Positions 1 through 64,000 of a DNA stretch of 64,000 nucleotides are shown in pieces. The stretch is taken from NCBI GenBank assembly GCA_041666845.1, contig JBAYGC010000007.1, forward strand, positions 6,080 to 70,079, read 5' to 3'. Numbering within the stretch: position 1 is the first letter of the stretch; every line of letters starts with the position of its first letter. Made by a program: the position numbers and the translations under genes. Source of the DNA: Patescibacteria group bacterium. Lineage in GTDB: Bacteria > Patescibacteriota > Patescibacteriia > UM-FILTER-42-10. Under the pieces are notes generated by a model. The model did not search any database, was not told where the DNA came from, and was given only the letters and a program-made list of their open reading frames with translations.

Positions 1-19
1 AAATGAATCACCACATTAA

Positions 20-787
20 TCAGTATTTACTCACTATTTTCAGCAGATTACTGTGTACCCTTCCATTTGAAGCCAGCATATCTATTGATTTTAGACTCCA
101 CTCATTGCCCTTAAAATCCGTTACTTTCCCACCGGCTTCTCTGACCAATAATACCCCCGCTCCCACATCCCAAGAGTGCGCACCGGGAATGACGATTGTT
201 TCCGTCCGTCCGTCTGCGACAAACCCCAGTTCAATGGAAGCGGCCCCCAGTTGTCGGATATCCCGGCCATCATGTTTCAATCTGCCATAAATTGCGATTG
301 CTCTTTTTCTGTCTTCTGCTCTGTGCCCATGACAATAAGTCAGCATCGATTTCCCTACTGAACTCAAAGATGATACATGCAATTTCTTACCATTCAAATA
401 CGCGCCCCTACCTTTTTCCGCAACATATAATTCTTTCATATACGGCGCATGAACAACCCCCAACACCACCTCATCATTTTTAAATAGGGCGATTGAAACA
501 GCATATAACGGATTACCCATTGAATAGTTGGTCGTGCCATCCAAAGGATCAATTACCCAAAGATATTCAGACTTTCTTTTCTTGCCGCCACCTTCTTCGC
601 TCAATATACTATGGTCCGGAAAATTTTGCCTGATATGATTTAAAATAATTTTTTCAGCTCGATAATCTTCCGATGTTACTATCTCATGTTTATCCTTAAA
701 ATGGACATCTTTTGATTTGATGTTATGGAATCTTTTTAATAGTGATACCCCCGCTTCTCTAGCGGCTCTGATTGCTACCTGCTTCAT
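20..787 (-). CDS. suhB: Inositol monophosphatase family protein (SuhB-like)
   Basis: 255 aa; canonical IMPase motif WVIDPLDGTTNY plus Mg-binding EE/DP context; ATG at 785-787. Confidence 0.85.
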   Translation of the reverse strand: MKQVAIRAAREAGVSLLKRFHNIKSKDVHFKDKHEIVTSEDYRAEKIILNHIRQNFPDHSILSEEGGGKKRKSEYLWVIDPLDGTTNYSMGNPLYAVSIALFKNDEVVLGVVHAPYMKELYVAEKGRGAYLNGKKLHVSSLSSVGKSMLTYCHGHRAEDRKRAIAIYGRLKHDGRDIRQLGAASIELGFVADGRTETIVIPGAHSWDVGAGVLLVREAGGKVTDFKGNEWSLKSIDMLASNGRVHSNLLKIVSKY

Positions 788-825
788 ATAATTGTTTCAA
801 GTACTATTTAAAAATAAATGCCTGT

Positions 826-1338
826 CTAGTCACCAATTATCTCCTCGACAAATTGAATCTGATCTTCAATTGGTTGACCCATCTGAAGATAGTGATAATC
901 CAGTCCGATACCATCAAGCGCAGTTTCGTGAACTTCCGGAAAATTGCGTTCAAATTTCTTCAACAAAGCTTCCTTGTCAATTACTCTTTCCCTCTTTTCT
1001 TCCCTGGCCAGACACTCTTCCTTTGATAATAGGCAGAGAAAAATATTCAAATTCGCGCTGTCTGTAATCATCTTTAGCTGCTCGGTATTGAAATCATGAT
1101 GATTCGTCCCCAGCTCAAGAATTATATTACCCTCACGGTTTTTCAGATCTTGATACATATCCGTATATGCAGTAATTGTATATTTCTCGCTGATTAATGT
1201 TCCGTCAGGACGTTTATATTTTTTAATATACTCATAAACATCATGTAGCCTATAATCAGGATGTTTGGCTATAAAAGCCGTGGCAAATGTCGTTTTACCC
1301 GCCCCCGGATAACCAATTAATACGATTATATTGTTCAT
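826..1338 (-). CDS. P-loop NTPase / nucleotide-kinase-like protein
   Basis: 170 aa; Walker A GYPGAGKTT near N-terminus; 4-nt overlap with upstream MBL gene suggests operon. Confidence 0.5.
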   Translation of the reverse strand: MNNIIVLIGYPGAGKTTFATAFIAKHPDYRLHDVYEYIKKYKRPDGTLISEKYTITAYTDMYQDLKNREGNIILELGTNHHDFNTEQLKMITDSANLNIFLCLLSKEECLAREEKRERVIDKEALLKKFERNFPEVHETALDGIGLDYHYLQMGQPIEDQIQFVEEIIGD

Positions 1339-2087
1339 ATTTTAATCTTCATTAAATCTTCTCCAAGTATTAATTTGCCTTTATAGAATTTTTTGACATC
1401 TTTCTTATTGTTTCGCTTATCAGCAGCGGGGTAGAAATGTGTTAATACTAGTTTTTTCACCATCGCCTCTTGTGCAACCATTCCAGCCTGCCCTGGAGTG
1501 GGATGCACTTCCTGAGCACCATATCTTTTTGATAATCCTACGGAATGCAATAACACATCTGCTTTAGAAGCTAGCTCAACGGATTTTTTACAGTATTTTG
1601 AATCCGAGGTGAAAACAAATGTTTTTCCTTTTTCAGATATCCTATACCCAATTATTTCCCCTATGTGCTTTAAAGAATTTGATTTAACCCTAGTACCAAA
1701 TAAATTAAACTCTCTTTTATTAATAGTTTTTACTTCCATTGGTATATTTATATTCCACTGAGCAACGATTTTCTTTACACCACTTGGTCCATAGATTTTG
1801 ATCTTTTTAACTTTCTTTTTTGGATATTCTCCAAATTCAGGATAAGCTATTTGATGTTTTAGCTCATTTAGGATAACCGGCAGATCTAGATAATGATCTT
1901 TATGAAAATGAGTATACAAGATTGCATCAATATCCAATATATGTTTCCCCGCTCTCAATAATTGTCGAGCGCAACCTGCTCCAGTGTCAATGAGGATATT
2001 CTTGCCAGAAACTTCTAAAAGGTAAGCGGGGGCACTTCTTTTGATAGATACTCGATTTGTACCAGATCCTAATATCGTGAGTTTCAT
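1335..2087 (-). CDS. MBL-fold metallo-hydrolase (RNase Z/beta-lactamase-like)
   Basis: 250 aa; HxHxDH motif (HFHKDHY), DTGAG context. Confidence 0.7.
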   Translation of the reverse strand: MKLTILGSGTNRVSIKRSAPAYLLEVSGKNILIDTGAGCARQLLRAGKHILDIDAILYTHFHKDHYLDLPVILNELKHQIAYPEFGEYPKKKVKKIKIYGPSGVKKIVAQWNINIPMEVKTINKREFNLFGTRVKSNSLKHIGEIIGYRISEKGKTFVFTSDSKYCKKSVELASKADVLLHSVGLSKRYGAQEVHPTPGQAGMVAQEAMVKKLVLTHFYPAADKRNNKKDVKKFYKGKLILGEDLMKIKI

Positions 2088-2161
2088 AATGTTGAGTAAA
2101 ATCTTATTATTATATGGACAATTCTTATTTTAACACATTTTCAATAAAAAATTAAAAACGC

Positions 2162-2190
2162 TTGACAAATATACGGCGGTATTATATCTT
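2162..2190 (+). promoter_or_regulatory. sigma70-like promoter of GC-rich island 1 (TTGACA -35, TATA-rich -10)
   Basis: TTGACA at 2162-2167, TATATC/TATCTT region 2183-2190 at 15-17 nt spacing. Confidence 0.4.
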
Positions 2191-2330
2191 TACTTAATTA
2201 AAGTGCTTTATTACGATAAAGTACCAATCGATCTTTAACAAGTAAATCATGCGGAATATCCCTCTCCCCAGAAATGCAAACGACTGTTGCGCAATTCGCG
2301 ACTTCCAACCCGAGACAGGGAGGTGCTATC

Positions 2331-2573
2331 ATGGCGATTGACCCGACCAGCATTATCACAGCTCTCAACAACCTGAGCGGAGTCACCAACATTTCGGAAA
2401 ACGGCAGTTTGACCGTCCGGATCCCCGACGACAGTGGAAACACGGTGCACGTTGCCGTGGACCGCTTTACCGGCATTTGCACCTCGGCTGGGCAGGTAGT
2501 TGGAACATTTTCCACTAGCGACATCAGCTGGGCGCTCCCCAGTTCAATCTTCCCCCACAGCCAGAAACAGTGA
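2331..2573 (+). CDS. Hypothetical small protein (island 1, gene A), 80 aa, GC-rich
   Basis: ATG 2331 preceded by GGGAGG (2318-2323, 7-nt spacer); track ORF 2274-2573 trimmed to SD-supported start; about 55% GC vs AT-rich flanks; no recognisable motif. Confidence 0.4.
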   Translation: MAIDPTSIITALNNLSGVTNISENGSLTVRIPDDSGNTVHVAVDRFTGICTSAGQVVGTFSTSDISWALPSSIFPHSQKQ

Positions 2574-2657
2574 GCTGTTCCCCACCAACGCTCTCCTCAT
2601 CTGAAGTGACGACAATGTAGCGCCTTTACGAGGGCGCGCAACAAAGGAGGGTGAACC

Positions 2658-2927
2658 ATGGACAGGCAGTTCGTTATCACCGAGATCTGCAAACACATTC
2701 GGTCCCATCGGGACCGGAGGCTCGGTGCGTGCATCGACATCATTATCCCCTGGGGTAACAGTTGCCAGCTTTCCGTCCGCGTCGAGCGGGTGACCGGCAA
2801 GTGCATCAATTTGCACACCGATATGGAGATGCTGACCATTGACCCCCAGATCCTCGACGCGGCGTTTGCCGGGAAAGCGGTGGCTGAGCAGACCGACGGA
2901 CCACAATCCATGGGAGCTTACGCATGA
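2658..2927 (+). CDS. Hypothetical small protein (island 1, gene B), 89 aa
   Basis: ATG 2658 with near-consensus SD AAAGGAGGG (2643-2651, 6-nt spacer); stop TGA 2925-2927; followed by hairpin+T-run. Confidence 0.45.
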   Translation: MDRQFVITEICKHIRSHRDRRLGACIDIIIPWGNSCQLSVRVERVTGKCINLHTDMEMLTIDPQILDAAFAGKAVAEQTDGPQSMGAYA

Positions 2928-2966
2928 TTTGCAGATCGTTCGCCCTCACCGGGCGAAACACAAAAA

Positions 2967-3019
2967 GGCGACCAACACCTTAAGATTGCAACATCTTCAG
3001 CGGTCGCCTCGTTTTTTAT
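2967..3019 (+). terminator. Putative intrinsic terminator of island 1 (GGCGACC...GGTCGCC + TCGTTTTTTAT)
   Basis: 7-bp GC stem 2967-2973/3002-3008 (long 28-nt loop) followed by T-run 3011-3019; overlaps last codons of folC on opposite strand. Confidence 0.35.
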
Positions 3020-4316
3020 CCCTTAGAATTTCACCAATGGTGTATAGTGAGCCGGTAATAATTACTGCTCCGTCTTTCCCAGCCAATTTCTTCGCCTTAA
3101 CAATGCCACCATCTAATGAAGTCGTAATTATCCCTCTTGGATAATATTTTTTTAATTTTGATGCATGATAAAAATCCTTAAGATCATCAATTTTCGTTAC
3201 ATCGGGGAAAACTATTTTTTGAGAAAAAGCGGAAAGCGTGCGCAGTATTTCCGGCACTTGTTTTTTGGTATTTTTAATGCTGACGACAAAAACTGTATTG
3301 CCTGATTTTATTTTTACATCCCTTAATGCTTTTATGAGTGCTCTGATGCTGAATAAATTATGCGCACCGTCTAGAATAACTAGCGGATTTCTGTACCAGA
3401 TCTGGAATCTTGCTTCGTGTGCGGTGTTTGCAGATGCTTTAACAATTGCCTTTGACGGTATTTCAAACCCTTGGTCGCGCAATTGCAGAGCCGTCGCTAA
3501 TGCGCAGGCAAAGTTTTCCGCCTGATGTCTGCCAATCAGGGAGAGTCTCAGATTACGATATGTTTCACCCTGATAGTTGAGATCAATATAGGTTCCGGTC
3601 AAATCGACTTTATTGACTGAATATTTCAGGTCTTGATTAATATTGACTAATGAGGCTTTTTTAGCTTTCACTCTTTTTTTTACCACCTTCAATGCATTGC
3701 CTTTCACTGCTGTCACAACCTGGTCATTTGCTTGAATAATTCCGGCTTTTTCACCTGCTATTTTAGTAATCGTATTGCCGAGCGATTTAGTATGATCAAA
3801 ACTGATATTGGTAATGATTTTATTTTTCAAATTTACCGCAGTTGTGGCATCCAACCTCCCGCCCATACCAACCTCGATAACGACTACATCCGTTTTTTCT
3901 TCAGCAAAATACTGCACCGCAAGCGCAGTTGTAAATTCAAAAAAAGTAACATGGTCTCCACGTTTGCCGATTTCTTTCAATATTGGAATCATTCTATCAC
4001 CAATTTTTTTTACTCTTTGCAGTGAAATCGGCCTACCGTCGATCAAAATCCTTTCACTGGGCGATACTAAATACGGAGAATAGAATGATCCCGTTTTATA
4101 ACCGGCTTCTCTCAGGATTCTTTCTAGGAATGCCACCGTGGAACCTTTCCCCTTAGTACCGGCCACCTGCACGCCGACCAGTTTTTTTTCCGGACTACCC
4201 ATTTTCTTGAGTAGTGCTTTCACCCGGTGTAGTTGCAAAAAATCCCTACTGACAAAACGCGGGTCGTAAGGTTTCAGATATTCTTGGTACTGATTGAATA
4301 TTTCTTTTGCGCGCAC
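2997..4316 (-). CDS. folC: Mur ligase family protein, folylpolyglutamate synthase/dihydrofolate synthase-like (FolC)
   Basis: 439 aa; P-loop VAGTKGKGST typical of Mur ligase/FolC; C-terminal codons (KKRGDR) lie inside GC-rich island terminator. Confidence 0.75.
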   Translation of the reverse strand: MRAKEIFNQYQEYLKPYDPRFVSRDFLQLHRVKALLKKMGSPEKKLVGVQVAGTKGKGSTVAFLERILREAGYKTGSFYSPYLVSPSERILIDGRPISLQRVKKIGDRMIPILKEIGKRGDHVTFFEFTTALAVQYFAEEKTDVVVIEVGMGGRLDATTAVNLKNKIITNISFDHTKSLGNTITKIAGEKAGIIQANDQVVTAVKGNALKVVKKRVKAKKASLVNINQDLKYSVNKVDLTGTYIDLNYQGETYRNLRLSLIGRHQAENFACALATALQLRDQGFEIPSKAIVKASANTAHEARFQIWYRNPLVILDGAHNLFSIRALIKALRDVKIKSGNTVFVVSIKNTKKQVPEILRTLSAFSQKIVFPDVTKIDDLKDFYHASKLKKYYPRGIITTSLDGGIVKAKKLAGKDGAVIITGSLYTIGEILRDKKRGDR

Positions 4317-5146
4317 TACTTTTTTCTCAATTTCTTTAATAATTTAATATCACTCCCCCTATCTTCTGCTGGGGTCTCTAGAATAAAGTCCACATTTTTT
4401 AATTTCGGGTGATTAATTAAAACTGCAAATCCTTTTTCACCGATTTCTCCTTTTCCAATATGTTCGTGCCGATCAACTTTGGCGTTTAATTCTACTTTAG
4501 AATCATTAGCATGAATTAATTGCAACAAATCAAGTCCGATAGCCTGATCAAATTTCTTGAGTGTTTCATCAACATCTTTTTTTGTCCGCAAATCATAACC
4601 AGAAGCAAAAGCATGAGCCGTATCAAAACAGACGGCTACTTTTTTGTGATCCACTTTTTTTATTATTTCACCGATCTCTTCAAAACTGTCACCAATAATA
4701 TTGCCCGATCCCGCAGCAATCTCCAGTAGGAAAGTTGCGTCACCTTTGTAGCCAATCAGCAATTGTTTGATTCCATCAATAACCATCCGCAGTGCTTTGG
4801 CACGAGTAAAATCCTTGGAAGACCCCAAGTGAGTCATTACCGCCGCCACTCCTAATTGGGAGGCGCGATCCAGTTCTTCCCGGATAATACTGATCGAACC
4901 GTTCCGCACCCGGTCCTGTTTTGAAGCAAGATTAATATAGTAAGGGGTATGGATATATGCATTGCCCAATCCGCTATCTTTGATATTCTGCTGAAATTTT
5001 TTTACAATCTCATCATTAATTTCCGGCGCTTTACCACCACGCGGTGAACGTGAAAACATTTGAAAACATTCACACCCTTCTGCTTTAGCATTCAGCGGTG
5101 CGTTTTCCAGACCTCCGGCTATTGATACGTGAGCTCCAATATTCAT
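4316..5146 (-). CDS. nfo: Deoxyribonuclease IV / endonuclease IV (Nfo)
   Basis: 276 aa TIM-barrel AP endonuclease 2 family; metal-binding His/Asp/Glu pattern (HxxY, HANDS, EHIG). Confidence 0.9.
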   Translation of the reverse strand: MNIGAHVSIAGGLENAPLNAKAEGCECFQMFSRSPRGGKAPEINDEIVKKFQQNIKDSGLGNAYIHTPYYINLASKQDRVRNGSISIIREELDRASQLGVAAVMTHLGSSKDFTRAKALRMVIDGIKQLLIGYKGDATFLLEIAAGSGNIIGDSFEEIGEIIKKVDHKKVAVCFDTAHAFASGYDLRTKKDVDETLKKFDQAIGLDLLQLIHANDSKVELNAKVDRHEHIGKGEIGEKGFAVLINHPKLKNVDFILETPAEDRGSDIKLLKKLRKK

Positions 5147-5174
5147 AGTGTAATTATAACAGATGCTGATAAAA

Positions 5175-5203
5175 TTGACATCGAATTATTTCATTGTTAT
5201 TAT
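5175..5203 (+). promoter_or_regulatory. sigma70-like promoter of island 2 gene A (TTGACA-17-TATTAT)
   Basis: TTGACA 5175-5180, 17-nt spacer, TATTAT 5198-5203. Confidence 0.5.
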
Positions 5204-5271
5204 GTCGGTTCTGGTTAGTGTAATCATCCCCTAACCAAGTCCGCTCATTTTAATGGTGGAAGGAGCCAGTC

Positions 5272-5679
5272 GTGGCCAACGATAGAGAGAAACGACACGC
5301 CTTTGAATTCCTTGTACACTGCCTCATCGGGGACGTTGCGCATGCCAAGGTGTTGCATGCACTAATTGACGCCGGGTCAGTCTCTTATGAAGAGCTGGGG
5401 ATTACCCCGGATGACATGGCAGTATTCCAGGCCCTATCCTGTATTGCAGACCCCAAGGAGCGTGCCCTATCGGCACTCCGCGGTTGTCGTGAAGGCAAGG
5501 TCCTCGCCAACTTCGGCGTGATTCAGTATCTATTCCGTTCCCGCCAAGTCCAACTGGCCGACCTGCAAGAGGGCGACAACGGCATCCTCAAAGTCGGCTC
5601 CGATCTGAGTCATTTTCACAAAGCACACACAGCACACCTCACCAGAATTCTTCCCCAGGAAGACCCTGCGCAAGACTAG
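5272..5679 (+). CDS. Hypothetical protein (island 2, gene A), 135 aa, GC-rich, His-rich C-terminus
   Basis: GTG start 5272 with SD GGAAGGAG (5258-5265); about 58% GC; no family recognised; no competing minus-strand ORF. Confidence 0.45.
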   Translation: MANDREKRHAFEFLVHCLIGDVAHAKVLHALIDAGSVSYEELGITPDDMAVFQALSCIADPKERALSALRGCREGKVLANFGVIQYLFRSRQVQLADLQEGDNGILKVGSDLSHFHKAHTAHLTRILPQEDPAQD

Positions 5680-5698
5680 TTTCTTGCGTTTTTTTTAT
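5669..5698 (+). terminator. Intrinsic terminator after island 2 gene A
   Basis: CGCAAGA(5669-5675)/TCTTGCG(5682-5688) stem, 6-nt loop, T8 run 5689-5697. Confidence 0.55.
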
Positions 5699-5721
5699 TC
5701 TTTATGATTTCAACCAATATT

Positions 5722-5750
5722 TTGACATATTTGTTTCATCATGATATGTT
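5722..5750 (+). promoter_or_regulatory. sigma70-like promoter of island 2 gene B (TTGACA-17-TATGTT)
   Basis: TTGACA 5722-5727, 17-nt spacer, TATGTT 5745-5750. Confidence 0.45.
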
Positions 5751-5805
5751 TTGCCAACCGCTGTTCGCTGGGGAACGGGGTAACTAACATCTGTAGGAGA
5801 CACTC

Positions 5806-6042
5806 TTGTTCTCGAAGCGCAGAATCAGAAAGTTTGTACGGCGGATTATCGCCTCAGCAGTTGGAGTAGGCATCGGGCTGATTCCGGCATGGTTTCTGCT
5901 CTATGACCTGCATACTGCCAAGAGTGGTGTGCTCTACTTCGCTCGCTGGTTGTGGCTCATTCTCACTGTACAGTTCTTTCTACTCATTCTAGTTTTCGCC
6001 TGGGTCTGGGCGGTCTGGACCAACCGGATCTATGACCTCTAA
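5806..6042 (+). CDS. Hypothetical small membrane protein (island 2, gene B), 78 aa, two predicted TM helices
   Basis: TTG start 5806 with SD AGGAGA (5795-5800, 5-nt spacer); two hydrophobic stretches (IIASAVGVGIGLIPAWFLL; WLWLILTVQFFLLILVFAWVWAVW). Confidence 0.45.
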   Translation: MFSKRRIRKFVRRIIASAVGVGIGLIPAWFLLYDLHTAKSGVLYFARWLWLILTVQFFLLILVFAWVWAVWTNRIYDL

Positions 6043-6071
6043 CGCAAGTTGAACACTTGCGTCTTTTTATT
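6043..6071 (+). terminator. Intrinsic terminator after island 2 gene B
   Basis: CGCAAGT/ACTTGCG 7-bp stem, 5-nt loop, TCTTTTTAT. Confidence 0.55.
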
Positions 6072-6078
6072 AAACTAA

Positions 6079-6112
6079 ACAAAAACCACCCTATTAACTG
6101 CAGTAAGGGTGG
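6079..6112 (-). terminator. Intrinsic terminator of tig (convergent with island 2 terminator)
   Basis: CCACCCT/AGGGTGG stem followed on minus strand by TTTTTGT. Confidence 0.5.
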
Positions 6113-6120
6113 TTTCTAAA

Positions 6121-7413
6121 TTACTCTTGAGTTGCCATTTTATAAAGCATATCAATCACCTTTTGATTGACCATCACATTTTTGACAAAGCTGTGATAAT
6201 CGGGAGAGTCCAGCTGTTTTAACATTTCATCATTACCCTGTTGTTCATACATCTTTTTGCTTTTGTCTATTTCTGTATGAATCTCCGCTTCTGTCGCTTC
6301 AATCTTATCCAGTTCAGCAACCTTGCGGATCAGTAATGCTGTCCTCACCCGCTTCTCCGCCCGCGGTTCAAACGACGTTCTTAATTCTGCTTCAGTTTTT
6401 TTGATACTCTGGAGATAGTCTTCGTATTTCAAACCTTGATTCTCAAAATCATGTCGAAGTTCATGAATCATTTTGTCTATTTCGGACGCGACCAGATCTT
6501 CCGGAAACTCACCGAATTTACTCTTATCTGCGATTGATTCCAGCATTTCCAGTTCTACCCGCTGGCGTTCTTTATTTTCCAATTCCTGAAGCAAGTTTTT
6601 ACTGATCTGATCCTCCAAATCTTTGATCGATTTGAACGGGCCGAATGATTTGGCAAACTCATCATTAGCTTCCGGTTTTTCAATCTTAAAAACGCCGTTC
6701 ACCTTAATCCGGAACTCGGCCGGTTTGCCCGCCAGGTTTTTCTGGAAATATTCCTTCGGAAACTTCAGCTCAAATTCTTTGGTTTCTCCTTTTTTCATCC
6801 CAATCAGATTATCCTCAAAACCGGGAATGAAGTTTCCTTCACCAATAATAATCGGCTGGTTTTTACCCTGCCCGCCTTCAATTGGAACTTTGTTTTGAAA
6901 CACCTCAATATCCACTTCCGCTTTATCACCCTTCTGTACTTCACGATCAACAAGCGCTTCTTTACTGCGCATTTTTCTCAAATCATCGACTGCTTTTGTC
7001 AGCTCTTTCGGGTCCACTGTCACTTTTTTCTTTTTTACTTTTACTGATTTGTAGTCTCCGATCTCTACAGTCGGCAGCAGTGACACAGTAGCTTTATAAA
7101 TAAAAGGGTTCCCCAAAGCCTGCTTGATTATATCAATCTTGGGCGTTGATATGATAATTATTTTTTCCTGTTCGATAGCCTCGCCGATACTCATCTGGAT
7201 CGCCAGATCACAGGCCTCGGCCATAATCTGTTCCGCACCGACTTTTTTTATCACTACATCGTCCGGCACCTTGCCCGGTCGGAATCCGTCAATTCGAATC
7301 CCGGCACCGACTTTTTTAGTTGCCGTTTGGTAATATTTCTCTAATTCTTCTGCCGGAAGCTCAATTGTCAGCTCTAATTGGCCCTTTGGCAGCTGGTTCT
7401 TGGTTACTTGCAT
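6121..7413 (-). CDS. tig: Trigger factor (ribosome-associated chaperone, PPIase)
   Basis: 430 aa; N-terminal ribosome-binding domain, central FKBP-like region, C-terminal arm; typical order and length. Confidence 0.9.
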   Translation of the reverse strand: MQVTKNQLPKGQLELTIELPAEELEKYYQTATKKVGAGIRIDGFRPGKVPDDVVIKKVGAEQIMAEACDLAIQMSIGEAIEQEKIIIISTPKIDIIKQALGNPFIYKATVSLLPTVEIGDYKSVKVKKKKVTVDPKELTKAVDDLRKMRSKEALVDREVQKGDKAEVDIEVFQNKVPIEGGQGKNQPIIIGEGNFIPGFEDNLIGMKKGETKEFELKFPKEYFQKNLAGKPAEFRIKVNGVFKIEKPEANDEFAKSFGPFKSIKDLEDQISKNLLQELENKERQRVELEMLESIADKSKFGEFPEDLVASEIDKMIHELRHDFENQGLKYEDYLQSIKKTEAELRTSFEPRAEKRVRTALLIRKVAELDKIEATEAEIHTEIDKSKKMYEQQGNDEMLKQLDSPDYHSFVKNVMVNQKVIDMLYKMATQE

Positions 7414-7453
7414 AAAAAAAATCCTTTATTCTTTAAGGAAGTTAAGTAAGGGC

Positions 7454-7481
7454 ATTATAGCGGATTAGCGTTTTTTTGCAA
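7454..7481 (-). promoter_or_regulatory. Candidate tig promoter (TTGCAA-16-TATAAT on minus strand)
   Basis: revcomp of 7454-7459 = TATAAT; TTGCAA at 7476-7481; 16-nt spacer; about 40 nt upstream of tig ATG. Confidence 0.45.
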
Positions 7482-7494
7482 GCATACATGACCT

Positions 7495-7522
7495 GGGGTG
7501 GGGACTAATCAGTCCCCACCCC
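7495..7522. repeat. Perfect 12-bp GC-rich inverted repeat hairpin (GGGGTGGGGACT aatc AGTCCCCACCCC)
   Basis: read directly; lies 16 nt downstream of PaaK-like stop on minus strand, no adjacent U-tract. Confidence 0.6.
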
Positions 7523-7537
7523 GCGCATCAATTAATT

Positions 7538-8995
7538 CTAGTTTTTCGGCCGATTATCAACCATTCTCTTTTCTTTGAGCTCAGTCTCCATCCCCAACTG
7601 ATCCAGTAAAGACTTAAGGTCTCTTTTCTCAGTCAGAACCTGAATAAACATGTCGCTGTGTATCTTTTTCTTTATTTCCTCTGATAATGCTTCATACGAA
7701 ACCCCTTCTTTAGGACAAAGATAAACAACAATCTCGTCAATTTCATATGGATCGTTATTTTTCTTCCGGATTTCCACTTGCCATTCTTCAATCTCTTTCA
7801 CACCAGATAATAGAGGATAAAAATTATTCAGATTAACGAGTTCCCCCTTCACCTTAGTAAGATGAAATTCTTTTACATCTGAAGAACGCTGGATATCCAT
7901 TTTAATTCTTGGGACGGTCTTACCGCAAAAGGCACATTGTCCGTATTCAATACCCTGGACCATATCACCGGTTTTATAACGAAGTACCAGTGAGCCTCTC
8001 CAATCCAAGGCGGTATAAACCAATTCGCCGGGCTGACCTTCTTCAACCCGCTTGCCTTCTTTATCAACCACTTCAAAAAATTCCAGATCCGGATAGGTAT
8101 GATAACCGGAATCTTCTGCACATTGGATCCAGGCAGTTTTACCTTCAGTTAAAGCATAAGTTGCAAAGATCTGTACGTCTTTCGCTCCTACTTGTGTTAA
8201 CAACTCTTTGACTTTAACGCGGAGTCCGGGACTAACACGCTCTCCTCCGAAAATAATATATTTTAAGTTAGAGAAATCTCTTTTTTGCTTAACCGCTTCA
8301 CGAAGTAGGTGATAACTGTATCCCGGAATAAATGCCACTAAGCCAGCCTTCATATTTTGAATCGCATCCATTATTTTCTGCGTCCCCATCACTTTACCAC
8401 CGCCGGTGGCCAGTGATGTCATCCCGATCGTGGTAAAACCATAATAAGCCAACCAAAAAGCCAGATGCGGTGAATATGGGAAAGCGTTGATAGCCACATT
8501 ATCCGGACTGACATTAATCACGTCAATCAGGCGGTTAGCTGATTCCTTCAAATAGCTTATATCCCTTTCCGAATAACCAAAAGGCGTCGGTAGCGCCGTG
8601 CGACCGGTTGTAAAATGCAAATGAATCGGCTTATACTCTCTAGCTAATTCTCTTTTAACGTCTTTACCAGTAATTTTACCCCATACTATTTTCAGCAATG
8701 TTCCTTTGGACGCATACTTTTTTATCATATGCTCATCCGGTTGCAACATAAACTGCTTTGGTCTACCCCTATCATCCGCAGTTGGCGCTAAATCTTCCTT
8801 AGATGTGAAGGGCAATTTCTGCAAATCATCTGTTGTCTGTATATCATCAAAACTTAAATTATTCTTTTTCAATAATTCCCGATAATACGGATGATACGGT
8901 ATCTGGTACTTTATTAGCGCACGAAGCTTTTTATTTTGGATCTTTTTTTGCTCCTCTCGTGAACTATGGGCAAGTTTTTTCCAGTTTTCGTACAT
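7538..8995 (-). CDS. Phenylacetate-CoA ligase family / adenylate-forming enzyme (PaaK/CapK/F390 synthetase-like)
   Basis: 485 aa; N-terminal PaaK-type helical region (LQ..L..LIKYQIPYHPYYRELL...DDLQKLPFTSKEDL) and ANL-type central fold. Confidence 0.65.
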   Translation of the reverse strand: MYENWKKLAHSSREEQKKIQNKKLRALIKYQIPYHPYYRELLKKNNLSFDDIQTTDDLQKLPFTSKEDLAPTADDRGRPKQFMLQPDEHMIKKYASKGTLLKIVWGKITGKDVKRELAREYKPIHLHFTTGRTALPTPFGYSERDISYLKESANRLIDVINVSPDNVAINAFPYSPHLAFWLAYYGFTTIGMTSLATGGGKVMGTQKIMDAIQNMKAGLVAFIPGYSYHLLREAVKQKRDFSNLKYIIFGGERVSPGLRVKVKELLTQVGAKDVQIFATYALTEGKTAWIQCAEDSGYHTYPDLEFFEVVDKEGKRVEEGQPGELVYTALDWRGSLVLRYKTGDMVQGIEYGQCAFCGKTVPRIKMDIQRSSDVKEFHLTKVKGELVNLNNFYPLLSGVKEIEEWQVEIRKKNNDPYEIDEIVVYLCPKEGVSYEALSEEIKKKIHSDMFIQVLTEKRDLKSLLDQLGMETELKEKRMVDNRPKN

Positions 8996-9027
8996 ATTAT
9001 ATTATAGAATGGTTAAATATTCTTAAG

Positions 9028-9762
9028 CTATTTTTTGCTCTGCTCTATTTCTTTCTCCCTATCACGCAATAACCGCTTGGCTAATGTTAACCCTGCTGTT
9101 GTACAAAAATATTTTTCACTATCAACCGCAAGGTTCTTGAGATATAAATCTGGTTCCACATTTTTTCTGATTGTATCCTGCCAAAAATTTTCGTGTGTAA
9201 AAGACCAAAGTCTGTCTAAATCTGCAACTAATTTGCCGTTTTCAGATAGTTTTTCCATAGTATCATGATATAACACGGAATCCAAAATCTCCTGTTTTTC
9301 CATTACATTTAATGGCGGATCAAATCTATAATTATCCAGAATCCGCCTAGAAACTTTTACCCCTTCAATAACATGACGCTCCTTAGGTCCTAGCGAAGCA
9401 CTACTAAGCTCCAGTCCTTTATAATCAGATAAACTGCCTATTATGTCTTTTTCGGTCAAACTTGCCCAGCCGATATCATGTAGAATAAGACCCAAAGCAA
9501 CTACTCTTCTATTTATCTTACCATTATATAAAGCAATAAGCATGTCCAGATAAGACAAAGAGATGGCCGTGTGTACATCTGTTGTTCTGACATGCAGATG
9601 CGGTAAAGCCTGGAGAAAAAAATCTTTGAATTCTTCCTGGACGTAATCTAAATAGCTATCTCTCCACGGGATATAGACTAGAGTATTACTCGTTGAATTT
9701 TCAGAAGTAACTAACTCTATGTCTTTAGGAATTAATTTATTTTTAAATTTCTTGAACTTCAT
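9028..9762 (-). CDS. HD-domain phosphohydrolase
   Basis: 244 aa; HD motif (LILHDIGW) preceded by conserved His. Confidence 0.5.
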   Translation of the reverse strand: MKFKKFKNKLIPKDIELVTSENSTSNTLVYIPWRDSYLDYVQEEFKDFFLQALPHLHVRTTDVHTAISLSYLDMLIALYNGKINRRVVALGLILHDIGWASLTEKDIIGSLSDYKGLELSSASLGPKERHVIEGVKVSRRILDNYRFDPPLNVMEKQEILDSVLYHDTMEKLSENGKLVADLDRLWSFTHENFWQDTIRKNVEPDLYLKNLAVDSEKYFCTTAGLTLAKRLLRDREKEIEQSKK

Positions 9763-9764
9763 TT

Positions 9765-10421
9765 TTATCGCTCCACCGGCTTGCCGGTCAGATAAGAAAT
9801 TTTTCCTAGAACCTGCTCGGTAATTCCGTGTAGTATTTCTTTTCCCAACTCCTGATTATAATATGAGTCAAAGGTTACAGGCTTACCAAAATTTATTTTG
9901 ACTTCATGTTTCCTGCAAAAAATTAACGGTAATAATTTTACTTCCTTATCATTCGGGCCAATATAGCCAACGGGAATGACCGGGCATTTTGCCCATAATG
10001 CTAAACGGGCCACCCCCGTTCTCCCCCGGCCGATCGTATTATCATAGTGTCTGTGTCCTTCTGGGAATATCCCGACTACTCCGCCCTGTTTCAGATGATC
10101 AGACGCTATTTCCAAACAGCGTCCCGGGTTTTCCTTCTCAACATAAATCATACCGAACCACCGCTCACCGACAAATTTGCCAAAGAATTTCTTCAATTCA
10201 ATTTTACTAATAAACCTTATCTTCAATTTGCTCCGGCGCGCGACGACTGACGCCAACAATGGCGGATCCATAAAACTCACGTGATTGGAAGCTATAATAT
10301 AAGGGCCATTCTTCGGCAGATTCTCAATTCCGTTAATCTCTTTTATCCTAAGCATAATAATCGGCGACAAAATCATCCTTAAAAAATGAAAAATTAAAGT
10401 TTCTTTTTTTCTTCTTACCAT
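9765..10421 (-). CDS. plsC: 1-acyl-sn-glycerol-3-phosphate acyltransferase (PlsC family)
   Basis: 218 aa; HX4D acyltransferase motif NHVSFMD; FPEG motif (GIFPEGHR). Confidence 0.8.
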   Translation of the reverse strand: MVRRKKETLIFHFLRMILSPIIMLRIKEINGIENLPKNGPYIIASNHVSFMDPPLLASVVARRSKLKIRFISKIELKKFFGKFVGERWFGMIYVEKENPGRCLEIASDHLKQGGVVGIFPEGHRHYDNTIGRGRTGVARLALWAKCPVIPVGYIGPNDKEVKLLPLIFCRKHEVKINFGKPVTFDSYYNQELGKEILHGITEQVLGKISYLTGKPVER

Positions 10422-10960
10422 CTTTCTTTATTTACTTTTAAATAGTAACCGATATTCCGTACTAAAATATGTAAAACAAAGGTGAACACAACTAACACTA
10501 ATGAACGTATCCAACCGACCGGCCAAATAATTGATATTAAAGCAATCGCTCCAATCGCGGCGTCAATTTGATCCCAAGGCATGAATTTTTTACCCGGTTC
10601 AATCCCTACCCTTCGCTTGATAAAACTTTTTACCATATCTCCAAGTAAGGCACCAAATCCGATCAAAAATCCTACCAGCCATACTGAATATTGGTCATAA
10701 GGAAACATGCTGATCTTTTCGAATATTTCAAACTGCATTAACCATCTTTGGATCGCGACAACTATAATACTTGCCACTACCCCACTAATCAAACCTCGCC
10801 AAGTCTTATGATCGCCAAGCAGATTCTTGCCGTCAAACCATTTCAAATTAAAATCAACCGGACGAGCCAGCCACAGCCAGTGTTTTTTCATTAAAACCGG
10901 CATCATATTAGCAAAAATGCCGGGTAGCATAAAATATAAATAAGTTAAGAGGATCATCAA
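10415..10960 (-). CDS. CDP-alcohol/CDP-archaeol synthase-like membrane cytidylyltransferase (CarS/DUF46 family)
   Basis: 181 aa polytopic membrane protein; overlaps plsC by 7 nt; pattern GDHKTWRG...K..G resembles CTP-transferase-like family. Confidence 0.5.
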   Translation of the reverse strand: MMILLTYLYFMLPGIFANMMPVLMKKHWLWLARPVDFNLKWFDGKNLLGDHKTWRGLISGVVASIIVVAIQRWLMQFEIFEKISMFPYDQYSVWLVGFLIGFGALLGDMVKSFIKRRVGIEPGKKFMPWDQIDAAIGAIALISIIWPVGWIRSLVLVVFTFVLHILVRNIGYYLKVNKERW

Positions 10961-11024
10961 TTATCGCTTTACTTATGATAGATCAAGGTTATTTTACCAT
11001 TTTATAAACCTTTTTAAAAGTATC

Positions 11025-11053
11025 TTGACGCTTCATAGATAATGCTTTAGTAT
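11025..11053 (+). promoter_or_regulatory. sigma70-like promoter of island 3 (TTGACG-17-TAGTAT)
   Basis: TTGACG 11025-11030, 17-nt spacer, TAGTAT 11048-11053. Confidence 0.45.
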
Positions 11054-11274
11054 GGGAAATACATTAACAATTTGTTCAAGTTATCAAGAGTGATTCAGAT
11101 CCCGCCAATGCGGGAATATGCAGGACCGGCCTGCTAAAAACTGGATCCAGCAACCCTCTCCAAGGAGGAATGGGTGCTAACTCCGGCCCTATGCGGGGAA
11201 GATGATAGAAGTAAGATGCTTTCCTTAGGGAAAGTTTTTGTTTTGACTGCACCACTCCAACCGGGAGGGACCTC
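11054..11274 (+). promoter_or_regulatory. Structured 5' leader of island 3: hairpins, SD+GTG uORF start, terminator-like hairpin with U-tract
   Basis: hairpins CCCGCcaatGCGGG (11101-11114) and GCAGGaccggCCTGC (11120-11134); SD AAGGAGG 11162-11168 + GTG 11174; hairpin CTTTCC ttag GGAAAG (11219-11234) followed by TTTTTGTTTTG (11235-11245). Confidence 0.4.
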
Positions 11275-11622
11275 GTGGCTAACCCAACCAGTAATCAGGT
11301 CTTCCACGTCCTGTGCCGTCGAGCCGGGAAGATCGGCTACTATTCCCACGGTCATCCGCTGTGCAACCTGATTCTGGGACGTGAAGTATTCCTCTGCGAA
11401 CGCCATTACACCCCCAGCGGTTGGATCACGCGAATAGTCTGCGTTCCGCCGGAGGACATCCTCAACTACGTCGGTGAAGAAGACGCTCGAGTGATCCGAT
11501 CGAAATTCCCAACCTTCTCTGATCAGTTCACCATCAACGGTGACAACTACCCACAGCCGGAAGGGTTCGGTCCTCCTGTGAGGATCGAGCTGGAGCTGGA
11601 GCCTGCACCGCGGGCAAAGTAA
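11275..11622 (+). CDS. Hypothetical Cys/His-rich protein (island 3, gene A), 115 aa
   Basis: GTG 11275 with SD GGGAGGG (11263-11269, 5-nt spacer); about 57% GC; no family recognised. Confidence 0.45.
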   Translation: MANPTSNQVFHVLCRRAGKIGYYSHGHPLCNLILGREVFLCERHYTPSGWITRIVCVPPEDILNYVGEEDARVIRSKFPTFSDQFTINGDNYPQPEGFGPPVRIELELEPAPRAK

Positions 11623-11632
11623 GGAGCAGGTC

Positions 11633-11833
11633 ATGTCGCTGCGCGATGGACTCACACTTGCTGAGGCGACTGTTCGCCAACAGCACCTGGATCAGGCACA
11701 TCAAACAACTTCCCTTGCCGAAGACGAGCGCATCGTCCGGAGAGCAATTGCCCAGTACGAAGCAGGCGACGACACTCCGGTAGCCCGGGTAATCTCCAAA
11801 TGGATCGCCAGCCGCACGGCGCAATCGTTCTAA
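11633..11833 (+). CDS. Hypothetical small protein (island 3, gene B), 66 aa
   Basis: ATG 11633 with SD AAGGAG (11621-11626, 6-nt spacer); 10 nt after gene A stop (translationally coupled arrangement); followed by terminator. Confidence 0.45.
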   Translation: MSLRDGLTLAEATVRQQHLDQAHQTTSLAEDERIVRRAIAQYEAGDDTPVARVISKWIASRTAQSF

Positions 11834-11853
11834 TCGTACATTCACCCAATTCG

Positions 11854-11893
11854 AAAGGACCATGGTTCCCCACGGTCCTTTTTTTATTTTTAC
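11854..11893 (+). terminator. Intrinsic terminator of island 3
   Basis: AAAGGACCATGG ttcc CCACGGTCCTT stem (1 mismatch) followed by TTTTTTTATTTTT. Confidence 0.6.
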
Positions 11894-11901
11894 AACCTAT
11901 T

Positions 11902-13917
11902 CTAGATAAGCAGGCCAACAATCAGTAATGCAACCACATTAATTACTTTAATCATCGGGTTGATCGCCGGACCGGCAGTATCTTTATACGGATCACCGAC
12001 TGTGTCGCCAGTTACCGCCGCCTGATGAGCCGGGGAATTTTTCCCGCCATAATGCCCGTCTTCAATATATTTCTTGGCATTGTCCCAGGCCGCTCCACCC
12101 GCTGTCATTGAAAGTGCCACAAAGACACCGGTGATGATCGAACCGATCAACATTCCGCCTAGTGCATCGATCCCCAATAAAAATCCAACGGCAATTGGTG
12201 CAACAACCGGGATTGCTGCTGGAAAGATCATTTCTTTCAATGCCGCTTTAGTAACAATATCAACTGCTTTACCGTATTCCGGTTTGGCAGTACCTTCCAT
12301 AATTCCTTTTATTTCACGAAACTGTCTGCGCACTTCTTCAACGACACTGGTTGCCGCACGACCAACTGAGCGCATCGCAACTGAACCGAATAAATATGGC
12401 AGAGAACCGCCGATGAATAAGCCGATCAGAACATTATGGTTGCTCAAAGCAAACTGAGCATCAATTCCTTTATCCATAATTTCCTGCACGTATGATGCAA
12501 ACAATACCATCGCGGCCAGACCAGCTGAGGCGATTGCATATCCTTTGGTTACTGCTTTGGTTGTATTACCAACAGAATCCAGTGGATCAGTAACAGCTCT
12601 TACCGATTCCGGCATGTCGGACATTTCAGCAATCCCGCCCGCGTTATCAGTAATCGGACCGAAAGAATCGATTGCGACAATAATTCCCGTTAGAGAAAGC
12701 ATGGCCATAGTTGCAATGGAAATCCCGTATAAACCAAGATCATAATCTCCCAGCAACATATAGCTGGCCAGTATTCCACCGACAATCACCAGCACCGGTA
12801 GGAAGGTAGATTCCATGCTCACTGATATTCCTGTAATAATATTTGTCCCATGCCCGCCCTCTGATGATTTGGCAATACTTTGGACCGGACGATGTTCTTT
12901 CGATGTATAGTATTCTGTAATTACCACAATCAATCCGGTAATCACCAAACCAATTAGACTGGCGTAGAATATACTCATAGCATAAGGTTTGTCACCGAAC
13001 GCATTATCAGTTGCAAAGTAGAAAAGGACAGCCGCGACCAGACCGCTGACAATTATTCCCTTGTACAAAGCACCCATGATGTTCGGTTTGTTGTTATTTA
13101 ACCGGACAAAGAAACTGCCGATAACCGAAGCAATAATCGCCAGCCCACCTAAAATCAAAGGAAATTCAACCGCTGTCTGTTGTAATACATTGTCGCTCTT
13201 GAATATTAGTGAACCCAGTAACATTGCGGCAATCGTTGAAACCGCATATGTCTCAAACAAGTCCGCTGCCATGCCGGCACAGTCACCGACGTTGTCACCG
13301 ACATTGTCCGCAATCACAGCTGGGTTACGTGGATCATCCTCCGGGATACCTGCTTCAACTTTTCCAACCAAGTCCGCTCCAACGTCCGCGCCCTTGGTGA
13401 AAATACCACCACCCAGGCGGGCAAACACTGAGATCAGCGATCCTCCCAAGCCCAATCCAACTAGCGCTTTAAGATCTGAAGTAATAAAATAAAAACCGGC
13501 GACAGATAATAAACCGAGACCAACCACCATGAATCCGGTTACTGCACCACCCTGGAAAGCAATATCAAAAGCTTTTTTAATTCCAGATCTAGCCGCTTCT
13601 GCTGTTCGTACATTAGTGCGTACTGAAACATTCATACCAATATATCCGGCAAGTGCTGAACTGATTGCACCAATCAGAAATCCGAAAGCGGTCAGTTTGC
13701 CAAGCGCGAACCAAAGGATTACGAAAAGAATCACAGCAACAATTGCTACTGTCTTGTATTCCCGCTTAATGAAAGCGGCGGAACCCTCGCGGATAGCCCG
13801 GGCGATATCTTTTTGTTTACCTTCACCCTCTGGTTTTTTCATTATCGAAATAATAAGGAAAATACCATAAGCAAGCGCGATCAGCGCTGCTACGATAGAC
13901 CAATGCACAAGTCTCAT
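11902..13917 (-). CDS. hppA: Membrane-bound proton/sodium-translocating pyrophosphatase (H+-PPase)
   Basis: 671 aa polytopic; signature [19 protein letters not shown] and [21 protein letters not shown]. Confidence 0.95.
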
Positions 13918-13975
13918 TGCTTCACTCCTTGTTAATCTTCGGTCCGCAAATTAGCGGCATCGAAATAGTTAATAA

Positions 13976-15274
13976 TTATTTATCTTTTTTATCCTCTTTT
14001 TTTGCTGATGCCTTTTTCTTGGTTGTCTTTTTCCCCGGCTTATCTTCCGTTTCTTTTACTTCTTCTTTAACCTCAACTTCAGATGTTTCTGACTTTTCTT
14101 CCTTAATCTCATTCTTGGCTTTATTTTTTTCCTCTACTGTCTCGCCTTCTTTAATAATATCAATTTTTAATCCGGTCAATTTTGCTGAGAGGCGGACATT
14201 TTGACCGCTCTTACCAATGGCCAAAGATAGCTGGTCTTCTTTTACTTCAGCAATCGCTCTGCCTTCTTTTTCATCCAGTTTAACGCTGATAACTTTCGCC
14301 GGGGAAAGAGAGTTGATGATAAATTTAATCGGATCTTCGTCATATTCAATAATATCAATTTTTTCTCCGCCCAGTTCTGCAATAATTGTCTGCACGCGGG
14401 TTCCACGCTGGCCGACACACGAACCAACCGGATCAATGTTTGATTCTTTTGAAATGACAGCGATTTTTGTCCGGGAACCGGCTTCGCGAGCGACTGCTTT
14501 TATATCGATCGAGCCATTGGCAATTTCCGGTACTTCCATCGTAAATAGTTTCTTGACCATTTCCGGGTGGGAACGCGACACAACAATCTCCGGACCCTTG
14601 GTTGTCTTTTTGACTGAAACAATATATACCTTGATTCTTTGACCGGAATTGTAATGTTCCTGGTCAATTTGTTCTTGGGGTGGCATCACAGCCGTGGTCT
14701 GCCCGATATCGACTAAAACAACTCTGCCTTCGACTCTCTGAATGGTCGCATTGATAATTTCGCCTTCCCGATTTTTATAATCATTATAGACAACATCCCG
14801 TTCCGCTTCGCGTAGTTTTTGAATGATTACCTGTTTAGCGGTTTGTGCCGCCATTCTGCCGTAAGCTTCTGAAGGAAATTTTTCAGTTCTAATCTCATCA
14901 CCGATTGAGACATCCTTTTTCAATTCCCTTGCTGCCGAAATCATAATGTCAGTTTTAGGATTGAAAAGTTCTACTCTTTCCTCATCAGTCAGTTCTCTGT
15001 TTTCTTCTTTAGCTTTCTCGCGCTTTTCCTTTTCTTCCTCCTTTGCTTTTTCTATTTCTTCTTCCGTCATATCCTCTACAACTGTTTTCACGTCAAAGAC
15101 GCGTGACCCTGCCGTCTCGAGATTGAATTCAACCTTAATATTTTCATCCTTTTCGCCGAAATCTTTCCGGTAAGCCACAGCTAATGCAGCTTCAATTGTT
15201 TCGATAACCGAACTCTCCGAAATATTTTTCTCGTCGCAAATTTGTTTTATCGCTTTTTGAATTTCTGATGACAT
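13976..15274 (-). CDS. nusA: Transcription termination/antitermination factor NusA with Lys/Glu-rich C-terminal tail
   Basis: 432 aa; N-terminal RNAP-binding domain, S1 and two KH regions; basic/acidic C-terminal extension. Confidence 0.9.
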   Translation of the reverse strand: MSSEIQKAIKQICDEKNISESSVIETIEAALAVAYRKDFGEKDENIKVEFNLETAGSRVFDVKTVVEDMTEEEIEKAKEEEKEKREKAKEENRELTDEERVELFNPKTDIMISAARELKKDVSIGDEIRTEKFPSEAYGRMAAQTAKQVIIQKLREAERDVVYNDYKNREGEIINATIQRVEGRVVLVDIGQTTAVMPPQEQIDQEHYNSGQRIKVYIVSVKKTTKGPEIVVSRSHPEMVKKLFTMEVPEIANGSIDIKAVAREAGSRTKIAVISKESNIDPVGSCVGQRGTRVQTIIAELGGEKIDIIEYDEDPIKFIINSLSPAKVISVKLDEKEGRAIAEVKEDQLSLAIGKSGQNVRLSAKLTGLKIDIIKEGETVEEKNKAKNEIKEEKSETSEVEVKEEVKETEDKPGKKTTKKKASAKKEDKKDK

Positions 15275-15361
15275 ATCTTTTATTGTTAAACATAAATAAA
15301 ACTAGTCTTCATAACGAACACTAGTCAAGACAAGTATAGCAAAGAGATAAAATAATGCAAG

Positions 15362-15396
15362 TTATATAAAAAAAGCTATCTTGTGAGAGATAGCTA
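15362..15396 (-). terminator. Intrinsic terminator of prs (minus strand)
   Basis: AGCTATCT tgtgag AGATAGCT stem (15374-15395) overlapping stop codon, followed on minus strand by TTTTTTTATATAA. Confidence 0.55.
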
Positions 15397-16377
15397 GCGC
15401 TGTTCAAAGCAGATGTCCGAGACTGAGGTCTCGGTGGTAATCGCCTCGATTGCCGGGGCGAAAACATCTGCAAAAGAGCAAACCTTGATCTTCGAGCCGG
15501 GACCCGCCTTCGTGCCAACGGGGATAGTATCCCCCACCACTAGCGACTTCAGGCAGGAGCGTTCGATCTTACCTACGGCATCCCCGGAGAACACCGGATG
15601 TGCCGCGATCCCGTAAACCACTCTGGCACCAGCGTCCAGTAGTGCCTCCGCAGCGCCGATTATTGAGCCGGCGCCGTCCACCATGTCGTCCAGAACGATG
15701 CAGATGCATCCCTTCGGATCGCCGTAGATCTCGTTGACCCGGGACTGCCCGTGCCCGCTACGCTCCTTGTCGATGATTACGACACGATCTCCCGGGAAAC
15801 GGAACTTGCGGTAGTTGCGGACCATTTTGCCGCCGTTGACATCCGAGGACACTAGGGCTAGCGGCGTATCCGGGCCGTACTCTTCCCGTTCGCTCAACAC
15901 GATCCGCTTGATCTCCGGCACCATTACCGGATACATGTACAGGTGGTCACAGGGGATGTTGAAGAACCCCTGGATCTGCGCGGCGTGCAGTTCTGCCGTA
16001 ACCACCCGGCTGGCACCGGCCGTGGCCAGCAGGTCAGCGACTAGTCTGGCAGTAATCGGTACCCGCCCTTCCTTCTTGCGGTCCTGGCGCGCGCAGCCGA
16101 AATACGGCATAACGGCCGTAACAGCGGCGGCTGAAGCCCGTTTGGCAGCATCAATCATCACAAGCAACTGCATCAGGTTGTCGGCCGGCGAGTAAGTGGA
16201 CTGGATGATGAAAACGTGCCGGCCGCGCACATTCGCATTCAGCTGAGCAAACGGTTCCCCGTCAGCAAACGGAGTGGTCTTGGCCGAGCTCAAGGGAACA
16301 CCCAGTTTGGACGCGATCGCCTGAGCCAGCTCAGGGCACGATCCACCGGAAAACAGGACGATTCTGGAGAGATCCAT
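15394..16377 (-). CDS. prs: Ribose-phosphate pyrophosphokinase (PRPP synthetase), about 60% GC
   Basis: motifs FADGE, YFGCARQDRK, ELHAAQIQGFF, DDMVDGAGS; likely ATG at 16375-16377 with SD GAGGAGG (track ORF begins at upstream GTG 16386); strongly GC-rich relative to neighbours. Confidence 0.85.
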   Translation of the reverse strand: MDLSRIVLFSGGSCPELAQAIASKLGVPLSSAKTTPFADGEPFAQLNANVRGRHVFIIQSTYSPADNLMQLLVMIDAAKRASAAAVTAVMPYFGCARQDRKKEGRVPITARLVADLLATAGASRVVTAELHAAQIQGFFNIPCDHLYMYPVMVPEIKRIVLSEREEYGPDTPLALVSSDVNGGKMVRNYRKFRFPGDRVVIIDKERSGHGQSRVNEIYGDPKGCICIVLDDMVDGAGSIIGAAEALLDAGARVVYGIAAHPVFSGDAVGKIERSCLKSLVVGDTIPVGTKAGPGSKIKVCSFADVFAPAIEAITTETSVSDICFEQR

Positions 16378-16462
16378 CGCCGCCACCTCCTCACAGGCAA
16401 GTTACAGGGTTTCGGGTTGTCAAAGTATATTACCTTAACATGACCGTTAGGAGAATTCAAGT

Positions 16463-16497
16463 AAATAAAACAACCCTACATTTCGTAGGGTTGTTTT
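16463..16497 (-). terminator. Bidirectional-type intrinsic terminator after surface-protein gene
   Basis: 13-bp perfect stem AAAACAACCCTAC atttc GTAGGGTTGTTTT with T/A runs on both sides. Confidence 0.6.
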
Positions 16498-16505
16498 ATT
16501 ACCTT

Positions 16506-17636
16506 CTATTTACTAGGAGGGGGAGGGGGCATATTATTACCACCTTCACTTTTTTCCGAATTCTCTTTATGTAGCAAGGTTTGTTGTCCCGAATGATCGG
16601 AAGGTTTATTTTCCAATCCGCCCAATTTCTCAAGACCCTTCAAACCTCCTTGGTCACTTTTACCACCGCGACCGCGAAGATTCACAGCAATTATGATTAT
16701 GATAATCGCCAGGATCACCCACCATACCAGTGCAGACTGACTTTCTTCAGAGTCAGCATTTTCGTCAGTGTCTTTGTTGGTGTTTTCATCCGTTAATGTT
16801 ATTTCAGTCTCAGTATTCTCCGCATCCGCAGGATTATTCTCACCTACTGCCTCAAGTAGAGTATCGCCGACCGCCACCGGGGTATCACTTACTCCCAGTA
16901 CCTTTGGGTCAGTGTATCCCTCCGTTGATGTTTCGGATGCCTCAACAAAGAATCCAACAACATTTGAAAAACTGCTTTCCTTCCCCTCGGGGCTGACTGT
17001 AGTAACATACACCAGATGTTTTTCCTCTGGGTTAAGATCCAGAAACGGCTGGTAGGCGAAACTGGCAATGCCAGATTCATCATTCTTCACTTTGAATTGA
17101 CCGTTGAATTCTTTATCAATAAAGACCTTAATCAACGAATCATTTACCGCCAATCCGGTAATAAACGGTTTTGTCGATACCGTCTTATTATTTACAACTG
17201 GCTGAAACAAAGTAGGAGCCGGATAAGGTTCTTCAATTACGAATGACGTCTCTTTTGACATCAGACTTTTTAATTTAGAATCCTTATCTATTGCTGATAC
17301 AGCTACCGTATGTTCGCCGGATTTGAGTGATAAAAACGGAACAAATGTAAAACTGGCAGTTCCCTTCTTACCGTCCAAAACCTTTGCCATGCCGTTGAGC
17401 TGGCCATCAATATATACTTCGACCTTGGTGCTGTTTTCTGTGAGTCCGGTAATTACCGGCTGCTCATAGATAGTGGAATCTCCGATTGCCGGCCAGATCA
17501 ACGTTGGTGTTGATACGGTCGGGTTAGCTGCCAGTAAACTTTGTGGAACAACCAATAGGGTTATTACACATACTGACACGAAGAATCCGAAGACCTTGCT
17601 TAAAGAGGATCGATTTGTATGATCTAACATATTCAT
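16506..17636 (-). CDS. Cell-surface protein with two tandem Ig-like repeats, acidic linker, C-terminal TM anchor and Pro-rich tail
   Basis: 376 aa; N-terminal signal/TM (FGFFVSVCVITLLVV); internal repeat around PTLIWP...KVEVYIDGQLNG...GEHTVAVSAID vs PTLFQP...KVFIDKEFNG...; hydrophobic WWVILAIIIIIIAV near C-terminus; ends PPPPPSK. Confidence 0.5.
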   Translation of the reverse strand: MNMLDHTNRSSLSKVFGFFVSVCVITLLVVPQSLLAANPTVSTPTLIWPAIGDSTIYEQPVITGLTENSTKVEVYIDGQLNGMAKVLDGKKGTASFTFVPFLSLKSGEHTVAVSAIDKDSKLKSLMSKETSFVIEEPYPAPTLFQPVVNNKTVSTKPFITGLAVNDSLIKVFIDKEFNGQFKVKNDESGIASFAYQPFLDLNPEEKHLVYVTTVSPEGKESSFSNVVGFFVEASETSTEGYTDPKVLGVSDTPVAVGDTLLEAVGENNPADAENTETEITLTDENTNKDTDENADSEESQSALVWWVILAIIIIIIAVNLRGRGGKSDQGGLKGLEKLGGLENKPSDHSGQQTLLHKENSEKSEGGNNMPPPPPSK

Positions 17637-17722
17637 AAATTTTTCCTCTTTTACTTTTTAAGGGACATCTGTCTACACAGACAGTGTTGTATCTTACTAC
17701 AGCAATTCTCAAAGTGTCAAAT

Positions 17723-18118
17723 CTAATAAGTATCAATCTCATGGTTCTTTGCTTCCGAAATTCCGATTCCTTTAATATGTTTGATTAGATGAGTAAATAT
17801 ATCCAAACGAAATCGCACAACAATTACATCAATCCTATATTCTGATACTTCTGGATGATCCGCCAGAAAAACTTCAGCCGTCTTAATTATTCGATTTATC
17901 TTATTATCAGTTACAGCTTCTTCGGGAGCCCCAAACGAATTGGTACAACGGCTTTTAACTTCAATAAAAACAACTTCCTCCGCTTCTTTACTGATAATAT
18001 CAATCTCCCCAAAACGGGTAGTATAATGCCGATCAATGATTGAGTATCCAAGTTTCATGCAATATTCTACTGCAATGTCTTCTCCTACTTTCCCTAAATT
18101 TTGGCGGTGATTTCGCAT
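17723..18118 (-). CDS. yraN: YraN family (UPF0102) endonuclease-like protein
   Basis: 131 aa; GE.IA..YL...G..I...N.R...GEID(I/L)I pattern and E.VFIEVK core. Confidence 0.75.
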   Translation of the reverse strand: MRNHRQNLGKVGEDIAVEYCMKLGYSIIDRHYTTRFGEIDIISKEAEEVVFIEVKSRCTNSFGAPEEAVTDNKINRIIKTAEVFLADHPEVSEYRIDVIVVRFRLDIFTHLIKHIKGIGISEAKNHEIDTY

Positions 18119-18140
18119 AACAAAATACCCCTTTAAGGTA

Positions 18141-18178
18141 GTGCTTTAATAAAAAAGCGCCCCCAAAAGAGGGCGCCC
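18141..18178 (-). terminator. Intrinsic terminator after methyltransferase gene
   Basis: GCGCCC/GGGCGC stem with 8-nt loop followed on minus strand by TTTTTTATT. Confidence 0.55.
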
Positions 18179-18200
18179 AATAATCGATTAATTTATACCA

Positions 18201-18758
18201 TTATTGCTTGATAAATTCAAGTAGATAATGATAAGGCCCGGTTTCTTCCGATTTTTCAAGAGTATACTTCAAATCTTCTGCAATTTTTTTCAGATCTTCA
18301 ACCGAAACACGATCCTCCGTCTTAGGACCAAATGGCGTACTCATTTTTTTCCAATCTACAATCACTAATTTACCACCCTTCTTCAAGAGCCGGGTCGCTT
18401 CTTTAATTACCGCCTCATGTTTTTTTGTCTGAAATAGAGTATTCACCAATAATGCAAAATCCAGGCTACCCTCGCGGATTTTTGTCGCGCCGAGAATTTC
18501 CAGATTAGACCAGACCATTCTGACATTATCAAACCCTTCTAGTTTTACCTTAGTCCAAACACTTTGTAATACATTCTTAAGGATGTCCACCGCATAAACT
18601 CGACCCTTGTCACCGACCGTTCTGGCCGCCTGTAGCGTAAAATACCCCATGCCTCCGCAACCCAGATCCGCCACTACATCGCCATACCCAATACCGGCCT
18701 GATTCAGAATCGCTTCCGGGTTCAATAGTTCGTTTCCTCCTGGTACTTTTCGATCCAT
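18201..18758 (-). CDS. Class I SAM-dependent methyltransferase
   Basis: 185 aa; motif I VADLGCGGMGYFT, acidic motif II YAVDI. Confidence 0.7.
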   Translation of the reverse strand: MDRKVPGGNELLNPEAILNQAGIGYGDVVADLGCGGMGYFTLQAARTVGDKGRVYAVDILKNVLQSVWTKVKLEGFDNVRMVWSNLEILGATKIREGSLDFALLVNTLFQTKKHEAVIKEATRLLKKGGKLVIVDWKKMSTPFGPKTEDRVSVEDLKKIAEDLKYTLEKSEETGPYHYLLEFIKQ

Positions 18759-18806
18759 ATTATTTAAGTTATTACACTACTTAATATTATACTTCATTTT
18801 CCAACC

Positions 18807-19415
18807 TTACACCAAATCCTTCATCGGTGAGAAAGACACTCTATGAATCTTGCAAATACCATATTGATCGATCTTTCTCTGATGATGTTCCGTCCCGTAT
18901 CCTTTGTGTGTATGAAAACCGTATTCCGGAAATTCTTTATGTGCCGCTACCATAATATAATCACGGGTTACCTTGGCAATAATTGACGCTGCAGCGATCG
19001 ACGCCACTTTCTGATCACCTTTTTCTATAGCATGATGTTCGATACCGACGTGGTCAAGCAAAAAGTAATCAATCAGTAAATAATCCGGCCGAAGCAGAAG
19101 TTTCTTTACGGCTTGCTCCATCGCCAGCGCATTCGCTTCGTTAATACCGATCCGGTCAATTGTTTTTTCGGATACAATCCCGACACTCCAATTCAAAGCG
19201 TTCTTTACGATTTCCAAATAGAGTTGTTTGCGTCTGGTTGGAGTCAGTTGCTTAGAATCACGCAGTCCGTCAACGCGAAATCTGGGGTTTAGAATAACAC
19301 TGGCTGCTACAATCGGACCGGCCCACGCCCCGCGTCCAGCTTCATCAAGACCGGCTATTTTCAAGTAACCTTTCTTCTTCAGTTTTTCTTCTTCCAAATA
19401 CGTTGGTTCTACCAT
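18807..19415 (-). CDS. rnhB: Ribonuclease HII
   Basis: 202 aa; GLDEAGRGAWAGPIVAASV catalytic DEDD-type motif. Confidence 0.9.
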   Translation of the reverse strand: MVEPTYLEEEKLKKKGYLKIAGLDEAGRGAWAGPIVAASVILNPRFRVDGLRDSKQLTPTRRKQLYLEIVKNALNWSVGIVSEKTIDRIGINEANALAMEQAVKKLLLRPDYLLIDYFLLDHVGIEHHAIEKGDQKVASIAAASIIAKVTRDYIMVAAHKEFPEYGFHTHKGYGTEHHQRKIDQYGICKIHRVSFSPMKDLV

Positions 19416-19466
19416 AAATTTTCCTTACATAGACAGTATATCACTATTGCCTATATCGGAAAATAC

Positions 19467-20747
19467 TTATTTATAACCCTTTGCTTGTAGCGCGTCCGCT
19501 ACCCTTTGGATTGCCAGCACGTATGCGGCAGTCCTAAGGTCTGTTTTTAATTTTTCTTTGATCTCCCAGACATCATTGAACGCTGTAGTGATTAACTGTT
19601 TTAATTTTTTATTAACTACTTCTTCAGTCCAATAGTCATTAGAAATATTCTGTAGCCATTCAAAATAGGAAACCGTCACTCCGCCGGAGTTTGCCAAAAT
19701 ATCCGGCACTACCAGGATACCTCTCCTTGCCAGTTTTTCGTCCGCCTCGGAAGTAATTGGGCCGTTGGCCATTTCCAAGACTACTTTCGCTTTTACCTTT
19801 CCGGCATTCGCATCCGTGATTTGGTTCTCTAAAGCGGCCGGCACCAGAATATCACAGGTCAGTTCCAGCAATTTTTTGTCTGATACTTTCTCATAGTTCT
19901 TGCAGTCACACACCGTACCGGTACAATAACATCCGCTAGTTAAACCTTTCTTCTTTTTTGTATCCATTACATATTTCGGGTTGAGACCTTTACCACGCTT
20001 GTCATAGATATTCCCCCGCGAATCTGAGATGGCAATTATTTTATACCCTGCCTGATACGCGAATCTGGCAAAATGATATCCGACATTACCAAGCCCCTGG
20101 ATTACGATCTTTGTATTTTTGGGATTGAGTTTCAGTTTTTTAGCAACTTCTTGTAACAAATAAAACCCACCCAGTCCAGTAGCCGCTTCCCTGCCTTGAG
20201 AACCGCCTAAAGCCAGGGGTTTCCCGGTTAGTACCGCCGGTGTCGGATGACCGACCAATTTGCTGTATTCATCCACCATCCACCCCATTATCTTCGGGTT
20301 AGTATTAACGTCCGGCGCTGGTACATCCAGGTTCGGGCCAATAAAGTCCCGCACAGCATTAATATAACCCCTAGAGAGCCTTTCTAGCTCTCCTTCAGAA
20401 AGCTGTTTTGGATCAACTTTAATTCCGCCCTTCCCTCCGCCAAACGGGATATTAGCTACAGCTGTTTTCCAAGTCATCAATGCCGCTAAGGCTTTTACCT
20501 CATGCAAGTTGGCCTGGGGGTGGAAACGAATACCTCCTTTATACGGACCGCGGTCATTGTTGTATTGAACCCGGTAGCCTTCAAAAACTTTCCAAGTCTG
20601 GTCATCCATTTTTACCGGAATAGCAAACTGAAATGTTCTATAAGGAACTTTCAATATCTCATAAATATTCTGGTCCAAGCCGATTAAGTCTGCCGCTTTT
20701 TTAAGCTGTTCTAATGTGTTTGTAAAGGGATTCTTGGTTGTTGCCAT
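19467..20747 (-). CDS. gdhA: Glutamate dehydrogenase (NAD(P)-dependent)
   Basis: 426 aa; KGGIRFHP and GGGKGG substrate/active-site motifs; Rossmann GLGNVG. Confidence 0.9.
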   Translation of the reverse strand: MATTKNPFTNTLEQLKKAADLIGLDQNIYEILKVPYRTFQFAIPVKMDDQTWKVFEGYRVQYNNDRGPYKGGIRFHPQANLHEVKALAALMTWKTAVANIPFGGGKGGIKVDPKQLSEGELERLSRGYINAVRDFIGPNLDVPAPDVNTNPKIMGWMVDEYSKLVGHPTPAVLTGKPLALGGSQGREAATGLGGFYLLQEVAKKLKLNPKNTKIVIQGLGNVGYHFARFAYQAGYKIIAISDSRGNIYDKRGKGLNPKYVMDTKKKKGLTSGCYCTGTVCDCKNYEKVSDKKLLELTCDILVPAALENQITDANAGKVKAKVVLEMANGPITSEADEKLARRGILVVPDILANSGGVTVSYFEWLQNISNDYWTEEVVNKKLKQLITTAFNDVWEIKEKLKTDLRTAAYVLAIQRVADALQAKGYK

Positions 20748-20766
20748 TTTATATATAGATTAATAG

Positions 20767-22008
20767 TTATTTGTATTCTTCCAAAGCAATCTTCAAAATT
20801 TCCATTGCTCTTTTTAACTGCTCTGTTTCAAGCACAAATGCAATGCGAATTTCATTCTTACCCGCGCCCTTTGTTTCGTAGAAACCGGCAGCCGGGGCGA
20901 ACATAACTGTTTCATTATTATGACTGAACTCTTCAAGCAACCAGCGGCAGAAATATTCTGCGTTAGCAATCGGCAATTCTGCGATTAGATAGAGTGCCCC
21001 CTGCGGGAGATAGAATTTTACGCCGGGAATTTTTTGTAAATATTTTGCGACTACATCTCTTCTTTTTTTATATTCCTTAACCATAGGAGTAATATATTTT
21101 GCCGGCTCCTGTAGCAGAGGCACCACTGCTAGCTGATCAATTGTCGGTGACGAAAGTCTGCCTTGGGCGAATTTCAAAACATTTTCCATAACACTTTTGT
21201 TTTTTGAAGCAACGCAACCGATGCGAGCACCACAGATATTAAAACGTTTGGAAACACTGTCCACGATAATAATCCGATCCTGGATTTTTTTAAACTCCAT
21301 CATACTGACTGCTTTGCCTTCGAATACTATCTCACGATAAACTTCATCAGCAATGATAAAAATATTATGTTTTTTTGCCAGCGCAGCGATCCTCCCTAGC
21401 TCTTCCCTGGTATAAACTGTACCGGTCGGATTAGAGGGATTACAAATAATGATTGCCTTGGTTTTCTTGGTAATTTTCTTTTCGATCAATTCATCGGGTG
21501 GTAGATGAAAACCATCTGCGAGGAATGTCTGAACCGGCACCGGAATTACCGAGGCCATCCGGGCATACGTAATGTAATTAGCATATAGTGGTTCAAAAAT
21601 AATCACTTCATCACCCGGATCAGCTACAGTCATCAGAGTAAAAATAATTGCTTCACTGCCCCCCGTTGTTACAATAATATCCTCACTTTCAAAAGGAATA
21701 TTATTTTTGTGATAATAATCTTTCCATGCGCTTATCGCATCAGTATACCCTTCTGACGGGGCATATGCCAAAGTCCTTTCTGCGAACTTTCTGACTTCTG
21801 TATAAAATCTTTTCGGGGTTTTTAAATCAGGTTGTCCAATATTTAAATGATAAACTTTAACCCCTCTCTTTTCTGTTTCACTGGCAACTGATGACAATTT
21901 TCTAATCGAAGAAGCGTGCATCCCAGCTGCACGAAAAGAAATTGGGGTTGAGTTTTCTAAAGACATACGTCTTGATTTATGTTTAATTTTTTCTGCCCCA
22001 GTCCACAC
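20767..22008 (-). CDS. PLP-dependent aminotransferase, class I/II (aspartate/aromatic-type)
   Basis: 413 aa; PLP-lysine context SVSKRFNICGARIG; overlaps trxB start by 26 nt. Confidence 0.75.
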   Translation of the reverse strand: MWTGAEKIKHKSRRMSLENSTPISFRAAGMHASSIRKLSSVASETEKRGVKVYHLNIGQPDLKTPKRFYTEVRKFAERTLAYAPSEGYTDAISAWKDYYHKNNIPFESEDIIVTTGGSEAIIFTLMTVADPGDEVIIFEPLYANYITYARMASVIPVPVQTFLADGFHLPPDELIEKKITKKTKAIIICNPSNPTGTVYTREELGRIAALAKKHNIFIIADEVYREIVFEGKAVSMMEFKKIQDRIIIVDSVSKRFNICGARIGCVASKNKSVMENVLKFAQGRLSSPTIDQLAVVPLLQEPAKYITPMVKEYKKRRDVVAKYLQKIPGVKFYLPQGALYLIAELPIANAEYFCRWLLEEFSHNNETVMFAPAAGFYETKGAGKNEIRIAFVLETEQLKRAMEILKIALEEYK

Positions 22009-22942
22009 CGGCTGTTTTTCCTGCTTTATGCTGTAAGAATTTATAAGCCTGCAAAGCGGCTTTTGCTCCCTCGCCCGCTGAAATTACTATCTGTTTATAG
22101 GTAATATCCGTAACATCTCCGGCCGCAAATACACCCGGATAAGATGTTTCACAATTGCTGTTAATCTTGATCTGATTGCGTTCATTGCGTTCCACTAAAT
22201 CCTTCACAATCCCAGTTTTAGCAATATAACCCACTTCCACAAACACACCGTCACATTTAATTTCCTTTGCTTCGTTTGTCTGATTGTTTTTTACTTGTAT
22301 CGCACTAACAGTATTTTCTCCGGTTATTTCTGCTATTTCCGTATTCATTAACATCAAAACGTTATCTCTTTCTTTGAGTTTTTCTAATATTATTTTTTCT
22401 CCTCTGAACTCGTCACCCCTATGGATCAGATACACTTGTTTAGCAATTTTAGAAAGCAGTTCGGCAGAATCCAAAGCAGAATTCCCTCCGCCCACCACGA
22501 CAACAGTTTTGTTCTTAAACAATGGCCCGTCACAGGTAGAGCAATACGACACTCCTTTGTTTTTGAATTCTGACTCGCCCGGGACATTGAGGTCCCGCGG
22601 TGTTAATCCGAATGCCAGAATAATTACCTTTCCGTAAAATTCATCGTCGGCAGTCCTTACCAGGAACTGATCATCTGTTTTTTCAATCTGACTTACTTCG
22701 CGATAAACAATTTCCGCACCGTATTCTTCCGCCTGTTTTCTAAACCTTTCCATAATATTAAGTCCGGTTTCCTTCCCAAGCCCGGGATAATTCTCCACCA
22801 AACCGGCAATCGAAGCCTGCCCACCTAAATCTTTTGTAAGCACTACCGTCTTCAGTGTCCTGCGCGCAGCATAAATAGCCGCAGTCAGGCCGGCTGCTCC
22901 GGCGCCAATAATAATGCAGTCATATTCTCTTGCAGCGGACAT
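21983..22942 (-). CDS. trxB: Thioredoxin-disulfide reductase
   Basis: 319 aa; FAD GxGxxG (IIGAGAAGL), redox CSTCDG (CxxC), NADPH GGGNSA. Confidence 0.9.
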   Translation of the reverse strand: MSAAREYDCIIIGAGAAGLTAAIYAARRTLKTVVLTKDLGGQASIAGLVENYPGLGKETGLNIMERFRKQAEEYGAEIVYREVSQIEKTDDQFLVRTADDEFYGKVIILAFGLTPRDLNVPGESEFKNKGVSYCSTCDGPLFKNKTVVVVGGGNSALDSAELLSKIAKQVYLIHRGDEFRGEKIILEKLKERDNVLMLMNTEIAEITGENTVSAIQVKNNQTNEAKEIKCDGVFVEVGYIAKTGIVKDLVERNERNQIKINSNCETSYPGVFAAGDVTDITYKQIVISAGEGAKAALQAYKFLQHKAGKTAGVDWGRKN

Positions 22943-22956
22943 TATTTATTGTTTAA

Positions 22957-23280
22957 TTATATATTTTCGTCAATTACCTTTTGCAGTTCTTCCTTGGACT
23001 GTGCTCCGATTGATTGTTTCACTACCTCCCCGTTCTTAAAAAACAAAAAGGTCGGGATACTCATGACACCGTATTTTTGTGTCGTCGTCTGGTTTTCATC
23101 GATATTCATTTTAGCAATTTTGACTGCCTTACCTTCATTATCTTTTACTAACTCTTCCATCACCGGCAACATTATTTTGCATGGTCCACACCATTCAGCC
23201 CAAATATCCACTAAAACCAACTTATCTGCTTTTAGTACTTCCGCATCAAAAGTACTGTCATTAATTTCGATACCTGCCAT
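22957..23280 (-). CDS. trxA: Thioredoxin
   Basis: 107 aa; WCGPC active site. Confidence 0.9.
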   Translation of the reverse strand: MAGIEINDSTFDAEVLKADKLVLVDIWAEWCGPCKIMLPVMEELVKDNEGKAVKIAKMNIDENQTTTQKYGVMSIPTFLFFKNGEVVKQSIGAQSKEELQKVIDENI

Positions 23281-23299
23281 TTTATTATTCCTTTCTTAA

Positions 23300-23572
23300 T
23301 TATGTTATTTTAAATAAATTAGATGTAATCTTTTCTAAATCTTGTGACTTTTTCTTTATACTTCCTTCTCCAGTTAAACACTCCCTAGACTCATTGCGTA
23401 ATACGTTTACTCCCAAAGAATCCAACGATGCTCTTGCCGCCATCAGTTGGGTAATTATCTCTCCGCAATTGCGCTTACTTTGTAGCATTCTTTCAATCCC
23501 CTTCAGCTGGCCAATAATCCGCCGGAGATGAGCTTGATTCTTGGGTATTGGTATTTTAGCAGTGTCTGTCAT
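23300..23572 (-). CDS. CsoR/RcnR/FrmR-family (DUF156) transcriptional repressor, two-Cys (CstR-like) variant
   Basis: 90 aa from ATG 23570-23572 (track N-terminal extension is translation of the operator palindrome); pattern LRRIIGQLKGIERM and Cys at positions corresponding to C..(25: Glu, not His)..C, i.e. no His ligand. Confidence 0.65.
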   Translation of the reverse strand: MTDTAKIPIPKNQAHLRRIIGQLKGIERMLQSKRNCGEIITQLMAARASLDSLGVNVLRNESRECLTGEGSIKKKSQDLEKITSNLFKIT

Positions 23573-23589
23573 AATAGTGTAATTGTTAC

Positions 23590-23606
23590 ATACCCCCCCA
23601 GGGTAT
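23590..23606. promoter_or_regulatory. CsoR-type operator ATACCC-N5-GGGTAT located between -35 (TTGTCA) and -10 (TATGTA) of the regulator/trx operon promoter
   Basis: GC-tract pseudo-palindrome ATACCCCCCCAGGGTAT resembles known CsoR-family boxes (e.g. B. subtilis copZA operator TACCC...GGGTA); about 20 nt upstream of start codon. Confidence 0.55.
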
Positions 23607-23720
23607 ACTGACAATATTAGACCAATTACGAATTATTGTCAAGCCGACATATAAAGTATAGTAAAAAAATGCCCCAACCAATAGTGGTGAGGCGAATGGA
23701 AAACAGGAATGTGCGAAATA

Positions 23721-23921
23721 CTAATCCCGTCTGGGCTTGTGCTTGATGCGCGGGGGTTTCCCCAAAGCGATCTCGTCAGCGATCTCCTTACGATGGACCG
23801 GGATGTCCTTGGGGGCGGTGATTCCGATCTGGACCTGGTCGCCACGGATGTCGACAATCATGATCGAAATTTGGTCTCCGATCACGATCACTTCGTTGAG
23901 TTTGCGACTCAAGATCAGCAT
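23721..23921 (-). CDS. csrA: Carbon storage regulator CsrA (RNA-binding global regulator), GC-rich
   Basis: 66 aa from ATG 23919-23921 with SD GGAGGA (6-nt spacer); MLILSRK..GD.I.I......G.QV.IGI.AP..I.VHR.EI signature; about 55% GC. Confidence 0.8.
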
Positions 23922-24009
23922 GGGTCTTCCTCCTTGAAGGGTCAAACTACCCCCGCAAAATAACGAGAGCCAAATTACAATAGCAAGGATTAAATTTTAA
24001 TGCAAGTAT

Positions 24010-24027
24010 TTGTTCTACGTGGAACAA
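24010..24027. repeat. Imperfect palindrome TTGTTCtACGTGGAACAA (degenerate copy of the 24584-24609 palindrome)
   Basis: one mismatch from perfect dyad; shares GTTC(C/T)ACGTGGAAC core. Confidence 0.6.
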
Positions 24028-24229
24028 TAATCAAAAACCGCCCTGTTTACATAGGACGGATCACTAATATTTTAATTAATTAAACTTCAAATTACTAAAC
24101 TTATATAAATGCATTTACTTAGTTGTAGTCTTTGAGCAATTGAAACCACCAACGAAGTAATTAATTAATGCCATGAATAACGCCGTAGACATTACGAGCG
24201 AGCTACAAACTCGTGAGGGGTAAATCGAG

Positions 24230-24305
24230 TGGTGGAGATGAGGGGACTCGAACCCCTAACCCCTTCCATGCCATGGAAGTGCTCTACCAATTGAGCCACA
24301 TCCCC
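24230..24305 (-). tRNA. tRNA-Ala (anticodon GGC)
   Basis: cloverleaf readable on minus strand: acceptor GGGGATG/CATCTCC with G3:U70 Ala identity pair, anticodon loop AUGGCAU, T-loop GGTTCGAGTCC, encoded CCA. Confidence 0.85.
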
Positions 24306-24583
24306 GTATATACTCCAGTATTTCTCTACGTCTATCCAATTCAGAGTAATCAAATTATATTATGCTTAACACAATATGTCTAGACGATGATACTTATACT
24401 ATTTATATTCCCGACTATTTATAATATTCATCTGATTCTTAAAGTAATACTTCGATTTGTGATTAGTATTGTTTACCCATATATCACTAGAATTTGTATT
24501 GCATCAAACAATAATATATTTACATTCGTCATGAATTACATTAATCCTGATATTGATTGTCACTACTAAACATTGAATAAAAG

Positions 24584-24609
24584 ATAAATGTTCCACGTGG
24601 AACATTTAT
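24584..24609. repeat. Perfect 26-bp palindrome ATAAATGTTCCACGTGGAACATTTAT (CACGTG core), candidate operator
   Basis: read directly; self-complementary; upstream of tRNA-Ala(GGC). Confidence 0.7.
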
Positions 24610-24666
24610 TCATATCTATATAAGAATGGGGAATTTATTCAAGTATTTTTAACATTGATCCGTGTC

Positions 24667-24740
24667 TGGTGGAGATACTGGGAATCGAACCCAGGCCTCA
24701 GCAATGCGAATGCTGCGTAATGCCTCTTTACTATATCCCC
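24667..24740 (-). tRNA. tRNA-Ala (anticodon CGC)
   Basis: acceptor GGGGATA/TATCTCC with G3:U70; anticodon stem CAGCA/TGCTG, loop UUCGCAU; T-arm CTGGG TTCGATT CCCAG; CCA encoded. Confidence 0.8.
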
Positions 24741-24799
24741 AGCAAACATGGATCAATATTTGGCGTCTAATTAAACTATAGAAACAATATAATATACAG

Positions 24800-24874
24800 T
24801 GGTGCCCCCGGCAGGAATCGAACCTACATTTAAAGCTTAGGAGTCTCTCGTTCTATCCATTGAACTACGGGGGC
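24800..24874 (-). tRNA. tRNA-Arg (anticodon CCU)
   Basis: acceptor GCCCCCG/CGGGGGC, D-arm GTTC AATGGAT(A) GAAC, anticodon loop CUCCUAA (U33, A37), T-loop TTCGATT, CCA encoded; one A-G mismatch at base of anticodon stem. Confidence 0.7.
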
Positions 24875-25156
24875 AAATATAAACAAATAACTCGCTATTA
24901 GCACTACCCATTATCAGCCCAAGATCCACGTCTTTGAAGCAAACTGATCCACCCTAGGTAGAAACAATGGGTGTAAATCTCATATATACCCAAACATATA
25001 AACCACTCACTTACCCAAATTAACTATATGCTGGGATATACCACCGCAAAGTCACTAACAAACACAAATTCCAATAATTTGCAGATACGGGCTTCTATAT
25101 GAATTCAACAAATTAGCACAAGAGGGGATACTTTGCTCGTCTTTTGCGTCGTACAA

Positions 25157-25324
25157 CTATTTTATTACAGCTCCGGCAATCTTTTTACCAAGATTAGCAA
25201 TTATCTCAGTGTTTTTGTCCAAATATACTAAAGCAGTCAAAACGACCGTGAATAGTATAACAACCGCTAATAGGGTAATTAAATCACTTCTCAAATATGA
25301 AGTTTCTTTTTTTTCTTCTTCCAT
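25157..25324 (-). CDS. Possible small single-TM protein (55 aa) in tRNA-cluster intergenic region
   Basis: MEEEKKETSYLRSDLITLLAVVILFTVVLTALVYLDKNTEIIANLGKKIAGAVIK; below ORF-track length cutoff; weak SD. Confidence 0.2.
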   Translation of the reverse strand: MEEEKKETSYLRSDLITLLAVVILFTVVLTALVYLDKNTEIIANLGKKIAGAVIK

Positions 25325-25578
25325 AATATTTTTCTAACTACGTATATTCTAATTAAAAAGTGATAATTGCACAAGTGATATTGACGGATATATCTATTTT
25401 ATGTTGTAGTATGTTAGTTATCCACAGATTACCATATGAACATCTGTTTGCATATGTATTTTTGGACTAGAACCCCCAAAGTACCTAAGACCCCTTTGAA
25501 GCTATTAATTTCAAGTTCAGTTAATCGCCTGCTCATTGAGCTGTATAACTATCACTACCCAAAGCTATCTTACCAACA

Positions 25579-25605
25579 ATCAAAAAACCTCCCCGGTGGG
25601 GGAGG
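25579..25605 (-). terminator. Intrinsic terminator after yidC-operon distal gene
   Basis: CCTCCCC/GGGGAGG stem with 4-nt loop, TTTTTTGAT on minus strand (T-rich on plus as well). Confidence 0.6.
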
Positions 25606-25613
25606 ATTTTACT

Positions 25614-25916
25614 TTATAAAGAGACGGGTGGGGCAGATTTATTTTTACCAAGTTCTTTTGCGTTAAATAGTCTTTCCTTATTATCTCCGACAGAATCTTC
25701 CACGATCATTTTTTCTTTACTAATCGAAATGACTTGTGATTTATTAATAAGCAGTTCTTTTGAAAAAAACTCTTCAATCAGATTACTGCTCCTGATAATA
25801 TATTGCTCCACCTCGTGCGTATCAACATTGATAATTAATTCAGAAATTTTTCCCAATTCTTCACCTGAATTTGTAAAAACAGAGAGGTGTAGAAGTTTTT
25901 TGGAAGAAATTTTCAT
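25614..25916 (-). CDS. PRC-barrel-like small protein, last gene of rpmH-rnpA-yidD-yidC operon (occupies the position where jag normally sits)
   Basis: 100 aa; G.ELGKISELIINVDT..V..YII pattern reminiscent of PRC barrel; not a KH/R3H Jag. Confidence 0.35.
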   Translation of the reverse strand: MKISSKKLLHLSVFTNSGEELGKISELIINVDTHEVEQYIIRSSNLIEEFFSKELLINKSQVISISKEKMIVEDSVGDNKERLFNAKELGKNKSAPPVSL

Positions 25917-25918
25917 GA

Positions 25919-26704
25919 TTATTTTTGATCAATGACTTCAGGTTGCCCGGATTTATTTTTTTTATCTCTAAAAATCAGATACTGCTGACCAACCTGAAAC
26001 AAAGTAGAGGTCGCCCAATAAAGAGTTAGCCCCGCAGGGAATTGGATACCGAAAATGACAGTAATCACCGGCATGAAATACATCATTTGACGATTCATAG
26101 CCGCGGCTTTCCCTTCATCTTTACTGCCCTTGGTATCAATTTCCGGTTTTCTGCGCATCATCATTTTCCCCTGCAAGAATTGCAGTCCGCCGGCGATAAG
26201 GGCCAGGATATAATTTCCTTTTTTTGCCAAATCGACAAAGCCCAGAAACATGGCATTAATCGGCGTTGTAGCATATACATCCTTTAAATACCCGTATAAA
26301 TGCTGTACTTGGTCAGCAACCAGAATCCCAGTTTGCGAATCAGTTGTTAAGCCCCCAAAAAACACTCTGTATAAGGCGATCAATATTGGTAGCTGAATCA
26401 ACAAGGGGAGACAGGAAGAGAAGGGATTTACCTTATTTTCCTTGTAAAAACTCATCAGCTGTTTGCCCATTTCCTCACGATTATCCTTATATTTAGCCTT
26501 AATTGCGTCTAATTTAGGCTGGGTTTCCTGCAGCGTCTTCTGTGATTTAATCGATGATCGAGATGGCAGATAAAGCACTAGTTTAATCAATAAAGTAAGG
26601 ACAATTATCGCAATCCCCAGGTCTTTCCAGGGCAAAATATCATAAATATAAATAAGACCGTTAAAGAGTGGTTCGTAGAGTACTGTGTTGAAAAATGCTG
26701 CCAT
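25919..26704 (-). CDS. yidC: Membrane protein insertase YidC/Oxa1 family (short form)
   Basis: 261 aa; five TM core with conserved PLLIQLPILIALY and positively charged loop. Confidence 0.85.
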   Translation of the reverse strand: MAAFFNTVLYEPLFNGLIYIYDILPWKDLGIAIIVLTLLIKLVLYLPSRSSIKSQKTLQETQPKLDAIKAKYKDNREEMGKQLMSFYKENKVNPFSSCLPLLIQLPILIALYRVFFGGLTTDSQTGILVADQVQHLYGYLKDVYATTPINAMFLGFVDLAKKGNYILALIAGGLQFLQGKMMMRRKPEIDTKGSKDEGKAAAMNRQMMYFMPVITVIFGIQFPAGLTLYWATSTLFQVGQQYLIFRDKKNKSGQPEVIDQK

Positions 26705-26717
26705 AATTAGTTTTAAA

Positions 26718-27026
26718 TTACTTATTTAAATCTACTGGATCATAACCACCTTGACTATGGGGGTTACATTTTAAGATGCGTTTTGCCGATTTTATCCCAC
26801 CTCTTACAACCCCAAATTTCCCTACTGCCTGATACGTATAATCCGAGCAGGTTGGGAAGTATTTACAATAACCATAGGGGTGTTTATAGGCAAATAGCCC
26901 GTGGTCAGGAGATAATGTTCTTTGATAAGCTTTAACCAATAATAAAACCGCCTTGCGCGGCAATAAAACCAGCTCATTAGTCCTTCTTCTCGGCATATAA
27001 TCGTGATTTCCTAAACAATCTTTCAA
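26718..27026 (-). CDS. yidD: Membrane protein insertion efficiency factor YidD
   Basis: 102 aa; YQ...SP......C.Y.P.CS.Y...A....G...G..L...R..RC.P...GG.D motif; overlaps rnpA. Confidence 0.75.
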   Translation of the reverse strand: MKDCLGNHDYMPRRRTNELVLLPRKAVLLLVKAYQRTLSPDHGLFAYKHPYGYCKYFPTCSDYTYQAVGKFGVVRGGIKSAKRILKCNPHSQGGYDPVDLNK

Positions 27027-27333
27027 TTTCTTTTTCTATTTCGGTGAACTTTTTATTTTTTACTCCTGGTCGGGCGGAAATAATAAAGTCATACCCGGGT
27101 AAAATATCTTCAAGTTGTTTCTTGATAATCGCTCTCATTCTTCTCTTCAGTAGATTGCGATCAACGCTGTTTTTATAAATTTTAGAAGAGATAACAAAGC
27201 CAAAACGACTGTCCTCCTTTTTTCCTTTCTTGAGATACCGCAGAGAAAGCGCGGGCAGAAAAACCGAGTTTCTCCTTTCGTAGACTTTTTTAAAGTCCAC
27301 CTCATTGGTTAGGCGGTATTTTTTCGGAAGCAT
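26977..27333 (-). CDS. rnpA: Ribonuclease P protein component
   Basis: 118 aa; LPKKYRL N-terminus, RNR-like basic motif (KKGKKEDSRFGFVISSK). Confidence 0.85.
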   Translation of the reverse strand: MLPKKYRLTNEVDFKKVYERRNSVFLPALSLRYLKKGKKEDSRFGFVISSKIYKNSVDRNLLKRRMRAIIKKQLEDILPGYDFIISARPGVKNKKFTEIEKEIERLFRKSRLYAEKKD

Positions 27334-27345
27334 GATAAGAAAAAT

Positions 27346-27483
27346 TTAGGCAGATAACTTAGCCCGCTTTTTTGCTCTTCTTCTTTTCAAGACCTTTTTC
27401 CCAGTATGAGAACTCATTCTTTCTCGAAAACCGTGAGTCTTTTGTCTTTTTCTTTTCTTCGGCTGATATGTTCTTTTAGGCAT
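27346..27483 (-). CDS. rpmH: 50S ribosomal protein L34
   Basis: 45 aa, [45 protein letters not shown]; not in ORF track (too short); canonical position upstream of rnpA. Confidence 0.85.
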
Positions 27484-27699
27484 CTTTTTCTTTTATGATT
27501 TTTCTGTTACCTAATTATAAGTATATGTAGTCTATCAGACGAGGAGATGAAGGTCAACGCCTAAAAATATCCTTAAAATATTTATCCTCACTTTTTCCAC
27601 AGATTATGAACAAGGTCGTCTCGTTTTACCGATATCTGTCTTTAATGTTTTGTGGTATAGTCAGTATTAGTCAATATTTAGCAATAATCTTTACATGAT
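27484..27699. promoter_or_regulatory. Candidate oriC segment / dnaA promoter region with DnaA-box-like 9-mers
   Basis: TTATCCTCA (27582-27590), TTTTCCACA (27593-27601), TGTGGTATA (27651-27659); between divergent rpmH and dnaA. Confidence 0.45.
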
Positions 27700-29067
27700 A
27701 TGACAAAGGAGCAGTTGTGGCAGGCGGTCTTAGGGGAGTTAGAACTATCGCTGAGTAAAGCCAACTTTACCACTTGGTTTAATAATACCTTTGTTTCAGA
27801 GTTTGAAGATAATGTAGTAGTAATTGCCGTCCCGAATACTTTCACAAAGACATGGTTTGAAAATAAATATCATGGGGCTATTGCCCAGGCTTTGCAAAAT
27901 GTAACAGATGGTGGGGTTAAAGAAGTGACTTATAAGGTAGAGTCTTCTAAGAACCCCAAGAATGGCATGATTGCTAAAACCCAAACCACAGAAGCAGATC
28001 GAAAGGTTGACTCACTGAAGAAGAAAGATTCTGCAGAAGCAAATAATGGATTAAACCCCTTATATACTTTTGAGAATTTTGTCGTCGGCAAAGGAAATGA
28101 TCTGGCGAAAGCTGCTTGTATCGCAACCGCGGAAAAACCAGGGATTATTTATAATCCTCTTTTCATTTACGGTGGTGTTGGGCTGGGTAAGACCCATTTA
28201 CTACAGGCGGTTGGGCATCGCACTATGGAAGTTTATAATAACAAAAAGGTTGTTTATGTCACGTGCGAGAGTTTCACTAATGATTTTATTCAAGCGGTTA
28301 GTAACGGCCGGACAGAAAAATTTAAAGATTTTTATCGTTCTGTCGATGTTCTTTTGATTGATGACATCCAGTTTCTAGCCACTAAAGAAAGAACCCAAGA
28401 AGAGTTTTTTCATACCTTCAATGCCTTACATCAAGCCAGAAAACAAATTGTGATCAGTTCTGACCGCCCACCAAAAGCAATCCCAGCTCTTGAGAAAAGG
28501 CTGATTTCCCGCTTTGAATGGGGGATGATTGCTGACATCTCCAGCCCGGATCTTGAAACCAGAACCGCAATTCTAGAAACCAAGTGCCGGGAAAAGGGCT
28601 ACGAATTGAGTAATGAAATTCTTTCTTCTATCGCCGCCTCCGTTCACAATAACGTTCGTGAGCTTGAGGGGGCTTTAAACCGCATCATTGCCCACCATCA
28701 ATTGAATAACAGCGTACCTACACTAGAATCAACAAGAGAAGTGTTGTCCGCACTAGCTAACACGCCACGAAAAGGCGCTTTAACCCCAAAACAAGTTATT
28801 TCTACGGTTGCGGAATTTTATGAAATTAGCATTAAAGACTTGACCGGGGAAAGTAGAAAAAAAGAACTGGTGGTCCCCAGACAGATCTCTATGTTTTTAA
28901 TGAGAGAAGAAATAAAGACCTCCTACCCGAGTATTGGGCAAGAGGTTGGTGGCAGAGACCACACAACAGCAATGCATGCATACATGAAAATTACCAAAGA
29001 AGTTGAAGAAAATGAAAAAATCAAACAAGAAATTGATCTGATTCTTCAAAGGCTTTATAATAATTAA
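27700..29067 (+). CDS. dnaA: Chromosomal replication initiator protein DnaA
   Basis: 455 aa; AAA+ Walker A GGVGLGKTHLL, sensor/arginine finger region, C-terminal DNA-binding HTH. Confidence 0.95.
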   Translation: MTKEQLWQAVLGELELSLSKANFTTWFNNTFVSEFEDNVVVIAVPNTFTKTWFENKYHGAIAQALQNVTDGGVKEVTYKVESSKNPKNGMIAKTQTTEADRKVDSLKKKDSAEANNGLNPLYTFENFVVGKGNDLAKAACIATAEKPGIIYNPLFIYGGVGLGKTHLLQAVGHRTMEVYNNKKVVYVTCESFTNDFIQAVSNGRTEKFKDFYRSVDVLLIDDIQFLATKERTQEEFFHTFNALHQARKQIVISSDRPPKAIPALEKRLISRFEWGMIADISSPDLETRTAILETKCREKGYELSNEILSSIAASVHNNVRELEGALNRIIAHHQLNNSVPTLESTREVLSALANTPRKGALTPKQVISTVAEFYEISIKDLTGESRKKELVVPRQISMFLMREEIKTSYPSIGQEVGGRDHTTAMHAYMKITKEVEENEKIKQEIDLILQRLYNN

Positions 29068-29159
29068 CTTTTTGGTGGAAAAGATTGTTGATAAAGGATG
29101 TAGATAATTTGTTTAGAAGTCAGAAGTATTTCTTCATTTAAACTGGTGCACAGTACACT

Positions 29160-29278
29160 CATCTACTTATCCAAAACAAAGTGTTAATAAAAACTTCTTA
29201 AAACAAAAGAGAAAGTAAAGAATCACGATCGTTATCCACTTATTAACATTATTACTACTATAATTAATATAATATACT
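29160..29278. promoter_or_regulatory. dnaA-dnaN intergenic region with DnaA boxes and AT-rich DUE-like tract
   Basis: TTATCCAAA (29167-29175), TTATCCACT (29232-29240), then ATTATTACTACTATAATTAATATAATATACT. Confidence 0.45.
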
Positions 29279-30385
29279 ATGAAACTATATTGTACTCAGG
29301 AGAATTTAAACAGGGGATTAAATATTGTCAGTCATCTTGCAGGTAAAAATACCACCTTGCCAATACTTGATAATATTTTAGTGAGTATTGAAAATGGAGT
29401 AATTCAACTTTCCACCACAAATTTGGAAATGGGGATCAGTTGTAAAATAAGAGGCAAGGTTGAAAGCGAAGGGAAAACAACTATCCCGGCGAAACTGTTT
29501 GCTGATTATGTCAGTCTTTTACCAAACGAAAAAATTTATATAGAAGAAACAGAAAAAAAGATTTATATCAGTTGCACAGATCAAGAGACGACAATTCAAG
29601 GGATGTCGGCGGAAGATTATCCACTGATCCCGTCTTTAGAAAAAAAGAATAAAATTGTAATCAAAGCCGAGGACTTAAAAAATGTAGTTAGGGAAACACT
29701 GTTCGCGGCGGCCTATGATGAAACTAGACCGGAAATCAGCGGAGTATTAGTCAAAATAGAGGGTAATAAAGCAAGGTTTGTTGCCACAGACAGTTACCGG
29801 TTGGCTGAAAAAACAATAATTATTGACGCAAAAGAGGTGGGAGATGTGGAAAGTATCTTACCTTCCAGAACACTACAAGAGTTGGTTAGGATTGTCGGGA
29901 TGTCTCAGGTAGAAGAAATAGAGATGTATATAGCAGAGAATCAGGTGTTGTTTTGTCTTGATGACGTTGAAATTATTTCCCGGGCAATTGAGGGTAATTA
30001 CCCGGATTACCAGCAGATAATTCCAAAAGATAAAAAAACCGCAGTGCTTGCCAATAAAGAAGACCTGTTGAAAGTAATAAAAACAACCAGCTTGTTTTCC
30101 AAGAGCGGAATTAATGATGTAAATCTAAAAGTCGTTACGGAAAATAAAGAATTGATTGTGTCAGCAATTAATTCACAGTTGGGTGAAAACATATCGAGAA
30201 TGAAAGTGGAGATTGAAGGCGAAGATAACCAGATAGTTTTCAATCATCGTTACCTTCTGGACGGATTGCAAAGTATTAATTCCGAAAGAGTATCGCTGGA
30301 AATAATTAATAATACCAATCCAGGGGTAGTTAGGCCGGAAAATGACGAAAATTATGTCTATATAATTATGCCGATAAAGCAGTAG
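29279..30385 (+). CDS. dnaN: DNA polymerase III beta sliding clamp
   Basis: 368 aa; three-domain clamp, N-terminal LNRGLNIVSH...TLPIL. Confidence 0.9.
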   Translation: MKLYCTQENLNRGLNIVSHLAGKNTTLPILDNILVSIENGVIQLSTTNLEMGISCKIRGKVESEGKTTIPAKLFADYVSLLPNEKIYIEETEKKIYISCTDQETTIQGMSAEDYPLIPSLEKKNKIVIKAEDLKNVVRETLFAAAYDETRPEISGVLVKIEGNKARFVATDSYRLAEKTIIIDAKEVGDVESILPSRTLQELVRIVGMSQVEEIEMYIAENQVLFCLDDVEIISRAIEGNYPDYQQIIPKDKKTAVLANKEDLLKVIKTTSLFSKSGINDVNLKVVTENKELIVSAINSQLGENISRMKVEIEGEDNQIVFNHRYLLDGLQSINSERVSLEIINNTNPGVVRPENDENYVYIIMPIKQ

Positions 30386-30391
30386 GGAATT

Positions 30392-30685
30392 ATGAGAAAG
30401 ATAGAAAATCTTCTGGAGGATTCTCTGGTACGTGCCGGAATCGAACAAAAGATAAATACAATGAGGGTAATTTATGAAGTAAAGAAAATATTTCTTGGTA
30501 TGTTTGGGATAAATTCCCGCTATACTATTGTTCCTAAAACGATCAAAGAAAAAATGTTGGTGGTTGAGGTAAGAAATGAATCAGATATCGAAGAAGTTAA
30601 AAATCGCGAAGAAGAGATTCTGGTTGAATTGGAAAATAAACTAAAAAAAACCGCAGTAAAAAGATTGCGCTTCCAAGTAAGATAA
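30392..30685 (+). CDS. DUF721 (DciA-like) small protein downstream of dnaN
   Basis: 97 aa; position and hydrophobic pattern (..RVIYEV...FLGMFG...Y.IVP....K..L.V.V.N...) match DUF721 proteins found next to dnaN/recF/gyrB. Confidence 0.4.
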   Translation: MRKIENLLEDSLVRAGIEQKINTMRVIYEVKKIFLGMFGINSRYTIVPKTIKEKMLVVEVRNESDIEEVKNREEEILVELENKLKKTAVKRLRFQVR

Positions 30686-30689
30686 CTTT

Positions 30690-33533
30690 TTATTCGATAA
30701 CTAAAGGCAAGAGGTCGCTCGTTGCCCTTTTGTTATTTCTAGTAGTTACAGAAATGTATAAATTATATGATCCTGTCTCCGGATAATCTTGCCACTGAAT
30801 AGTATTGGAGTTTGACCCCGGGTTGGTAATGGAATTGATTAGTGTGGGAGATGAGACCCCTGGTTGGGAGTAATATAAACTAATTTTTTCGATACCTTCT
30901 GGGCTATATGAATAGCTATTGATCGACAGCGGGAAATTATTCTGGTTGAAAATATCATTTGCGCTGGGGGATACAAAATAAACAGTTGCCGAAAGATTGG
31001 AACTATAAGTAAAGTTGACGCTCTCTTGGGAACTGTTGGCAACTTCATCATAAGCGACTACTGTTAAAGTATGCTTGCCATTGGTGAGATTGAAAGCGGA
31101 GTAGGTTGTTTGGAAAGGGGTATTAGTTACGGTTTCTACCAAAGTCTTATCAATATAGTATTCCACCTTAGTAATCTCATGATTATCTTTAGCCGAGAAT
31201 TGTGCCGAGACGGAAAAGGTTTCCTCATTCAGTTCGGCATCTTTAGCCGGCTTTTTTATAGTAACGGTCGGTTGTTGGTCCGATGGTCTGAAATTACAAT
31301 CTTCAAAAACTTCCTGACCAGCAGATACATAACCATTTCTTTGTGCCCACGCGCGGACCGGGGCTTCCCACTGATTGTACTGCGGATCACTTGTCGGATT
31401 GGATGGTATTGGACCATCCGGATCATTTTTGTCGACATAATGAAGAATGGTATGCGTTTCTTTATAGCTTACCTCCTTGGTATATTTTGAGGGGTATGAA
31501 TCAATACAGCTTTGCGGGATTGTTTTGCCGGAATAAATGTCGACTACCCTGGTTGTTACTGTGTCGATTTCTCCCCTTAAGATCGGCTTCTTTGAATCAT
31601 TTGGTGCTGGAGCATTGAAAGTTTCTACTGGTGAACCGACTAAGACTCTCTTCATAAACTGATTCCAAATTGGTGCCGCAACAATTGACCCGTCGGCACC
31701 GTGGGACATTTCCGAGTTATCATTATTCCCAACCCAAACACCAGCGGCAATGGATGGGGTATAACCCATTGTCCAGGCGTCTTTATAGTCGTTAGTAGTA
31801 CCTGTTTTGGTTGCCACGGGGCGATCCGGTAAGGTTAAGTAGTTGGAAGCACCGAAAATATATGCCCGAGCATCATTATCAGTAAGTATGCTGTTTAATT
31901 GTCGTACGGCATTTTTGTCAATTACTTCCGTTCCTTCTGATTCGGTGAATTCTTCTAAAACTTTACCATCCCGGTCTTCAACTTTCATAATAGCGGTATG
32001 GGGGTGACGTACTCCTTCGCGGGCCAATGTGGAATAAGCGGAAACATGTTCCAATAATTTTACGTCACCACCGCCTAATACTAAGGAAAGCCCATAGCGA
32101 TCGGGGTCGTTTAGTGTGGTATAACCAAGATCGTGTGCGGTGTCGATTACATTATTAACCCCGGCTAAGTAAAGCGTTTTCACAGCTGGTATATTGAGTG
32201 ATCCCGCCAAAGCTTTTCTCATTGATACGGGTCCTCGCTCACCACCATCATAGTTTGAAGGAGAATAGTCTCCGAAGTCTGTTTTCAAATCGAATAGCAT
32301 GGTTTCCGGAGTATATCCTCTCTCAAAGGCGGTAACATAGGCGATTGGTTTAAAAGATGATCCTGGTTGGTTACCACGGATTGCTATATTGACTTGCCCG
32401 TCGATGTTTTCATCAAAATAATTACGCGAACCGACCATGGTTAAGATTTGCCCCGTTTTGGTGTCAATAGCAACCAAGGCGGCATTTTCAGCGTTGTATC
32501 GGGCTTCGTTTTTCGGAACCTGCTCTGCAATTATCTCCTCTGCTATTTTTTGTTTATCATAATCAAGCGTGGTGATGACTTTCAGTCCTCCCTCTTCGAC
32601 TACTCTTTCGCCGTATTTTTCTGTTAGTAATTCCTTAACATACATTACAAAGTGCGGTGCTTCAATATCTGTAGATTGAGAAACAAAAACTAACTCAGTG
32701 TTTTTCGCTTCTTCCGCCTGTGTTTCAGTAATATATCCTTGTTCAACCATGAGATCTAGAATATATTGCTGCCTGCCTATTAAAATGTCCTTATTTGATC
32801 CATAAGGAGAATAGCGGGTAGGGGCTTGTGGTAGAGCTGCAAGAATAGCCGCTTCTGCTAGATTGATATCCTGTACATTCTTGCCAAAATATTTTTGACT
32901 GGCTGTTTGTACACCATATGCAGTTGATCCGTAGGGTATCTCATTTAAATACATCTGCAAAATCTCATCCTTTGAAAATTTATTTTCAATCTGGTATGAC
33001 AGTATCCATTCTTTAATTTTTCTAGTTACGGTTCTTTCGTCAGTAAGGATTGAATTTTTAACAAATTGTTGAGTTAGAGTTGAGCCACCTTGAGCGCTCC
33101 CGCCCCTTAATTTTTGTAGTACTACACCTCGAAATATACCCCAAAGACTTACACCACCGTGCTTATAGAAGTTCTTATCCTCCATGGATATTGTTGCTTG
33201 TTCTAGGTAGTCAGGAATATCTTTCAAAGTAACAAGAGTTCTTTTTTTGTCACCATAAATCTCGTATAAAAGATGTTCGCCGGTGCGGTCAAATATTTGA
33301 GTACTTTGTGCAATATTTCTTTCCAGAATCTTATCTGGATCAGGCAGGTCTCTGGAAATCCATGCGAACATGCCGATTACCACTACGACCCCGGCTAGAA
33401 ATAGAATACCGAAAAGCCTGAGATAAAAAGCTTTACCTTTGTGTTTTTTGGTTTTTTTACCTGTTTCCGGAGAGCCAACCGGCCGGCTTTTCCAGGAACG
33501 CTGGTATTTGGGTGATAATTGTGGTATTGGCAT
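30690..33533 (-). CDS. Class A penicillin-binding protein (PBP1A-type transglycosylase/transpeptidase) with about 300-aa C-terminal Ig-like extension
   Basis: 947 aa; N-terminal TM; GT51 motifs EDKNFYKHGG, RKIKEW; TP motifs SSFK, SxN (SPSN), KTGTT; C-terminal beta-rich repeats. Confidence 0.85.
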   Translation of the reverse strand: MPIPQLSPKYQRSWKSRPVGSPETGKKTKKHKGKAFYLRLFGILFLAGVVVVIGMFAWISRDLPDPDKILERNIAQSTQIFDRTGEHLLYEIYGDKKRTLVTLKDIPDYLEQATISMEDKNFYKHGGVSLWGIFRGVVLQKLRGGSAQGGSTLTQQFVKNSILTDERTVTRKIKEWILSYQIENKFSKDEILQMYLNEIPYGSTAYGVQTASQKYFGKNVQDINLAEAAILAALPQAPTRYSPYGSNKDILIGRQQYILDLMVEQGYITETQAEEAKNTELVFVSQSTDIEAPHFVMYVKELLTEKYGERVVEEGGLKVITTLDYDKQKIAEEIIAEQVPKNEARYNAENAALVAIDTKTGQILTMVGSRNYFDENIDGQVNIAIRGNQPGSSFKPIAYVTAFERGYTPETMLFDLKTDFGDYSPSNYDGGERGPVSMRKALAGSLNIPAVKTLYLAGVNNVIDTAHDLGYTTLNDPDRYGLSLVLGGGDVKLLEHVSAYSTLAREGVRHPHTAIMKVEDRDGKVLEEFTESEGTEVIDKNAVRQLNSILTDNDARAYIFGASNYLTLPDRPVATKTGTTNDYKDAWTMGYTPSIAAGVWVGNNDNSEMSHGADGSIVAAPIWNQFMKRVLVGSPVETFNAPAPNDSKKPILRGEIDTVTTRVVDIYSGKTIPQSCIDSYPSKYTKEVSYKETHTILHYVDKNDPDGPIPSNPTSDPQYNQWEAPVRAWAQRNGYVSAGQEVFEDCNFRPSDQQPTVTIKKPAKDAELNEETFSVSAQFSAKDNHEITKVEYYIDKTLVETVTNTPFQTTYSAFNLTNGKHTLTVVAYDEVANSSQESVNFTYSSNLSATVYFVSPSANDIFNQNNFPLSINSYSYSPEGIEKISLYYSQPGVSSPTLINSITNPGSNSNTIQWQDYPETGSYNLYISVTTRNNKRATSDLLPLVIE

Positions 33534-33563
33534 GGGTTCAAATGAAAAACAATAATAGCTTAA

Positions 33564-34433
33564 TTATTGTTGCTTTGTCAAAGCCTGTTTAGCTAGCATT
33601 GCCGCTCCGATAATTGCACTATTTTTCAGCGAAGAGATTCTGATTGAGCAGGGTCGGATCAGTGATCTTCTGGCCATTTCTTTGTGCATGGAAAGAGTAA
33701 AGAACTTCCATGCCTGGCTGATTTTTCCACCGAGTACAATCACGTCAGGGTCATAAACATTGATTGTATTAACTAGCCCGATGCCGAGATATTTACCCAT
33801 TTCTCGCCAGGCGCGTAGAGCTTTAACATTACCGCGTTTCGCTAGCTTATAAAGACCATATCCGTCTGTGGTCGGCAGGTCATATTTTCTGGCCAGCCAG
33901 GCGACCCCCTTTTTACCGACGTATTGTTCAAAACAGCCGGAGTTACCACATTCGCATTGCGGTCCGTTGTAATCCAGAGTGGTGTGCCCGATTTCCGAAG
34001 CTTCTTTTCTGCCATGGTATATCTTCTGGTCAATCACCAGCCCCCCGCCGATCCCTGTGCCCAGAGTAATACCGGTTACAATATCATGGTGTTTCCCTTT
34101 CCCTACCAATGCTTCTGCTAAGGCGAAACAATTCGCGTCGTTGTCTAAGAATACCGGTAGACTGAAAGCGCGTTCCAGACGACTCTTGATTAGAGAACCT
34201 CGAACGGGTATGTTAACCGCTGCCGGCCAACCTAAACCGATTCCAGCGCAGTCCGGTGATGATTGTAAAAGTTGGCGTACATTTTCAACTACCTTTTTTA
34301 TAATTAGCCTTTGGCGATGACGAGTCGGTACCAAGGTGGTAAAAGTTTCCAGCACCTTGCCCTTAGCAGAAACAAGCCCACCCTCTAAAGTGGTCCCGCC
34401 CATATCGATTCCGATGTATGTTTTTTGTTTCAT
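33564..34433 (-). CDS. ROK-family glucokinase
   Basis: 289 aa; IGIDMGGT ATP motif, zinc CECGNSGC ROK signature. Confidence 0.8.
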   Translation of the reverse strand: MKQKTYIGIDMGGTTLEGGLVSAKGKVLETFTTLVPTRHRQRLIIKKVVENVRQLLQSSPDCAGIGLGWPAAVNIPVRGSLIKSRLERAFSLPVFLDNDANCFALAEALVGKGKHHDIVTGITLGTGIGGGLVIDQKIYHGRKEASEIGHTTLDYNGPQCECGNSGCFEQYVGKKGVAWLARKYDLPTTDGYGLYKLAKRGNVKALRAWREMGKYLGIGLVNTINVYDPDVIVLGGKISQAWKFFTLSMHKEMARRSLIRPCSIRISSLKNSAIIGAAMLAKQALTKQQ

Positions 34434-34463
34434 TTGTGTCTTTCTATTATATCAGGAGTGGTG

Positions 34464-34469
34464 TATAAT
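34464..34469 (+). promoter_or_regulatory. Candidate -10 (TGTATAAT, TG-extended) for tyrS
   Basis: TATAAT at 34464-34469 preceded by TG; about 30 nt upstream of GTG start. Confidence 0.3.
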
Positions 34470-34500
34470 TTGAATATCTAAGCCTTATTTCCCAGCAAAA

Positions 34501-35685
34501 GTGAACAAAAAAGAGTTACAACAAGAACTATTATCCCGCGGTGTTGAAGAAATAATTGATCGGAAGAATTTAGAGAAAAAATTAAATTCCGGAAAAAAAT
34601 TACGGATTAAACTTGGTATCGATCCGACCAGCCCTAATTTGCATATTGGGAGAACAATCCCCCTACTGAAGTTGCGTGACTTTCAGGGGTTGGGGCACAA
34701 AATAGTTTTTATCATCGGTGATTTTACCGGCGTGATCGGCGATACTTCGGATAAAGAAAGTGAACGGCCGATGTTGGATGAAAAGGAAGTAGCGCAAAAT
34801 ATGAGAAGCTATGTTAAACAGGCTGAGAAAATATTAGATATCGAAAAATGTGAGATTCGTTACAATAGTGAGTGGTTGAAAAAGCTGGACTATCATAATA
34901 TCGGCAAGCAGGCGGACATTTTTTCTCTGAATGAATTCATCTCCCGGGAGAATATCGCAAAACGGCTGGATGCCGGCAAGCGGGTATCTTTGCGCGAACT
35001 GCTTTACCCTCTGATGCAGGGTTATGACTCGGTTGCGGTAAGGGCAGATGTAGAAATTGGCGGGACAGACCAAAGATTCAATTTATTAGCAGGTCGTGAA
35101 CTACAAAGGAACTATGGGCAAGTCGCTCAGGACATAATTACCAATCCGCTGATTGAAGGTCTGGACGGACGCAAAATGAGTTCCAGTTGGGGTAATACAA
35201 TTGATCTACTAGATCCGGCGGAAGAGATTTATGGAAAAGTTATGTCACTACGTGATGAGTTGATTATCCGCTATTTCGTTTTGACGACCCGCGTACCACT
35301 TAAAGATATTGAAATATACGAAAAAGATTTGAAAGCAGGTAAAAATCCGCGCGACTATAAAATGAAGCTGGCATATGAACTGGTGAGATTTTATCATTCG
35401 GAAAAAGCAGCGAGGCAAGCAGGGGGAGAATTTACCAAAGTATTTTCCAATAAAGAAAAACCTTCCAACATTCCAAAGACAAATATTAAGTACGGCGATT
35501 ATTTAATCCCCGATTTACTGGTTGAATTAAAATTAGCTAAGAGTAAAAGCGAAGCTCGTCGTTTAGTCGAACAGGGTGGTGTCAGAATTGATGCTAAAGT
35601 AAAAACTGATTGGAAGGAAAAAGTGAAGGTGCGGCAAGACACGCTGGTGCAGGTAGGTAAGAAGAAGTTTGTTGAAATTGGATAA
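34501..35685 (+). CDS. tyrS: Tyrosine-tRNA ligase (class I, with C-terminal S4 domain)
   Basis: 394 aa; HIGH (LHIGR), KMSKS variant KMSSS, C-terminal S4-like RRLVEQGGVRID; GTG start. Confidence 0.85.
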   Translation: MNKKELQQELLSRGVEEIIDRKNLEKKLNSGKKLRIKLGIDPTSPNLHIGRTIPLLKLRDFQGLGHKIVFIIGDFTGVIGDTSDKESERPMLDEKEVAQNMRSYVKQAEKILDIEKCEIRYNSEWLKKLDYHNIGKQADIFSLNEFISRENIAKRLDAGKRVSLRELLYPLMQGYDSVAVRADVEIGGTDQRFNLLAGRELQRNYGQVAQDIITNPLIEGLDGRKMSSSWGNTIDLLDPAEEIYGKVMSLRDELIIRYFVLTTRVPLKDIEIYEKDLKAGKNPRDYKMKLAYELVRFYHSEKAARQAGGEFTKVFSNKEKPSNIPKTNIKYGDYLIPDLLVELKLAKSKSEARRLVEQGGVRIDAKVKTDWKEKVKVRQDTLVQVGKKKFVEIG

Positions 35686-36376
35686 ATACAATTTGATGCC
35701 CAAAATAAAACTTATAATTTTTGACTGGGATGATGTTTTTACACTTGGTTCAAAAGAAGGTTATTTTAAATGTTATCACCAAGCGCTAATTGGTGTTGGA
35801 GTATATCTAGAACCAAAAGAAGAGAAAAAAAGAATCCTAGCTAAATGGGGTCAATCTCATCAAGAAGAGCTTAGAGAGTTATTAAAAGAAAGGCCTGAAT
35901 TATTAAATCAGGCTTGTAGTATTTATAAAGAAAAACTGTTTGGCAATACATTTATTGATTGTCTATCGTTGGTCCCCGGCGCTATTGGGCTTTTAAATAG
36001 ATTAAGTAAAAATTATCTACTTACAGTCGCTACTGGGCTCAATCCAGTCATAATGAAGGAAAGAGTTTTTCCAAAATTTAAGATTCCGGATGTATTTTCT
36101 CAAATTATTTCAACCCATGATATTAATGATCCTAAAAAACACAAACCAAGTCCTTACATTGCCAATGAAATCTTAAAACACCATAACGTTTTACCCAGTG
36201 AAGCATTATTGGTTGGCGATGCTGAAAATGATGTACTTATGGCTTATAGCGCGAATATAATACCTGTAGCTGTTCTTACCGGCCATCTAAGCAAAAAAGA
36301 AGCGAAATTATTAAATGTAAAGTATATAATTGATAATATTGTGCAGATTGATAAAGTATTAGAAGAATTAGGTTAA
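35669..36376 (+). CDS. HAD-superfamily hydrolase (phosphatase)
   Basis: 235 aa; motif I IIFDWDDVF (DxD), motif III K, motif IV GDAEND. Confidence 0.7.
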   Translation: MLKLDKYNLMPKIKLIIFDWDDVFTLGSKEGYFKCYHQALIGVGVYLEPKEEKKRILAKWGQSHQEELRELLKERPELLNQACSIYKEKLFGNTFIDCLSLVPGAIGLLNRLSKNYLLTVATGLNPVIMKERVFPKFKIPDVFSQIISTHDINDPKKHKPSPYIANEILKHHNVLPSEALLVGDAENDVLMAYSANIIPVAVLTGHLSKKEAKLLNVKYIIDNIVQIDKVLEELG

Positions 36377-36393
36377 AATATAATAATAATTTT

Positions 36394-36921
36394 GTGATTG
36401 TTTCATTAAATATAGAATTCGAAAAAGCCGTACGTTTACTGGCGGAGCAAATGCCTGTGTCGGATGAAAACAGCAGGAAACCAATTTTATTCCATAATAT
36501 TCGTGTTGGTGTTTATTTGTATGAAAATGGTTATTCGCGGGATATTGTTCTGGCGGGTGTTTTGCATGATGCAATTGAATGGGCTGATATTGGCGAGGAT
36601 TTATTGAAAGATGAATTTGGTGATAATGTGGTAAGACTTGTTTTGGCAAGTACAAAGGACGATTCAATTGCTGATCAGAAAGAAAAGACCAATGAGTTAA
36701 TAATACGCTGTGTACAAAACGGACAGGAGGCTCTGATTATTAAGGCCGTTGATATTATTGACAGCTTTAAGTGGTATTCCGGTCAAAATAACAAAGATCA
36801 ACTGCAATATTGTATGAGAAACGCTGATGCTATATTAAAATTTAAGCCAGAAGATTTTAAGGATAAGATATTTAACGAACTGGAGACCTGGCAAGAAAGG
36901 TTTGCAGATTTAGCTAAATAA
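36394..36921 (+). CDS. HD-domain protein
   Basis: 175 aa; FHNIRVGV...AGVLHDAIE (H...HD). Confidence 0.55.
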   Translation: MIVSLNIEFEKAVRLLAEQMPVSDENSRKPILFHNIRVGVYLYENGYSRDIVLAGVLHDAIEWADIGEDLLKDEFGDNVVRLVLASTKDDSIADQKEKTNELIIRCVQNGQEALIIKAVDIIDSFKWYSGQNNKDQLQYCMRNADAILKFKPEDFKDKIFNELETWQERFADLAK

Positions 36922-36943
36922 AATCATATTTTTGCATGAAAGA

Positions 36944-36966
36944 AACCCCTGATTATGGGGTTTTAT
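36944..36966 (+). terminator. Bidirectional intrinsic terminator (AACCCC tgattat GGGGTT TTTAT)
   Basis: stem 36944-36949/36957-36962 plus T-run; A/T-rich on the other side too. Confidence 0.55.
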
Positions 36967-36992
36967 GATCCGATTAATTTCTAAGAAAGTAA

Positions 36993-37790
36993 TTATTTTT
37001 TTGGATAAATTACGATCATCACCCTGCGTCCGTTGGCTGGGTCGCCGTTGTTCCAGTCATGAGTAGCATTGATCAAAACATCCGGATCGTAGACATAATC
37101 GTGCCCTTTGCGGGTGCCGGGGTCATTGGTAATAATCTGGGTTTCTGTCCAACCTTTGACCACCAGTGCATGATAGAGCGGCCCTGGCTGTTTAAAGTTC
37201 GGATTGCCAAGCTCGCGTCCCGCGGAGAGCAGGATCACCGGTCTTCCTTGGGTAACTTGTTGTTTAATGTCATTTATTGTGATGTCATAAATTACATCCA
37301 CTTTATTGTAATGATAAAAATCTTTGATCAGCTGTGCGGTTTCTTCCGCAGAAGTGCTCTTATAATCCCCATATTGTAAGTTTTCAAAATCAACCAGCGC
37401 AAGCAGTTCATTGTCCGCGGTTTGAGCGTCTTCAAATGGCTTGTTTTCATAAAAACGATGCACCATTAAAAGTGCTGCCTCCTCACAAGTGTCTTCATGA
37501 ATTTCGTCCCAATTCGAAAGTGGCGCCTGTGAAGTGAAGGGAACATCCAGATTTAATGTGGTAGGAATGCTAGTCGAGATATTTGTATTAGTTGGATTTG
37601 CATTGATGTTTGCGGTATTGGTGTTTTGATTTGAATTTGCATTTGCCGAGATATCATTGTATGAAACTGCGTCAGGCACCGGTTCTTGGAACTGTTTTTT
37701 GACCCAATCAGAAACCGGCACGCGGTACCAGTAAAGTACGGCGAGTAATACAGTGGTGATAGTTATGCTGATGAATATTTTTTTCTTCAT
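36993..37790 (-). CDS. Membrane-anchored secreted protein with C-terminal C39-like (papain-fold) peptidase domain
   Basis: 265 aa; N-terminal TM; low-complexity Asn/Thr linker; DTCEEAALLMV catalytic-Cys-like motif, downstream His/Asn-Asp. Confidence 0.45.
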   Translation of the reverse strand: MKKKIFISITITTVLLAVLYWYRVPVSDWVKKQFQEPVPDAVSYNDISANANSNQNTNTANINANPTNTNISTSIPTTLNLDVPFTSQAPLSNWDEIHEDTCEEAALLMVHRFYENKPFEDAQTADNELLALVDFENLQYGDYKSTSAEETAQLIKDFYHYNKVDVIYDITINDIKQQVTQGRPVILLSAGRELGNPNFKQPGPLYHALVVKGWTETQIITNDPGTRKGHDYVYDPDVLINATHDWNNGDPANGRRVMIVIYPKK

Positions 37791-37822
37791 GGTCTCTTGA
37801 TTGAATCAGGAAGATTATCCCA

Positions 37823-39391
37823 TTACGACCGCTTTGTCAAGCCACTAAGGCGCTTAAGCCAATTACGGATGATATCAGTATTCTCATCGTGCAGGGCATT
37901 ACTTACCAGAAAATAAATGAATGCGCCGATTAAAACTCCGCTACCAATTTGTATAATCCCCATCAATGTTCCGGCAGTAAAAGCGGAACGAAACCACCAC
38001 AAATAAACAGAGAGAATAGCTGACATAATCAGCGTGGCGATGATGCTAGTACGGGTGGTTTTTATGAAAGACTTAATATTGAATCCCTGTACCCGTTTAT
38101 GGAGCATCAATAGAAGTAATGCTAATTGTAACGCATTCGCAACAGCGAATCCGAGTGGAAGTCCTGCCACGCCAATCCATCGTGTGAAAGCAAGGGCGCT
38201 AAAAATATTAGTAGCAGTCATTGCCAGCGAAATAAGTAAGGGGATCTTAGTATCCAATTGTGCATAGAAAGCGCGCAGTAGTAAATGAACGACACTTTCC
38301 AAGGGTGTCACCAGACAAAATACGCCAAGTGTGAAAGCGGTGGCGCGCATGTTGGTATTTGTGAATTGTCCTCCGCTGAAGAGGACGTCCGCGATTTCAT
38401 AGCGGAGCAGAAACATGCCTACTCCGGCCGGCAGAGTAAAGAAAAGAATTCGGGAAAATGTACGGCGGATATGTTCTACGAATTTTGGCCAGTCGTTTGT
38501 ACTTGCTGCATCGGTGAGCGTCGGTGAAACGGCGGTAGCCAAGGCGATCCCAAACAGACTAACGGGCAGACTTTGCAAATTTCTGGATAAATTAAAAATG
38601 GCAATACTTCCGACCGCTAGCGTCGATGCAATAGCATTCCATGCCCAGAGATTGGCCTGGACCGCCATTAGGTTTATCATACGCGGCACCATCAGCGTAC
38701 CGATCTTGCGGAGTGCCGGATGTTTTAAGTCAAGAATGGGGGAATAACGGTAAGGTGTGCGGATTAATTCCACAAACCGGAATAGCAGATGCAAAAAAGC
38801 ACCGGTAATGGTGCCGATAACGGCGGCATGAATACCGAATTTTTCACTGAAAATCAACAGACCAATAACAATGCCGATATTATAAAATACGGGCGAGAAG
38901 GCATAGCTAGCAAATCGTTTCATCGAAACCAGGATCGAACCAAATGCGTTGGAAAGTGCGAAAAGCAGAGGTGAGAGCAGCATTAGGCGCGATAGTTCGA
39001 CGGTAAGTGTTCTTTGTTCACCGGCAAATCCCGGAGCCACTAGTCTGATCAGTATCGGCATCAGAAAAAATACAATTACCGAAAGTACAGTGAGAACAAT
39101 CGCTGTAAGATTGAGCACGGTGTTTGCAACACGAAATGCCTCGGCGGTTTTTTTACGCGCAGTAATATCGGTCAGCACCGGCATCAGAACGGAAAGAGAA
39201 ACACCGGCAAACAATAGATTAGCGATGACATCCGGGATAATGAATGCGGTATTGTATGCATCAAGTGCTGCACCGGCGCCGAAAGTCGAAGCCAGTAGGC
39301 GGTCCCGAAACAAACCAAGCAGATAACTCAGAAAAGATGCCGCACCCAAGATCAGCGCGCTACGGGTAATGGATTGTGATTTTAATTGCAT
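37823..39391 (-). CDS. murJ: Lipid II flippase MurJ (MviN)
   Basis: 522 aa, 14-TM MOP family; N-terminal SALILGAASFLSYLLGLFRDRLLASTFGAG. Confidence 0.85.
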   Translation of the reverse strand: MQLKSQSITRSALILGAASFLSYLLGLFRDRLLASTFGAGAALDAYNTAFIIPDVIANLLFAGVSLSVLMPVLTDITARKKTAEAFRVANTVLNLTAIVLTVLSVIVFFLMPILIRLVAPGFAGEQRTLTVELSRLMLLSPLLFALSNAFGSILVSMKRFASYAFSPVFYNIGIVIGLLIFSEKFGIHAAVIGTITGAFLHLLFRFVELIRTPYRYSPILDLKHPALRKIGTLMVPRMINLMAVQANLWAWNAIASTLAVGSIAIFNLSRNLQSLPVSLFGIALATAVSPTLTDAASTNDWPKFVEHIRRTFSRILFFTLPAGVGMFLLRYEIADVLFSGGQFTNTNMRATAFTLGVFCLVTPLESVVHLLLRAFYAQLDTKIPLLISLAMTATNIFSALAFTRWIGVAGLPLGFAVANALQLALLLLMLHKRVQGFNIKSFIKTTRTSIIATLIMSAILSVYLWWFRSAFTAGTLMGIIQIGSGVLIGAFIYFLVSNALHDENTDIIRNWLKRLSGLTKRS

Positions 39392-39400
39392 AAGTGTTGG

Positions 39401-41341
39401 TTAACGGACAACGACCCCGGCATTACCGAAGATGCCCCAGTCCTGTTCGAAGCGGGCTTTGGACCAATAGATTTGTCCGGCATAGGTGTCGTTTAAAATA
39501 ATCTGGGTTGGGTTATCTTTGCTGCCGACATAACCGATGACGGTGCGGGCGTGTTCCCCCTTCCAGGCATAAATATATTTTCCGGCAGGAGTGTGCCAAG
39601 AATCTTCATAACCGGAGCCGTAAACTCCCCACACAACTACCGCATTACCCTTGCTGATTTCTTCCGTAATTTGTGTCACATCCCAGCCGGTGAAGGCCTC
39701 AGAGGGGCGCCAATGGTTGGCCGCTCGGGCGATTGGGTCCCAATAGACTCCGTAGCCGGTTGAGTTCTGCCTGCCACGAATATCGCCGACAAAAGCCTCA
39801 TAAGGATCACCCCATATCGCACCGGAGTGTGACGTAGGGTCGTAACCGACATAAGTCATAATATCACTCTCTGAAACAGAAACACTCTTGCCTGCCAGAG
39901 CCATTTTTAAAGCGGCAGCCTCGCATGATAAGGGTAAATCCTGCAGGTCGCTTGCAATGGCAAGCTTCACTACTTCTGGTTCTGTTGTGAAAGAATATGA
40001 CAAATCTTTTGTCAGATCGAGTCCGTGAACACTTACAATGCCACTTTGGATATTTAAATGATAGTTTGTATTATATTGAAGGGAATTTACCGGTTGAATG
40101 TTTACTGTATTTCCTTCCCAGCGGAAAGTTAATAGAACGCTTGGTTCAAGTGTAATATGTGCCTCGGCGGATACATGGTCCACTTCCTGATCAAATGCAA
40201 TTTGAAGACCGCTGTTTACTCCTACACCGGTAGCGCCGTCGTGCGGTGAAATACGAGAGACTTTAATTTCACCGATGGTTGTAAATTTATATGAAACGGG
40301 TTCTTCAAGATAGCCACCACCTTGAGTTTTTGTATTGGCATTAATTAGTACGTTGTATTCAGTCCCATAAGCCAATTTTTTAGCGGGAGTGACAGTGGCA
40401 ACCATACCATTTTCGGAAAGTGTGATAGTAGGTTTGATATCGGGTTTGACTGATAAATTTGCACGTAAGGATTCCACATCCATTGCCTTAGTGAATGTAA
40501 TCGAAATTGGCGCGTCAATAAAAACCGCTTTCCCGGTTGGTGTCGATTCAGCAATCAGAGGTGGCGCGATTGTTTTAAAAGCGCCTTCATATACTTTCTT
40601 CGGGTCACTTCTGTGGACAACTTCGCGGGTCGTAGTATCACGTGAGACGCCGACACGGTATATAGTTAAATTGTATTTTGCTGACTGCTGTAGCGGTTCA
40701 GTCGGGGTGAGTGTGTAGAGATCATTTGTCTCATTAATTGTTTCTTCAACGGTAATTTCCGGATCAAAGACGAATTCAAACTCAGCAATAGCAGGGTTTG
40801 GTTCATTCAGTTTAATGGTGATGGGGGTGGCCGGCGAAATATCTTGTGAATGTATTTTGGGTACTACCGCCAAAACATCCGGTAGGGGGCTGGTTGTAAA
40901 TAAAAAAGCGGACGAGCTCGTTTTCCCGATTGGTAGCGGGCTTTGTATTTGATTAATATTAACCTGATACTTTGTCTCTGCTAGGAGTGTATGGTTTGGC
41001 ACAAATCGGATGCGCCGGAATAGCTGCTGGTTGAATAACGGTGCCTCGAAATGCCATTCACCTTCTATGTCAGGTGAAATAGATACCGAAAGTGCTCGCC
41101 GATCTACGGGACGACTGAAGTTAATTACAATTGGCGTCTCCAGTTCTACGTTTTCGGTGGTCTGCGGACTAATCTGTGTAATTGTTGGAGTAAATATAAA
41201 GTTTCTTGCCAGGATAATAAAAAGTACCAGCCCGCCGGCTAGTACCCCTAAAATAATGATTGCCCGTGTACGCAAAAAACTTAGATATTTTTTATTAACT
41301 ATGACTTTTTTCGCTTTATCCTCGGTAAAATTTTGCAGCAT
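39401..41341 (-). CDS. Large secreted multi-Ig-like-domain protein with C-terminal C39-like peptidase domain
   Basis: 646 aa; N-terminal TM; repeated beta-rich segments; C-terminal SCEAAALKMAL...H...ND motifs homologous to 36993-37790 product; overlaps GalT-like gene by 26 nt. Confidence 0.45.
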   Translation of the reverse strand: MLQNFTEDKAKKVIVNKKYLSFLRTRAIIILGVLAGGLVLFIILARNFIFTPTITQISPQTTENVELETPIVINFSRPVDRRALSVSISPDIEGEWHFEAPLFNQQLFRRIRFVPNHTLLAETKYQVNINQIQSPLPIGKTSSSAFLFTTSPLPDVLAVVPKIHSQDISPATPITIKLNEPNPAIAEFEFVFDPEITVEETINETNDLYTLTPTEPLQQSAKYNLTIYRVGVSRDTTTREVVHRSDPKKVYEGAFKTIAPPLIAESTPTGKAVFIDAPISITFTKAMDVESLRANLSVKPDIKPTITLSENGMVATVTPAKKLAYGTEYNVLINANTKTQGGGYLEEPVSYKFTTIGEIKVSRISPHDGATGVGVNSGLQIAFDQEVDHVSAEAHITLEPSVLLTFRWEGNTVNIQPVNSLQYNTNYHLNIQSGIVSVHGLDLTKDLSYSFTTEPEVVKLAIASDLQDLPLSCEAAALKMALAGKSVSVSESDIMTYVGYDPTSHSGAIWGDPYEAFVGDIRGRQNSTGYGVYWDPIARAANHWRPSEAFTGWDVTQITEEISKGNAVVVWGVYGSGYEDSWHTPAGKYIYAWKGEHARTVIGYVGSKDNPTQIILNDTYAGQIYWSKARFEQDWGIFGNAGVVVR

Positions 41342-42251
41342 CTTCTGGCGAAACCGAATTAATGATTACCCCAGAGCCAATTTCCACACCGGCCCAAATC
41401 GATCCCCGCGGAGTTATTTTCAGATAGAGATGCTGGTCTTCATCGTTGATCACCTGGTGGAAATAGTAGTTGTAGGGGAGTCCTAGTTCTGCGACTTTGA
41501 GCAAGACTTTTTTTAAAATTTTGGCAAAAGATATTCTTTCCGCGCTAGTCAATACCGTGATATTATCCAAGTGGCGTTTGGGCATGATCCAGATTTCATA
41601 ATTGTGGATGGAGGCGTACGGAGTAAAGGCAATTACGTTTTTGTCTTCAAAGACAAAGCGCGGTCCTTTGCGTTCTTCCTTGATTACATCGCAATATACG
41701 CAGGTTCCCTTTTCCAGTTTATATTCCTGGGTTTTTTGTGATTTATCCATTAGGTGTGGGGGGAGAAACTCGGTGGCGAATACCTGTGAGTGGGAGTGGG
41801 CGACTGACTGACCGGCTTTTCCGCCGTCATTTTTGAAGATTAGGATATATTTAATTTTATCCAGCTTTGAAATCTCATAAGTCCGTTCCGCATAAACGTC
41901 GAAAAGCTTTTTAATGTGGCTCTCTGGTAAATATTCCAATTCAGTCGCGTGGTCCGGCGTTTCAATCACTAATTCCTGAACGCCATAGGCATTAGGATTA
42001 TCCAAAGTAACGGCCGGAAATTTATTTTTGAGCGTCAAAAGTGACCAATTCTTCCCCTGTCCGTCATATTTTCTGATAATCAAATCTTTTTCAATATTCT
42101 CCGGGCAGAAAACACACTTCTTCTCCCTGGTTATTTTGCTGACAATCTGTTCAAAATCATGTGGTCTACTCCCTCGTCGGGGTGCGATGATTACATACTT
42201 GTCTTGAATATAATCTTTTCTTATTTCGGATTTTTGAACGGTTTCGGTCAT
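41316..42251 (-). CDS. GalT-type HIT-family nucleotidyltransferase (galactose-1-phosphate uridylyltransferase/ADP-glucose phosphorylase-like)
   Basis: 311 aa; zinc CVFCPEN (CxxC) and active-site HSHSQ (HxHxQ). Confidence 0.65.
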   Translation of the reverse strand: MTETVQKSEIRKDYIQDKYVIIAPRRGSRPHDFEQIVSKITREKKCVFCPENIEKDLIIRKYDGQGKNWSLLTLKNKFPAVTLDNPNAYGVQELVIETPDHATELEYLPESHIKKLFDVYAERTYEISKLDKIKYILIFKNDGGKAGQSVAHSHSQVFATEFLPPHLMDKSQKTQEYKLEKGTCVYCDVIKEERKGPRFVFEDKNVIAFTPYASIHNYEIWIMPKRHLDNITVLTSAERISFAKILKKVLLKVAELGLPYNYYFHQVINDEDQHLYLKITPRGSIWAGVEIGSGVIINSVSPEDAAKFYRG

Positions 42252-42262
42252 GGTAATTATTT

Positions 42263-43732
42263 TTAATTTAATGATTTTTCGTAAAGCTCAATATATTTTA
42301 GCGCCGACTGAGTCCAGGAGAAATCCTGATTCATACAATTAATCACCAATTTTCGCCAGAGGCTTTTGTCTTTGTATATTTGCAGAGATTTTCTAGTAAC
42401 AGCCAGTAATTCATCGCTTTGGTAATTCTGAAACACAAATCCAGTTCCGGTTCCCAGCTGGGCGTTGTAATTTTGGACGGAATCTTTTAATCCGCCAGTG
42501 GCTCTGACAATCGGTACGGTCCCATAACGCATAGCGATCATCTGACCGAGCCCGCATGGTTCAAACCGGGAGGGCATAAAGAACAGATCGGAAGCAGCAT
42601 ATATTTCTTGCGCCAGGTCAGCGTCAAATCCGATAGTAACCGCCACCTTTTCCGGATGTTTTTCCGTCTCCGCTTTCAATTTTTGTTCCAAAATCGCTTC
42701 GCCGGTTCCTAAAAAGACCATTTGTACTTCCAGTGTAGCAAGTTCATCAATGATTTCAAGAATCAAATCTAATCCTTTTTGGTCTGTCAGTCTGGAGACC
42801 ATGCCGATTACCGGGATTTCCTTGTTTTCGGGTAGGCCGACGGCTTTCTGTAGGATCAGTTTGTTTTCAGTCTTTCTCTCTATTTCTTTAATGGAATAAT
42901 TAATTTTAATTTGCGGATCTGTGGCCGGGTTGAAATGATCCTGGTCGATGCCGTTTAGGATGCCGTACAAATTTTCCTTCCTTTTTGCCAAAGTACCTTC
43001 CAATCCTTCTCCAAATTCTTCAGTCAGGATTTCTTTCGCGTAGGTCGGACTAACGGTGTTAATGATGTTACTGTTCAAAATTGCCTGTTGCAGGAAGTTA
43101 ATATCATTGTTCTTGCCGAACCGCTCACTTAAAGTCGGCCAGTCTTTTTCGGTGACGCCCAATTTATCAAACACTTTCTCCGGGGAACATTTTCCCTGGA
43201 AAGCGAGATTGTGGATAGTCAGTACGGTAGGGAAGTCTGGGCGGTCTTTTTCTTTACTGTGCAGTATCTTAATCATTGGGATCATGATGCTGGCATGCCA
43301 GTCATGACAATGGATAACATCCGGTGTCCATTTCAGCGATCCGAACAGTTCCAAGACAGAACGTGCAAAAAAAGTGAAACGCCTGGTTTCCTTGCCGAAA
43401 TCCCCGCCGATGTCGCCGTAATATATTCCATTTTCACCCAATATTTCAGGATGGTCGACAAAATAAACCGGGACAGAGCTGTTTGGTAAATTAGTTTTCC
43501 AAATGCTGACACTTTCCTCTTTGTTTTTGAAGGGGATTTTGACACTTTCTACAATTTTTTTGAGCCCGTATTTTTTTTCATCAATTACTCCGTATTTTGG
43601 CATGATTACACGGACGTCGATTCCCAGTTGCTTCAATGCTTTGGGTAATGCACCCACGACATCGGCTAATCCGCCTACTTTAGCAAAAGGAGTAATTTCA
43701 GATGCGACAAACAGAACTTTTATTTTCTTCAT
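42263..43732 (-). CDS. glgA: Glycogen/starch synthase (GT5, GlgA)
   Basis: 489 aa; N-terminal KVGGLADVVGALPKAL; C-terminal GT-B with E...GL.Q. Confidence 0.85.
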   Translation of the reverse strand: MKKIKVLFVASEITPFAKVGGLADVVGALPKALKQLGIDVRVIMPKYGVIDEKKYGLKKIVESVKIPFKNKEESVSIWKTNLPNSSVPVYFVDHPEILGENGIYYGDIGGDFGKETRRFTFFARSVLELFGSLKWTPDVIHCHDWHASIMIPMIKILHSKEKDRPDFPTVLTIHNLAFQGKCSPEKVFDKLGVTEKDWPTLSERFGKNNDINFLQQAILNSNIINTVSPTYAKEILTEEFGEGLEGTLAKRKENLYGILNGIDQDHFNPATDPQIKINYSIKEIERKTENKLILQKAVGLPENKEIPVIGMVSRLTDQKGLDLILEIIDELATLEVQMVFLGTGEAILEQKLKAETEKHPEKVAVTIGFDADLAQEIYAASDLFFMPSRFEPCGLGQMIAMRYGTVPIVRATGGLKDSVQNYNAQLGTGTGFVFQNYQSDELLAVTRKSLQIYKDKSLWRKLVINCMNQDFSWTQSALKYIELYEKSLN

Positions 43733-43747
43733 ATTAAATTTTAATTA

Positions 43748-44845
43748 TTATTTGCTGCCTAATTTTTCTTTTAGGAATTCCAGATTACTGGTAGTCTTTC
43801 CGCGGACAGTGGTTAAAAAATTTAATAAATTTTCCGGAGAGGAATTAATCACGCGGTCGGGAGTAACGCCCAACGATTCCAATTTCTTTAATACTTTGAT
43901 CAATCGGACAATTATCCTAACTCCCGGTCCACTGGTCATCCGTTCGATTCGGTATTGATTTAAGATATCAATATCTGCATCACTAGCATCTCCCGCCGCC
44001 CATTTCTTTTTCTCGCCACTGACTTCTGTGCCGCTTGATTTGTACTGGTTGAAATCGTGAGCGTCCAAGTCTAGACTGAACCGCACTCCGCTATTTGCTG
44101 CCATCTCGAGTAGTTTACGGGAAGGTTGGCAATTTAAATTTATTTCAAACGCTTTATTTTGAGCAACCATTTCAGCTAAAATTTCCTGCCAAACACCCCA
44201 GTATTCTTCCCAGTACTCAGGGGATTTTTCCTTGTCTTTTCTGGTGTAGCGGTCAGGATGACCAATCACGTCCACATAACCGTTTCTAACTGTAGCCAGT
44301 AATGACTCTCTAATTGCAGAGGGTTCTTTTTCATTGGCAATAGCATGACGTGAAGCAACAACTAAATCCAGTTTAGCTAAAATTTCATCCGGGACATCCA
44401 CAATTGCCTTACCATCATCATCAAACATGATATTGGCTTCAACACTGGAAAAAGCGATGATATCAAAATTTCCTTCTCGATTGATCCCCTCAATTTCTTC
44501 GGCGCCGGATACTAGTGATTGTGAAATAGAATCTTCAACTGAAAGCTGTTTGGGATGGTGTGTGTCGGAGGCATGTTCGGCAAAAGCTACAAACCGGAGC
44601 CCGATTCTCTGATAATATTCCATAATTTCTTGCGGGCGGTACAATCCTTCGTATTGACCTGTTTCTTCCCGCGTGCTTCTGGTCGAATGGGAATGGGCAT
44701 CGCCCTGCCACCACTTATCTATGTATTGGGTTAATTCTCTCTGCTCACCCGCTTCATCTTCTCTTTGTGGTAGCCCCGCTTGCTCGCGTTTTTTATGTGC
44801 TTCCTCCTGCGGATCGATATATGGTACCGATGGTAGTTCTCTCAT
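43748..44845 (-). CDS. PHP-domain phosphoesterase
   Basis: 365 aa; GDAHSHS, HPDRY, LDLDAHD His/Asp motifs of PHP fold; acidic N-terminal region. Confidence 0.55.
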   Translation of the reverse strand: MRELPSVPYIDPQEEAHKKREQAGLPQREDEAGEQRELTQYIDKWWQGDAHSHSTRSTREETGQYEGLYRPQEIMEYYQRIGLRFVAFAEHASDTHHPKQLSVEDSISQSLVSGAEEIEGINREGNFDIIAFSSVEANIMFDDDGKAIVDVPDEILAKLDLVVASRHAIANEKEPSAIRESLLATVRNGYVDVIGHPDRYTRKDKEKSPEYWEEYWGVWQEILAEMVAQNKAFEINLNCQPSRKLLEMAANSGVRFSLDLDAHDFNQYKSSGTEVSGEKKKWAAGDASDADIDILNQYRIERMTSGPGVRIIVRLIKVLKKLESLGVTPDRVINSSPENLLNFLTTVRGKTTSNLEFLKEKLGSK

Positions 44846-45711
44846 AAATATTTTTTCAAATTATCATAAATAGTATAAGGCATTTTCATATAATCCTGCA
44901 TGCTGTTGACAATATTCCCTCTGGATCTGGTTTCGCTGTGGAAGTCCGATCCACCCGTCATCAGTAAGCCGTGCTTTTTGGCAAAATATTGATAATGTTC
45001 TACCTGGTGCCAGTTGTGATAAGGGGAGATTGCTTCAATGCCTGCCAGCCCTTCTTCTTTAAGTTCCAGGATAATTGTATCTTCTTCCCAGGTCAGTTTG
45101 TGACCCGGGTGGGCCAGAACGGCCAGTCCGCCGGCATTTTTCACTAAGCTAATTGCATCCGGAGTAAGTAGGCTAGTATGTATAATCGGGCAGAATGCTC
45201 TTTTTGCAAAATATTTGTTAATAATTTCAAACAGATCGGGGTCCGGTTTTCCACAGTCTTTTCGGATTAATTCCTTGTTCTCCGGAAAATCGGAAAGCAT
45301 AGCTATAATCTCTGCCACGCTCAAATATTTTGTGATCAGTGAATCAATTTTTTTCCGATCAACGGTAAACCCGTATTCTTCCAGACGATCAAGTGCTTTT
45401 TTGATATTTGCCAAATGTTGCTGCTGAAGTGTATTAAGGGTTCTGTTTAATTCTTGATCATCAAGATTAAAACCATAACCCAGTAAATGCAACCCCTTAC
45501 CCTTATATTCGGTATAAATTTCTACTCCCGGCACCACCGCGACTCCCTTCTTTTCACCAATTGCCATGATTTCTTTAACACCGTAAATTGTATTGTGGTC
45601 GGTTAAAGAAATCGCCAAAATATTTCTTTCAACAACCCGGTTGACCAATTCTTCACAACTCAAATCACCTCCGGAGTATTGAGAATGAAAATGAAGGTCG
45701 CAATATTTCAT
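44842..45711 (-). CDS. PHP-domain phosphoesterase (TrpH/YciV-like)
   Basis: 289 aa; DLHFHSQYSGGD N-terminal motif, later H..H / D.H motifs; 4-nt overlap with downstream PHP gene. Confidence 0.6.
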   Translation of the reverse strand: MKYCDLHFHSQYSGGDLSCEELVNRVVERNILAISLTDHNTIYGVKEIMAIGEKKGVAVVPGVEIYTEYKGKGLHLLGYGFNLDDQELNRTLNTLQQQHLANIKKALDRLEEYGFTVDRKKIDSLITKYLSVAEIIAMLSDFPENKELIRKDCGKPDPDLFEIINKYFAKRAFCPIIHTSLLTPDAISLVKNAGGLAVLAHPGHKLTWEEDTIILELKEEGLAGIEAISPYHNWHQVEHYQYFAKKHGLLMTGGSDFHSETRSRGNIVNSMQDYMKMPYTIYDNLKKYL

Positions 45712-45723
45712 TTTGCTTCTTGT

Positions 45724-46752
45724 TTACAAATTAAGCAATCGCTTTGCTTCAGGGAAGGTGTGGTCGATAATCGTTCTTTGGACCGCCGCTCTGTTTTTTT
45801 TGGTATCAACTAAAATGGAAACACAGAATGCAGTAATCTGCATTACCCACCAGACTTTCCACAAATCGATCTGCTCTTTAGCCGCCTTGGTATTTTGGTT
45901 GGTTTTTTTGAGATAATTTTTCAGAAATATGTCGTGCAATTTGTGAATGGTTTTTAAGGAAGCTCTTTTCTGCCAGCCCAAGAGTTCCATCTGAACAAAG
46001 TAGTTGGCAATATCGCAGAACGGATCAAATTCCCAGGCGTTACCGAAATCTATCACGCCGACATTATCCCCGTTAAATACAATATTATTGGAATTCAGAT
46101 CACCATGGATCAGACAATGCCGATCCGGTCGGTAATATTTTTTATAACGTTTCAGAAATGTTTCCAGGATTAATTTTCCTTCCGCTTCTAATTCCGGAGA
46201 GAATTTTTTGTAGTCAGTGACAAAGTATCCCACCTCTTCTTGTACTCGCTTTAAGGTTTTTGTCCTACCGGCTTTTATTTTTAAATTATGGAATTTAGCC
46301 ACCCAATTGGATGCGAGTAGCGCCTGTTTTTCCAAGCCCGGTTTGCCGTCCAGAATCAAATCAGTGAAAATCTTTCCCGGGTATTCTTCATAGACCAACA
46401 TCCGCCATTTCGGGTAATTACCAAGCGGGCGTGTGATTTGATATTTGCCGCTATCGAAACCCCTGCTGTAGATTGCCTGCATTGCCTGATCGGAATTTTT
46501 TATTTCCCAAGCTTGGTGGGCACTCGGAACATTTGCCCGGATAATTCTTTTTTCCATCCGTCCGTTCGGGTATTCCAGTTTCAGAGTGTAGCGGACGGAT
46601 TTTTTAAATTTATACGGGCTTTGATCTTTCAGTTCAAAACCAACCAGCTTCGCTCCCCTATAGAACTTAGGGATGATAGTCTCTTTAAAGAATTTTTCCA
46701 TAATTCGGATACTGACTGCATGTCGGAGAATTGAACGGTCCGCTTTTTTCAT
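45724..46752 (-). CDS. APH/choline-kinase-fold kinase (possible sugar kinase, maltokinase-like)
   Basis: 342 aa; Brenner motif HGDLNSNN, IDFGNA (DFG-like). Confidence 0.55.
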   Translation of the reverse strand: MKKADRSILRHAVSIRIMEKFFKETIIPKFYRGAKLVGFELKDQSPYKFKKSVRYTLKLEYPNGRMEKRIIRANVPSAHQAWEIKNSDQAMQAIYSRGFDSGKYQITRPLGNYPKWRMLVYEEYPGKIFTDLILDGKPGLEKQALLASNWVAKFHNLKIKAGRTKTLKRVQEEVGYFVTDYKKFSPELEAEGKLILETFLKRYKKYYRPDRHCLIHGDLNSNNIVFNGDNVGVIDFGNAWEFDPFCDIANYFVQMELLGWQKRASLKTIHKLHDIFLKNYLKKTNQNTKAAKEQIDLWKVWWVMQITAFCVSILVDTKKNRAAVQRTIIDHTFPEAKRLLNL

Positions 46753-46765
46753 AATTACTTGGCTT

Positions 46766-48145
46766 TTATTTTTTAGTTAGTTCGCTCTCTTTTTCCTTCA
46801 ATTCGGTAACGCGATCCCGAATTTGCGCCGCTCTTTCATACTCCTGTGATTTGGCTGCGGTGAGCATTTGGTTTTCCAGGTTGCCGACGATTTTATCAAA
46901 TTCAGCTTGCGGAATATAAGGCATTTCGGCGGTAATTCTTTGGGTAACATCTTCATCGGAGAGTTTGCTCAGTTCTTCCACCTTCCCGGACCGTTGCCAT
47001 TCAAATGATTCTTGGATGATGTTTAAATACAGATCACGGGCCTTATCTTTCTTTTTCTGATCAATCGGTAATGTCTGCAGGATATCTTTGAATTCTTTGG
47101 CGCCGACCTCAATCATCTCAATGCTCCACCAAGGTTGTGCGGAAGCCCACCAGTATTGATCGGAATGCACGGCTTTGTCCAAAGCGTTTCTCGCTTTTTC
47201 ATATACAGGTGAATTCTGGTCCATGCCGTTTACTTCTTCAATCGCCATATTGGTCAATTCCCATTGCCAGGTATGGATTTGATTATCGTTGCTTTTCCAA
47301 CGTGAGTATGGCGTATTTCTTTCTATATCTTTTTTCATTAATGCCCAGCTGGAATCAAGTGGTTGTACTTCCGCCTTTTTGGTGAATAACTGATCAACAT
47401 CCGATAGAAAAACGCTTTCCAGTTCCTTCGTTTTGTACAAGTCGAAAAGCAGGTCCTCAAGCCCTGGGCGATGGTGGCCGAAAGTTTCACCGTCCATGGC
47501 GGTAATTAAATACTCTTTTTTATTTACCCGATCGCCCAGCAGTTTGACCAGCATGTCGCTGGAAAAAACACTCATGCCGATTTCAGCGGACAAAATGCGG
47601 AAACTAGTTTCCCGATCGCGGAAATATACATTCAGATTGTTATTGCCTTTGAGCTGATAAATTGTATCGGGTTTAATGGCGCCGGTTGTCCCGTTAAATG
47701 CTAGTTCATCCAAAATAATCCATTTGTAGCCCAGTTTTGATGCGATCTCTCCCACCTTTTTGGCATAGCCCATTTCCGTCGGGAAAAAACCTTTCGGCTG
47801 GTATGATTTACCGAAATATTTTTTGTTGGTCTCGTGATTCAACTTGATCTGCCGCTCAATTTCTTTTTCCGGCATCAACGGGAGAAAAGCATGGTATTTG
47901 GCGGAGTCAGTAAAATCAATCTGGCCTCTTTCCGACAGCATTTTCAAATCCGTAACCACATCCATGCAGCCGTCCCGTTCAAAGAGTTCTACCAATGCGG
48001 CATTGATATTCAGCGTTACTTTTGCTTTAGGGTCCGCTTTTAATCCCTTGGTCAGGCGCCGGTAGCTTTCATTGGCGATTTTTTTAACCCAGTATGATTT
48101 CTGAGTCGGCGGTTGGTAGATGTGTAAAAAATTTATCCAATACAT
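46766..48145 (-). CDS. Glycoside hydrolase family 57 protein with C-terminal UVR-like motif
   Basis: 459 aa; GH57 regions: LHIYQPP, FPTEMGY (nucleophile Glu region), DGETFGHHRPG (Asp region), QYWWASAQPWW; C-terminus IVGNLENQMLTAAKSQEYERAAQIRDRVTEL matches UvrB/UvrC UVR motif. Confidence 0.7.
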   Translation of the reverse strand: MYWINFLHIYQPPTQKSYWVKKIANESYRRLTKGLKADPKAKVTLNINAALVELFERDGCMDVVTDLKMLSERGQIDFTDSAKYHAFLPLMPEKEIERQIKLNHETNKKYFGKSYQPKGFFPTEMGYAKKVGEIASKLGYKWIILDELAFNGTTGAIKPDTIYQLKGNNNLNVYFRDRETSFRILSAEIGMSVFSSDMLVKLLGDRVNKKEYLITAMDGETFGHHRPGLEDLLFDLYKTKELESVFLSDVDQLFTKKAEVQPLDSSWALMKKDIERNTPYSRWKSNDNQIHTWQWELTNMAIEEVNGMDQNSPVYEKARNALDKAVHSDQYWWASAQPWWSIEMIEVGAKEFKDILQTLPIDQKKKDKARDLYLNIIQESFEWQRSGKVEELSKLSDEDVTQRITAEMPYIPQAEFDKIVGNLENQMLTAAKSQEYERAAQIRDRVTELKEKESELTKK

Positions 48146-48156
48146 TATTTTTTCGT

Positions 48157-49380
48157 TTAAGTTTCTTTTTTCCCAGCCATATAGGGCTTATAATTATAAC
48201 CTGCTAAAAACATCTTTTTTTCTTTTTTAGCGCGGCCGGTATATTGCCATTCGTGAGCTAATTTTTTAATTTGTTCAGACAGCAGTCTGGCCTTTTTTAA
48301 TTTACTGATCGGAGGATTCTTTAGTGCATTGATTAAGTCCAGTAGTCGGTTGGCTCCCTCTTCGATTATTTCTACGCTCCACCAAGGGTGAGCTGATGCC
48401 CACCAGAAGAAATCACTGCTCATACTTCTGTCCAACAACGTCCGTGCCGCATCAAAATTTTTATCCTTAGTGGATTCCTTGACAGTGGCTAGTACCAGTT
48501 CAAAAAGTTGCCATTGCAGTTTGTGGATCGGGTTATTCGGATGATCCCATAGTTCAAAAGGAATTCCGTTTTTCAGCTCCTTTTCAGAGGATGCCCAGCT
48601 GGAAGCGAGGGGAGTGATGGATTTAAAGGAACTGTATTGTTTTAGTGCTTCGGAATAGGTTTCTGTTTGGATCTTTTTATCCAGAGTCAATTCTTCAAAC
48701 ACTTTTTCCATTCCCGGACGGTGGTGGCCGAGGGTTTCCCCGTCAAAAGCGGTAAATAAAGGATCACCAGTACAACAAGTTTTCTTAAATACTTTCTTTG
48801 TCTCCATCTGAGGTTTAACAGTAAAAAGATCAGACATATTATGATTACGAAAAGCTACTTTCAGGGGTGTTCCTTTAATTCTGTATCCGTTTTTCCAGTC
48901 AACCACCCCCTTCTTTTTCTGATAGGCTATTTCATCCAGTGCGATCCAGGAAAATTTTTCTTTCACCAGCGCCTGGGCAACTTTTTCGCTGTAGCACATT
49001 TCCGGCGGAAAGAAACCGGAGAGTTGGTAGGATTTGCCGAAATACTTGGTATTAACTTTGGTATTGAGCTGGATCTGGCGTTGAATCTCTGAGACGGGTA
49101 ATTTCGGCAGAATTGTGTGATACATGGCACTGCCTGTAAACTCAATCTGTTTTCTTTCCGCCAGCAGTTTGATCAGATTGATGATTTCACCCAACTTATG
49201 TTCGAATAACTGTTCGGTCAGTGAGCCATTAATATTGAGAGTAATTTTTATCTGGGGGTGTTTTTTTAAAATGCGGAATACCGGTAAATAGCTTTCACGT
49301 GCGACTTTTTTTATTATTTTCACATCCCAGCCCGGTGGCTGGTAAATGTGCAATAAGTTGGCCCAAACGGTTTTGATCAT
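48157..49380 (-). CDS. Glycoside hydrolase family 57 protein (paralog)
   Basis: 407 aa; LHIYQPP, FPPEMCY, FDGETLGHHRPG, DFFWWASAHPWW; about 40% identical to neighbour by eye. Confidence 0.7.
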   Translation of the reverse strand: MIKTVWANLLHIYQPPGWDVKIIKKVARESYLPVFRILKKHPQIKITLNINGSLTEQLFEHKLGEIINLIKLLAERKQIEFTGSAMYHTILPKLPVSEIQRQIQLNTKVNTKYFGKSYQLSGFFPPEMCYSEKVAQALVKEKFSWIALDEIAYQKKKGVVDWKNGYRIKGTPLKVAFRNHNMSDLFTVKPQMETKKVFKKTCCTGDPLFTAFDGETLGHHRPGMEKVFEELTLDKKIQTETYSEALKQYSSFKSITPLASSWASSEKELKNGIPFELWDHPNNPIHKLQWQLFELVLATVKESTKDKNFDAARTLLDRSMSSDFFWWASAHPWWSVEIIEEGANRLLDLINALKNPPISKLKKARLLSEQIKKLAHEWQYTGRAKKEKKMFLAGYNYKPYMAGKKET

Positions 49381-50864
49381 TCCTTGTTAACTAAATAGAG
49401 TTGTTTATTTTTAATAGCCTTCTTATATAACAATTCATATTTCTTTGCCGGGATCTTCCAAGAAAAACTTAACTGCATACTTTTCTTAATTAATTCAATC
49501 CACTCTTCGCGGTGTTTATGATTTTCAATTGCGCGGGTAATGGCGACCAGTAGGTCGCGTGAATCATAAGTCTTGAAAGTGAATCCGTTACCTTTTTGGG
49601 TACGCGGGTTATAGTTGGTAATAGTATCGGCCAGACCGCCGGTAGCTCTGACAATCGGAATTGATCCGTAACGGAGGCTAATCATTTGGCCTAATCCACA
49701 AGGTTCAAACCGGGATGGCATTAAAAACATGTCGGAGCCGGCATAAACCTTTGTGGCATGCTGGCTGTTGAACTGCAAGTGTGCGGCAACTTTCTTTGGG
49801 TACTTTCGGATCAGTTTTTTAAAAAAGGATTCATACTTTTTCTCGCCACCGCCCAAAATTACAACTTGAACATCCTGTCGCATTAACGGGTCCATGATGT
49901 CAAAAATCAAATCAAAACCCTTTTGTTCTGTAATACGCGAGACTACGCCGATCAGAGGAATTTTCGGGTCTTCCGGTAGTTGAAACATTTTTTGCAGATG
50001 CAGCTTATTCTTTGTTTTTAAATGCAAGGAATTAAAATCATAATTTTTGTAAAGTCCCGGATCGGTGGCCGGATTGAAATCATTATAGTCAATCCCGTTG
50101 ACGATGCCGAAAAGATTTTCCTTACGGTTCAAAAGAATCCGATGTAATGCCTGGCCGTATTTTTTGGTCATAATCTCCTGGGCGTACTGTTCGGAAACGG
50201 TGTTGATGATATCCGCATTCACAATTCCTCTTTTTGCGTAATTAATATTTTCAATTGCACCTTTTTCCTTAAAAAGAGGGAGCTTGGTATTACCGTCATC
50301 TTTTTCTCTGGGTTTCAGTTCCCACCAGTTTTTACCCATCTGGAAGGCCAGATTATGAATGGTAAATAACGAACCAGTTTGTTTAAACAGCGGATCATCC
50401 GCAAACCGGGTGCGTAGCAGGAATGGGATTAATCCGGTATGCCATTCATGTGCCTGAATCACATCCGGCCGAAAATTGAGGAACTTTAACAATTCAAAAA
50501 CGGCGACGTTAAAAAAATAAAATCGGAGGTTTTCCGTCTTAGAACCATAAACTTTTTTATGTGAGGAGAAAAAACGCGGGTGGTCAATAAAATATACCGG
50601 CACGCCGGTTGAGAGGGAGCTTTTCCAAAAATCCGCCTTGATGGTTGTCGATTTGTCGATGTATACCGGCACATCCTTCTGAAGCAGTTCCAGCTTGAAT
50701 TTTTTGTCCTGAATCACTCCGTGCAATGGTGTAACGATAATCACATCATGGTTCAGCTTGCGCAAAGCTTTTGGTAAAGAGCGCGCGACATCCGCCAGAC
50801 CGCCGGTTTTGGAGAACGGATCGACCTCTGAAGAGACGCTGACTATTTTGAGTGAGTGCTTCAT
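49377..50864 (-). CDS. Glycogen synthase-like GT5/GT4 glycosyltransferase (second GlgA paralog)
   Basis: 495 aa; KTGGLADVARSLPKAL N-terminus; 4-nt overlap with GH57. Confidence 0.8.
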   Translation of the reverse strand: MKHSLKIVSVSSEVDPFSKTGGLADVARSLPKALRKLNHDVIIVTPLHGVIQDKKFKLELLQKDVPVYIDKSTTIKADFWKSSLSTGVPVYFIDHPRFFSSHKKVYGSKTENLRFYFFNVAVFELLKFLNFRPDVIQAHEWHTGLIPFLLRTRFADDPLFKQTGSLFTIHNLAFQMGKNWWELKPREKDDGNTKLPLFKEKGAIENINYAKRGIVNADIINTVSEQYAQEIMTKKYGQALHRILLNRKENLFGIVNGIDYNDFNPATDPGLYKNYDFNSLHLKTKNKLHLQKMFQLPEDPKIPLIGVVSRITEQKGFDLIFDIMDPLMRQDVQVVILGGGEKKYESFFKKLIRKYPKKVAAHLQFNSQHATKVYAGSDMFLMPSRFEPCGLGQMISLRYGSIPIVRATGGLADTITNYNPRTQKGNGFTFKTYDSRDLLVAITRAIENHKHREEWIELIKKSMQLSFSWKIPAKKYELLYKKAIKNKQLYLVNKE

Positions 50865-50866
50865 AT

Positions 50867-51364
50867 TTATAAATAATTATTTTTTGATACGGCGGAACAG
50901 ACAGCGATAGCTAGTGCATCCGCAGTATCGTCGGGCTTTGGGACAGTTTTCAACTTCAGAATGATTTTGATCATTTTTTGAATCTGTGCTTTTTCCGCCC
51001 GGCCATAACCGCAAATTGTTTGTTTCACTTGGAGTGGGGTGAATTCATGTACTGGTACTTTCGATTGCTCGGCAGCTAAGAGGATTACGCCCCTTGCTTG
51101 ACTAACTGCCAGAACGGTCTTGGCATTTTTAAAGAAAAACAGTTCTTCAACCGAAACAACATCCGGTTTAAATTTTCTAATTATTTTCTGTAGCTCCTTA
51201 TGAATAATCGCTAACCTTTTTTCTAGTGGGAGACTTTTGTCAGTTTCAATGTAACCGTAATCTTTTGCGACCAACTTATCATGAATTCCTTCTACTACGC
51301 CCCAACCGACTAACGCAAATCCGGGGTCGACACCAAGAATGGTGACTGGCTTTTTAATATTCAT
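50867..51364 (-). CDS. ruvC: Crossover junction endodeoxyribonuclease RuvC
   Basis: 165 aa; ILGVDPG...GWGV, catalytic Asp/Glu pattern. Confidence 0.9.
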   Translation of the reverse strand: MNIKKPVTILGVDPGFALVGWGVVEGIHDKLVAKDYGYIETDKSLPLEKRLAIIHKELQKIIRKFKPDVVSVEELFFFKNAKTVLAVSQARGVILLAAEQSKVPVHEFTPLQVKQTICGYGRAEKAQIQKMIKIILKLKTVPKPDDTADALAIAVCSAVSKNNYL

Positions 51365-52079
51365 AATTTGAATAAATATTGGTTACCTCGTCGTTATTCT
51401 CCAACTCTTCCAGTAAACCGGTTATTTTTTCTGGATCGGATACATCGGATTTAGTCAGAATAGTCTTGGCAACCGGGTCGACACTGGCATATTCGACTGT
51501 ATACCCCTTCTCAATTAAGGACTTGTTGATACTTTCCAGGCTTTCCGGCGTGGTGTAAATGGTAAAGCCATCAGATTCCTCTTTAATATCCTCAGCCCCC
51601 AAGTCGATAAGCTCCAATTCGACTGCTTCTTTCTGGCTGTTTTCAGGAGCAGTGACCAGTAAAACACCCTTTCTTTCAAACATCCAGCTGACACTGCCAT
51701 TTTCCGCTAAACGGCCGTTTTTTTTGCTAAGAATAGCCCTAATTACCGGTGCAGTGCGGTTTTTATTATCGGTGAATGATTCGATTAATATTGCTACACC
51801 ATCAGGTCCGAACCCTTCATAGACCACTTCATCAATTTTTCCTTCAGAACCCTCGCCCGTGCCTCTCTTTATTGCCCTTTCGATGTTTTCTTTGGGCATA
51901 TTAGCCTGTTTTGCCTTGTCAATTGTGAGACGCAATTTAAAGTTCGTATCAGGATCTCCACCCCCTTCGCGGGCTGCCAGAGAGATGGTATTCGCTATTT
52001 TAGTAAAAATTGTGCCTTTTTTGGCATCGGTAACGCCTTTTGCTCTTTTAATTGTTGACCATTTGGAATGTCCGGACAT
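51354..52079 (-). CDS. yebC: YebC/PmpR family DNA-binding transcriptional regulator
   Basis: 241 aa from internal ATG (MSGHSKWSTIKRAKG canonical N-terminus); track ORF extended to 52127. Confidence 0.85.
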   Translation of the reverse strand: MSGHSKWSTIKRAKGVTDAKKGTIFTKIANTISLAAREGGGDPDTNFKLRLTIDKAKQANMPKENIERAIKRGTGEGSEGKIDEVVYEGFGPDGVAILIESFTDNKNRTAPVIRAILSKKNGRLAENGSVSWMFERKGVLLVTAPENSQKEAVELELIDLGAEDIKEESDGFTIYTTPESLESINKSLIEKGYTVEYASVDPVAKTILTKSDVSDPEKITGLLEELENNDEVTNIYSNYEY

Positions 52080-52169
52080 AAAAAATAATATTATTAAATA
52101 TTTGATAGTACCTTTATAATATAGCAAAAAAACGGGCTAAAGTCAATGTTAATTAAAATCATATTTTGC

Positions 52170-52198
52170 TTGTAAGTTGAATAAATCCCTGTTATAGT
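52170..52198 (+). promoter_or_regulatory. Candidate promoter for pgi/pmi (TTGTAA-17-TATAGT)
   Basis: TTGTAA 52170-52175, 17-nt spacer, TATAGT 52193-52198, about 25 nt upstream of ATG. Confidence 0.45.
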
Positions 52199-52223
52199 GG
52201 ATGCACATTAAACTGACGCGAGT

Positions 52224-53294
52224 ATGAATCAACTGGATGACCAAAAAAAGATCGAAGCTAGGGATACGGGGCATGTTTTAGAGACGATTTCTTTACTACC
52301 GAAGCAAATTCAGCAGACATGGGAAGATGTTCAGAATGTCACAATACCCAAATCATACCGTTCAGTACAAAATATTGTGGTAAATGGCATGGGTGGCTCA
52401 GGATTGGGCGCTCATATTTTGTTTTCGCTTTTTTATGACCAACTGCCGGTGCCTTTACGCGTGGTACATAGTTATACCATGCCGGCCTACGTCAATAAAA
52501 AGACACTTTATGTGCTGTCCAGTTATTCGGGGACGACTGAGGAGCCGCTTTCGACCGCCAAAGAGGCATTGAAACGAGGCGCCAAAGTAATTGGGATAAC
52601 AACCGGGGGTGAAGTTAAAGATTTTTGTCTGAAAAACAATTTGCCATGCTTTTTATTTGACCCAGTTTATAATCCGTCCAACCAGCCGCGGATGGGTGTT
52701 GGATATTCTGTGTTTGGGATATTGGGGTTGCTTAAACGCTGCGGAATAATCGATCTTGATGAAAGAGATGTTAATAGAGTAATAACTCACCTCAACCTGA
52801 TGATTCGAAAGTTTTCGGCCAATATTACAACAGCTAAAAATCCTGCCAAACGAATCGCCGAAGAACTGCATGGCACAATCCCGATTTGTGTTGCAGCGGA
52901 ATTTCTGACCGGAAATGTGCATACGCTTACTAATCAGTTAAATGAAAACAGCAAGAATTTTTCCGCGTACTTTTTACTTTCGGAACTGAATCATCATTTA
53001 TTGGAAGGATTGGCGGCGCCGAAGATTGTACCGCAGGCTCTGCGATTTCTATTTATTGAATCGGCATTGTATCATCCGCGCAATAAGGTAAGATTTCCGA
53101 TTACAAAAAAAATAGTAAAAAAGAATAAGGTTGAATTTTCTTCATATCAGGCCGAAGGGAAAACAAAATTACTCCAATCTTTTGAAGTGTTATTGTTCGG
53201 AAGCTACCTTAGCTACTATTTGGCGTATTTGAATCATGTTGATCCGGTTAAAATCCCGTGGGTTGATTATTTCAAGAGAGAACTGAAGAAATAA
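52224..53294 (+). CDS. Bifunctional phosphoglucose/phosphomannose isomerase (SIS domain, archaeal-type PGI/PMI)
   Basis: 356 aa; SIS nucleotide-binding GMGGSG...; two SIS-like halves. Confidence 0.7.
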   Translation: MNQLDDQKKIEARDTGHVLETISLLPKQIQQTWEDVQNVTIPKSYRSVQNIVVNGMGGSGLGAHILFSLFYDQLPVPLRVVHSYTMPAYVNKKTLYVLSSYSGTTEEPLSTAKEALKRGAKVIGITTGGEVKDFCLKNNLPCFLFDPVYNPSNQPRMGVGYSVFGILGLLKRCGIIDLDERDVNRVITHLNLMIRKFSANITTAKNPAKRIAEELHGTIPICVAAEFLTGNVHTLTNQLNENSKNFSAYFLLSELNHHLLEGLAAPKIVPQALRFLFIESALYHPRNKVRFPITKKIVKKNKVEFSSYQAEGKTKLLQSFEVLLFGSYLSYYLAYLNHVDPVKIPWVDYFKRELKK

Positions 53295-53330
53295 TATAAT
53301 AATCGTTTTCCGCCCTCATGCCTTGGAAAA

Positions 53331-53370
53331 GATTCTTATTCCCATGCTTGATAAGAATCAATTCTTTTAT
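53331..53370 (+). terminator. Hairpin + T-run after pgi/pmi (GATTCTTAT ... ATAAGAATC, then AATTCTTTTAT)
   Basis: 9-bp perfect stem 53331-53339/53351-53359, 11-nt loop. Confidence 0.4.
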
Positions 53371-53398
53371 AAGGTGCGGGGGCGTTTGGATTAAAATA

Positions 53399-55018
53399 AT
53401 GAAGGACAGTTTGAAAAAAATTATTAATCATATTACTAAAAGTAATTTCCCGTATACTTATTTGGTAATTTTTACTATTGCATTCGGAATTTTCTTTTAT
53501 ATCCAGTATACGCCGGCCTTTCCGGATCCCGATTCCTTTTACCACATGAAAATGGCCCTGCTGATCAGGGATGGCAATCTGGGCCAGGGTTTTCCCTGGC
53601 TCTCGGACTATACTATTCTAGGCAATGCATATACTGACCAGCATTTGCTTTATCATGTATTTCTCATTCCTTTTGTCACTTTGTTTACACCGGCGATCGG
53701 AATAAAAATCGCAACTGTTTTTTTGGGTGCGACATTAATAACAACTTTTTATTGGTTGCTGCGAAAAGAAAAGATTAGATTTGCCTGGTTTTACAGCTTA
53801 TTATTGCTATTTGTGGAACCATTTACTTTTCGGATCAGCCTGGCCAAAGCGCCCTCAGTGTCCATAATATTTTTACTGCTAGTGCTATGGTGTCTTTTCC
53901 GTTACCGGATGAAACTTTTATTTATTTTATCGACGATCTTTGTTTGGGCATATGGCGGATTTTTATTGACCGTAGTATTTGCCGGACTTTATGGGGTGGT
54001 TAATACCCTTTTTGATTTAAGAAAAAATAAAGTAACTGGATTATTAAAACACTATTTTGGGCATGAAAAATCCTGGGTGAAAAAAGTATTGACTGGGAAA
54101 GAGTTAGGTATGGTTCTGGTCAGTGTCGCGGGTATAATGGTCGGTTTGGTGATCAATCCGTATTTCCCGAATAACCTGTCATATTACTGGGCGCAACTGG
54201 TTCAAATCGGGATTGTAAATTATCAGAATATAATCGGGGTAGGTGGTGAATGGTATCCGTATTCAGTCACTGAGCTGGTACCGAATACAGTGTTTCTTTT
54301 TTTAATTTTATTGGCAGCGTTTGTAATCTTTTTCGTTACAATCAAAAAACAAAACAGCAAATCGGTCACGCTTTTGATTCTGACTGTTTTCTTTTTGGCT
54401 TTAACTTTGAAATCACGCCGGTATGTGGAATATTTTGTACCGTTCAGTATGCTATTTAGCGCGTTTGCTTTAAGTCCATTTTTGGCGAAGGTAAGTGTTA
54501 CTGGGATGTTAAAAAAAATACCTTCTTTTTACAACAGTCGGAAGATAATTTTTACCATTCTATTGGTTTATTTTGTGGTAACAATTCCAACAATTGCAAT
54601 TCGCGATCTTAAACAGGAAAGAAATAGTTTTAAGAATGGAATTCCTTATAATAAATTTGAATCGGCCAGCAATTGGCTAGAGAATAATACCCCCGAAGGC
54701 TCTATTGTACTCCATAGCGACTGGGATGAGTTCCCGATTTTGTTCTATCACAACTCACACAATCACTACATTGTAGGTCTGGATCCGACCTTTATGTATA
54801 TCCATAATGAAGATTTATACTGGAAATGGGTGAACATAACCATTGGTAAGGAAAGTAGCGCTTTGTATGATATAATTACCAAAGATTTTAACAATGCAAC
54901 AGTGTTTCTGGAAAAGGATCACACCGCAATGGATCTGAATTTCCAGCAGGATTCTCATTTTAAGCTAGTATATGAGGATGCTGAAGCTAAAATTTATCAA
55001 ATATCCGATAATCAATAA
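53399..55018 (+). CDS. Polytopic membrane protein, GT-C-fold glycosyltransferase-like (YfhO/ArnT/PMT-like)
   Basis: about 540 aa from ATG 53399 (track start 53318 precedes terminator hairpin); more than 10 predicted TM segments followed by soluble C-terminal domain. Confidence 0.45.
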   Translation: MKDSLKKIINHITKSNFPYTYLVIFTIAFGIFFYIQYTPAFPDPDSFYHMKMALLIRDGNLGQGFPWLSDYTILGNAYTDQHLLYHVFLIPFVTLFTPAIGIKIATVFLGATLITTFYWLLRKEKIRFAWFYSLLLLFVEPFTFRISLAKAPSVSIIFLLLVLWCLFRYRMKLLFILSTIFVWAYGGFLLTVVFAGLYGVVNTLFDLRKNKVTGLLKHYFGHEKSWVKKVLTGKELGMVLVSVAGIMVGLVINPYFPNNLSYYWAQLVQIGIVNYQNIIGVGGEWYPYSVTELVPNTVFLFLILLAAFVIFFVTIKKQNSKSVTLLILTVFFLALTLKSRRYVEYFVPFSMLFSAFALSPFLAKVSVTGMLKKIPSFYNSRKIIFTILLVYFVVTIPTIAIRDLKQERNSFKNGIPYNKFESASNWLENNTPEGSIVLHSDWDEFPILFYHNSHNHYIVGLDPTFMYIHNEDLYWKWVNITIGKESSALYDIITKDFNNATVFLEKDHTAMDLNFQQDSHFKLVYEDAEAKIYQISDNQ

Positions 55019-55662
55019 TGAGCGAGATTAGCAAGGAGCAATTAGACGAACAGCATCGGAGCGTTCCGCCGGATTATTACGACCAAGGAATAAAAAAGAA
55101 TATTTTCCAGTGGATCTGGCATAAAGGAAGGACCAATATTTTACCGGAGGCACTGGCGGGGGTTGGCCACAAAGTGCTTGATGTCGGCTGTCATGGCGGT
55201 TTTTTTACCAATGAAATTGCAAAAATTATTGGTAACGATATATTAGGGGTTGATATTTCTGAGAGCGCAATTAATTATGCAAAAAATAAATATCCGGAAT
55301 TGAGTTTTGTCACCGCTGATATAGGAAAAAAATTTGACCTGCCGGACAATACTTTTAATACCGTGACAGCGTTTGACGTGGTTGAACATATTCCGAATTT
55401 GAACTTTGTCTCTCAGGAAATAAACAGGGTATTGAAACCTGGTGGCGTGTTTGTGATGGGAATACCCAGAGAAAACATGCTGTTTAAAGCGGTTTGGTAT
55501 TTCTGGACCAAAAGCAAGGGGAAGGTCTGGCACGATGTCCATGTCCACGAATTTTCTGAGAGCAATCTGAAGAAATATTTCGAAGCGAACGGATTTAAGA
55601 AAATATTCGACAAGAAAATTCATCTTGGCATGTATTGGGTAATCAAATATCAAAAGATTTAA
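55018..55662 (+). CDS. Class I SAM-dependent methyltransferase
   Basis: 214 aa; VLDVGCHGGFFT motif I; start overlaps previous stop (ATGA). Confidence 0.7.
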   Translation: MSEISKEQLDEQHRSVPPDYYDQGIKKNIFQWIWHKGRTNILPEALAGVGHKVLDVGCHGGFFTNEIAKIIGNDILGVDISESAINYAKNKYPELSFVTADIGKKFDLPDNTFNTVTAFDVVEHIPNLNFVSQEINRVLKPGGVFVMGIPRENMLFKAVWYFWTKSKGKVWHDVHVHEFSESNLKKYFEANGFKKIFDKKIHLGMYWVIKYQKI

Positions 55663-55666
55663 GTAT

Positions 55667-56974
55667 ATGAAAAAGAGCATATCATTGACCGGAATAATAT
55701 TGTTCCTACTTGTGACGATCCGACTGGCTACCACCGAATATGATTCCAGTTTTGGGCTGGTTTTTACTTACTCGGTATCGTTTATTATTCTTTTCTCCTA
55801 TTTTTTATTGGACATTATACCTCGAGTCAAGGATGATATTATCAAATCAATGAAGGTTGTTCTGTTGATTTTGTTGATGATGATTTTAATTGTCATTCCT
55901 GTTGTATCAAATATGTATAACCGGGTCGAGGGCGACCCGCGAGCGCTTTATCATGACGGAATTGTCCAGACAGAGGAGGCAATCAAATTTTTGTTTGCTG
56001 GTAAGAATTTCTACACTGAGGATTATACCAACACTCCGGTCGCGGACTGGAGTGAAGGCAAAATATCGGAGCTGATCAGCAGGGAAACTATCGTAAACCC
56101 CGCTATCTACCACAATATTTACTTACCTTTTTATATTTTAGTATCAGCGCCGTTTTATTGGGTTAGTCATATGATTTTTGACTGGTACGACCAAAGAATA
56201 ATTTTGTTATTGGCATTGGCGGGAGTAATATGGCTACTGTTTAAAAAGGGTGGGATGAGCGAAAAGACATTATTTGTAACAGTACTATTTGCATTAAACC
56301 CCATGTTCTTAAGGTTTTTTATTGAGGGAAGAAACGATATTTTTACGATATTTTTAATTACTTTTTCCGTTTATTTATTGTCAAAGAAGAAGTTATTATT
56401 GTCATCAATTCCTTTTGCCTTGGCCTGTGTCAGCAAGCATACCGCCTGGCTTCTGCTTCCTTTTTATTGGTGGTTTGTATACTTTCAGGTATCCGATCAG
56501 TCCAAAAAAATCACGGACAATATTAAAACAACCTTGAAGAAAATCTACCCGATTTTCATAATCGGGGCAGTATTCATTGTACCGTTTTTAGTTTGGGATT
56601 TTGGTGCTTTCTGGGAAGACGTCTTTCTTTATCCTAGCGGAAAGTTAGTAACCAGTTATCCAATCACCGGATACGGCTTTTCCCAATTGATGCTGATGGC
56701 GAAAATTGGTGTTAAGACTATTCATGATTATTACCCGTTTTGGATTCTGCAATTAATCGTTTCCGCTCCCTTGCTGTTCTTTCTGTATCGCTATCAAAAA
56801 AGAAACAAAACAGTCAGCGCGATGCTGGTAAGCTACGGTATATTTATTTTTGTCTTCTGGTTGTTCTCCAGATTTTTTAATGACAATTATATCACTTACA
56901 TATTCAGCATTTTAATTATTGCGTATTTTTTTAACCAGGACGAGTCTAACCCAATCATTAAAGGAATATCATAA
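55667..56974 (+). CDS. Polytopic membrane protein, GT-C-like (DUF2029/GT87-like)
   Basis: 435 aa; multiple TM; acidic loop near N-terminus (RVEGDPRALYHDG). Confidence 0.4.
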   Translation: MKKSISLTGIILFLLVTIRLATTEYDSSFGLVFTYSVSFIILFSYFLLDIIPRVKDDIIKSMKVVLLILLMMILIVIPVVSNMYNRVEGDPRALYHDGIVQTEEAIKFLFAGKNFYTEDYTNTPVADWSEGKISELISRETIVNPAIYHNIYLPFYILVSAPFYWVSHMIFDWYDQRIILLLALAGVIWLLFKKGGMSEKTLFVTVLFALNPMFLRFFIEGRNDIFTIFLITFSVYLLSKKKLLLSSIPFALACVSKHTAWLLLPFYWWFVYFQVSDQSKKITDNIKTTLKKIYPIFIIGAVFIVPFLVWDFGAFWEDVFLYPSGKLVTSYPITGYGFSQLMLMAKIGVKTIHDYYPFWILQLIVSAPLLFFLYRYQKRNKTVSAMLVSYGIFIFVFWLFSRFFNDNYITYIFSILIIAYFFNQDESNPIIKGIS

Positions 56975-57651
56975 TGAAACTTTCAATTATCATACCTGTT
57001 TATAACGAAAAAAATACTTTCAACAAGATTATTGAAAAAGTGAAAGCGGTTCCTTATGAAAAAGAAATTATTGTTGTTGATGACGGTTCTGAGGACGGCA
57101 CCCGGGAAATTCTAAAAAACTTCAGTGATCCCGAAGTGCAAATATATTATCACGAAAAAAATTATGGCAAAGGCCGGGCAATCAGAACCGGGTTTGAACA
57201 CATAACGGGGGATGTTGTTTTGATCCAGGATGCTGATCTGGAATATGACCCGCAGGAATACGGCATCCTTCTGAAGCCGATCCAGGAAGGAAAGGCGGAA
57301 GTTGTCTATGGTTCTAGGTTTCGAGGAGAGGGTAAGGCAATGCTTTTTTGGCATGCGATCGGTAATAAATTTCTCACTTTCATGACGAATTTGCTTTATG
57401 ATACAACAATCACTGATATGGAAACATGCTATAAAGTTTTTAAAGCGGATGTGATTAAGAGTCTAAAGCTGACTGCGGATCGTTTCAACATTGAACCGGA
57501 GATCACGGCAAAAGTTCTGAAAAAAGGATACCGAATTTATGAAGTCCCGATTTCCTATACGGGCAGAGAATATGATGAAGGTAAGAAAATTACTTGGCGC
57601 GACGGCTTTATTGCCTTGTGGACACTCATTAAATATCGTTTCGTAAAATAA
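56974..57651 (+). CDS. GT2 polyprenyl-phosphate glycosyltransferase (Dpm1/GtrB-like)
   Basis: 225 aa; LSIIIPVYNE, VVDDGSEDGT, DADL (DxD) motifs. Confidence 0.8.
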   Translation: MKLSIIIPVYNEKNTFNKIIEKVKAVPYEKEIIVVDDGSEDGTREILKNFSDPEVQIYYHEKNYGKGRAIRTGFEHITGDVVLIQDADLEYDPQEYGILLKPIQEGKAEVVYGSRFRGEGKAMLFWHAIGNKFLTFMTNLLYDTTITDMETCYKVFKADVIKSLKLTADRFNIEPEITAKVLKKGYRIYEVPISYTGREYDEGKKITWRDGFIALWTLIKYRFVK

Positions 57652-57684
57652 AAATTTCTCTAATTTCTGTTTTCTGATTGAGAT

Positions 57685-58977
57685 ATGATAAGTTTACCGA
57701 GCAAAGCAAGAACAATATTGTTATTTGTGCTAATATTTTTGGTTTATATCAGTTCCGTTCGTTTTCTTGGCACAATTGATGGGGCGCCGACCAGAATGTT
57801 GCCGATCAGCATATTGAAGGAGGGGGATTTTGATCTGGATGAATATGTGCCGGCAAGGCAGGATGATTTTGTTTGGTTTGTACTGATCGAAACCACTGAC
57901 GGGCATTTTATTTCCAAATATCCGGTATTATCATCAATATTAGCTCTGCCTTTTTATGCCATACCACATTTTTTGGGTATAGGATTCACCACCGCAATTA
58001 TTATTACTTTGTCTAAAATATCAGCAGCCTTTATCACTGCCATATCCGCAATATTATTATTGTTCATTTTTCGGAAATATCTTTCAGAGAAATGGTCGGT
58101 ATTTTTGACTATTGCCTATGCTTTTGGTACTAGTAGCTGGACAGTGTCAAGCCAAGATTTGTGGCAACACGGCGCCAGCCAGCTATTTCTGATTTTGACC
58201 GTCTATTTATTGTTGAAACCTAAAAAAAGTGATCTGAGATTTTTATTGATCGGAGTTGTTATCGGCTTGTCAATTGCCGCACGTTATTTAAATGTCATTT
58301 TTGGGGCAGTATATTTAATCTTTATATTATATAAGTACCGGACAAAAATATTTTCTACATTGCTCGGGGTGCTTGTTCCGCTGTCCTTGGTTTTAATCTA
58401 TCAATCATATTATTTGGATAATCCATTCCAAACGGGGTACAGTTGTAATGCATATAGTAACCGTTCCTTTGCCTGCATTGAAGGTTGGTACAGTGAATTC
58501 TGGGATGGGTTCGGCGGGCTATTAATCAGTCCAAGCCGGGGCTTGTTTATTTTTACTCCATTCCTGATATTTAGTTTGATTGGAATGTGGTTGATTTGGA
58601 AGCGAAATAAAAAAGAAGTGCGAGATTATAATCTGCTTTTCAAGTTTACTTCGATTGGCGTACTAATATTTGTTGTAGTTATGAGTAAATGGTGGGCGTG
58701 GTATGGTGGGGTTACATACGGTCCAAGAATGTTGGCTGATATTACTCCACTTATGATGTTATTTTTTATTCCCTTATTAAGAAGTGAATTGTTCAAAAGA
58801 AAAGTTGTCCCGGCTATTTTTATTTTGTTGGTAGTGTTTTCTATTATTAACCAATTCACTGGTATTATTTTCTGGGATGGTTCGTGGCAAAAAGCAGACA
58901 CTCTGTCTGCTGATCATGCATGGCTCTGGGATTGGGGGAATAGTCAATTAATTTATTATATAAAAATGTTTTTTTGA
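57685..58977 (+). CDS. Polytopic membrane protein, GT-C-fold glycosyltransferase-like
   Basis: 430 aa, about 12 TM; overlaps next gene by 4 nt. Confidence 0.45.
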   Translation: MISLPSKARTILLFVLIFLVYISSVRFLGTIDGAPTRMLPISILKEGDFDLDEYVPARQDDFVWFVLIETTDGHFISKYPVLSSILALPFYAIPHFLGIGFTTAIIITLSKISAAFITAISAILLLFIFRKYLSEKWSVFLTIAYAFGTSSWTVSSQDLWQHGASQLFLILTVYLLLKPKKSDLRFLLIGVVIGLSIAARYLNVIFGAVYLIFILYKYRTKIFSTLLGVLVPLSLVLIYQSYYLDNPFQTGYSCNAYSNRSFACIEGWYSEFWDGFGGLLISPSRGLFIFTPFLIFSLIGMWLIWKRNKKEVRDYNLLFKFTSIGVLIFVVVMSKWWAWYGGVTYGPRMLADITPLMMLFFIPLLRSELFKRKVVPAIFILLVVFSIINQFTGIIFWDGSWQKADTLSADHAWLWDWGNSQLIYYIKMFF

Positions 58978-60671
58978 TGATAAACGCTAAAATATTTTCA
59001 AACATAAAAAAACATCTATTAATAATCACGTTATTTGTTGTTTTAACTGTGGTGATGACTTATCCGTGGGTTAACCATATGGATACGTGGGTGCATGACG
59101 GGGCGGATTCTTATTTTATCGCGTGGAACCTGGCATGGGACGTAAATTCATTTCAAAATGATGTCGGTAATATATTTAATGCCAATATTTTTTATCCGCA
59201 TGATAATACCCTGGCCTATTCCGAGCATCTGATCGGCACGGCATTATTGGTGTGGCCGATTCTGGCTCTAACTCATAACCCGATTCTGGCATATAACATT
59301 GTGACCTTCATATTCTTTGTTCTGGGTGCCTATTGCATGTATTTGTTTATGTTCAAACTTACACGTAATTTACCCGTTTCGATTATCAGTGCCATAATTT
59401 TCGGGTTTAACCCGTATCGAGTAATTCATTTCAGCCAGATTCATTTGCAGGTAATCTTTTTCTTCCCCTTGATTTTATTGATCTTACATCGGTTATTTGA
59501 ATCCAAAAAACACCGGGATTTTATTTTTTTGATTTTAGCCTACGTCACGTTGGGTTATATGAGTATGCACTATCTGTTAATGATGGCTGTTGTTACAATA
59601 GTGTTCTCAGTTTTCTATTTTGCCGCCATTGATAAAAAATTGCCGGAAAAGAAATTCATTATTAAGCTGGGGTTAGCCTTTTTTCTGGTTATTCTAGCTA
59701 TTTTGCCGGTGTATTACCCGTATTTTTTTGCACATGATGAAAACGGTTACAGCCGTTCCTATAGCATGATTACGACTTACTCACCGACTGTCATGGATTA
59801 TCTAGCTTTCTCTCCACTAATTACAAAAATTGTCGGTTTTCCCAATACGATAGAGAGAGTGCTGTATACCGGGTTTACAGTAGTAATATTGTTTTTTGTC
59901 AGTTTATATTATCTGATCAAGCGGCGCATTGTAGATCAGAAAACAATTGAGATTCTTTTGCTCTATCTGCTGATCGGTGCGGTTTGCGTATTATTGTCAT
60001 TTGGTATTTTGGTGCGGTTTACGACGGACGGTGGCGGGGTGGTCGGTCCGTATATATTTTTCTATAAATTAATTCCCGGGTTTGACGGTCTGCGCGCTTT
60101 GGGGAGATTTTTTGTTGTTGTTCTGCTTTCAATCAGCGTTGTTATTGGTCTGGGGTTAAACCAGATGTTGAGAAGAATCAAAAAGAGATTTATTTATGGT
60201 TCGGTCGTTATTTTGGTTGCCTCATTAATAATGGTCGAATATCTCTGGGTACCGCCATTTCAGCCGGTGGAATACCGTGAGGCGTTGATTGATAATAAAA
60301 TTCCGGAAGTGTATCATTGGCTCGCGGAGAAGTCGGATGACTCGGTGATTCTTGAATTACCTTTGGATGTTAACTTGAGAAAAAGCACCGAATATATGTA
60401 TTTATCCGTATATCACTGGAAAAAAATGATCAACGGGTACAGCGGGTTTTTCCCAGAAGATTATATCAAGCTGGAAAAAATGATTGCGGACAATTTTACC
60501 GGTGATGAAACTCAAAATGAAATATCGAAAGCGGGCGTGAAATATATAATCGTACATTTTGGCGTCCAATCAAAATTTACTACTCAAATAACACCCGAAG
60601 GATTAGACCAACTGCCAAAACTCAGACTGATAGAAACTTTCGGGACCGACTACGTTTATGAAGTAATATAG
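58974..60671 (+). CDS. Polytopic membrane protein (GT-C/YfhO-like), tandem paralog 1
   Basis: 565 aa; strong similarity to 60677-62365 product (e.g. NIFNANIFYPHDNTLAYSEHLIG vs DIFNANIFYPNKNTLAYSENLIG). Confidence 0.45.
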   Translation: MMINAKIFSNIKKHLLIITLFVVLTVVMTYPWVNHMDTWVHDGADSYFIAWNLAWDVNSFQNDVGNIFNANIFYPHDNTLAYSEHLIGTALLVWPILALTHNPILAYNIVTFIFFVLGAYCMYLFMFKLTRNLPVSIISAIIFGFNPYRVIHFSQIHLQVIFFFPLILLILHRLFESKKHRDFIFLILAYVTLGYMSMHYLLMMAVVTIVFSVFYFAAIDKKLPEKKFIIKLGLAFFLVILAILPVYYPYFFAHDENGYSRSYSMITTYSPTVMDYLAFSPLITKIVGFPNTIERVLYTGFTVVILFFVSLYYLIKRRIVDQKTIEILLLYLLIGAVCVLLSFGILVRFTTDGGGVVGPYIFFYKLIPGFDGLRALGRFFVVVLLSISVVIGLGLNQMLRRIKKRFIYGSVVILVASLIMVEYLWVPPFQPVEYREALIDNKIPEVYHWLAEKSDDSVILELPLDVNLRKSTEYMYLSVYHWKKMINGYSGFFPEDYIKLEKMIADNFTGDETQNEISKAGVKYIIVHFGVQSKFTTQITPEGLDQLPKLRLIETFGTDYVYEVI

Positions 60672-60676
60672 CAAAT

Positions 60677-62365
60677 ATGGGTAATCATCCATTGAAGAGA
60701 AATAGTCTGGCGGTGGTAATATTTTTATTGCTGACATTTTTGATGACTTTCCCATGGGGTGCCCGGCTGGCAACGTCGGTACAGGCCAGCAGTGATTCCT
60801 ATTTCAATATATGGACAATTGCCTGGGACGTTCATATGTTTCAGGAAAATCCTACCGATATATTTAATGCTAATATATTCTATCCGAATAAAAACACACT
60901 GGCCTATTCTGAAAATCTGATCGGATCTGCATTATTTGCCTGGCCGGTTATTGCTTTGAGCGGTAATCCAGTTTTGGCTTACAATATAATTATCTTTATA
61001 TTTTTTGTTCTAGCCGGTTACTGCATGTATCTGTTGGCTTATTATTTTACAAAAAATTTTCCGGTCTCTATCTTAGGCGGTATCATCTACGGCTTTAATG
61101 CATATATGTTTTTGCATTTTAATCTGTTGCATATCATGGCAGTATTTTTTTTCCCTTTGATTTTTTTGATTATGCATAAGCTGGTTGAATCGGAGAAAAG
61201 GAAGTACTTTGCCTATTTTATCGTTACTTTCACACTGCTTGGCTATATGAGTATGCATTTTTTTATGATGCTATTATTGTTTATCCCGGTTTATTTATTG
61301 GTATATTACGGGGTGATAAAAAGAAAAATGCCAAGCAAAAAAATCATCGTCAATTTTGTTATTTCCTTTATTATATCTACTATCATTATTCTGCCTGTTT
61401 TTTATCCCTATCTCACATTACGCACCAACATTGAATATGACCGTTCATATGCCATGGTCAACCAGTTTTCACCGACAGTCACTGACTATCTTACATTTTC
61501 ACCAATGCTTATGGGTCTATTTGAATTACCGAAAAATATTTTTAAGACATACATTTATTCCGGCTTTACCGTATTATTTTTGGTCATTTTCAGTATAATA
61601 ATGCTGATAAAAAAGTATTACAGACAGAAGGAAATTATTAATATATCCTCCCTTTATATTATTATTGGTTTTGTTGCCTTCATTATGTCTTTTGGCGTAG
61701 TGATCAGATTTTCCGAAAACGACCCGGGTGTTGTCGGGCCGTTTATGTTACTTTTTGAATTTGTTCCGGGATTTTCCAGTCTCAGGGCGCTTGGCAGGTT
61801 TTCGATCGTAATACTGCTCTCGATGAGTGTGATCATAACTATAATTTTGAATCAGTATATGACCAGGTTCAAAAAAAAGTTTGTGTATGTCGGGATGCTG
61901 CTGATCATCAGTTGTCTGGTTATCCTGGAATATATGATTATCCCACCGTTGAAGCCGGTTAATTTGGAAACGGTCAAAACCGGTTCAAATATACCGGAAG
62001 TTTATCGCTGGCTATCGGAGCAAAAAGACGATACAGTCATACTCGAGTTGCCGATTTGGGTAAATGGTATGGAAGAAACTGCAAAGTATCAGTATTATTC
62101 GGCATTCCATTGGCACAGGCAAATGCACGGGTATAGTGGTTATTATCCGCCCGAATACCGAAAAATATTTATCAAGCCATTAAAAGATTTGCTGAATGAT
62201 GATACTATTAAAGAAATCCGGGCAGTTGGAGTTGATTACATAATATTGCACACCGGTGCTTCGATGGAATTCGCAAAAGAATTAAGAGAAGCGGATGTCA
62301 AAAACAATCAGAATCTTCAGTTAATAGAAATATTTGGTAGCGATTGGGTGTATCAAATAAAATAA
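60677..62365 (+). CDS. Polytopic membrane protein (GT-C/YfhO-like), tandem paralog 2
   Basis: 562 aa; same architecture as preceding gene. Confidence 0.45.
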   Translation: MGNHPLKRNSLAVVIFLLLTFLMTFPWGARLATSVQASSDSYFNIWTIAWDVHMFQENPTDIFNANIFYPNKNTLAYSENLIGSALFAWPVIALSGNPVLAYNIIIFIFFVLAGYCMYLLAYYFTKNFPVSILGGIIYGFNAYMFLHFNLLHIMAVFFFPLIFLIMHKLVESEKRKYFAYFIVTFTLLGYMSMHFFMMLLLFIPVYLLVYYGVIKRKMPSKKIIVNFVISFIISTIIILPVFYPYLTLRTNIEYDRSYAMVNQFSPTVTDYLTFSPMLMGLFELPKNIFKTYIYSGFTVLFLVIFSIIMLIKKYYRQKEIINISSLYIIIGFVAFIMSFGVVIRFSENDPGVVGPFMLLFEFVPGFSSLRALGRFSIVILLSMSVIITIILNQYMTRFKKKFVYVGMLLIISCLVILEYMIIPPLKPVNLETVKTGSNIPEVYRWLSEQKDDTVILELPIWVNGMEETAKYQYYSAFHWHRQMHGYSGYYPPEYRKIFIKPLKDLLNDDTIKEIRAVGVDYIILHTGASMEFAKELREADVKNNQNLQLIEIFGSDWVYQIK

Positions 62366-62391
62366 TATAATATAATCACCATTATAAAGAC

Positions 62392-63096
62392 ATGAAATCG
62401 GTAATAATCGTCCCAACATATAATGAAAAAGACAATATAGAAATATTGATCAGAAGAATTGCCGATTTATCAATTACTGATCTTTTTGTTTGCGTTGTCG
62501 ATGATAACTCTCCCGATGGAACCGGGAAAATCGTTGATCAATTGGCCGTTCAGTTTCCCTTTGTGACGGTCATCCACAGGGATCAGAAACTAGGTCTAGG
62601 GAGCGCATATGTGGCCGGGTTCAAGAATGCTTTGCAGGCTGGTGCAGATTTTGTTTTTGAAATGGATTCGGATTTGTCCCACAATCCTGATGACATACCC
62701 AGGTTCTTAGTGGAAGCAAGAAATGGAAATGATATTGTCATCGGTTCGCGCCGGATTCCGAAGGGTGGCGTTGAGAATTGGGGGATTATAAGAAATCTAA
62801 TGAGCAAAGGAGCGATGTGGTTCTCCAGGGTGATGCTGAGTTTAAAAACTCACGACGTTACTTCCGGGTACCGATGTTATGCACGCAGAGTAATTGAAGC
62901 GATTGATTGGAACCAAATAAAAGGAAATGGCTATTCCTTTCAAGAAGAGACAATTTATTTGTGCGAAAAAAAAGGTTTTAAAGTAAAAGAAATACCGATC
63001 GTATTCAAGGATCGTACTTATGGGCATTCCAAACTTTCAAAGAAAGAAATAGTAAATTTTTTCATTACAATTGTAAAACTTCGTTTAAAAAAATAG
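62392..63096 (+). CDS. GT2 dolichyl/polyprenyl-phosphate mannose(hexose) synthase (Dpm1/Ppm1-like)
   Basis: 234 aa; IIVPTYNE, VVDDNSPDGT, DSDLSH (DxD), typical DPM synthase length. Confidence 0.8.
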   Translation: MKSVIIVPTYNEKDNIEILIRRIADLSITDLFVCVVDDNSPDGTGKIVDQLAVQFPFVTVIHRDQKLGLGSAYVAGFKNALQAGADFVFEMDSDLSHNPDDIPRFLVEARNGNDIVIGSRRIPKGGVENWGIIRNLMSKGAMWFSRVMLSLKTHDVTSGYRCYARRVIEAIDWNQIKGNGYSFQEETIYLCEKKGFKVKEIPIVFKDRTYGHSKLSKKEIVNFFITIVKLRLKK

Positions 63097-63099
63097 TCA

Positions 63100-64000
63100 A
63101 TGACTGTCAGAAACAGAATGATAATTTTAGGTGTTGTGTCTAGTCTCTTGTATGCTGTACTCGCTTTCATCGCGTATCATTATCAGACAAGCGCAACCAC
63201 TCCTTGGGGGGGCTCTTTTAAGGCAATTCTATTGGTAATAAATATGTTGTTGGTTGTTGTCTACTGGTTTGCCTTCATTTCAGTAAAGTCGGTCAATGGT
63301 AAAAGTATTATAAAGATTATTTTCCTGTTTTCAGCCGTGTTTAGCGTAATTATGATTTTTACTCCGCCAATCGGATCAGCGGATGTTTATAACTATGCAT
63401 ATCGGGCGCGGATTAATACAGTATATGATGAAAACCCTTATATTGTGGCAACCGGAGAGCATTCGGGTGATATGTTCTATGACTTTTCGCCAAAAGAATG
63501 GAACTATCTGACCATGCAGTATGGACCTTTCTGGACGTCGGTATCTATCTTATTTAGTAATATTACAAAGAACAGTTTTTTTTGGAATGTTTTTATTTAT
63601 AAATTACTGGCGCTAGTTTCTTTTTTTGGAGTTGCATTTCTGTTGAGAAAAATATTGCAAAAATTCAATCCGGGTATGGAAATGAAGGGATTATTTTTAT
63701 ATTTATGGAGCCCGATTATCATATTTGAAGCGATTAATAATGCGCATAATGATATGTTCATGATGTTCGTAGTGGTTTTTGCAATATATTTGTTAATGAA
63801 AAAGTGGTATATTTTGGCAGCAATAATGCTACTGCTTTCAATACTCACGAAGTATATCCCTTTATTAATATTACCTGTATTCGTTTTTTATATCTTTAGA
63901 GACATTCAAGAGACCAGAAAAAAGGTTAATTTTGTATGGGTATCCGGCATTCTGGCGATCATAATTTCAGTAATATTTTATTTGCCATTTTGGGAGGGCA
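63100..64000 (+). CDS. Polytopic membrane protein, GT-C-like (DUF2029/GT87-like), partial (runs off window end)
   Basis: ATG 63100; open frame with no stop to position 64000 (300 codons); multiple hydrophobic segments; not in ORF track because no stop within window. Confidence 0.45.
   Translation, partial: MTVRNRMIILGVVSSLLYAVLAFIAYHYQTSATTPWGGSFKAILLVINMLLVVVYWFAFISVKSVNGKSIIKIIFLFSAVFSVIMIFTPPIGSADVYNYAYRARINTVYDENPYIVATGEHSGDMFYDFSPKEWNYLTMQYGPFWTSVSILFSNITKNSFFWNVFIYKLLALVSFFGVAFLLRKILQKFNPGMEMKGLFLYLWSPIIIFEAINNAHNDMFMMFVVVFAIYLLMKKWYILAAIMLLLSILTKYIPLLILPVFVFYIFRDIQETRKKVNFVWVSGILAIIISVIFYLPFWEG

Follow-up and report, generated by a model that had tools for sequence, protein, structure and literature searches.

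The GC-rich island in the window, meaning the whole 64,000-nucleotide stretch of DNA analysed here, is best read as a vertically inherited operon of one Patescibacteria clade that encodes two small, cytoplasmic and apparently paralogous proteins, A and B. Confidence in this reading as a whole is reasonable rather than high, as it blends parts of unequal strength. There is little doubt about the joint proposition that A and B are coding and under purifying selection, share a beta core and an order of structural elements, descend from a three-gene ancestor (Z-A-B) and end at a covarying terminator shared with folC. Occlusion of the SD of gene B, with coupling of its translation to that of A, is given about even chances or slightly better, and autoregulation by B only a small one.

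Coding evidence and conservation of the two genes

The transcription unit spans 2162-3017 on the + strand and runs from a promoter through a 9-bp hairpin, gene A and gene B to a terminator. It is a single unit, with a TTGACA-17-TATCTT promoter, two SD-bearing genes and a covarying hairpin followed by a T-run as terminator. Every sequence feature listed in an earlier, sequence-only reading of this DNA is present in the window, and the proposal that they make up a + strand cassette with two genuine small-protein genes was upheld by comparison across lineages. At 58% GC, the length of an ORF is no evidence by itself, and the signal above chance is comparative. The cassette was found in seven divergent Patescibacteria lineages, convergent to folC each time, with both ORFs intact and of preserved length in six to seven of them. 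It is present in single copy and occupies a fixed chromosomal position beside folC in every locus, among housekeeping genes (folC, nfo, and genes for an MBL-fold hydrolase, a kinase-like NTPase and an IMPase). The cassette occurs in 2 of 185,579 species genomes and in five metagenome loci, and an exhaustive profile search of 1.84 billion representative proteins, using B as query, recovered three clusters and nothing outside the clade of the cassette itself.

Gene A (2331-2573, + strand) encodes an acidic, cytoplasmic protein of 80 aa; its SD is the GGGAGG (2318-2323) originally described, which is separated from the ATG at 2331 by 7 nt. It was identified in eight lineages with 55-88% identity, measuring 80 aa in seven of them and 78 aa in the lineage designated P0014. 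An alternative 99-aa version of A starting at 2274 was rejected, its upstream portion not being conserved. Gene B (2658-2927, + strand; 89 aa) also conforms to its initial description, with a near-perfect SD in AAAGGAGGG whose GGAGG lies 7 nt before the ATG at 2658. Seven lineages have the full-length protein, with 89 aa in all but L014/P0011, where it has 96 aa; identity is 48% for L014/P0011 and 60-89% for the remaining lineages. P0006 contributes a 71-aa partial sequence.

The differences observed at codon positions 1, 2 and 3 number 187, 121 and 387 in A, and 343, 252 and 482 in B. In the + frame, the synonymous share of codon changes is 0.49 for A and 0.38 for B, against at most 0.17 in four further frames; on the antisense strand, the frame with the same third positions reaches 0.42 (A) and 0.29 (B), yet it contains stops, whereas the + frame of both genes has only the terminal stop in every lineage. 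The dN/dS ratio ranges from 0.10 to 0.15 for A and from 0.19 to 0.44 for B. With an excess of changes at position 3, preserved ORF length and dN/dS below 1, A and B code for protein on the + strand under purifying selection and, as their lengths are conserved across lineages, they are not fragments of a longer gene.

The minus strand does hold long ORFs of 104-120 aa (2198-2524, 2544-2906 and 2597-2911, encoding 108, 120 and 104 aa), and in the public annotation of one relative, GCA_041664365.1, a 93-aa minus-strand gene is called instead of A (L004 5660-5941). That the minus-strand ORFs are the true genes is nevertheless improbable in the extreme, since their frames gain stops across lineages and, except for the frame sharing third positions, have a synonymous fraction of at most 0.17, since they lack an SD, and since L004 also has an intact + strand ORF for A. 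Their stops in other lineages and the lack of a synonymous excess of their own agree with their first assessment as GC-induced artefacts, and the annotation of the one public genome that calls the wrong strand can be corrected.

A and B appear to be tandem paralogs arising from an old duplication, as suggested by sequence comparison and structure prediction. BLASTP identified a common core, IPx8VxVxRxTGxC, and hhalign matched the two proteins over the beta core (E = 5.3e-5, 67% probability, 27 aligned columns). The motif RxTGICTS is invariant in A, as are PWG and RxTGxC in B, which also presents a C49-x3-H/C53-x-D55-x-E57 cluster. The AF2 model of A (pLDDT 83.2, pTM 0.69) consists of a helix, a five-stranded beta meander and a helix, and that of B (pLDDT 74.8) of a helix, a four-stranded beta meander, a helix and a disordered tail, so that the order of secondary-structure elements is the same in both models. 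As apparent paralogs that are neighbours and conserved together, the two proteins probably act as a hetero-oligomer.

Promoter, leader, spacer and terminator

The promoter reported at 2162 is of sigma-70 type and matches the consensus at 10 of 12 positions (-35 TTGACA at 2162-2167, 17-nt spacer, -10 TATCTT at 2185-2190, + strand). Among six aligned lineages the -35 box does not vary and the -10 box has the form TAYNCT throughout, while the intervening spacer is scrambled, which is the pattern expected for a real promoter. Transcription from this predicted strong promoter would start at approximately 2196-2197. The palindrome CTTTA-N6-TAAAG occurs twice in the 64-kb window, both times in this operon and against an expectation of 0.2, and every related locus spanning the promoter region has exactly two instances, 18 bp apart and with invariant arms. 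Palindrome 1 (2188..2203, strand-neutral) overlaps both the final bases of the -10 box and the predicted start, and is a candidate operator; the RNA probably begins downstream of its 5' arm, which points to a role at the DNA level. Palindrome 2 (2203..2224, core 2206-2221, + strand) coincides with the 9-bp hairpin, in which GTGCTTTAT (2203-2211) pairs with ATAAAGTAC (2216-2224), and is a candidate second operator and/or 5' stabiliser stem-loop. In its RNA form, GUGCUUUAU-UACG-AUAAAGUAC, this hairpin would lie about 6 nt from the predicted mRNA 5' end. Across six lineages 96% of its cells are paired, and its three changes are all one-sided and keep the pairing (G-U to G-C or A-U; G-C to G-U); no pair has changed on both sides, so that the pattern fits an RNA function and a DNA function alike.

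As an mRNA 5' hairpin, palindrome 2 could shield the transcript against decay. Stem-loops at the 5' end stabilise the mRNA in the E. coli ompA 5' UTR and in the B. subtilis aprE and ermC leaders. The element described here resembles them in being a stable 9-bp hairpin close to the predicted 5' end, but differs in that its sequence, beyond its structure, is near invariant, and in that it belongs to a pair of equally spaced DNA palindromes, an arrangement at least equally compatible with a protein operator.

The 9-bp hairpin had been described as part of a structured leader of about 140 nt. The hairpin itself is real, being the sole helix shared by the MFE and centroid folds of the leader, but the leader as a whole shows no significant structure (z = -0.99), and only its first 30 nt or so are conserved. 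Alignment with related loci indicates that the ancestral operon was Z-A-B and that the window lineage deleted Z, the remains of which make up most of the supposed leader. The gene order is Z (approximately 145 aa)-A-B in L014 and L012, and Z-B in L007. The relic of Z (2240..2297, + strand), which is not a functional leader element, retains a start-codon remnant (ATG at 2243-2245), and ATCATGCGGAATATC in the window aligns with the start of Z in L007, ATCATGATCCGGATTATC. It is followed by the homolog of the ancestral Z-A spacer (2298..2330, + strand), which carries the SD of gene A; here GCAATTCGCGAC...ACAGGGAGGTG in the window matches GCAATTCACAC...ACGGAGGTG in the Z-A spacer of L014. A 30-codon upstream ORF from the ATG at 2243 was rejected in favour of a Z relic, since this ATG has no SD and reads ATA in L001, and a candidate anti-SD for gene A (CCCTCTCCCC, 2264-2273) was dropped because it is not kept in relatives. 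Elsewhere in the 64-kb window, tblastn detected no Z. Z is unrelated to B according to hhalign and yielded only sub-threshold noise against Pfam, NCBIfam, PHROGs and PADLOC; an uncultured phage of 595 kb carries a weak relative of it (E = 6e-5). Loci that have lost A (L007) or Z still persist.

The spacer between A and B harbors a conserved element, GTTCCCCACCAACGCTCTCCTC (2577..2598, + strand), with two C-rich tracts that are predicted anti-SD sequences. In the MFE fold, CGCUCUCCU (2589-2597) pairs with the SD of gene B, AGGAGGGUG (2645..2653, + strand), which is invariant in all lineages. The spacer element is near invariant in six lineages, including L007, in which A is deleted. The predicted stem-loop is capped by an apical hairpin (2616..2640, + strand; GCGCCUU-UACG-AGGGCGC in the window) that is found just 5' of the SD in each lineage with a different sequence, its structure being kept and its letters not. 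The SD of B is predicted to be paired to the conserved upstream element and thus sequestered in the independent MFE folds of all seven lineages and in the consensus fold. As the SD/anti-SD pairs are invariant and show no covariation, support comes from the repetition of these independent folds and from the variable apical hairpin; single-sequence z-scores for the spacer fold are weak (-0.5 to -2.7). The conserved anti-SD, located 4-25 nt past the stop codon of A, would lock the ribosome-binding site of B in a stem-loop, and B would be made mainly once ribosomes finishing A, or another factor, open it, fixing the A:B ratio. On the predicted folds, such occlusion and coupling are slightly favoured. 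Because L007 keeps the spacer element without gene A, coupling to A cannot be its sole role.

Translational coupling through long-range SD occlusion is found in E. coli rpmI-rplT (L35-L20) and in the coat-replicase pair of phage MS2. As in those systems, the downstream SD is predicted to pair with a conserved segment near the upstream stop codon, where a terminating ribosome could open it. Unlike them, the anti-SD is located within the 84-nt intergenic spacer rather than in the upstream ORF, a variable-sequence apical hairpin is kept in every lineage, and the element, known here from predicted folds, outlives the loss of the upstream gene. A predicted SD-sequestering hairpin ahead of a small-protein gene is also reminiscent of RNA thermometers such as ROSE and fourU; however, there is no Rfam match, and the 9-bp pairing is G+C-rich, lacking the weak or non-canonical pairs that thermometers typically contain.

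Downstream of B, a first hairpin (TTCGCCC-TCACC-GGGCGAA; 2939..2957, + strand) is shared by the four members of the A-B clade; 96.6% of its cells are paired, and one pair shows a compensatory change (C-G to U-A). It is followed by a bidirectional intrinsic (Rho-independent) terminator common to the convergent folC (2967..3017, both strands), with GGCGACC (2967-2973) pairing with GGTCGCC (3002-3008). On the + strand the stem is followed by TCGTTTTTT, with a T-run at 3012-3017, and on the - strand by TTTTTGTGTTT. The stem encloses an inner hairpin (AAGAT/ATCTT) in an unusually long loop of 28 nt, and the stop codon of folC (2997-2999) falls inside the terminator. The GC stem and T-run recognised in the single sequence are present, and the stem is borne out across seven lineages, with 100% of cells paired and two compensatory pairs.

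Family searches and candidate functions

The sequence-only reading had found no recognisable homologs for either protein. This is correct as regards known families, but related genomes do contain clear orthologs. A and B lie outside described families, with no significant match in Pfam, NCBIfam, PHROGs, PADLOC, PDB sequences and folds, or BFVD. Even at E-values up to 1, nothing in Pfam, NCBIfam or PADLOC neared any cut-off; PHROGs returned only sub-threshold noise, and PDB sequence profiles no match. Foldseek searches of PDB with both AF2 models, and of BFVD with the model of B, reached E-values of 0.1-0.5 at best and TM-scores of at most 0.41, which are unusable. No relatives of A or B were detected in phages or plasmids (tblastn) or in scans of IMG/VR viral contigs, and a literature search returned nothing specific to the operon.

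A regulatory role, one of those first suggested for the predicted proteins, is possible. The operon-specific palindromes overlapping the promoter have the arrangement of an autoregulated operon, spanning the -10 box, the start site and positions +10 to +25, and could act as operators for a dimeric repressor. As a low-confidence guess, B, alone or with A, might bind them and autoregulate the operon, based on B being the sole product to accompany the palindromes in every lineage retaining them, and on its basic N-terminal helix. No DNA-binding domain is recognisable in either protein, and the predicted folds are unlike known DNA-binding folds.

Two small genes behind promoter-overlapping palindromes, with an acidic A and, as read from the sequences, a basic helix in B, also evoke a type II toxin-antitoxin, defence or anti-defence pair autoregulated via operator palindromes. 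The remaining evidence makes this very unlikely. The earlier suggestion of an anti-defence role finds no support in view of the empty PADLOC and PHROGs searches, the fixed folC-adjacent site and the absence of relatives from phage, plasmid and viral-contig collections; no defence or anti-defence model matches, and the cassette is placed neither in a phage genome nor in a defence island. That of a toxin-antitoxin-like role is likewise unsupported, given the same fixed site and absence from those collections, the apparent paralogy of A and B and the structured 84-nt spacer. No toxin, antitoxin or defence profile in Pfam or PADLOC matches the proteins, and the locus, single-copy, syntenic, vertically inherited and non-mobile, has a very narrow range instead of a patchy, broad, mobile-linked and multi-copy distribution. 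The operon thus resembles type II toxin-antitoxin operons in its two small genes and in the palindromes over its promoter, but differs from them in its apparently paralogous products, its long structured spacer, with ORFs that neither overlap nor abut, and the loss of A (in L007) or of Z without loss of the locus.

Composition, origin and significance of the island

The operon stands out from its surroundings in composition, with 55-60% GC in the island versus about 38% in the flanks, and GC3 of 0.66-0.76 in the cassette versus 0.27-0.39 in the flanks. One explanation would be a foreign origin, in which horizontal transfer from a mobile element or a GC-rich donor brought in the island together with its GC content. 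Codon usage in the cassette, at 4-8 SD from the genes of the window, the lack of homologs in the wider phylum, the scatter of further GC-rich genes, including prs, across the window and the weak phage relative of the lost partner Z all speak for such an origin. We nonetheless consider it unlikely. The position and the GC excess are equal in seven lineages, between which the flanking genes have reached synonymous saturation (dS 1.0 to infinity); a transfer would thus have to be older than the clade, and the elevated GC3 should have decayed since. The spacer between the -35 and -10 boxes is randomised and the synonymous sites of B are not, which argues against recent exchange. Among 1.84e9 representative proteins there is no donor, and the phages, plasmids and IMG/VR contigs hold no relatives of A or B. 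Repeats or mobile-element borders were sought around the island and none were found, nor was an integrase or tRNA. Recent horizontal transfer is not supported.

Vertical inheritance of the operon leaves its synonymous sites to be accounted for. In the same genome pairs, dS is 0.26-1.17 for B versus 1.04 to saturation for folC and nfo. Conserved hairpins lie within the B mRNA at 2700-2716 and 2774-2792, and its consensus RNA energy has z = -3.07 against codon-column shuffles, a somewhat liberal test in which two of seven control segments also scored below -2. Double-change pairs number 7, compared to 2.9 +/- 1.1, while single-sequence synonymous-codon shuffles of B gave weak values (z = -0.5 to -2.5). 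In A, the consensus test yielded z = 0.0; since A is equally GC3-rich, RNA structure cannot explain the whole composition.

GC-rich islands within AT-rich genomes are typical of structured RNAs. The functional product might accordingly be a structured non-coding or dual-function RNA with incidental or secondary ORFs, its structure explaining both the GC content and the low synonymous divergence. The consensus energy of B with its compensatory pairs, its lowered dS and a z-score of -3.8 for the complete transcript (dinucleotide shuffles) point in this direction, although the last is inflated by mixed AT- and GC-rich composition. Three-base periodicity, length-conserved ORFs, dN/dS well below 1 and conserved SDs and start codons instead indicate translation of A and B, and exclude a pure non-coding RNA; A has no RNA-structure signal, and Rfam gave no match for 2090-3060 even at E-values up to 1 and, in the whole window, only three tRNAs elsewhere at gathering score. 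We regard an RNA product as improbable in this form, while a dual role of the B mRNA, as message and RNA, is possible. RNA-level selection may hold the GC-rich synonymous sites, most visibly in B.

The favoured reading, a vertically inherited small-protein operon, places the cassette alongside the orphan small-protein genes of CPR/Patescibacteria, which likewise have short ORFs, no family and a narrow clade, and public records already carry such ORFs as "hypothetical protein" (e.g. WC693_05830). Beyond most orphans, it shows purifying selection in seven lineages with fixed synteny, and it also has conserved cis-elements, the internal duplication of A and B and an ancestor reconstructed with three genes. 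Apart from its GC3 anomaly it is an ordinary finding, a lineage-specific orphan operon unconnected with mobility, with defence or with any open question of long standing. Patescibacteria have small genomes with a large fraction of genes without assigned function, and here a GC-rich, intergenic-looking island turns out to carry real, selected small-protein genes. The analysis defines two new, apparently paralogous small protein families and supplies testable cis-elements in the form of the twin palindromes, the mRNA 5' hairpin and the SD-occluding spacer.

The GC3 excess and reduced synonymous divergence are the sole feature beyond standard explanations. Speculatively, A and B may exemplify a class of GC-rich small-protein operons whose synonymous sites are kept GC-rich and slow-evolving by mRNA-level selection. 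Other candidates for this class in the window lie at 5272-5679, 5806-6042, approximately 11170-11840 and 23709-23963, all head-on to replication. If this were true, the transcript would be a structured, functional or specially regulated RNA besides a message, under a kind of constraint that has not been described in CPR genomes; were it general across other islands, it would point to RNA-level selection in reduced genomes.

Coding status and distribution of the cassette

The window is part of a Patescibacteria (CPR) chromosome of about 41% GC, and its close protein matches carry the name "Patescibacteria group bacterium". Its cumulative GC skew reaches a minimum at about 27.4 kb, adjoining dnaA (27700-29067) and dnaN (29279-30385); the replication origin region spans 27400-30385, and all housekeeping genes left of the minimum lie on the minus strand. 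Three clustered tRNA genes (Ala-GGC, Ala-CGC and Arg-CCT; 24230-24874, minus strand) and two tandem paralogous plus-strand genes encoding 565 and 562 aa (58974-60671 and 60677-62365; direct repeats 74-77% identical, spaced by 1688 bp) were also observed.

Between the minus-strand genes for an MBL-fold hydrolase (1335-2087) and folC (2997-4316), GC content rises to 55-60%. As the sequence-only reading described, plus-strand gene A (2331-2573, 80 aa) lies here behind GGGAGG and gene B (2658-2927, 89 aa) behind AAAGGAGGG. Minus-strand ORFs of 104-120 aa also cross the cassette. Since long ORFs come cheaply at 58% GC, whether these genes are real has to be judged by comparison with their relatives. 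That reading found no recognisable homologs; the lack of a family match holds, but relatives occur in about seven lineages, with 55-88% identity for A (all 80 aa but one of 78 aa) and 60-89% for B (all 89 aa, plus one 96-aa member at 48%). Differences fall mostly at plus-strand codon position 3 (positions 1/2/3: 187/121/387 for A, 343/252/482 for B). Among codons that changed, synonymous changes make up 0.49 (A) and 0.38 (B) in the plus frame; this share is at most 0.17 in four of the other frames and reaches 0.42 and 0.29 in the antisense frame sharing third positions. All minus frames, including the latter, contain stops in various lineages, and by the Nei-Gojobori method A has a dN/dS of 0.10-0.15 and B one of 0.19-0.44. 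Together these observations establish A and B as real plus-strand genes, the minus-strand ORFs being artefacts, as proposed; the position-3 excess and dN/dS likewise leave a purely non-coding RNA unsupported. In locus L004 (GCA_041664365.1, JBAYKW010000007.1), the public call of a 93-aa minus-strand gene over A (5660-5941) looks like a mis-annotation, the 80-aa A ORF being intact on the plus strand (5687-5929).

The family is very narrow in distribution: an exhaustive profile search returned three clusters among 1.84 billion representative proteins, and relatives were otherwise seen in two of 185,579 species genomes and at five metagenome loci. Wherever a contig extends far enough to tell, folC converges on the cassette and nfo comes next; the neighbour upstream of the cassette differs between lineages. 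Phage, plasmid and viral-contig collections yielded no relatives of A or B, and neither protein matched Pfam, NCBIfam, PHROGs, PADLOC or PDB sequences. The suggested toxin-antitoxin-like or anti-defence roles are thus not supported, nor, given the PADLOC result, is a defence role.

AlphaFold2 models built on small alignments were usable, with a helix, five-stranded meander and helix for A (pLDDT 83) and a helix, four-stranded meander, helix and disordered tail for B (pLDDT 75); Foldseek found no significant match in PDB or BFVD. The two proteins have the motif IPx8VxVxRxTGxC in common, and their profiles align (E = 5.3e-5, 67% probability) in a register matching the predicted strands. In our reading they arose by an old tandem duplication, and they are probable partners. 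In B, the invariant C49 is followed by H/C53, D55 and E57, a cluster that could, speculatively, be a metal site.

Expression signals and a lost upstream gene

The TTGACA noted at 2162 is followed by a 17-nt spacer and TATCTT. Comparison of six lineages shows almost no change in the -35 box or in a 42-nt block running downstream from the -10, whereas the intervening 16-17 nt are scrambled. The conserved block holds two CTTTA-N6-TAAAG palindromes (2188-2203 and 2206-2221), 18 bp apart. In the 64-kb window, where 0.2 occurrences would be expected, the pattern is confined to these two sites, and each related locus that covers the promoter has exactly two. Since palindrome 1 overlaps both the -10 and the predicted start, it can hardly act as RNA. 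We infer that the palindromes are candidate operator sites of a dedicated dimeric regulator. Of the operon's products, B alone occurs wherever the palindromes are retained, and solely for this reason a weak guess would make B that regulator, acting by autoregulation. Palindrome 2 extends to a 9-bp hairpin at the mRNA 5' end (2203-2224) that keeps its pairing through all three observed changes (no double changes) and has a possible extra role as 5' stabiliser. This hairpin had been assigned to a structured leader; it is present, but over its full length the leader shows no unusual degree of structure (z = -0.99), and only its first ~30 nt look functional.

In the more distant lineages L014 and L012, a third gene, Z (~145 aa), lies upstream of A; L007 has Z then B, having lost A and retained the A-B spacer. 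The Z start remnant ATCATGCGGAATATC is still recognisable at 2240-2254, as is the old Z-A spacer from ~2298. Z (L014, 5194-5634; L007, 4220-4654; L012, 1-351; L024, 2465-2824) is beta-rich with the conserved motif GSTFGGSxIRVxWIG, and a weak relative (119 aa, 32% identity, E = 6e-5) occurs in the 595-kb uncultured phage genome LR756511.1.

The A stop is closely followed by a 22-nt element (2577-2598) that stays conserved when A has been lost; its tract CGCUCUCCU pairs with B's Shine-Dalgarno sequence AGGAGGGUG. Folded separately, all seven lineages sequester the latter in this way, with an apical hairpin at the same spacer position and of different sequence each time. The best-supported mechanistic inference is that initiation at B would be occluded; ribosomes terminating at A would probably open the B start, and in L007 another factor would do so.

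Two hairpins lie 3' of B. The second (2967-3008) has the G+C-rich stem noted before (2967-2973/3002-3008), which is paired in every lineage and shows two compensatory pairs. This hairpin is followed by T-runs on both strands, among them the one noted before, and includes the folC stop codon; it is a bidirectional terminator common to the cassette and folC.

Composition and synonymous constraint

GC3 reaches 0.70 in A and 0.76 in B; the genes next to them have 0.27-0.39 and the window's ordinary genes 0.23-0.49. Codon usage lies 4-8 standard deviations off the window mean. In all lineages A and B (0.44-0.76) exceed their own folC and nfo (0.29-0.42), although synonymous divergence of folC and nfo between these genomes runs from 1.0 to saturation, over which donor composition from an ancient transfer should have been erased. 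For the same genome pairs, dS of B is below that of the flanks (L010, 0.26 versus 1.13-1.70; L004, 0.59 versus 1.04-1.53; L001, 0.75 versus 1.23-1.42; L007, 0.78 versus 3.6 to saturated) and dN is not lower. Across this divergence the promoter spacer has become random. The low dS of B thus indicates constraint on its synonymous sites and leaves recent horizontal transfer unsupported.

In the aligned B mRNA, consensus structure beats 100 of 100 codon-column shuffles (z = -3.07), with seven doubly changed pairs against 2.9 +/- 1.1 expected; in three lineages hairpin 2700-2716 has A-U in place of G-C, at synonymous positions of the R15 and D19 codons, and hairpin 2774-2792 has two compensatory pairs. 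Since z fell below -2 in two of seven control segments, A gave no signal (z = 0.0) and single-sequence codon shuffles gave a weak one, RNA-level selection is supported for B only and would account for the GC3 excess only in part.

Other GC-rich regions were observed. A second island of like layout (promoter TTGACA-17-TATTAT near 5177, leader hairpin, Shine-Dalgarno sequence, terminator) has plus-strand ORFs at 5272-5679 (135 aa, no family match, retained by relatives at this site, GC3 0.60, dN/dS about 0.10-0.15, consensus RNA structure z = -3.08) and 5806-6042 (78 aa, hydrophobic, GC3 0.63). A third (11020-11900, plus strand), behind a TTGACG promoter, has ORFs of 115 aa (11275-11622) and 66 aa (11633-11833; only weak RmrA-like, E = 8e-4, and RstR-like, E = 0.02, matches) and a terminator near 11850-11880; an overlapping 173-aa minus-strand ORF may be another GC artefact. 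An 84-aa plus-strand ORF (23709-23963; GC 0.53, GC3 0.55, no Pfam match) sits among minus-strand housekeeping genes. The GC-rich small-ORF islands left of the origin are all on the plus strand and hence head-on to replication. The island composition is common to a housekeeping gene too, prs (ribose-phosphate pyrophosphokinase; 15394-16386, minus strand), with 60% GC and GC3 0.72 in a 41% GC genome.

The island is a genuine operon, passed on vertically and confined to one clade, whose two orphan small proteins are apparently paralogous. Its expression signals are conventional though well conserved, and its one unusual feature is the persistence of GC-rich, slow-changing synonymous sites.

Follow-up and report, generated by a model that had tools for sequence, protein, structure and literature searches.

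The window, that is, the whole 64,000-nt stretch of DNA that was analysed, carries a short plus-strand operon in which a sigma-70-type promoter is followed by a leader of ~215 nt, two small genes (A and B) and an operon terminator (Table 1). Transcription of the leader probably starts near 11060, and its core is the aptamer at 11080-11207. All sequence features listed in an earlier note on this DNA were found where it had placed them, including the promoter, whose two hexamers (TTGACG and TAGTAT) are invariant in the window and four relatives (the five lineages below).

Table 1. Features of the A/B operon and its leader, numbered from the first nucleotide of the window.
Feature	Position	Strand	Details and basis
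Sigma-70-type promoter	11025-11053	+	TTGACG 11025-11030, 17-nt spacer, TAGTAT 11048-11053; promoter scan
SAM-I-class riboswitch aptamer, four-way junction P1-P4, branched P2	11080-11207	+	RF00162, model R1
P1, 5' strand	11080-11085	+	GUUAUC, partner GAUGAU 11201-11206; all pairs standard in five sequences
P2 domain, three-way junction inside	11090-11148	+	Basal stem 11090 and 11092-11098 with 11141-11148; Rfam alignment, covariation
P2x, extra hairpin	11100-11115	+	UCCCGC / GCGGGA, loop CAAU; fold, covariation
P2b hairpin	11120-11134	+	GCAGG / CCUGC, loop ACCGG; fold, covariation
P3 helix	11149-11178	+	Conserved GCAAC / GGUGC core; Rfam alignment, structure check
P4 hairpin, short	11187-11197	+	CCC / GGG; Rfam alignment, structure check
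Antiterminator (ON)	11187-11230	+	11187-11203 (CCCUA...GGGGAAGAU, P4 and P1 3' strands) with 11216-11230 (AU.GCUUUCCUUAGGG); MFE fold of ligand-free leader
Intrinsic terminator (OFF)	11218-11245	+	GCUUUCC-UUAG-GGAAAGU then UUUUGUUUUG (DNA: stem 11218-11235, TTTTTGTTTTG to 11245); terminator scan
Shine-Dalgarno of gene A	11263-11269	+	GGGAGGG, 5 nt before GTG 11275; sequence
Gene A, 115 aa, orphan, conserved partner of the riboswitch	11275-11622	+	GTG start, codon-position substitutions
Gene B, 66 aa, orphan	11633-11833	+	ATG start, codon-position substitutions
Operon terminator	11853-11890	+	9+3 bp hairpin (11853-11882) then T-run; -16.1 kcal/mol, z = -3.8

Both A and B are genuine protein-coding genes on which purifying selection acts. 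Differences among relatives are dominated by third codon positions, with, e.g., 11/13/37 changes at the three codon positions of A and 7/7/23 at those of B. Gene B has a Shine-Dalgarno sequence of its own (AAGGAG, 11621-11626) that overlaps the stop codon of A, and relatives show GGAGG followed by ATG at the place where A starts. A hairpin that would sequester the Shine-Dalgarno sequence of A (CUCC...GGAG) has a weak consensus energy (-3.2 kcal/mol) and is not claimed. The operon terminator is kept in all relatives and faces a convergent H+-pyrophosphatase gene. A minus-strand ORF of 173 aa (11134-11655) was rejected as a gene because the length free of stop codons differs greatly from one relative to another and because it mirrors a GC-rich coding region.

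The gene A family consists of six close clusters and one distant relative, P0007 (33% identity to gene A), seven protein clusters in total, and only one extra relative turned up when 1.84 billion representative proteins were searched with a profile. Gene B was found in the same six lineages only. Searches with B and with P0007 returned no new relatives, a metagenome scan re-found the known loci and nothing else, and the pair is restricted to a narrow group of Patescibacteria. The gene of P0007, too, follows a divergent leader of SAM-I-like type that has a terminator; the 68-aa ORF adjoining it is unrelated to gene B.

The earlier note had called both products unrecognisable, which holds for family, fold and mobile-element matches alike. 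No match at E < 0.1 was obtained for gene A in PADLOC, Pfam, NCBIfam or PHROG, and A, B and P0007 gave nothing significant against Pfam, NCBIfam, PADLOC, PHROGs and PDB sequences. A search for a mobile origin gave no match in IMG/VR, phage genomes or plasmids. The matches of gene B are marginal (RmrA N-terminus, E 8e-4; RstR, E 0.02; RHH_9, E 0.07, in one member), and a toxin-antitoxin or anti-phage defence module found no support, since no family homology extends beyond them. The AlphaFold2 model of gene A (pLDDT 42) is too poor for use in a fold search. That of gene B (pLDDT 80; helices 9-43 and 49-65) predicts a plain helical hairpin rather than the ribbon-helix-helix fold for which a check had been proposed, and it matched no PDB structure. 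The Cys/His pattern noted before in A stands in the close clade, where C30, C41, H44 and C56 are invariant, but is missing from P0007, and a zinc finger is unsupported as a feature of the family. The Met-Ala-Asn start that A has in common with island 2A is coincidental, and a relationship between the two was rejected (hhalign probability 0.2%). No recognisable tie connects either gene with the metabolism or transport of sulfur, methionine, cysteine or SAM. From their small size and poor conservation, we would guess at small factors with a regulatory or protein-binding role for A and B, not at enzymes.

The leader is better conserved than the genes behind it. Across the five lineages the aptamer is 94% identical, while the third codon positions of gene A differ by 33-45% and the flanking genes, together with A and B, differ at 30-50% of third codon positions. 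Because the aptamer is conserved where the third positions of gene A diverge, the leader features are beyond chance. The conservation includes ~20 nt upstream of P1, a stretch that recurs in the distant homologue L081, and it tracks RNA structure without a codon pattern. Homologous leaders, whose conserved structure the earlier note had made decisive for its reading, keep the fold.

An Rfam search of the leader, proposed as a check in that note, returned SAM-I (RF00162) from end to end (33.5 bits over model positions 1-108; E 4e-6 on 241 nt and 1.7e-5 on 1 kb), a score below the curated gathering cut-off of 44.4 bits. The shortfall has a single cause, a three-way junction in place of the distal P2 arm (kink-turn and P2b): the deficit sits in distal P2, where the window has 49 nt and the Rfam model 19 nt. 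No family in the Rfam scan of the leader came near RF00162 in score, and RF00162 was the best family in clan competition, an overlapping clan match scoring lower. SAM-IV (RF00634) and the SAM-I/IV variant (RF01725), families in which P4 lies outside the junction, were rejected, as RF00162 fits better and P4 is inside the junction as in SAM-I. The other two GC-rich islands lie within 2000-6000, and an Rfam E-value scan of that segment gave no RNA family match.

The highly conserved positions that form the SAM-I pocket are U4, A6, U7, A87 and U88 in P1, G11 and A12 in J1/2, G43, C44, A45, C47, G56, U57, G58 and C59 in P3, and A61 in J3/4 (PMC3764141). All conserved or pocket positions of that study outside the kink-turn and P2b are matched in UUAUCAAGAG, GCAAC, GGUGCUAA and AGAUGAU, and these four motifs are invariant in the five lineages. 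The structure of the window aptamer was drawn manually and its pairs were checked in five sequences; 40 of 40 modelled pairs are standard, and P1 pairing is also visible in a 54-sequence alignment. Model R1, a model built from this leader, has a single match in the window, the aptamer itself (158.6 bits). Judged by its sequence, the aptamer would bind SAM.

Two GC hairpins that the earlier note had placed in the leader (CCCGC/GCGGG, 11101-11114; GCAGG/CCUGC, 11120-11134) are present but are not free-standing: they are the branches P2x and P2b of the P2 domain. Compensatory changes occur in 7 of the 8 pairs of the P2 basal stem (54 sequences), 6 of 6 pairs of P2x covary across the branched-P2 set (with a compensatory change from C-G to A-U in L001), and every pair of P2b covaries in the branched-P2 alignment. 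The loop of P2b (CCGG, 11126-11129) forms a pseudoknot with J3/4 (CCGG, 11183-11186). Across sequences the two partners occur as CCGG/CCGG, CUGG/CCAG, CUAG/CUAG, UUGG/CCAA, UUAG/CUAA and CUCG/CGAG, and at least four consecutive pairs can form in 12 of 17 distinct combinations, whereas shuffling the partners gives 4.6 ± 1.2. The pseudoknot of L081 is CUAG/CUAG, six further combinations being seen in other sequences; this homologue has lost the AA of J3/4, and its P4, as read from the sequence, is lengthened to 8 bp (CCCUACCG / CGGUGGGG). The 5' half of the L081 aptamer, with a P2 interior of ~105 nt, is not alignable by model R1 and is given from manual reading and RNAfold.

The P2 of the window has no kink-turn, a hallmark of SAM-I: it contains no GA/GA motif and no tandem G.A pairs, and the linkers around the three-way junction are AU, AAUAU and UAAAAA. 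The kink-turn of SAM-I has been swapped experimentally for another bend with SAM binding retained (PMC4316175), and its loss therefore need not abolish function. Presumably, the three-way junction continues to place the P2b loop where the pseudoknot can form.

Model R1 retrieves 50 other aptamers with a long, branched P2, many of them from Patescibacteria and others from Oscillospiraceae/Ruminococcaceae and Gastranaerophilales. Their scores do not exceed 51 bits, whereas the window aptamer reaches 158, i.e., sequence similarity is low. In 44 of the 50, metK lies within 1.5 kb downstream, so the structural subclass sits where a SAM sensor belongs. In the sibling alignment (54 sequences), which was fitted to model R1, pairing extends to 95.8% of cells, and compensatory changes are seen in 30 of 40 pairs; values near these were reached in 0 of 500 shuffles and by no slid structure. 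As the aptamer is almost invariant within the A/B clade, this covariation comes mainly from unrelated siblings. Altogether, at least 55 aptamers show a branched P2 that covaries, and in most of them the kink-turn is lost. A kink-turn-like 3' strand, (N)AUGA, is kept in 17 of the 50 siblings, and these could be true k-junctions. The k-junction, known from TPP riboswitches, is an elaborated kink-turn that has G.A and A.G kink-turn pairs and, in its non-bulged strand, carries an additional third helix (Wang, Daldrop, Huang and Lilley 2014, PMC4005666).

Downstream of the aptamer, the terminator-like element that had been claimed for 11219-11245 was confirmed by a terminator scan as a stem at 11218-11235 followed by a T-run. 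The scan of 10900-11950 found 2 sites against 0.9 ± 1.0 in shuffles, the leader site being the sole one on the plus strand and the other lying on the minus strand. The stem is short and weak (7 bp with 3 G-C pairs; -9.1 kcal/mol). The 3' strand of P1 belongs either to the aptamer or to an antiterminator, the rival of this intrinsic terminator, and the ON and OFF states have nearly equal energies (-49.5 vs -47.9 kcal/mol). The same logic holds in L005, L008 and L081. In L008, CUUUCC has become CUUCCC with a compensating change (CUUCCC/GGGAAG), which is compatible with both partners, and L081 retains GGGGAAAG, CUUUCCCC and GGAAAG. The description of the leader as a riboswitch expression platform has thus proved apt, with the 3' strands of P1 and P4 of a SAM-I-class aptamer competing with the terminator.

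Under the mechanism that we propose, abundant SAM would lock P1, P4 and the pseudoknot between the P2b loop and J3/4. This would free GCUUUCC (11218-11224) to pair with GGAAAGU (11229-11235), and the hairpin with its U-tract would end transcription near 11240-11245, upstream of gene A. When SAM is scarce, the 3' strands of P4 and P1 (11187-11203) would pair instead with 11216-11230, and the resulting antiterminator would let the polymerase read through into the bicistronic operon. We consider it highly probable, at roughly 85%, that the leader is a SAM-I riboswitch that stops transcription at high SAM and controls A and B. Termination when SAM is plentiful is the most likely action of the switch, termination in vivo would follow the same course, and A and B would then be a response to SAM limitation.

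The aptamer could also keep the SAM-I fold with a changed ligand, e.g., SAH or a different derivative of the adenosyl or methionine type, or have none any more, the terminator being constitutive or driven by a protein. The atypical regulon of orphan genes, the remodelled P2 without a kink-turn, the score under the Rfam cut-off and the J3/4 of L081 without its AA would all suit such a change. We regard it as improbable, however, given that every known SAM-recognition nucleotide of the pocket is unchanged (PMC3764141), that the branched-P2 siblings mostly precede metK, and that the extreme conservation of the aptamer speaks against decay.

Some SAM riboswitches elsewhere have been reported to act in trans as small RNAs. 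If the terminated leader of ~185 nt were the main product here, acting in trans with the regulation of A and B secondary, its stronger conservation relative to the genes, including the stretch upstream of P1 that is also present in L081, would be expected; but no target complementarity was identified, such a role would not exclude control in cis, and nothing tested supports a role in trans, which makes this reading very unlikely.

Leader-peptide (translation-coupled) attenuation, the first reading offered by the earlier note, in which a ribosome on the upstream ORF described before (AAGGAGG 11162-11168, GTG 11174, 65 codons, 11174-11371) governs the terminator at 11218-11245, is scarcely credible: the ORF exists and its frame crosses the terminator, yet the frame from the core GTG spans 65, 65, 38, 17 and 32 codons in the five lineages owing to indels in the P4 loop and the spacer, which already contradicts this reading, it has no run of regulatory codons, the supposed Shine-Dalgarno sequence is the base-paired 3' strand of P3, the GTG is part of the GGUGC core that is invariant in the SAM-I aptamer, and leader conservation follows RNA structure rather than codons.

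The leader belongs to a known riboswitch class, as a structural variant at its periphery whose regulon is unexplained, and known principles of riboswitch action are unchanged by it. The RF00162 cut-off was reached by 3 of the 18 metK-type branched-P2 siblings that were scanned, and because of the branched P2, the standard Rfam threshold systematically passes over genuine SAM-I riboswitches of Patescibacteria and of some gut Clostridia and Melainabacteria. It follows that surveys of riboswitch content in these groups would understate SAM-I. The branched-P2 set provides natural cases in which the SAM-I kink-turn has given way to a three-way junction, and hence a test case for the rebuilding of RNA tertiary architecture. 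Riboswitch control is also one of few functional handles on orphan genes; it flags A and B as SAM-responsive in a host whose physiology is otherwise inaccessible. More tentatively, the branched-P2 aptamers may form a distinct, apparently undescribed subclass of SAM-I that is frequent in Patescibacteria and in some Clostridia, that the Rfam model largely overlooks, and that has a three-way junction, in some members a k-junction, in place of the kink-turn. Linked to this, the riboswitch may have been recruited here to an orphan pair with which an organism of minimal metabolism answers SAM starvation in a way not known before; we consider the two together possible rather than probable. Speculatively, A and B might protect against the consequences of under-methylation or regulate the use of SAM.

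Among known systems, the window leader is closest to SAM-I/S-box riboswitches (RF00162), such as the leaders of T. tengcongensis metF and B. subtilis yitJ and metK. The four-way junction P1-P4 and the pseudoknot between the P2b loop and J3/4 are common to both, J1/2 AAGAG and the P3 internal loop GCAAC/GGUGC are identical, the AU/AU positions of P1 are the same, and both are built as OFF switches in which antiterminator and terminator helices share the 3' strand of P1. The window differs in having a three-way junction and an extra hairpin for the kink-turn with tandem G.A pairs, a P4 cut to 3 bp, orphan rather than met, cys or SAM genes downstream, and a score under the cut-off. With the metK siblings it has in common the P2 topology (basal stem, extra hairpin, and P2b with the pseudoknot loop), the core and the terminator platform; the differences are that 44 of the 50 regulate metK and that 17 of the 50 keep (N)AUGA, whereas the window junction is without a G.A motif. 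The likeness to the k-junction lies in a third helix opposite the kink-turn loop and in a three-way junction that bends an arm for a tertiary contact of its distal loop; the window junction was not accepted as a k-junction, since the topology matches but the defining G.A/A.G pairs are absent. A literature search found no description of a k-junction in SAM-I. Riboswitches tolerate stem-loop insertions at specific sites, and genuine matches with unusually placed insertions score low in covariance models (Barrick and Breaker 2007, PMC2258182). The window aptamer is in exactly the same situation, except that its type of insertion is not a lineage-specific oddity, being found again and covarying among 55 or more aptamers.

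The leader upstream of genes A and B belongs to a known riboswitch class, SAM-I, and has a variant structure at its periphery. With the curated Rfam thresholds, only three tRNAs are detected in the window. When the island was scanned by E-value, positions 11078-11208 matched RF00162 (SAM-I) over its full length; the score of 33.5 bits falls short of the 44.4-bit cut-off (E 4e-6 when 241 nt were scanned, 1.7e-5 when 1 kb was scanned). The score is lost in the distal P2, where 49 nt replace the 19 model positions of the kink-turn and P2b in the RF00162 alignment, and the rest of the match is aligned at high posterior probability. Outside the kink-turn and P2b, the highly conserved SAM-I nucleotides are U4, A6, U7, G11, A12, G43, C44, A45, C47, G56, U57, G58, C59, A61, A87 and U88, among which the G11-C44-G58 triple reads the methionine moiety (PMC3764141). 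Counterparts of all of them are present in the leader (UUAUCAAGAG, GCAAC, GGUGCUAA and AGAUGAU).

The promoter, hairpins, AAGGAGG/GTG, terminator hairpin and genes listed in the earlier note were all found in place in this island, one of several G+C-rich islands in a window of about 40% G+C. Between the two explanations that the earlier note offered for the leader, the riboswitch was right. Attenuation through a translated upstream frame is wrong: the apparent ribosome binding site belongs to P3, whose 3' strand reads GGAGG, and the apparent start codon to the invariant GGUGCUAA behind it; the frame from GTG 11174 runs for 65, 65, 38, 17 and 32 codons in five lineages, thus there is no conserved leader peptide.

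Coordinates of features in the leader-A-B island and in other G+C-rich islands of the window
Feature	Position	Strand	Remark
CarS-like gene	10415-10960	minus	neighbour on one side of the island
Promoter TTGACG-17-TAGTAT	11025-11053
Two leader hairpins	11101-11114 and 11120-11134
AAGGAGG and GTG	11162-11168 and 11174		GTG opens a 65-codon ORF
Leader terminator hairpin	11218-11235		followed by TTTTTGTTTTG
Gene A	11275-11622		115 aa
Gene B	11633-11833		66 aa; AAGGAG overlaps the stop codon of gene A
Operon terminator	11853-11890		strong
H+-pyrophosphatase gene	11902-13917	minus	neighbour on the other side of the island
Small unrecognisable ORFs of other islands	2274-2573, 2658-2927, 5272-5679		a further small, hydrophobic ORF may lie before 6042
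Ribose-phosphate pyrophosphokinase gene	15394-16386		third other island; 60% G+C, GC3 0.72

In the minimum-free-energy fold of the free leader, 11187-11203 (P4 and the 3' strand of P1) is paired with 11216-11230, an antiterminator that uses up the 5' arm and loop of the terminator. The antiterminator fold was estimated at -49.5 kcal/mol and the aptamer-plus-terminator fold at -47.9 kcal/mol, a gap of 1.6 that excludes ligand and tertiary contacts. This ON/OFF layout is the classic S-box arrangement: SAM binding would stabilise P1/P4, allowing the terminator to form and transcription to stop before gene A. The three-way complementarity GGGGAAG/CUUUCC/GGAAAG is kept in the close relative L005; in another, L008, CUUUCC is changed to CUUCCC, which is still compatible with both partners. 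The counterparts at L081, a distant locus encoding the gene A homologue P0007, are GGGGAAAG, CUUUCCCC and GGAAAG. We infer that the leader binds SAM and that termination takes place within it.

Among 5.8 billion proteins, close gene A relatives form only six clusters, all from Patescibacteria MAGs, and the order CarS-like gene, leader-A-B and pyrophosphatase gene is syntenic in all close relatives. Conservation of the leader extends from the -35 hexamer through the terminator, with a mean identity of 87% overall and 94% in the aptamer; in the same lineages, 30-47% of third codon positions are substituted in gene A and in the host genes on either side. About 20 nt directly 5' of P1 (11060-11079, ACAUUAACAAUUUGUUCAA) are also nearly invariant in five lineages, and this stretch is recognisable at L081 3668-3687 (UCGUUGACAAUUCGU). 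Searching 1.84 billion representative proteins with a profile added a single distant relative, P0007 (E 1e-7, 33% identity), from a genome of about 60% G+C with a similar gene order. Its leader consists of AUUAUCCAGAG, a P2 domain, CAGCAACC, a P3 longer than that of the window, GGGUGCU, CUCUAG, a likewise longer P4, GGGGAAAGAUGAU, and GCUUUCCCC ... GGAAAGC before a U-run. It scores only 17.7 bits with Rfam because about 105 nt make up the interior of P2, where a basal stem carries three hairpins (z = -4.3). Compared with the CCGG/CCGG of the window, the P2b loop (AACUAG) and J3/4 (CUCUAG) of this leader are altered in concert.

Differences between the window and the close relative L001 number 11/13/37 by codon position in gene A and 7/7/23 in gene B. 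The excess at third positions shows that both genes are translated and under purifying selection, and they evolve faster than their neighbours. A long minus-strand ORF (11134-11655) is not conserved. The two genes were called unrecognisable from sequence, and they remained so in Pfam, NCBIfam, PADLOC, PHROGs and PDB sequences, with no match for gene A and only marginal matches for gene B; searches of viral contigs, phage genomes and plasmids returned no relative. The AlphaFold2 model of gene A is unreliable (pLDDT 42), and that of gene B is a two-helix hairpin (pLDDT 80) for which no structural neighbour was found. The Cys/His-rich character ascribed to gene A holds in the close clade, where C30, C41, H44 and C56 are invariant; these residues are absent from P0007, thus metal binding is not family-wide. 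Since gene B is restricted to six close lineages and does not adjoin P0007, gene A is the conserved partner of the riboswitch. Convergent to P0007 lies a minus-strand 68-aa ORF (L081 4469-4675) with a CPRC...C...C motif, unrelated to gene B, with weak zinc-ribbon or rubredoxin-like matches (E about 0.03). That A and B would be expressed when SAM is low is the only functional statement the data support.

GC3 of A and B (11275-11833) is 0.52-0.72 in four lineages (window, L001, L003, L005) versus 0.39-0.46 in the flanking host genes (10415-10960 and 11902-13917), and third-position divergence is equal (0.31-0.50 and 0.28-0.47). The island has thus long been passed on vertically without drift to the host base composition, which could be due to selection, biased repair or repeated exchange. 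Three further G+C-rich islands were observed (2250-3000, 5200-6050 and 15394-16386), two of which have promoter-like sites, small unrecognisable ORFs and terminators of their own; an Rfam scan of 2000-6000 gave no match. Elsewhere in the window, an acyltransferase ORF (9765-10421, 218 aa) and an HD-domain ORF (9028-9762, 244 aa) lie on the minus strand as separate frames, the stop codon of one being 2 nt from a new ATG. In relatives the two make up a single gene of 461-465 aa, with a local sequence difference at the junction.

The branched P2 is widespread and poorly detected. One genome per GTDB species was searched for a SAM-I core with a long P2 (TATCAAGAG-N48-75-GCAACC-N8-30-GGTGCYAA), yielding 71 loci, in most of which the insert folds into a basal stem, an extra hairpin and a P2b-like hairpin. 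A covariance model (R1) was built from five aptamers of the A/B clade, with the structure derived by hand. It has a single match in the window (158.6 bits) and also matches 50 of these long-P2 aptamers (E <= 0.01), of which 44 have metK, the expected target of a SAM sensor, within 1.5 kb downstream. Among 54 distinct sequences, standard pairs occupy 95.8% of cells, versus 72.7% with shuffled and at most 48% with slid partners, and compensatory changes occur in 30 of 40 pairs, including 6/6 in the extra hairpin and 5/5 in P2b. These counts lean towards structure because the alignment was fitted to R1; nonetheless, the slid controls are clear, and so is the variety of pair types. The P2b loop and J3/4, which form the pseudoknot, also covary, in the combinations CCGG/CCGG, CUGG/CCAG, CUAG/CUAG, UUGG/CCAA, UUAG/CUAA, AUGG/CCAU, CUCG/CGAG and UUCG/CGAA. 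At least four consecutive pairs are possible in 12 of 17 distinct combinations; when partners were shuffled the figure was 4.6 +/- 1.2 and never reached 12 in 1000 shuffles. Many of the 50 siblings are Patescibacteria (Saccharibacteria, Paceibacterota, Microgenomates, Gottesmanbacteria and others), the remainder being Oscillospiraceae/Ruminococcaceae and Gastranaerophilales, and only 3 of 18 sibling loci scanned reach the Rfam cut-off. A few branched-P2 aptamers in the GTDB loci (L044 4769-4918, L013, L023, L024 and L056) are followed by genes other than metK, among them unrecognised ORFs (125, 211 and 555 aa). Judging by the N-terminal sequences alone, we take the L044 and L023 ORFs to resemble a SpoU-type methyltransferase and a DUF39-type homocysteine-synthesis protein.

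The riboswitch controls an orphan operon in a narrow clade of Patescibacteria. It introduces no new principle of riboswitch action; it provides a functional handle on two orphan proteins and a useful correction for annotating riboswitches in Patescibacteria. A literature search of incomplete coverage, and hence weak evidence of novelty, returned neither a description of a branched-P2 SAM-I subclass nor a report of SAM riboswitches in Patescibacteria. Barrick and Breaker (PMC2258182) had already pointed out genuine matches that score low and have insertions at unusual sites, and SAM-I is known to tolerate another bend in place of its kink-turn (PMC4316175). The natural replacement described here merits a structural look. 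In 17 of the 50 siblings the kink-turn-like (N)AUGA 3' strand is kept and the strand opposite it carries the extra helix, a topology that in TPP riboswitches is called a k-junction (PMC4005666); unlike a k-junction, the junction in the window is without the G.A motif.

Follow-up and report, generated by a model that had tools for sequence, protein, structure and literature searches.

A GC-rich ribose-phosphate diphosphokinase gene ahead of nusA in a Kerfeldbacteria-like Patescibacterium, probably an old xenologue displacing a divergent homologue in situ

The chemistry of nucleotides, NAD and histidine/tryptophan is entered through PRPP, and Patescibacteria are thought to depend on salvage. The class I PRPP synthases, Prs (EC 2.7.6.1; models PRK01259 and TIGR01251), represented by the enzymes of E. 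coli, Legionella and B. subtilis, are proteins of about 315-330 amino acids that join an N-terminal Prs domain to a C-terminal type I phosphoribosyltransferase-like domain. Xenologous displacement in situ, in which a distant homologue takes over the chromosomal position of a gene, was reportedly described by Omelchenko, Koonin and co-workers in 2003. Horizontal gene acquisition, nucleotide-metabolism genes included, has been documented in Patescibacteria/CPR (PMC12455944), and PRPP synthase is patchy among CPR lineages, where it has been handled as a trait (PMC7304191).

The window analysed here, the whole stretch of 64 kb, belongs to an ABY1-class, Kerfeldbacteria-like Patescibacterium, and its prs gene (Table 1) is located on the chromosome, about 11 kb from the replication origin. 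The enclosing ORF covers 15394..16386 on the minus strand. The ATG at 16377-16375 has been taken as the start codon on the basis of the GGAGG located 8 nt upstream and of the orthologues, which begin with MDLSR or MNDLSR; the GTG at 16386 is an unlikely alternative. An NCBI/JGI/ENA entry from a "Patescibacteria group bacterium", annotated as ribose-phosphate diphosphokinase, matches the product with 100% identity. In silico analysis revealed the characteristic features of the family: (i) the motifs FADGE, PYFGCARQDRK, ELHAAQIQGFF and DDMVDGAGS; (ii) the Pfam domains Pribosyltran_N (PF13793, 6.6e-45, residues 9-124), Pribosyl_synth (PF14572, 1.2e-18) and PF00156 (3.8e-06), which represent both domains of class I Prs; (iii) NCBIfam scores of 343.8 bits for PRK01259 (cut-off 297) and 274.9 bits for TIGR01251 (cut-off 113); (iv) Legionella and E. 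coli Prs as the best matches among solved structures (6NFE, 7XMU, 4S2U; E about 1e-74 to 1e-76). None of the lineage-specific equivalog models of NCBIfam reached its cut-off. The complete Prs described in the initial annotation is borne out, and the gene is, judged by its sequence, a working PRPP synthase of class I type (ribose 5-phosphate + ATP -> PRPP + AMP). It is designated type A below.

Table 1. Features of the prs locus, in window coordinates
Feature	Position	Strand	Evidence and remarks
prs, type A class I-like ribose-phosphate diphosphokinase, 327 aa	15394..16377, stop included	minus	Identity, composition, dN/dS
Shine-Dalgarno GGAGG, 8 nt ahead of ATG	16386..16390	minus	Sequence reading; within the swapped cassette
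Promoter-like block TTGAAT, 17 nt, TAAGGT, then AATATAC	16420..16460	minus	Alignment; promoter function inferred
Intrinsic-terminator-like hairpin AGCTATCT-CTCACA-AGATAGCT with T-run	15366..15395	minus	Overlaps the prs stop codon
Terminator-like palindrome ending the upstream gene	16464..16500	minus	Left edge of the prs slot; comparable hairpin in relatives
nusA leader/promoter-like block TTGCAT, 16 nt, TATACT, then TTGACTAGTGTTC	15290..15360	minus	Right edge of the prs slot; function inferred
nusA	13976..15274	minus	Pfam NusA_N, KH_5, S1; anchors the conserved prs-nusA linkage
Upstream neighbour: 376-aa membrane-anchored protein, Ig-like repeats	16506..17636	minus	Weak Big_13 match; no family assigned

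The nusA gene follows prs after a gap of 119 nt, so that the location directly upstream of nusA given by the initial annotation stands, with the correction that prs is encoded on the minus strand. The view that prs occupies the usual place of rimP does not hold for this lineage, the relatives of which carry UPF0102/YraN or unrelated genes at this point. In 13 loci of the remoter ABY1 genomes nusA has UPF0102 at a distance of no more than 320 nt; these represent the empty site. Among the 64 loci examined outside the clade, not one has a prs near nusA.

Type A prs occupies the same slot before nusA in the near-conspecific L012 as well as in L001, L002-4, L007/8 and L005/6, that is, in at least five related species, with Prs proteins 61-92% identical. 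Instead of the patchy presence expected of a recent gain, every sampled member of the window group carries the gene, and the locus has been recovered in independent ENA, JGI and NCBI assemblies. In the comparison of the window with L012, prs and nusA have third-position identities of 0.69 and 0.67; the dS of prs is 0.59, versus 0.69-0.89 for its neighbours. All orthologue pairs show purifying selection, with dN/dS of 0.05-0.12. The type A gene of L009 is found in another genomic context.

In close relatives this slot contains a second kind of gene, designated type B. In L013, positions 6649-7662 encode a Prs-like protein of 337 aa, flanked by the same neighbours as the window prs; it shares 26% identity with the window protein and reaches 123.8 bits with TIGR01251 (cut-off 113). 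Type B is also located directly ahead of nusA in L076, L077 and L078, with a GC3 equal to that of the flanks. The type B proteins (P0235-P0240 and that of L013) share the domain pair with the window Prs and retain recognisable FGDGE, RRQD, ELH, K-x-R and DD motifs. Their identity to the window protein is only 22-26%; they deviate at 30-37 of the 61 near-invariant class I columns and find their best equivalog-level similarity in the archaeal-type model PRK00934, far under its cut-off. No relative of type B above 32% identity was found among 1.84 billion representatives. One protein near type B was found in a CPR-like context. Queries of both types revealed no second prs within the window.

The direct comparison of the two types is provided by L005 (type A) and L013 (type B), the flanks of which are 91.5% identical over 2.9 kb, whereas the proteins are about 25% identical. 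The nucleotide identity runs to approximately 24 nt before the start codon and resumes 51-126 nt past the stop codon; the difference is a clean exchange of ribosome-binding site, coding sequence and terminator. The Shine-Dalgarno sequence and the terminator ascribed to prs in the initial annotation are both present, the latter as a hairpin with a T-run located at 15395-15374, at the stop codon. The sequence GAGGAGGT is kept in the orthologues of the window group, L005/L013 having a different one; the terminator hairpin is kept in all type A loci adjoining nusA, and another hairpin takes its place in the type B locus L013. The promoter-like block scores below the threshold of the consensus scan, yet its pattern TTGA...TG.TAAG.TAATA.AC.TT is invariant in all seven aligned loci, L013 among them. 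Its presence at loci of both types assigns this block to the resident slot, outside the cassette. The nusA leader block is likewise conserved in loci of both types. The 376-aa upstream neighbour co-occurs with prs in the Kerfeldbacteria-like clade only (orthologues in L001, L002, L005, L007, L013 and L065).

These observations are, in our judgement, probably best explained by type A prs being an old xenologue which displaced type B in situ, in the position before nusA. That position would constitute a "prs slot" of this bacterial family, where prs forms a small transcription unit of its own, bounded by the upstream gene's terminator on one side and the nusA promoter on the other. The window gene would be transcribed from the resident promoter, the ribosome-binding site and the terminator being parts of the cassette. 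Homologous recombination between the conserved flanks would have brought in type A for type B at a time when the window lineage and at least three other sampled species had not yet diverged, and a similar exchange would have been repeated recently between two near-identical genomes. Since the relatives hold a divergent Prs in exactly this slot, the event is to be regarded as a replacement and not as the gain of a capability, contrary to the new acquisition suggested by the initial annotation. Type B was probably the older occupant, followed by type A: in the NusA tree the type B hosts L076/L077 lie outside the clade formed by all nusA-linked type A hosts and L013. This direction is uncertain, because the host tree was built by neighbour joining from about 170 columns of the NusA N-terminus.

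As for its origin, the type A clade is monophyletic (100/100), located on a long stem branch and nested among the Gram-negative class I Prs, with no stable sister; its members are found in a few Patescibacteria contigs only. The named neighbours belong to Bdellovibrionota, Myxococcota, Ignavibacteria, Alphaproteobacteria and Bacteroidota, and this set follows the composition of the query: the GC-rich one led to Bdellovibrionota and Myxococcota, and the AT-richer one to Ignavibacteria. Two word-based searches of 5.8 billion proteins, together with cluster look-ups, revealed no donor, the neighbours being at most 49% identical and spread over many Gram-negative phyla. The foreign affinity proposed earlier is confirmed insofar as the nearest relatives beyond a small clade restricted to Patescibacteria are Gram-negative class I enzymes. 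The Prs tree took in no ordinary Patescibacteria Prs, and the label "foreign" therefore depends on the Gram-negative affinity and on the comparison with type B.

The composition of the gene is exceptional. The prs coding sequence has a GC content of 0.60 (0.62, 0.46 and 0.72 at the three codon positions), and its GC3 exceeds that of the other 59 ORFs of the window (mean 0.411, sd 0.073, maximum 0.60) with z = 4.3. In windows of 200 nt the GC content climbs from 0.30 to 0.57-0.635 and drops again; the edges, near 15400 and 16400, are the ends of the coding sequence, to which the GC-rich stretch is limited. The 60% GC reported at first as far above the neighbours is upheld by these values, with the qualification that other GC-rich patches exist. 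They were noticed in the window and in L012, one of them specific to that lineage, prs remaining the strongest outlier of the window; no family was found for them in Pfam or PHROGs. Two possible causes of the high GC were set aside. No alternative-frame ORF is conserved among the members of the window group, which speaks against an overlapping or antisense gene, and trigger factor and glutamate dehydrogenase, with a GC3 of only 0.44-0.46, make codon bias from high expression less likely.

Similar GC in the orthologues of relatives had been named beforehand as evidence against a transfer; four relatives share the excess, and L005 and L009, which carry the most divergent and deepest type A genes, do not, their GC being host-like (GC4 about 0.45). 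Where present, the GC4 excess is about +0.2 and equal in five lineages, the hosts of which range from 0.21 to 0.51 and between which the synonymous sites are saturated. At four-fold sites the S/W states of the window and L001 are correlated at only 0.04-0.06. On the displacement reading the high GC is inherited with prs, and it seems to be actively maintained rather than to be a fading donor signature. With L001/L007 as outgroups, polarising the substitutions that separate the window from L012 gave nearly equal AT>GC and GC>AT counts; the saturation of synonymous sites in these outgroups deprives the polarisation of power, and it provides no evidence against amelioration. Conditional state counts at four-fold sites, with L001 and L002 as "ancestor", were dropped, since retention and convergence are inseparable there.

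A more far-reaching proposal, put forward tentatively and judged less probable than not by a wide step, is that the GC excess is a gene-specific equilibrium, kept in several AT-rich Patescibacteria genomes and not left over from a donor, and that it accompanies a Prs subfamily with a remodelled substrate loop and allosteric region. The equilibrium may be caused by GC-biased gene conversion at a slot recombining often between lineages, or by selection on the composition of prs alone.

The strongest rival of in situ displacement by type A reverses the roles: type A would be native and vertically inherited, type B the invader, and the high GC would be owed not to a GC-rich donor but to some process acting on this gene where it stands, for example selection for codon usage or GC-biased gene conversion, the slot being prone to recombination. 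The host-like GC of the deepest type A genes and the constancy of the excess across hosts of differing composition are consistent with this reading, as is the low S/W correlation, given which a donor signature should have faded; moreover, the slot demonstrably recombines and type B stands without close relatives. It is nevertheless rather unlikely, for the outermost hosts, L076 and L077, carry type B with a fully host-like composition, type A is nearest to Gram-negative class I enzymes, and a Prs of type B grade exists in at least one other CPR-like context. In addition, the GC1, the GC2 and the share of Gly, Ala, Arg and Pro are likewise raised in the window group, which also fits a long stay in a GC-rich genome.

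The enzyme itself invites a further reading, namely that type A is a Prs-derived protein of altered chemistry or regulation, using another phosphoribosyl substrate or having lost allosteric control. The length is that of class I Prs and the identity to many Gram-negative enzymes is 47-49%, but the ribose-5-phosphate loop, D-T-(A/G)-G-T in class I, is D-G-A-G-S in the window protein. Gly235 was found in none of 201 outgroup enzymes (Thr 187, Ser 14), and Ser238, replacing Thr, in 10 of them; both are invariant across the type A clade, so that the deviation of DDMVDGAGS noticed initially is real. Further clade-wide changes affect positions at least 97% conserved in the 201 class I enzymes: (i) SPDxGG is converted to S(S/A/T)D(V/I)N(G/S)G, for example SSDVNGG; (ii) R205 is absent, with KER in place of KRR; (iii) the C-terminal LF is replaced by (I/V)C, turning SVSxLF into SVSD(I/V)CFE, with CFE(x)R at the end. 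The SVSxLF motif contributes to the allosteric site of known Prs enzymes. Also typical of the clade are about 9 extra residues inserted between the domains, and the window protein evolves faster than its neighbours (dN 0.12-0.19 versus 0.05-0.11). T235G together with the five further changes at near-invariant positions casts some doubt on normal activity or regulation. Against an altered enzyme, the residues H131, K204, R206, D230, D231, D234 and R97-Q98-D99, the essential roles of which are established for the B. subtilis and E. coli enzymes, are kept in all eight type A sequences aligned with the 201 enzymes; the score exceeds the curated Prs subfamily cut-off, and the protein appears to be the sole Prs homologue recovered from these assemblies. 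A changed function is improbable, and the enzyme is predicted to be catalytically normal despite its odd loop, the DGAGS sequence of which could bind phosphate via backbone contacts.

A recent horizontal insertion of a GC-rich island, giving this host a missing capability, is more improbable still. The sharp GC step at the ends of the coding sequence, the gene's own Shine-Dalgarno sequence and terminator, and the further GC-rich patches would agree with it. However, five related species share both slot and gene, the synonymous divergence resembles that of the neighbours, and the slot of the relatives already holds a Prs; independent recent receipt of near-identical cassettes by these relatives is excluded by protein identities of 57-80%. 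The site itself carries no mark of mobility: the 10 kb on each side contain no integrase, transposase or other mobility gene, the closest tRNAs lie at a distance of 8 kb, and the only flanking direct repeat detected is an unconvincing AT-rich 20-mer of 80% identity, which falls in the regulatory blocks conserved at loci of both gene types. Of the foreign insertion proposed in the initial annotation, the foreign-looking composition remains, as does an insertion relative to the 13 remoter ABY1 loci; a recent or mobile event does not, the slot being shared. An assembly chimera or bin contamination with a GC-rich fragment of another organism, suggested by the abrupt 1-kb GC step, has a negligible probability, as identical or orthologous arrangements occur in independent assemblies (ENA, JGI, NCBI, Logan) from different samples and several species, and the flanking regulatory blocks are continuous with prs.

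The significance of the locus is related to the metabolism of its hosts: which PRPP synthase Patescibacteria carry, and where it came from, bears on their independence. Under displacement by type A, a central enzyme of a streamlined genome would be exchangeable between lineages as a cassette while its regulatory surroundings stay fixed, and two Prs versions just 26% identical both persist in one bacterial family. With a constant GC excess in hosts whose composition has drifted widely, the gene also offers a natural test case for compositional amelioration, and the standard GC-based dating of transfers would misread the locus. If the GC excess is indeed a gene-specific equilibrium of the kind proposed above, alternative PRPP synthases would be exchanged among episymbiotic bacteria at the prs-nusA slot, as a natural hot spot of recombination.

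Compared to the transfers surveyed in CPR (PMC12455944), the present case is similar in pairing a streamlined CPR genome with a foreign-type gene of nucleotide metabolism. The surveys detect recent transfers by similarity to the donor, whereas here the donor is undetectable, the event appears old and the composition is still unlike that of the host. The locus agrees with xenologous displacement in situ in both the occurrence of distant homologues at one position between conserved flanks and the clean boundaries of the swap. There are two differences from the classic cases, which were reportedly described inside operons. What is exchanged before nusA is one gene, as a cassette that includes the ribosome-binding site and the terminator and is placed under a resident promoter, and both versions of the gene persist across one bacterial family.

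The prs gene in front of nusA is read as a long-resident gene of foreign type, predicted to encode a functional PRPP synthase, which replaced another Prs at this place. Its product is 100% identical to a database ribose-phosphate diphosphokinase of 'Patescibacteria group bacterium' and consists of an N-terminal Prs domain and a Prs-associated/phosphoribosyltransferase domain. The score against PRK01259 is 343.8 bits (curated cut-off 297) and the TIGR01251 cut-off is also exceeded, in agreement with the initial annotation, which had described a complete enzyme. Among solved structures, the protein comes closest to the enzymes of Legionella, E. coli and Burkholderia, ahead of human, Thermus, B. 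subtilis and mycobacterial Prs. The GTG start given by the ORF finder is an unlikely alternative and overlaps the ribosome-binding site GGAGG.

Features of the prs locus, its surroundings and the compared loci (window coordinates unless a locus is named)
Feature	Position	Strand	Remark
prs CDS	15394-16377	minus	327-aa protein, ribose-phosphate diphosphokinase
prs start codon	16377	minus	ATG; GGAGG 8 nt upstream
prs terminator-like hairpin with T-run	overlapping prs stop codon	minus	
nusA	119 nt downstream of prs	minus	same strand as prs
Promoter-like block	16420-16460		
AT-rich direct repeat, 20 nt	15293-15312 and 16462-16481		imperfect, 80% identity
Ig-like-repeat membrane protein gene	16506-17636	minus	upstream neighbour of prs
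H+-translocating pyrophosphatase gene	11902-13917	minus	beside nusA
GC-rich patch 1	2198-2906		between metallo-beta-lactamase-fold and Mur-ligase genes
GC-rich patch 2	5272-5679		between AP endonuclease 2 and trigger factor genes
GC-rich patch 3	11134-11863		core about 11245-11830
Three-tRNA cluster	24230-24874	minus	Ala(GGC), Ala(CGC), Arg(CCT)
dnaA	27700-29067	plus	
dnaN	29279-30385	plus	
Peptidase_C39_2-like proteins	36993-37790 and 39401-41341	minus	flank MurJ gene
Type B prs, L013	6649-7662		337-aa ORF
Type B prs, L076	8996-10009		
Type B prs, L077	1513-2529		
Type B prs, L078	1401-2492		
Slot of L065	7303-7863		without prs
Peptidase_C39_2-like protein, L079	2703-3515		beside divergent Prs

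In the dnaA/dnaN region (27300-30400) the cumulative GC skew passes through its minimum and the genes change orientation; the replication origin probably lies at about 27.3-27.7 kb. This makes prs part of the core chromosome, at a distance of about 11 kb from the origin and co-oriented with replication. A NusA scan with one genome per species returned 64 loci, almost all from Patescibacteria of the Kerfeld-/Uhr-/Falkow-/Magasanikbacteria group (class ABY1). The closest is the near-conspecific L012 (JBAYGW010000022; NusA 96%, Prs 92%), followed by L013, a Candidatus Kerfeldbacteria MAG (NusA 74%). One of the two Peptidase_C39_2-like proteins of the window is fused to Ig-like domains; a similar protein is found on the unrelated CPR-like contig L079.

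The GC content of prs, which the initial annotation had placed far above that of its neighbours, is indeed exceptional: GC is 0.60 and GC3 0.72, against a GC3 of 0.41 ± 0.07 (maximum 0.60) for the other ORFs (n=59; z = 4.3 for prs). In 200-nt windows the edges of the GC step coincide with the ends of the CDS, and the intergenic DNA on either side has 30-38% GC. Three further patches reach 0.50-0.58. The first two lie between conserved genes, and their ORFs have no family match. The third (0.55-0.58), between the H+-pyrophosphatase gene and a CarS-like gene, contains small ORFs on both strands without a Pfam or PHROGs match; its core is present in L012 at 83% identity and absent from the relatives L001 and L002, where the edges alone align, which indicates a lineage-specific insertion. 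The tRNA cluster of the window reads GC-rich codons.

A recent insertion of prs is contradicted by several observations. The gene order gdh-rnhB-methyltransferase-UPF0102-hyp-prs-nusA-H+-pyrophosphatase is kept in contigs from other samples (L001, L002-4, L005/6, L007/8), with Prs 61-78% identical to that of the window. In the comparison of the window with L012, the fraction of identical third codon positions is 0.69 for prs and 0.67 for nusA, and dS is 0.59 versus 0.69-0.89 for the neighbours; thus, prs has travelled with its neighbours. Its rate of evolution is somewhat above that of nusA, gdh and rnhB, and its dN/dS of 0.05-0.12 in all comparisons indicates purifying selection. The surroundings of prs show neither mobility genes nor an adjacent tRNA nor convincing flanking repeats. 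The direct repeat bracketing the gene probably reflects chance and not a target-site duplication, since both copies lie in regulatory blocks kept in loci with either type of Prs. Orthologues of the upstream Ig-like-repeat protein occur in L001, L002 and L007, among which its dS is 0.39-0.48, versus >1 for neighbours, with a higher dN/dS of about 0.15, a pattern that points to exchange of the gene between these lineages, or to a sweep, in the recent past.

In L013, the interval between the Ig-like-repeat gene and nusA is occupied by an ORF whose product shares only 26% identity with the window Prs (type A). Judged by its sequence, it is nevertheless a Prs homologue (type B), with 123.8 bits against TIGR01251 (cut-off 113) and recognisable FGDGE, RRQD, ELH, K-x-R and DD motifs. 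Type B forms a small clade of its own (P0235-P0240) and also immediately precedes nusA in L076, L077 and L078, with the same GC3 there as its flanks. Among 1.84 billion representative proteins, no relatives above 32% identity were found outside its own cluster. Type B proteins share 22-26% identity with class I Prs and depart from it at 30-37 of the 61 near-invariant columns. L005, which carries type A, and L013 share 91.5% DNA identity over 2.9 kb upstream, until about 24 nt from the start codon, and the match resumes 51-126 nt past the stop codon. Intergenic alignments revealed that the promoter-like block and the nusA leader are common to all loci of both types, while the ribosome-binding site, CDS and terminator hairpin vary with the gene type; the exchanged unit is therefore a one-gene cassette under a resident, putative promoter. 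The H+-pyrophosphatase beside the slot is 98% identical to that of L012, 62-67% to its counterparts in many remoter ABY1 genomes, and only 51-52% to the protein in the corresponding place of L001/L002 (dN about 0.41); it looks like a second gene-type replacement.

Outside the Kerfeldbacteria-like clade, no locus has prs within 8 kb of nusA. UPF0102 lies at most 320 nt from nusA in 13 remoter ABY1 loci and unrelated genes precede nusA in others; rimP, named initially as the usual predecessor, was not seen there in any locus examined. The slot of L065 is occupied by a predicted membrane protein of 186 aa (GC about 0.52 vs 0.40), and it thus accepts different inserts. Neighbour joining on the NusA N-terminus (about 170 columns) places the window group, all type A, as sister to a pair of L013 (type B) and L005 (type A); L065 follows, L076/L077 (type B) lie outside and the prs-less ABY1 genomes beyond. 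On the simplest reading of these columns, type B before nusA would be the older state. Type A would then have taken its place in the window group's ancestor and, in a separate and recent event, in L005.

The eight type A sequences form a single clade (100/100) whose long stem lies within Gram-negative class I Prs, without a stable sister. Named neighbours at 44-49% identity belong to Bdellovibrionota, Myxococcota, other 'Deltaproteobacteria', Alphaproteobacteria, Ignavibacteria, Bacteroidota, Nitrospiria and Melainabacteria; the top-ranking phyla vary with the GC of the query, and no donor can be named. Of the foreign origin first suggested, the affinity to Gram-negative class I enzymes stands, but the gene is a long resident that probably replaced another Prs. 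One divergent Prs of type B grade occurs in a CPR-like context, at most a hint that such forms are usual in Patescibacteria.

At four-fold degenerate sites, the GC of prs and flanks is 0.70 and 0.48-0.51 in the window, 0.68-0.70 and 0.51-0.53 in L012, 0.45 and 0.21-0.25 in L001, 0.54 and 0.29-0.31 in L007, and 0.52 and 0.26-0.37 in L002. The excess stays near +0.2 across hosts with a twofold range in their own composition. Between the window and L001, synonymous sites have reached saturation, and G/C versus A/T states at the four-fold sites that they share correlate at 0.04 in the flanks (95% interval -0.03 to 0.11) and at 0.06 in prs. According to a simple two-state model, a signature of a donor present at this split should have fallen to one third or less, and the ancestral excess required would be at least 0.68, with a point estimate above 1, at or beyond the possible limit. 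Either prs has been held GC-rich, for which selection on its composition or GC-biased gene conversion at a recombining slot could be responsible, or the lineages re-imported it from an unsampled GC-rich pool. In the window group GC1, GC2 and the Gly/Ala/Arg/Pro share are raised too; the deepest type A genes (L005, L009) have no GC excess. As for other causes, no conserved overlapping ORF was found in prs, and highly expressed genes of the window gave no indication of the same bias.

Compared with 201 class I enzymes, the window Prs differs at six of 61 columns conserved to at least 97%: Y95C, P178S, G181N, R205E, L322I and F323C. Throughout type A, SPDxGG is altered, the middle Arg of KRR is lost and the C-terminus is changed. 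The loop DDMVDGAGS, noticed early as non-canonical, has D-G-A-G-S in place of D-T-(A/G)-G-T; both changes are invariant in the clade, and the Gly occurs in none and the final Ser in 10 of the 201 outgroups. The known essential catalytic residues are intact, so PRPP synthase activity is expected, perhaps with altered substrate affinity or regulation.

The interest of the locus lies in the lasting GC excess and the cassette-like exchange. The enzyme is a new member of a well-known family, possibly a distinct subfamily, and the locus is an example of a known evolutionary process. Horizontal gain of nucleotide-metabolism genes by Patescibacteria has been reported in a published survey (PMC12455944), and the distribution of PRPP synthase among CPR lineages is patchy (PMC7304191).
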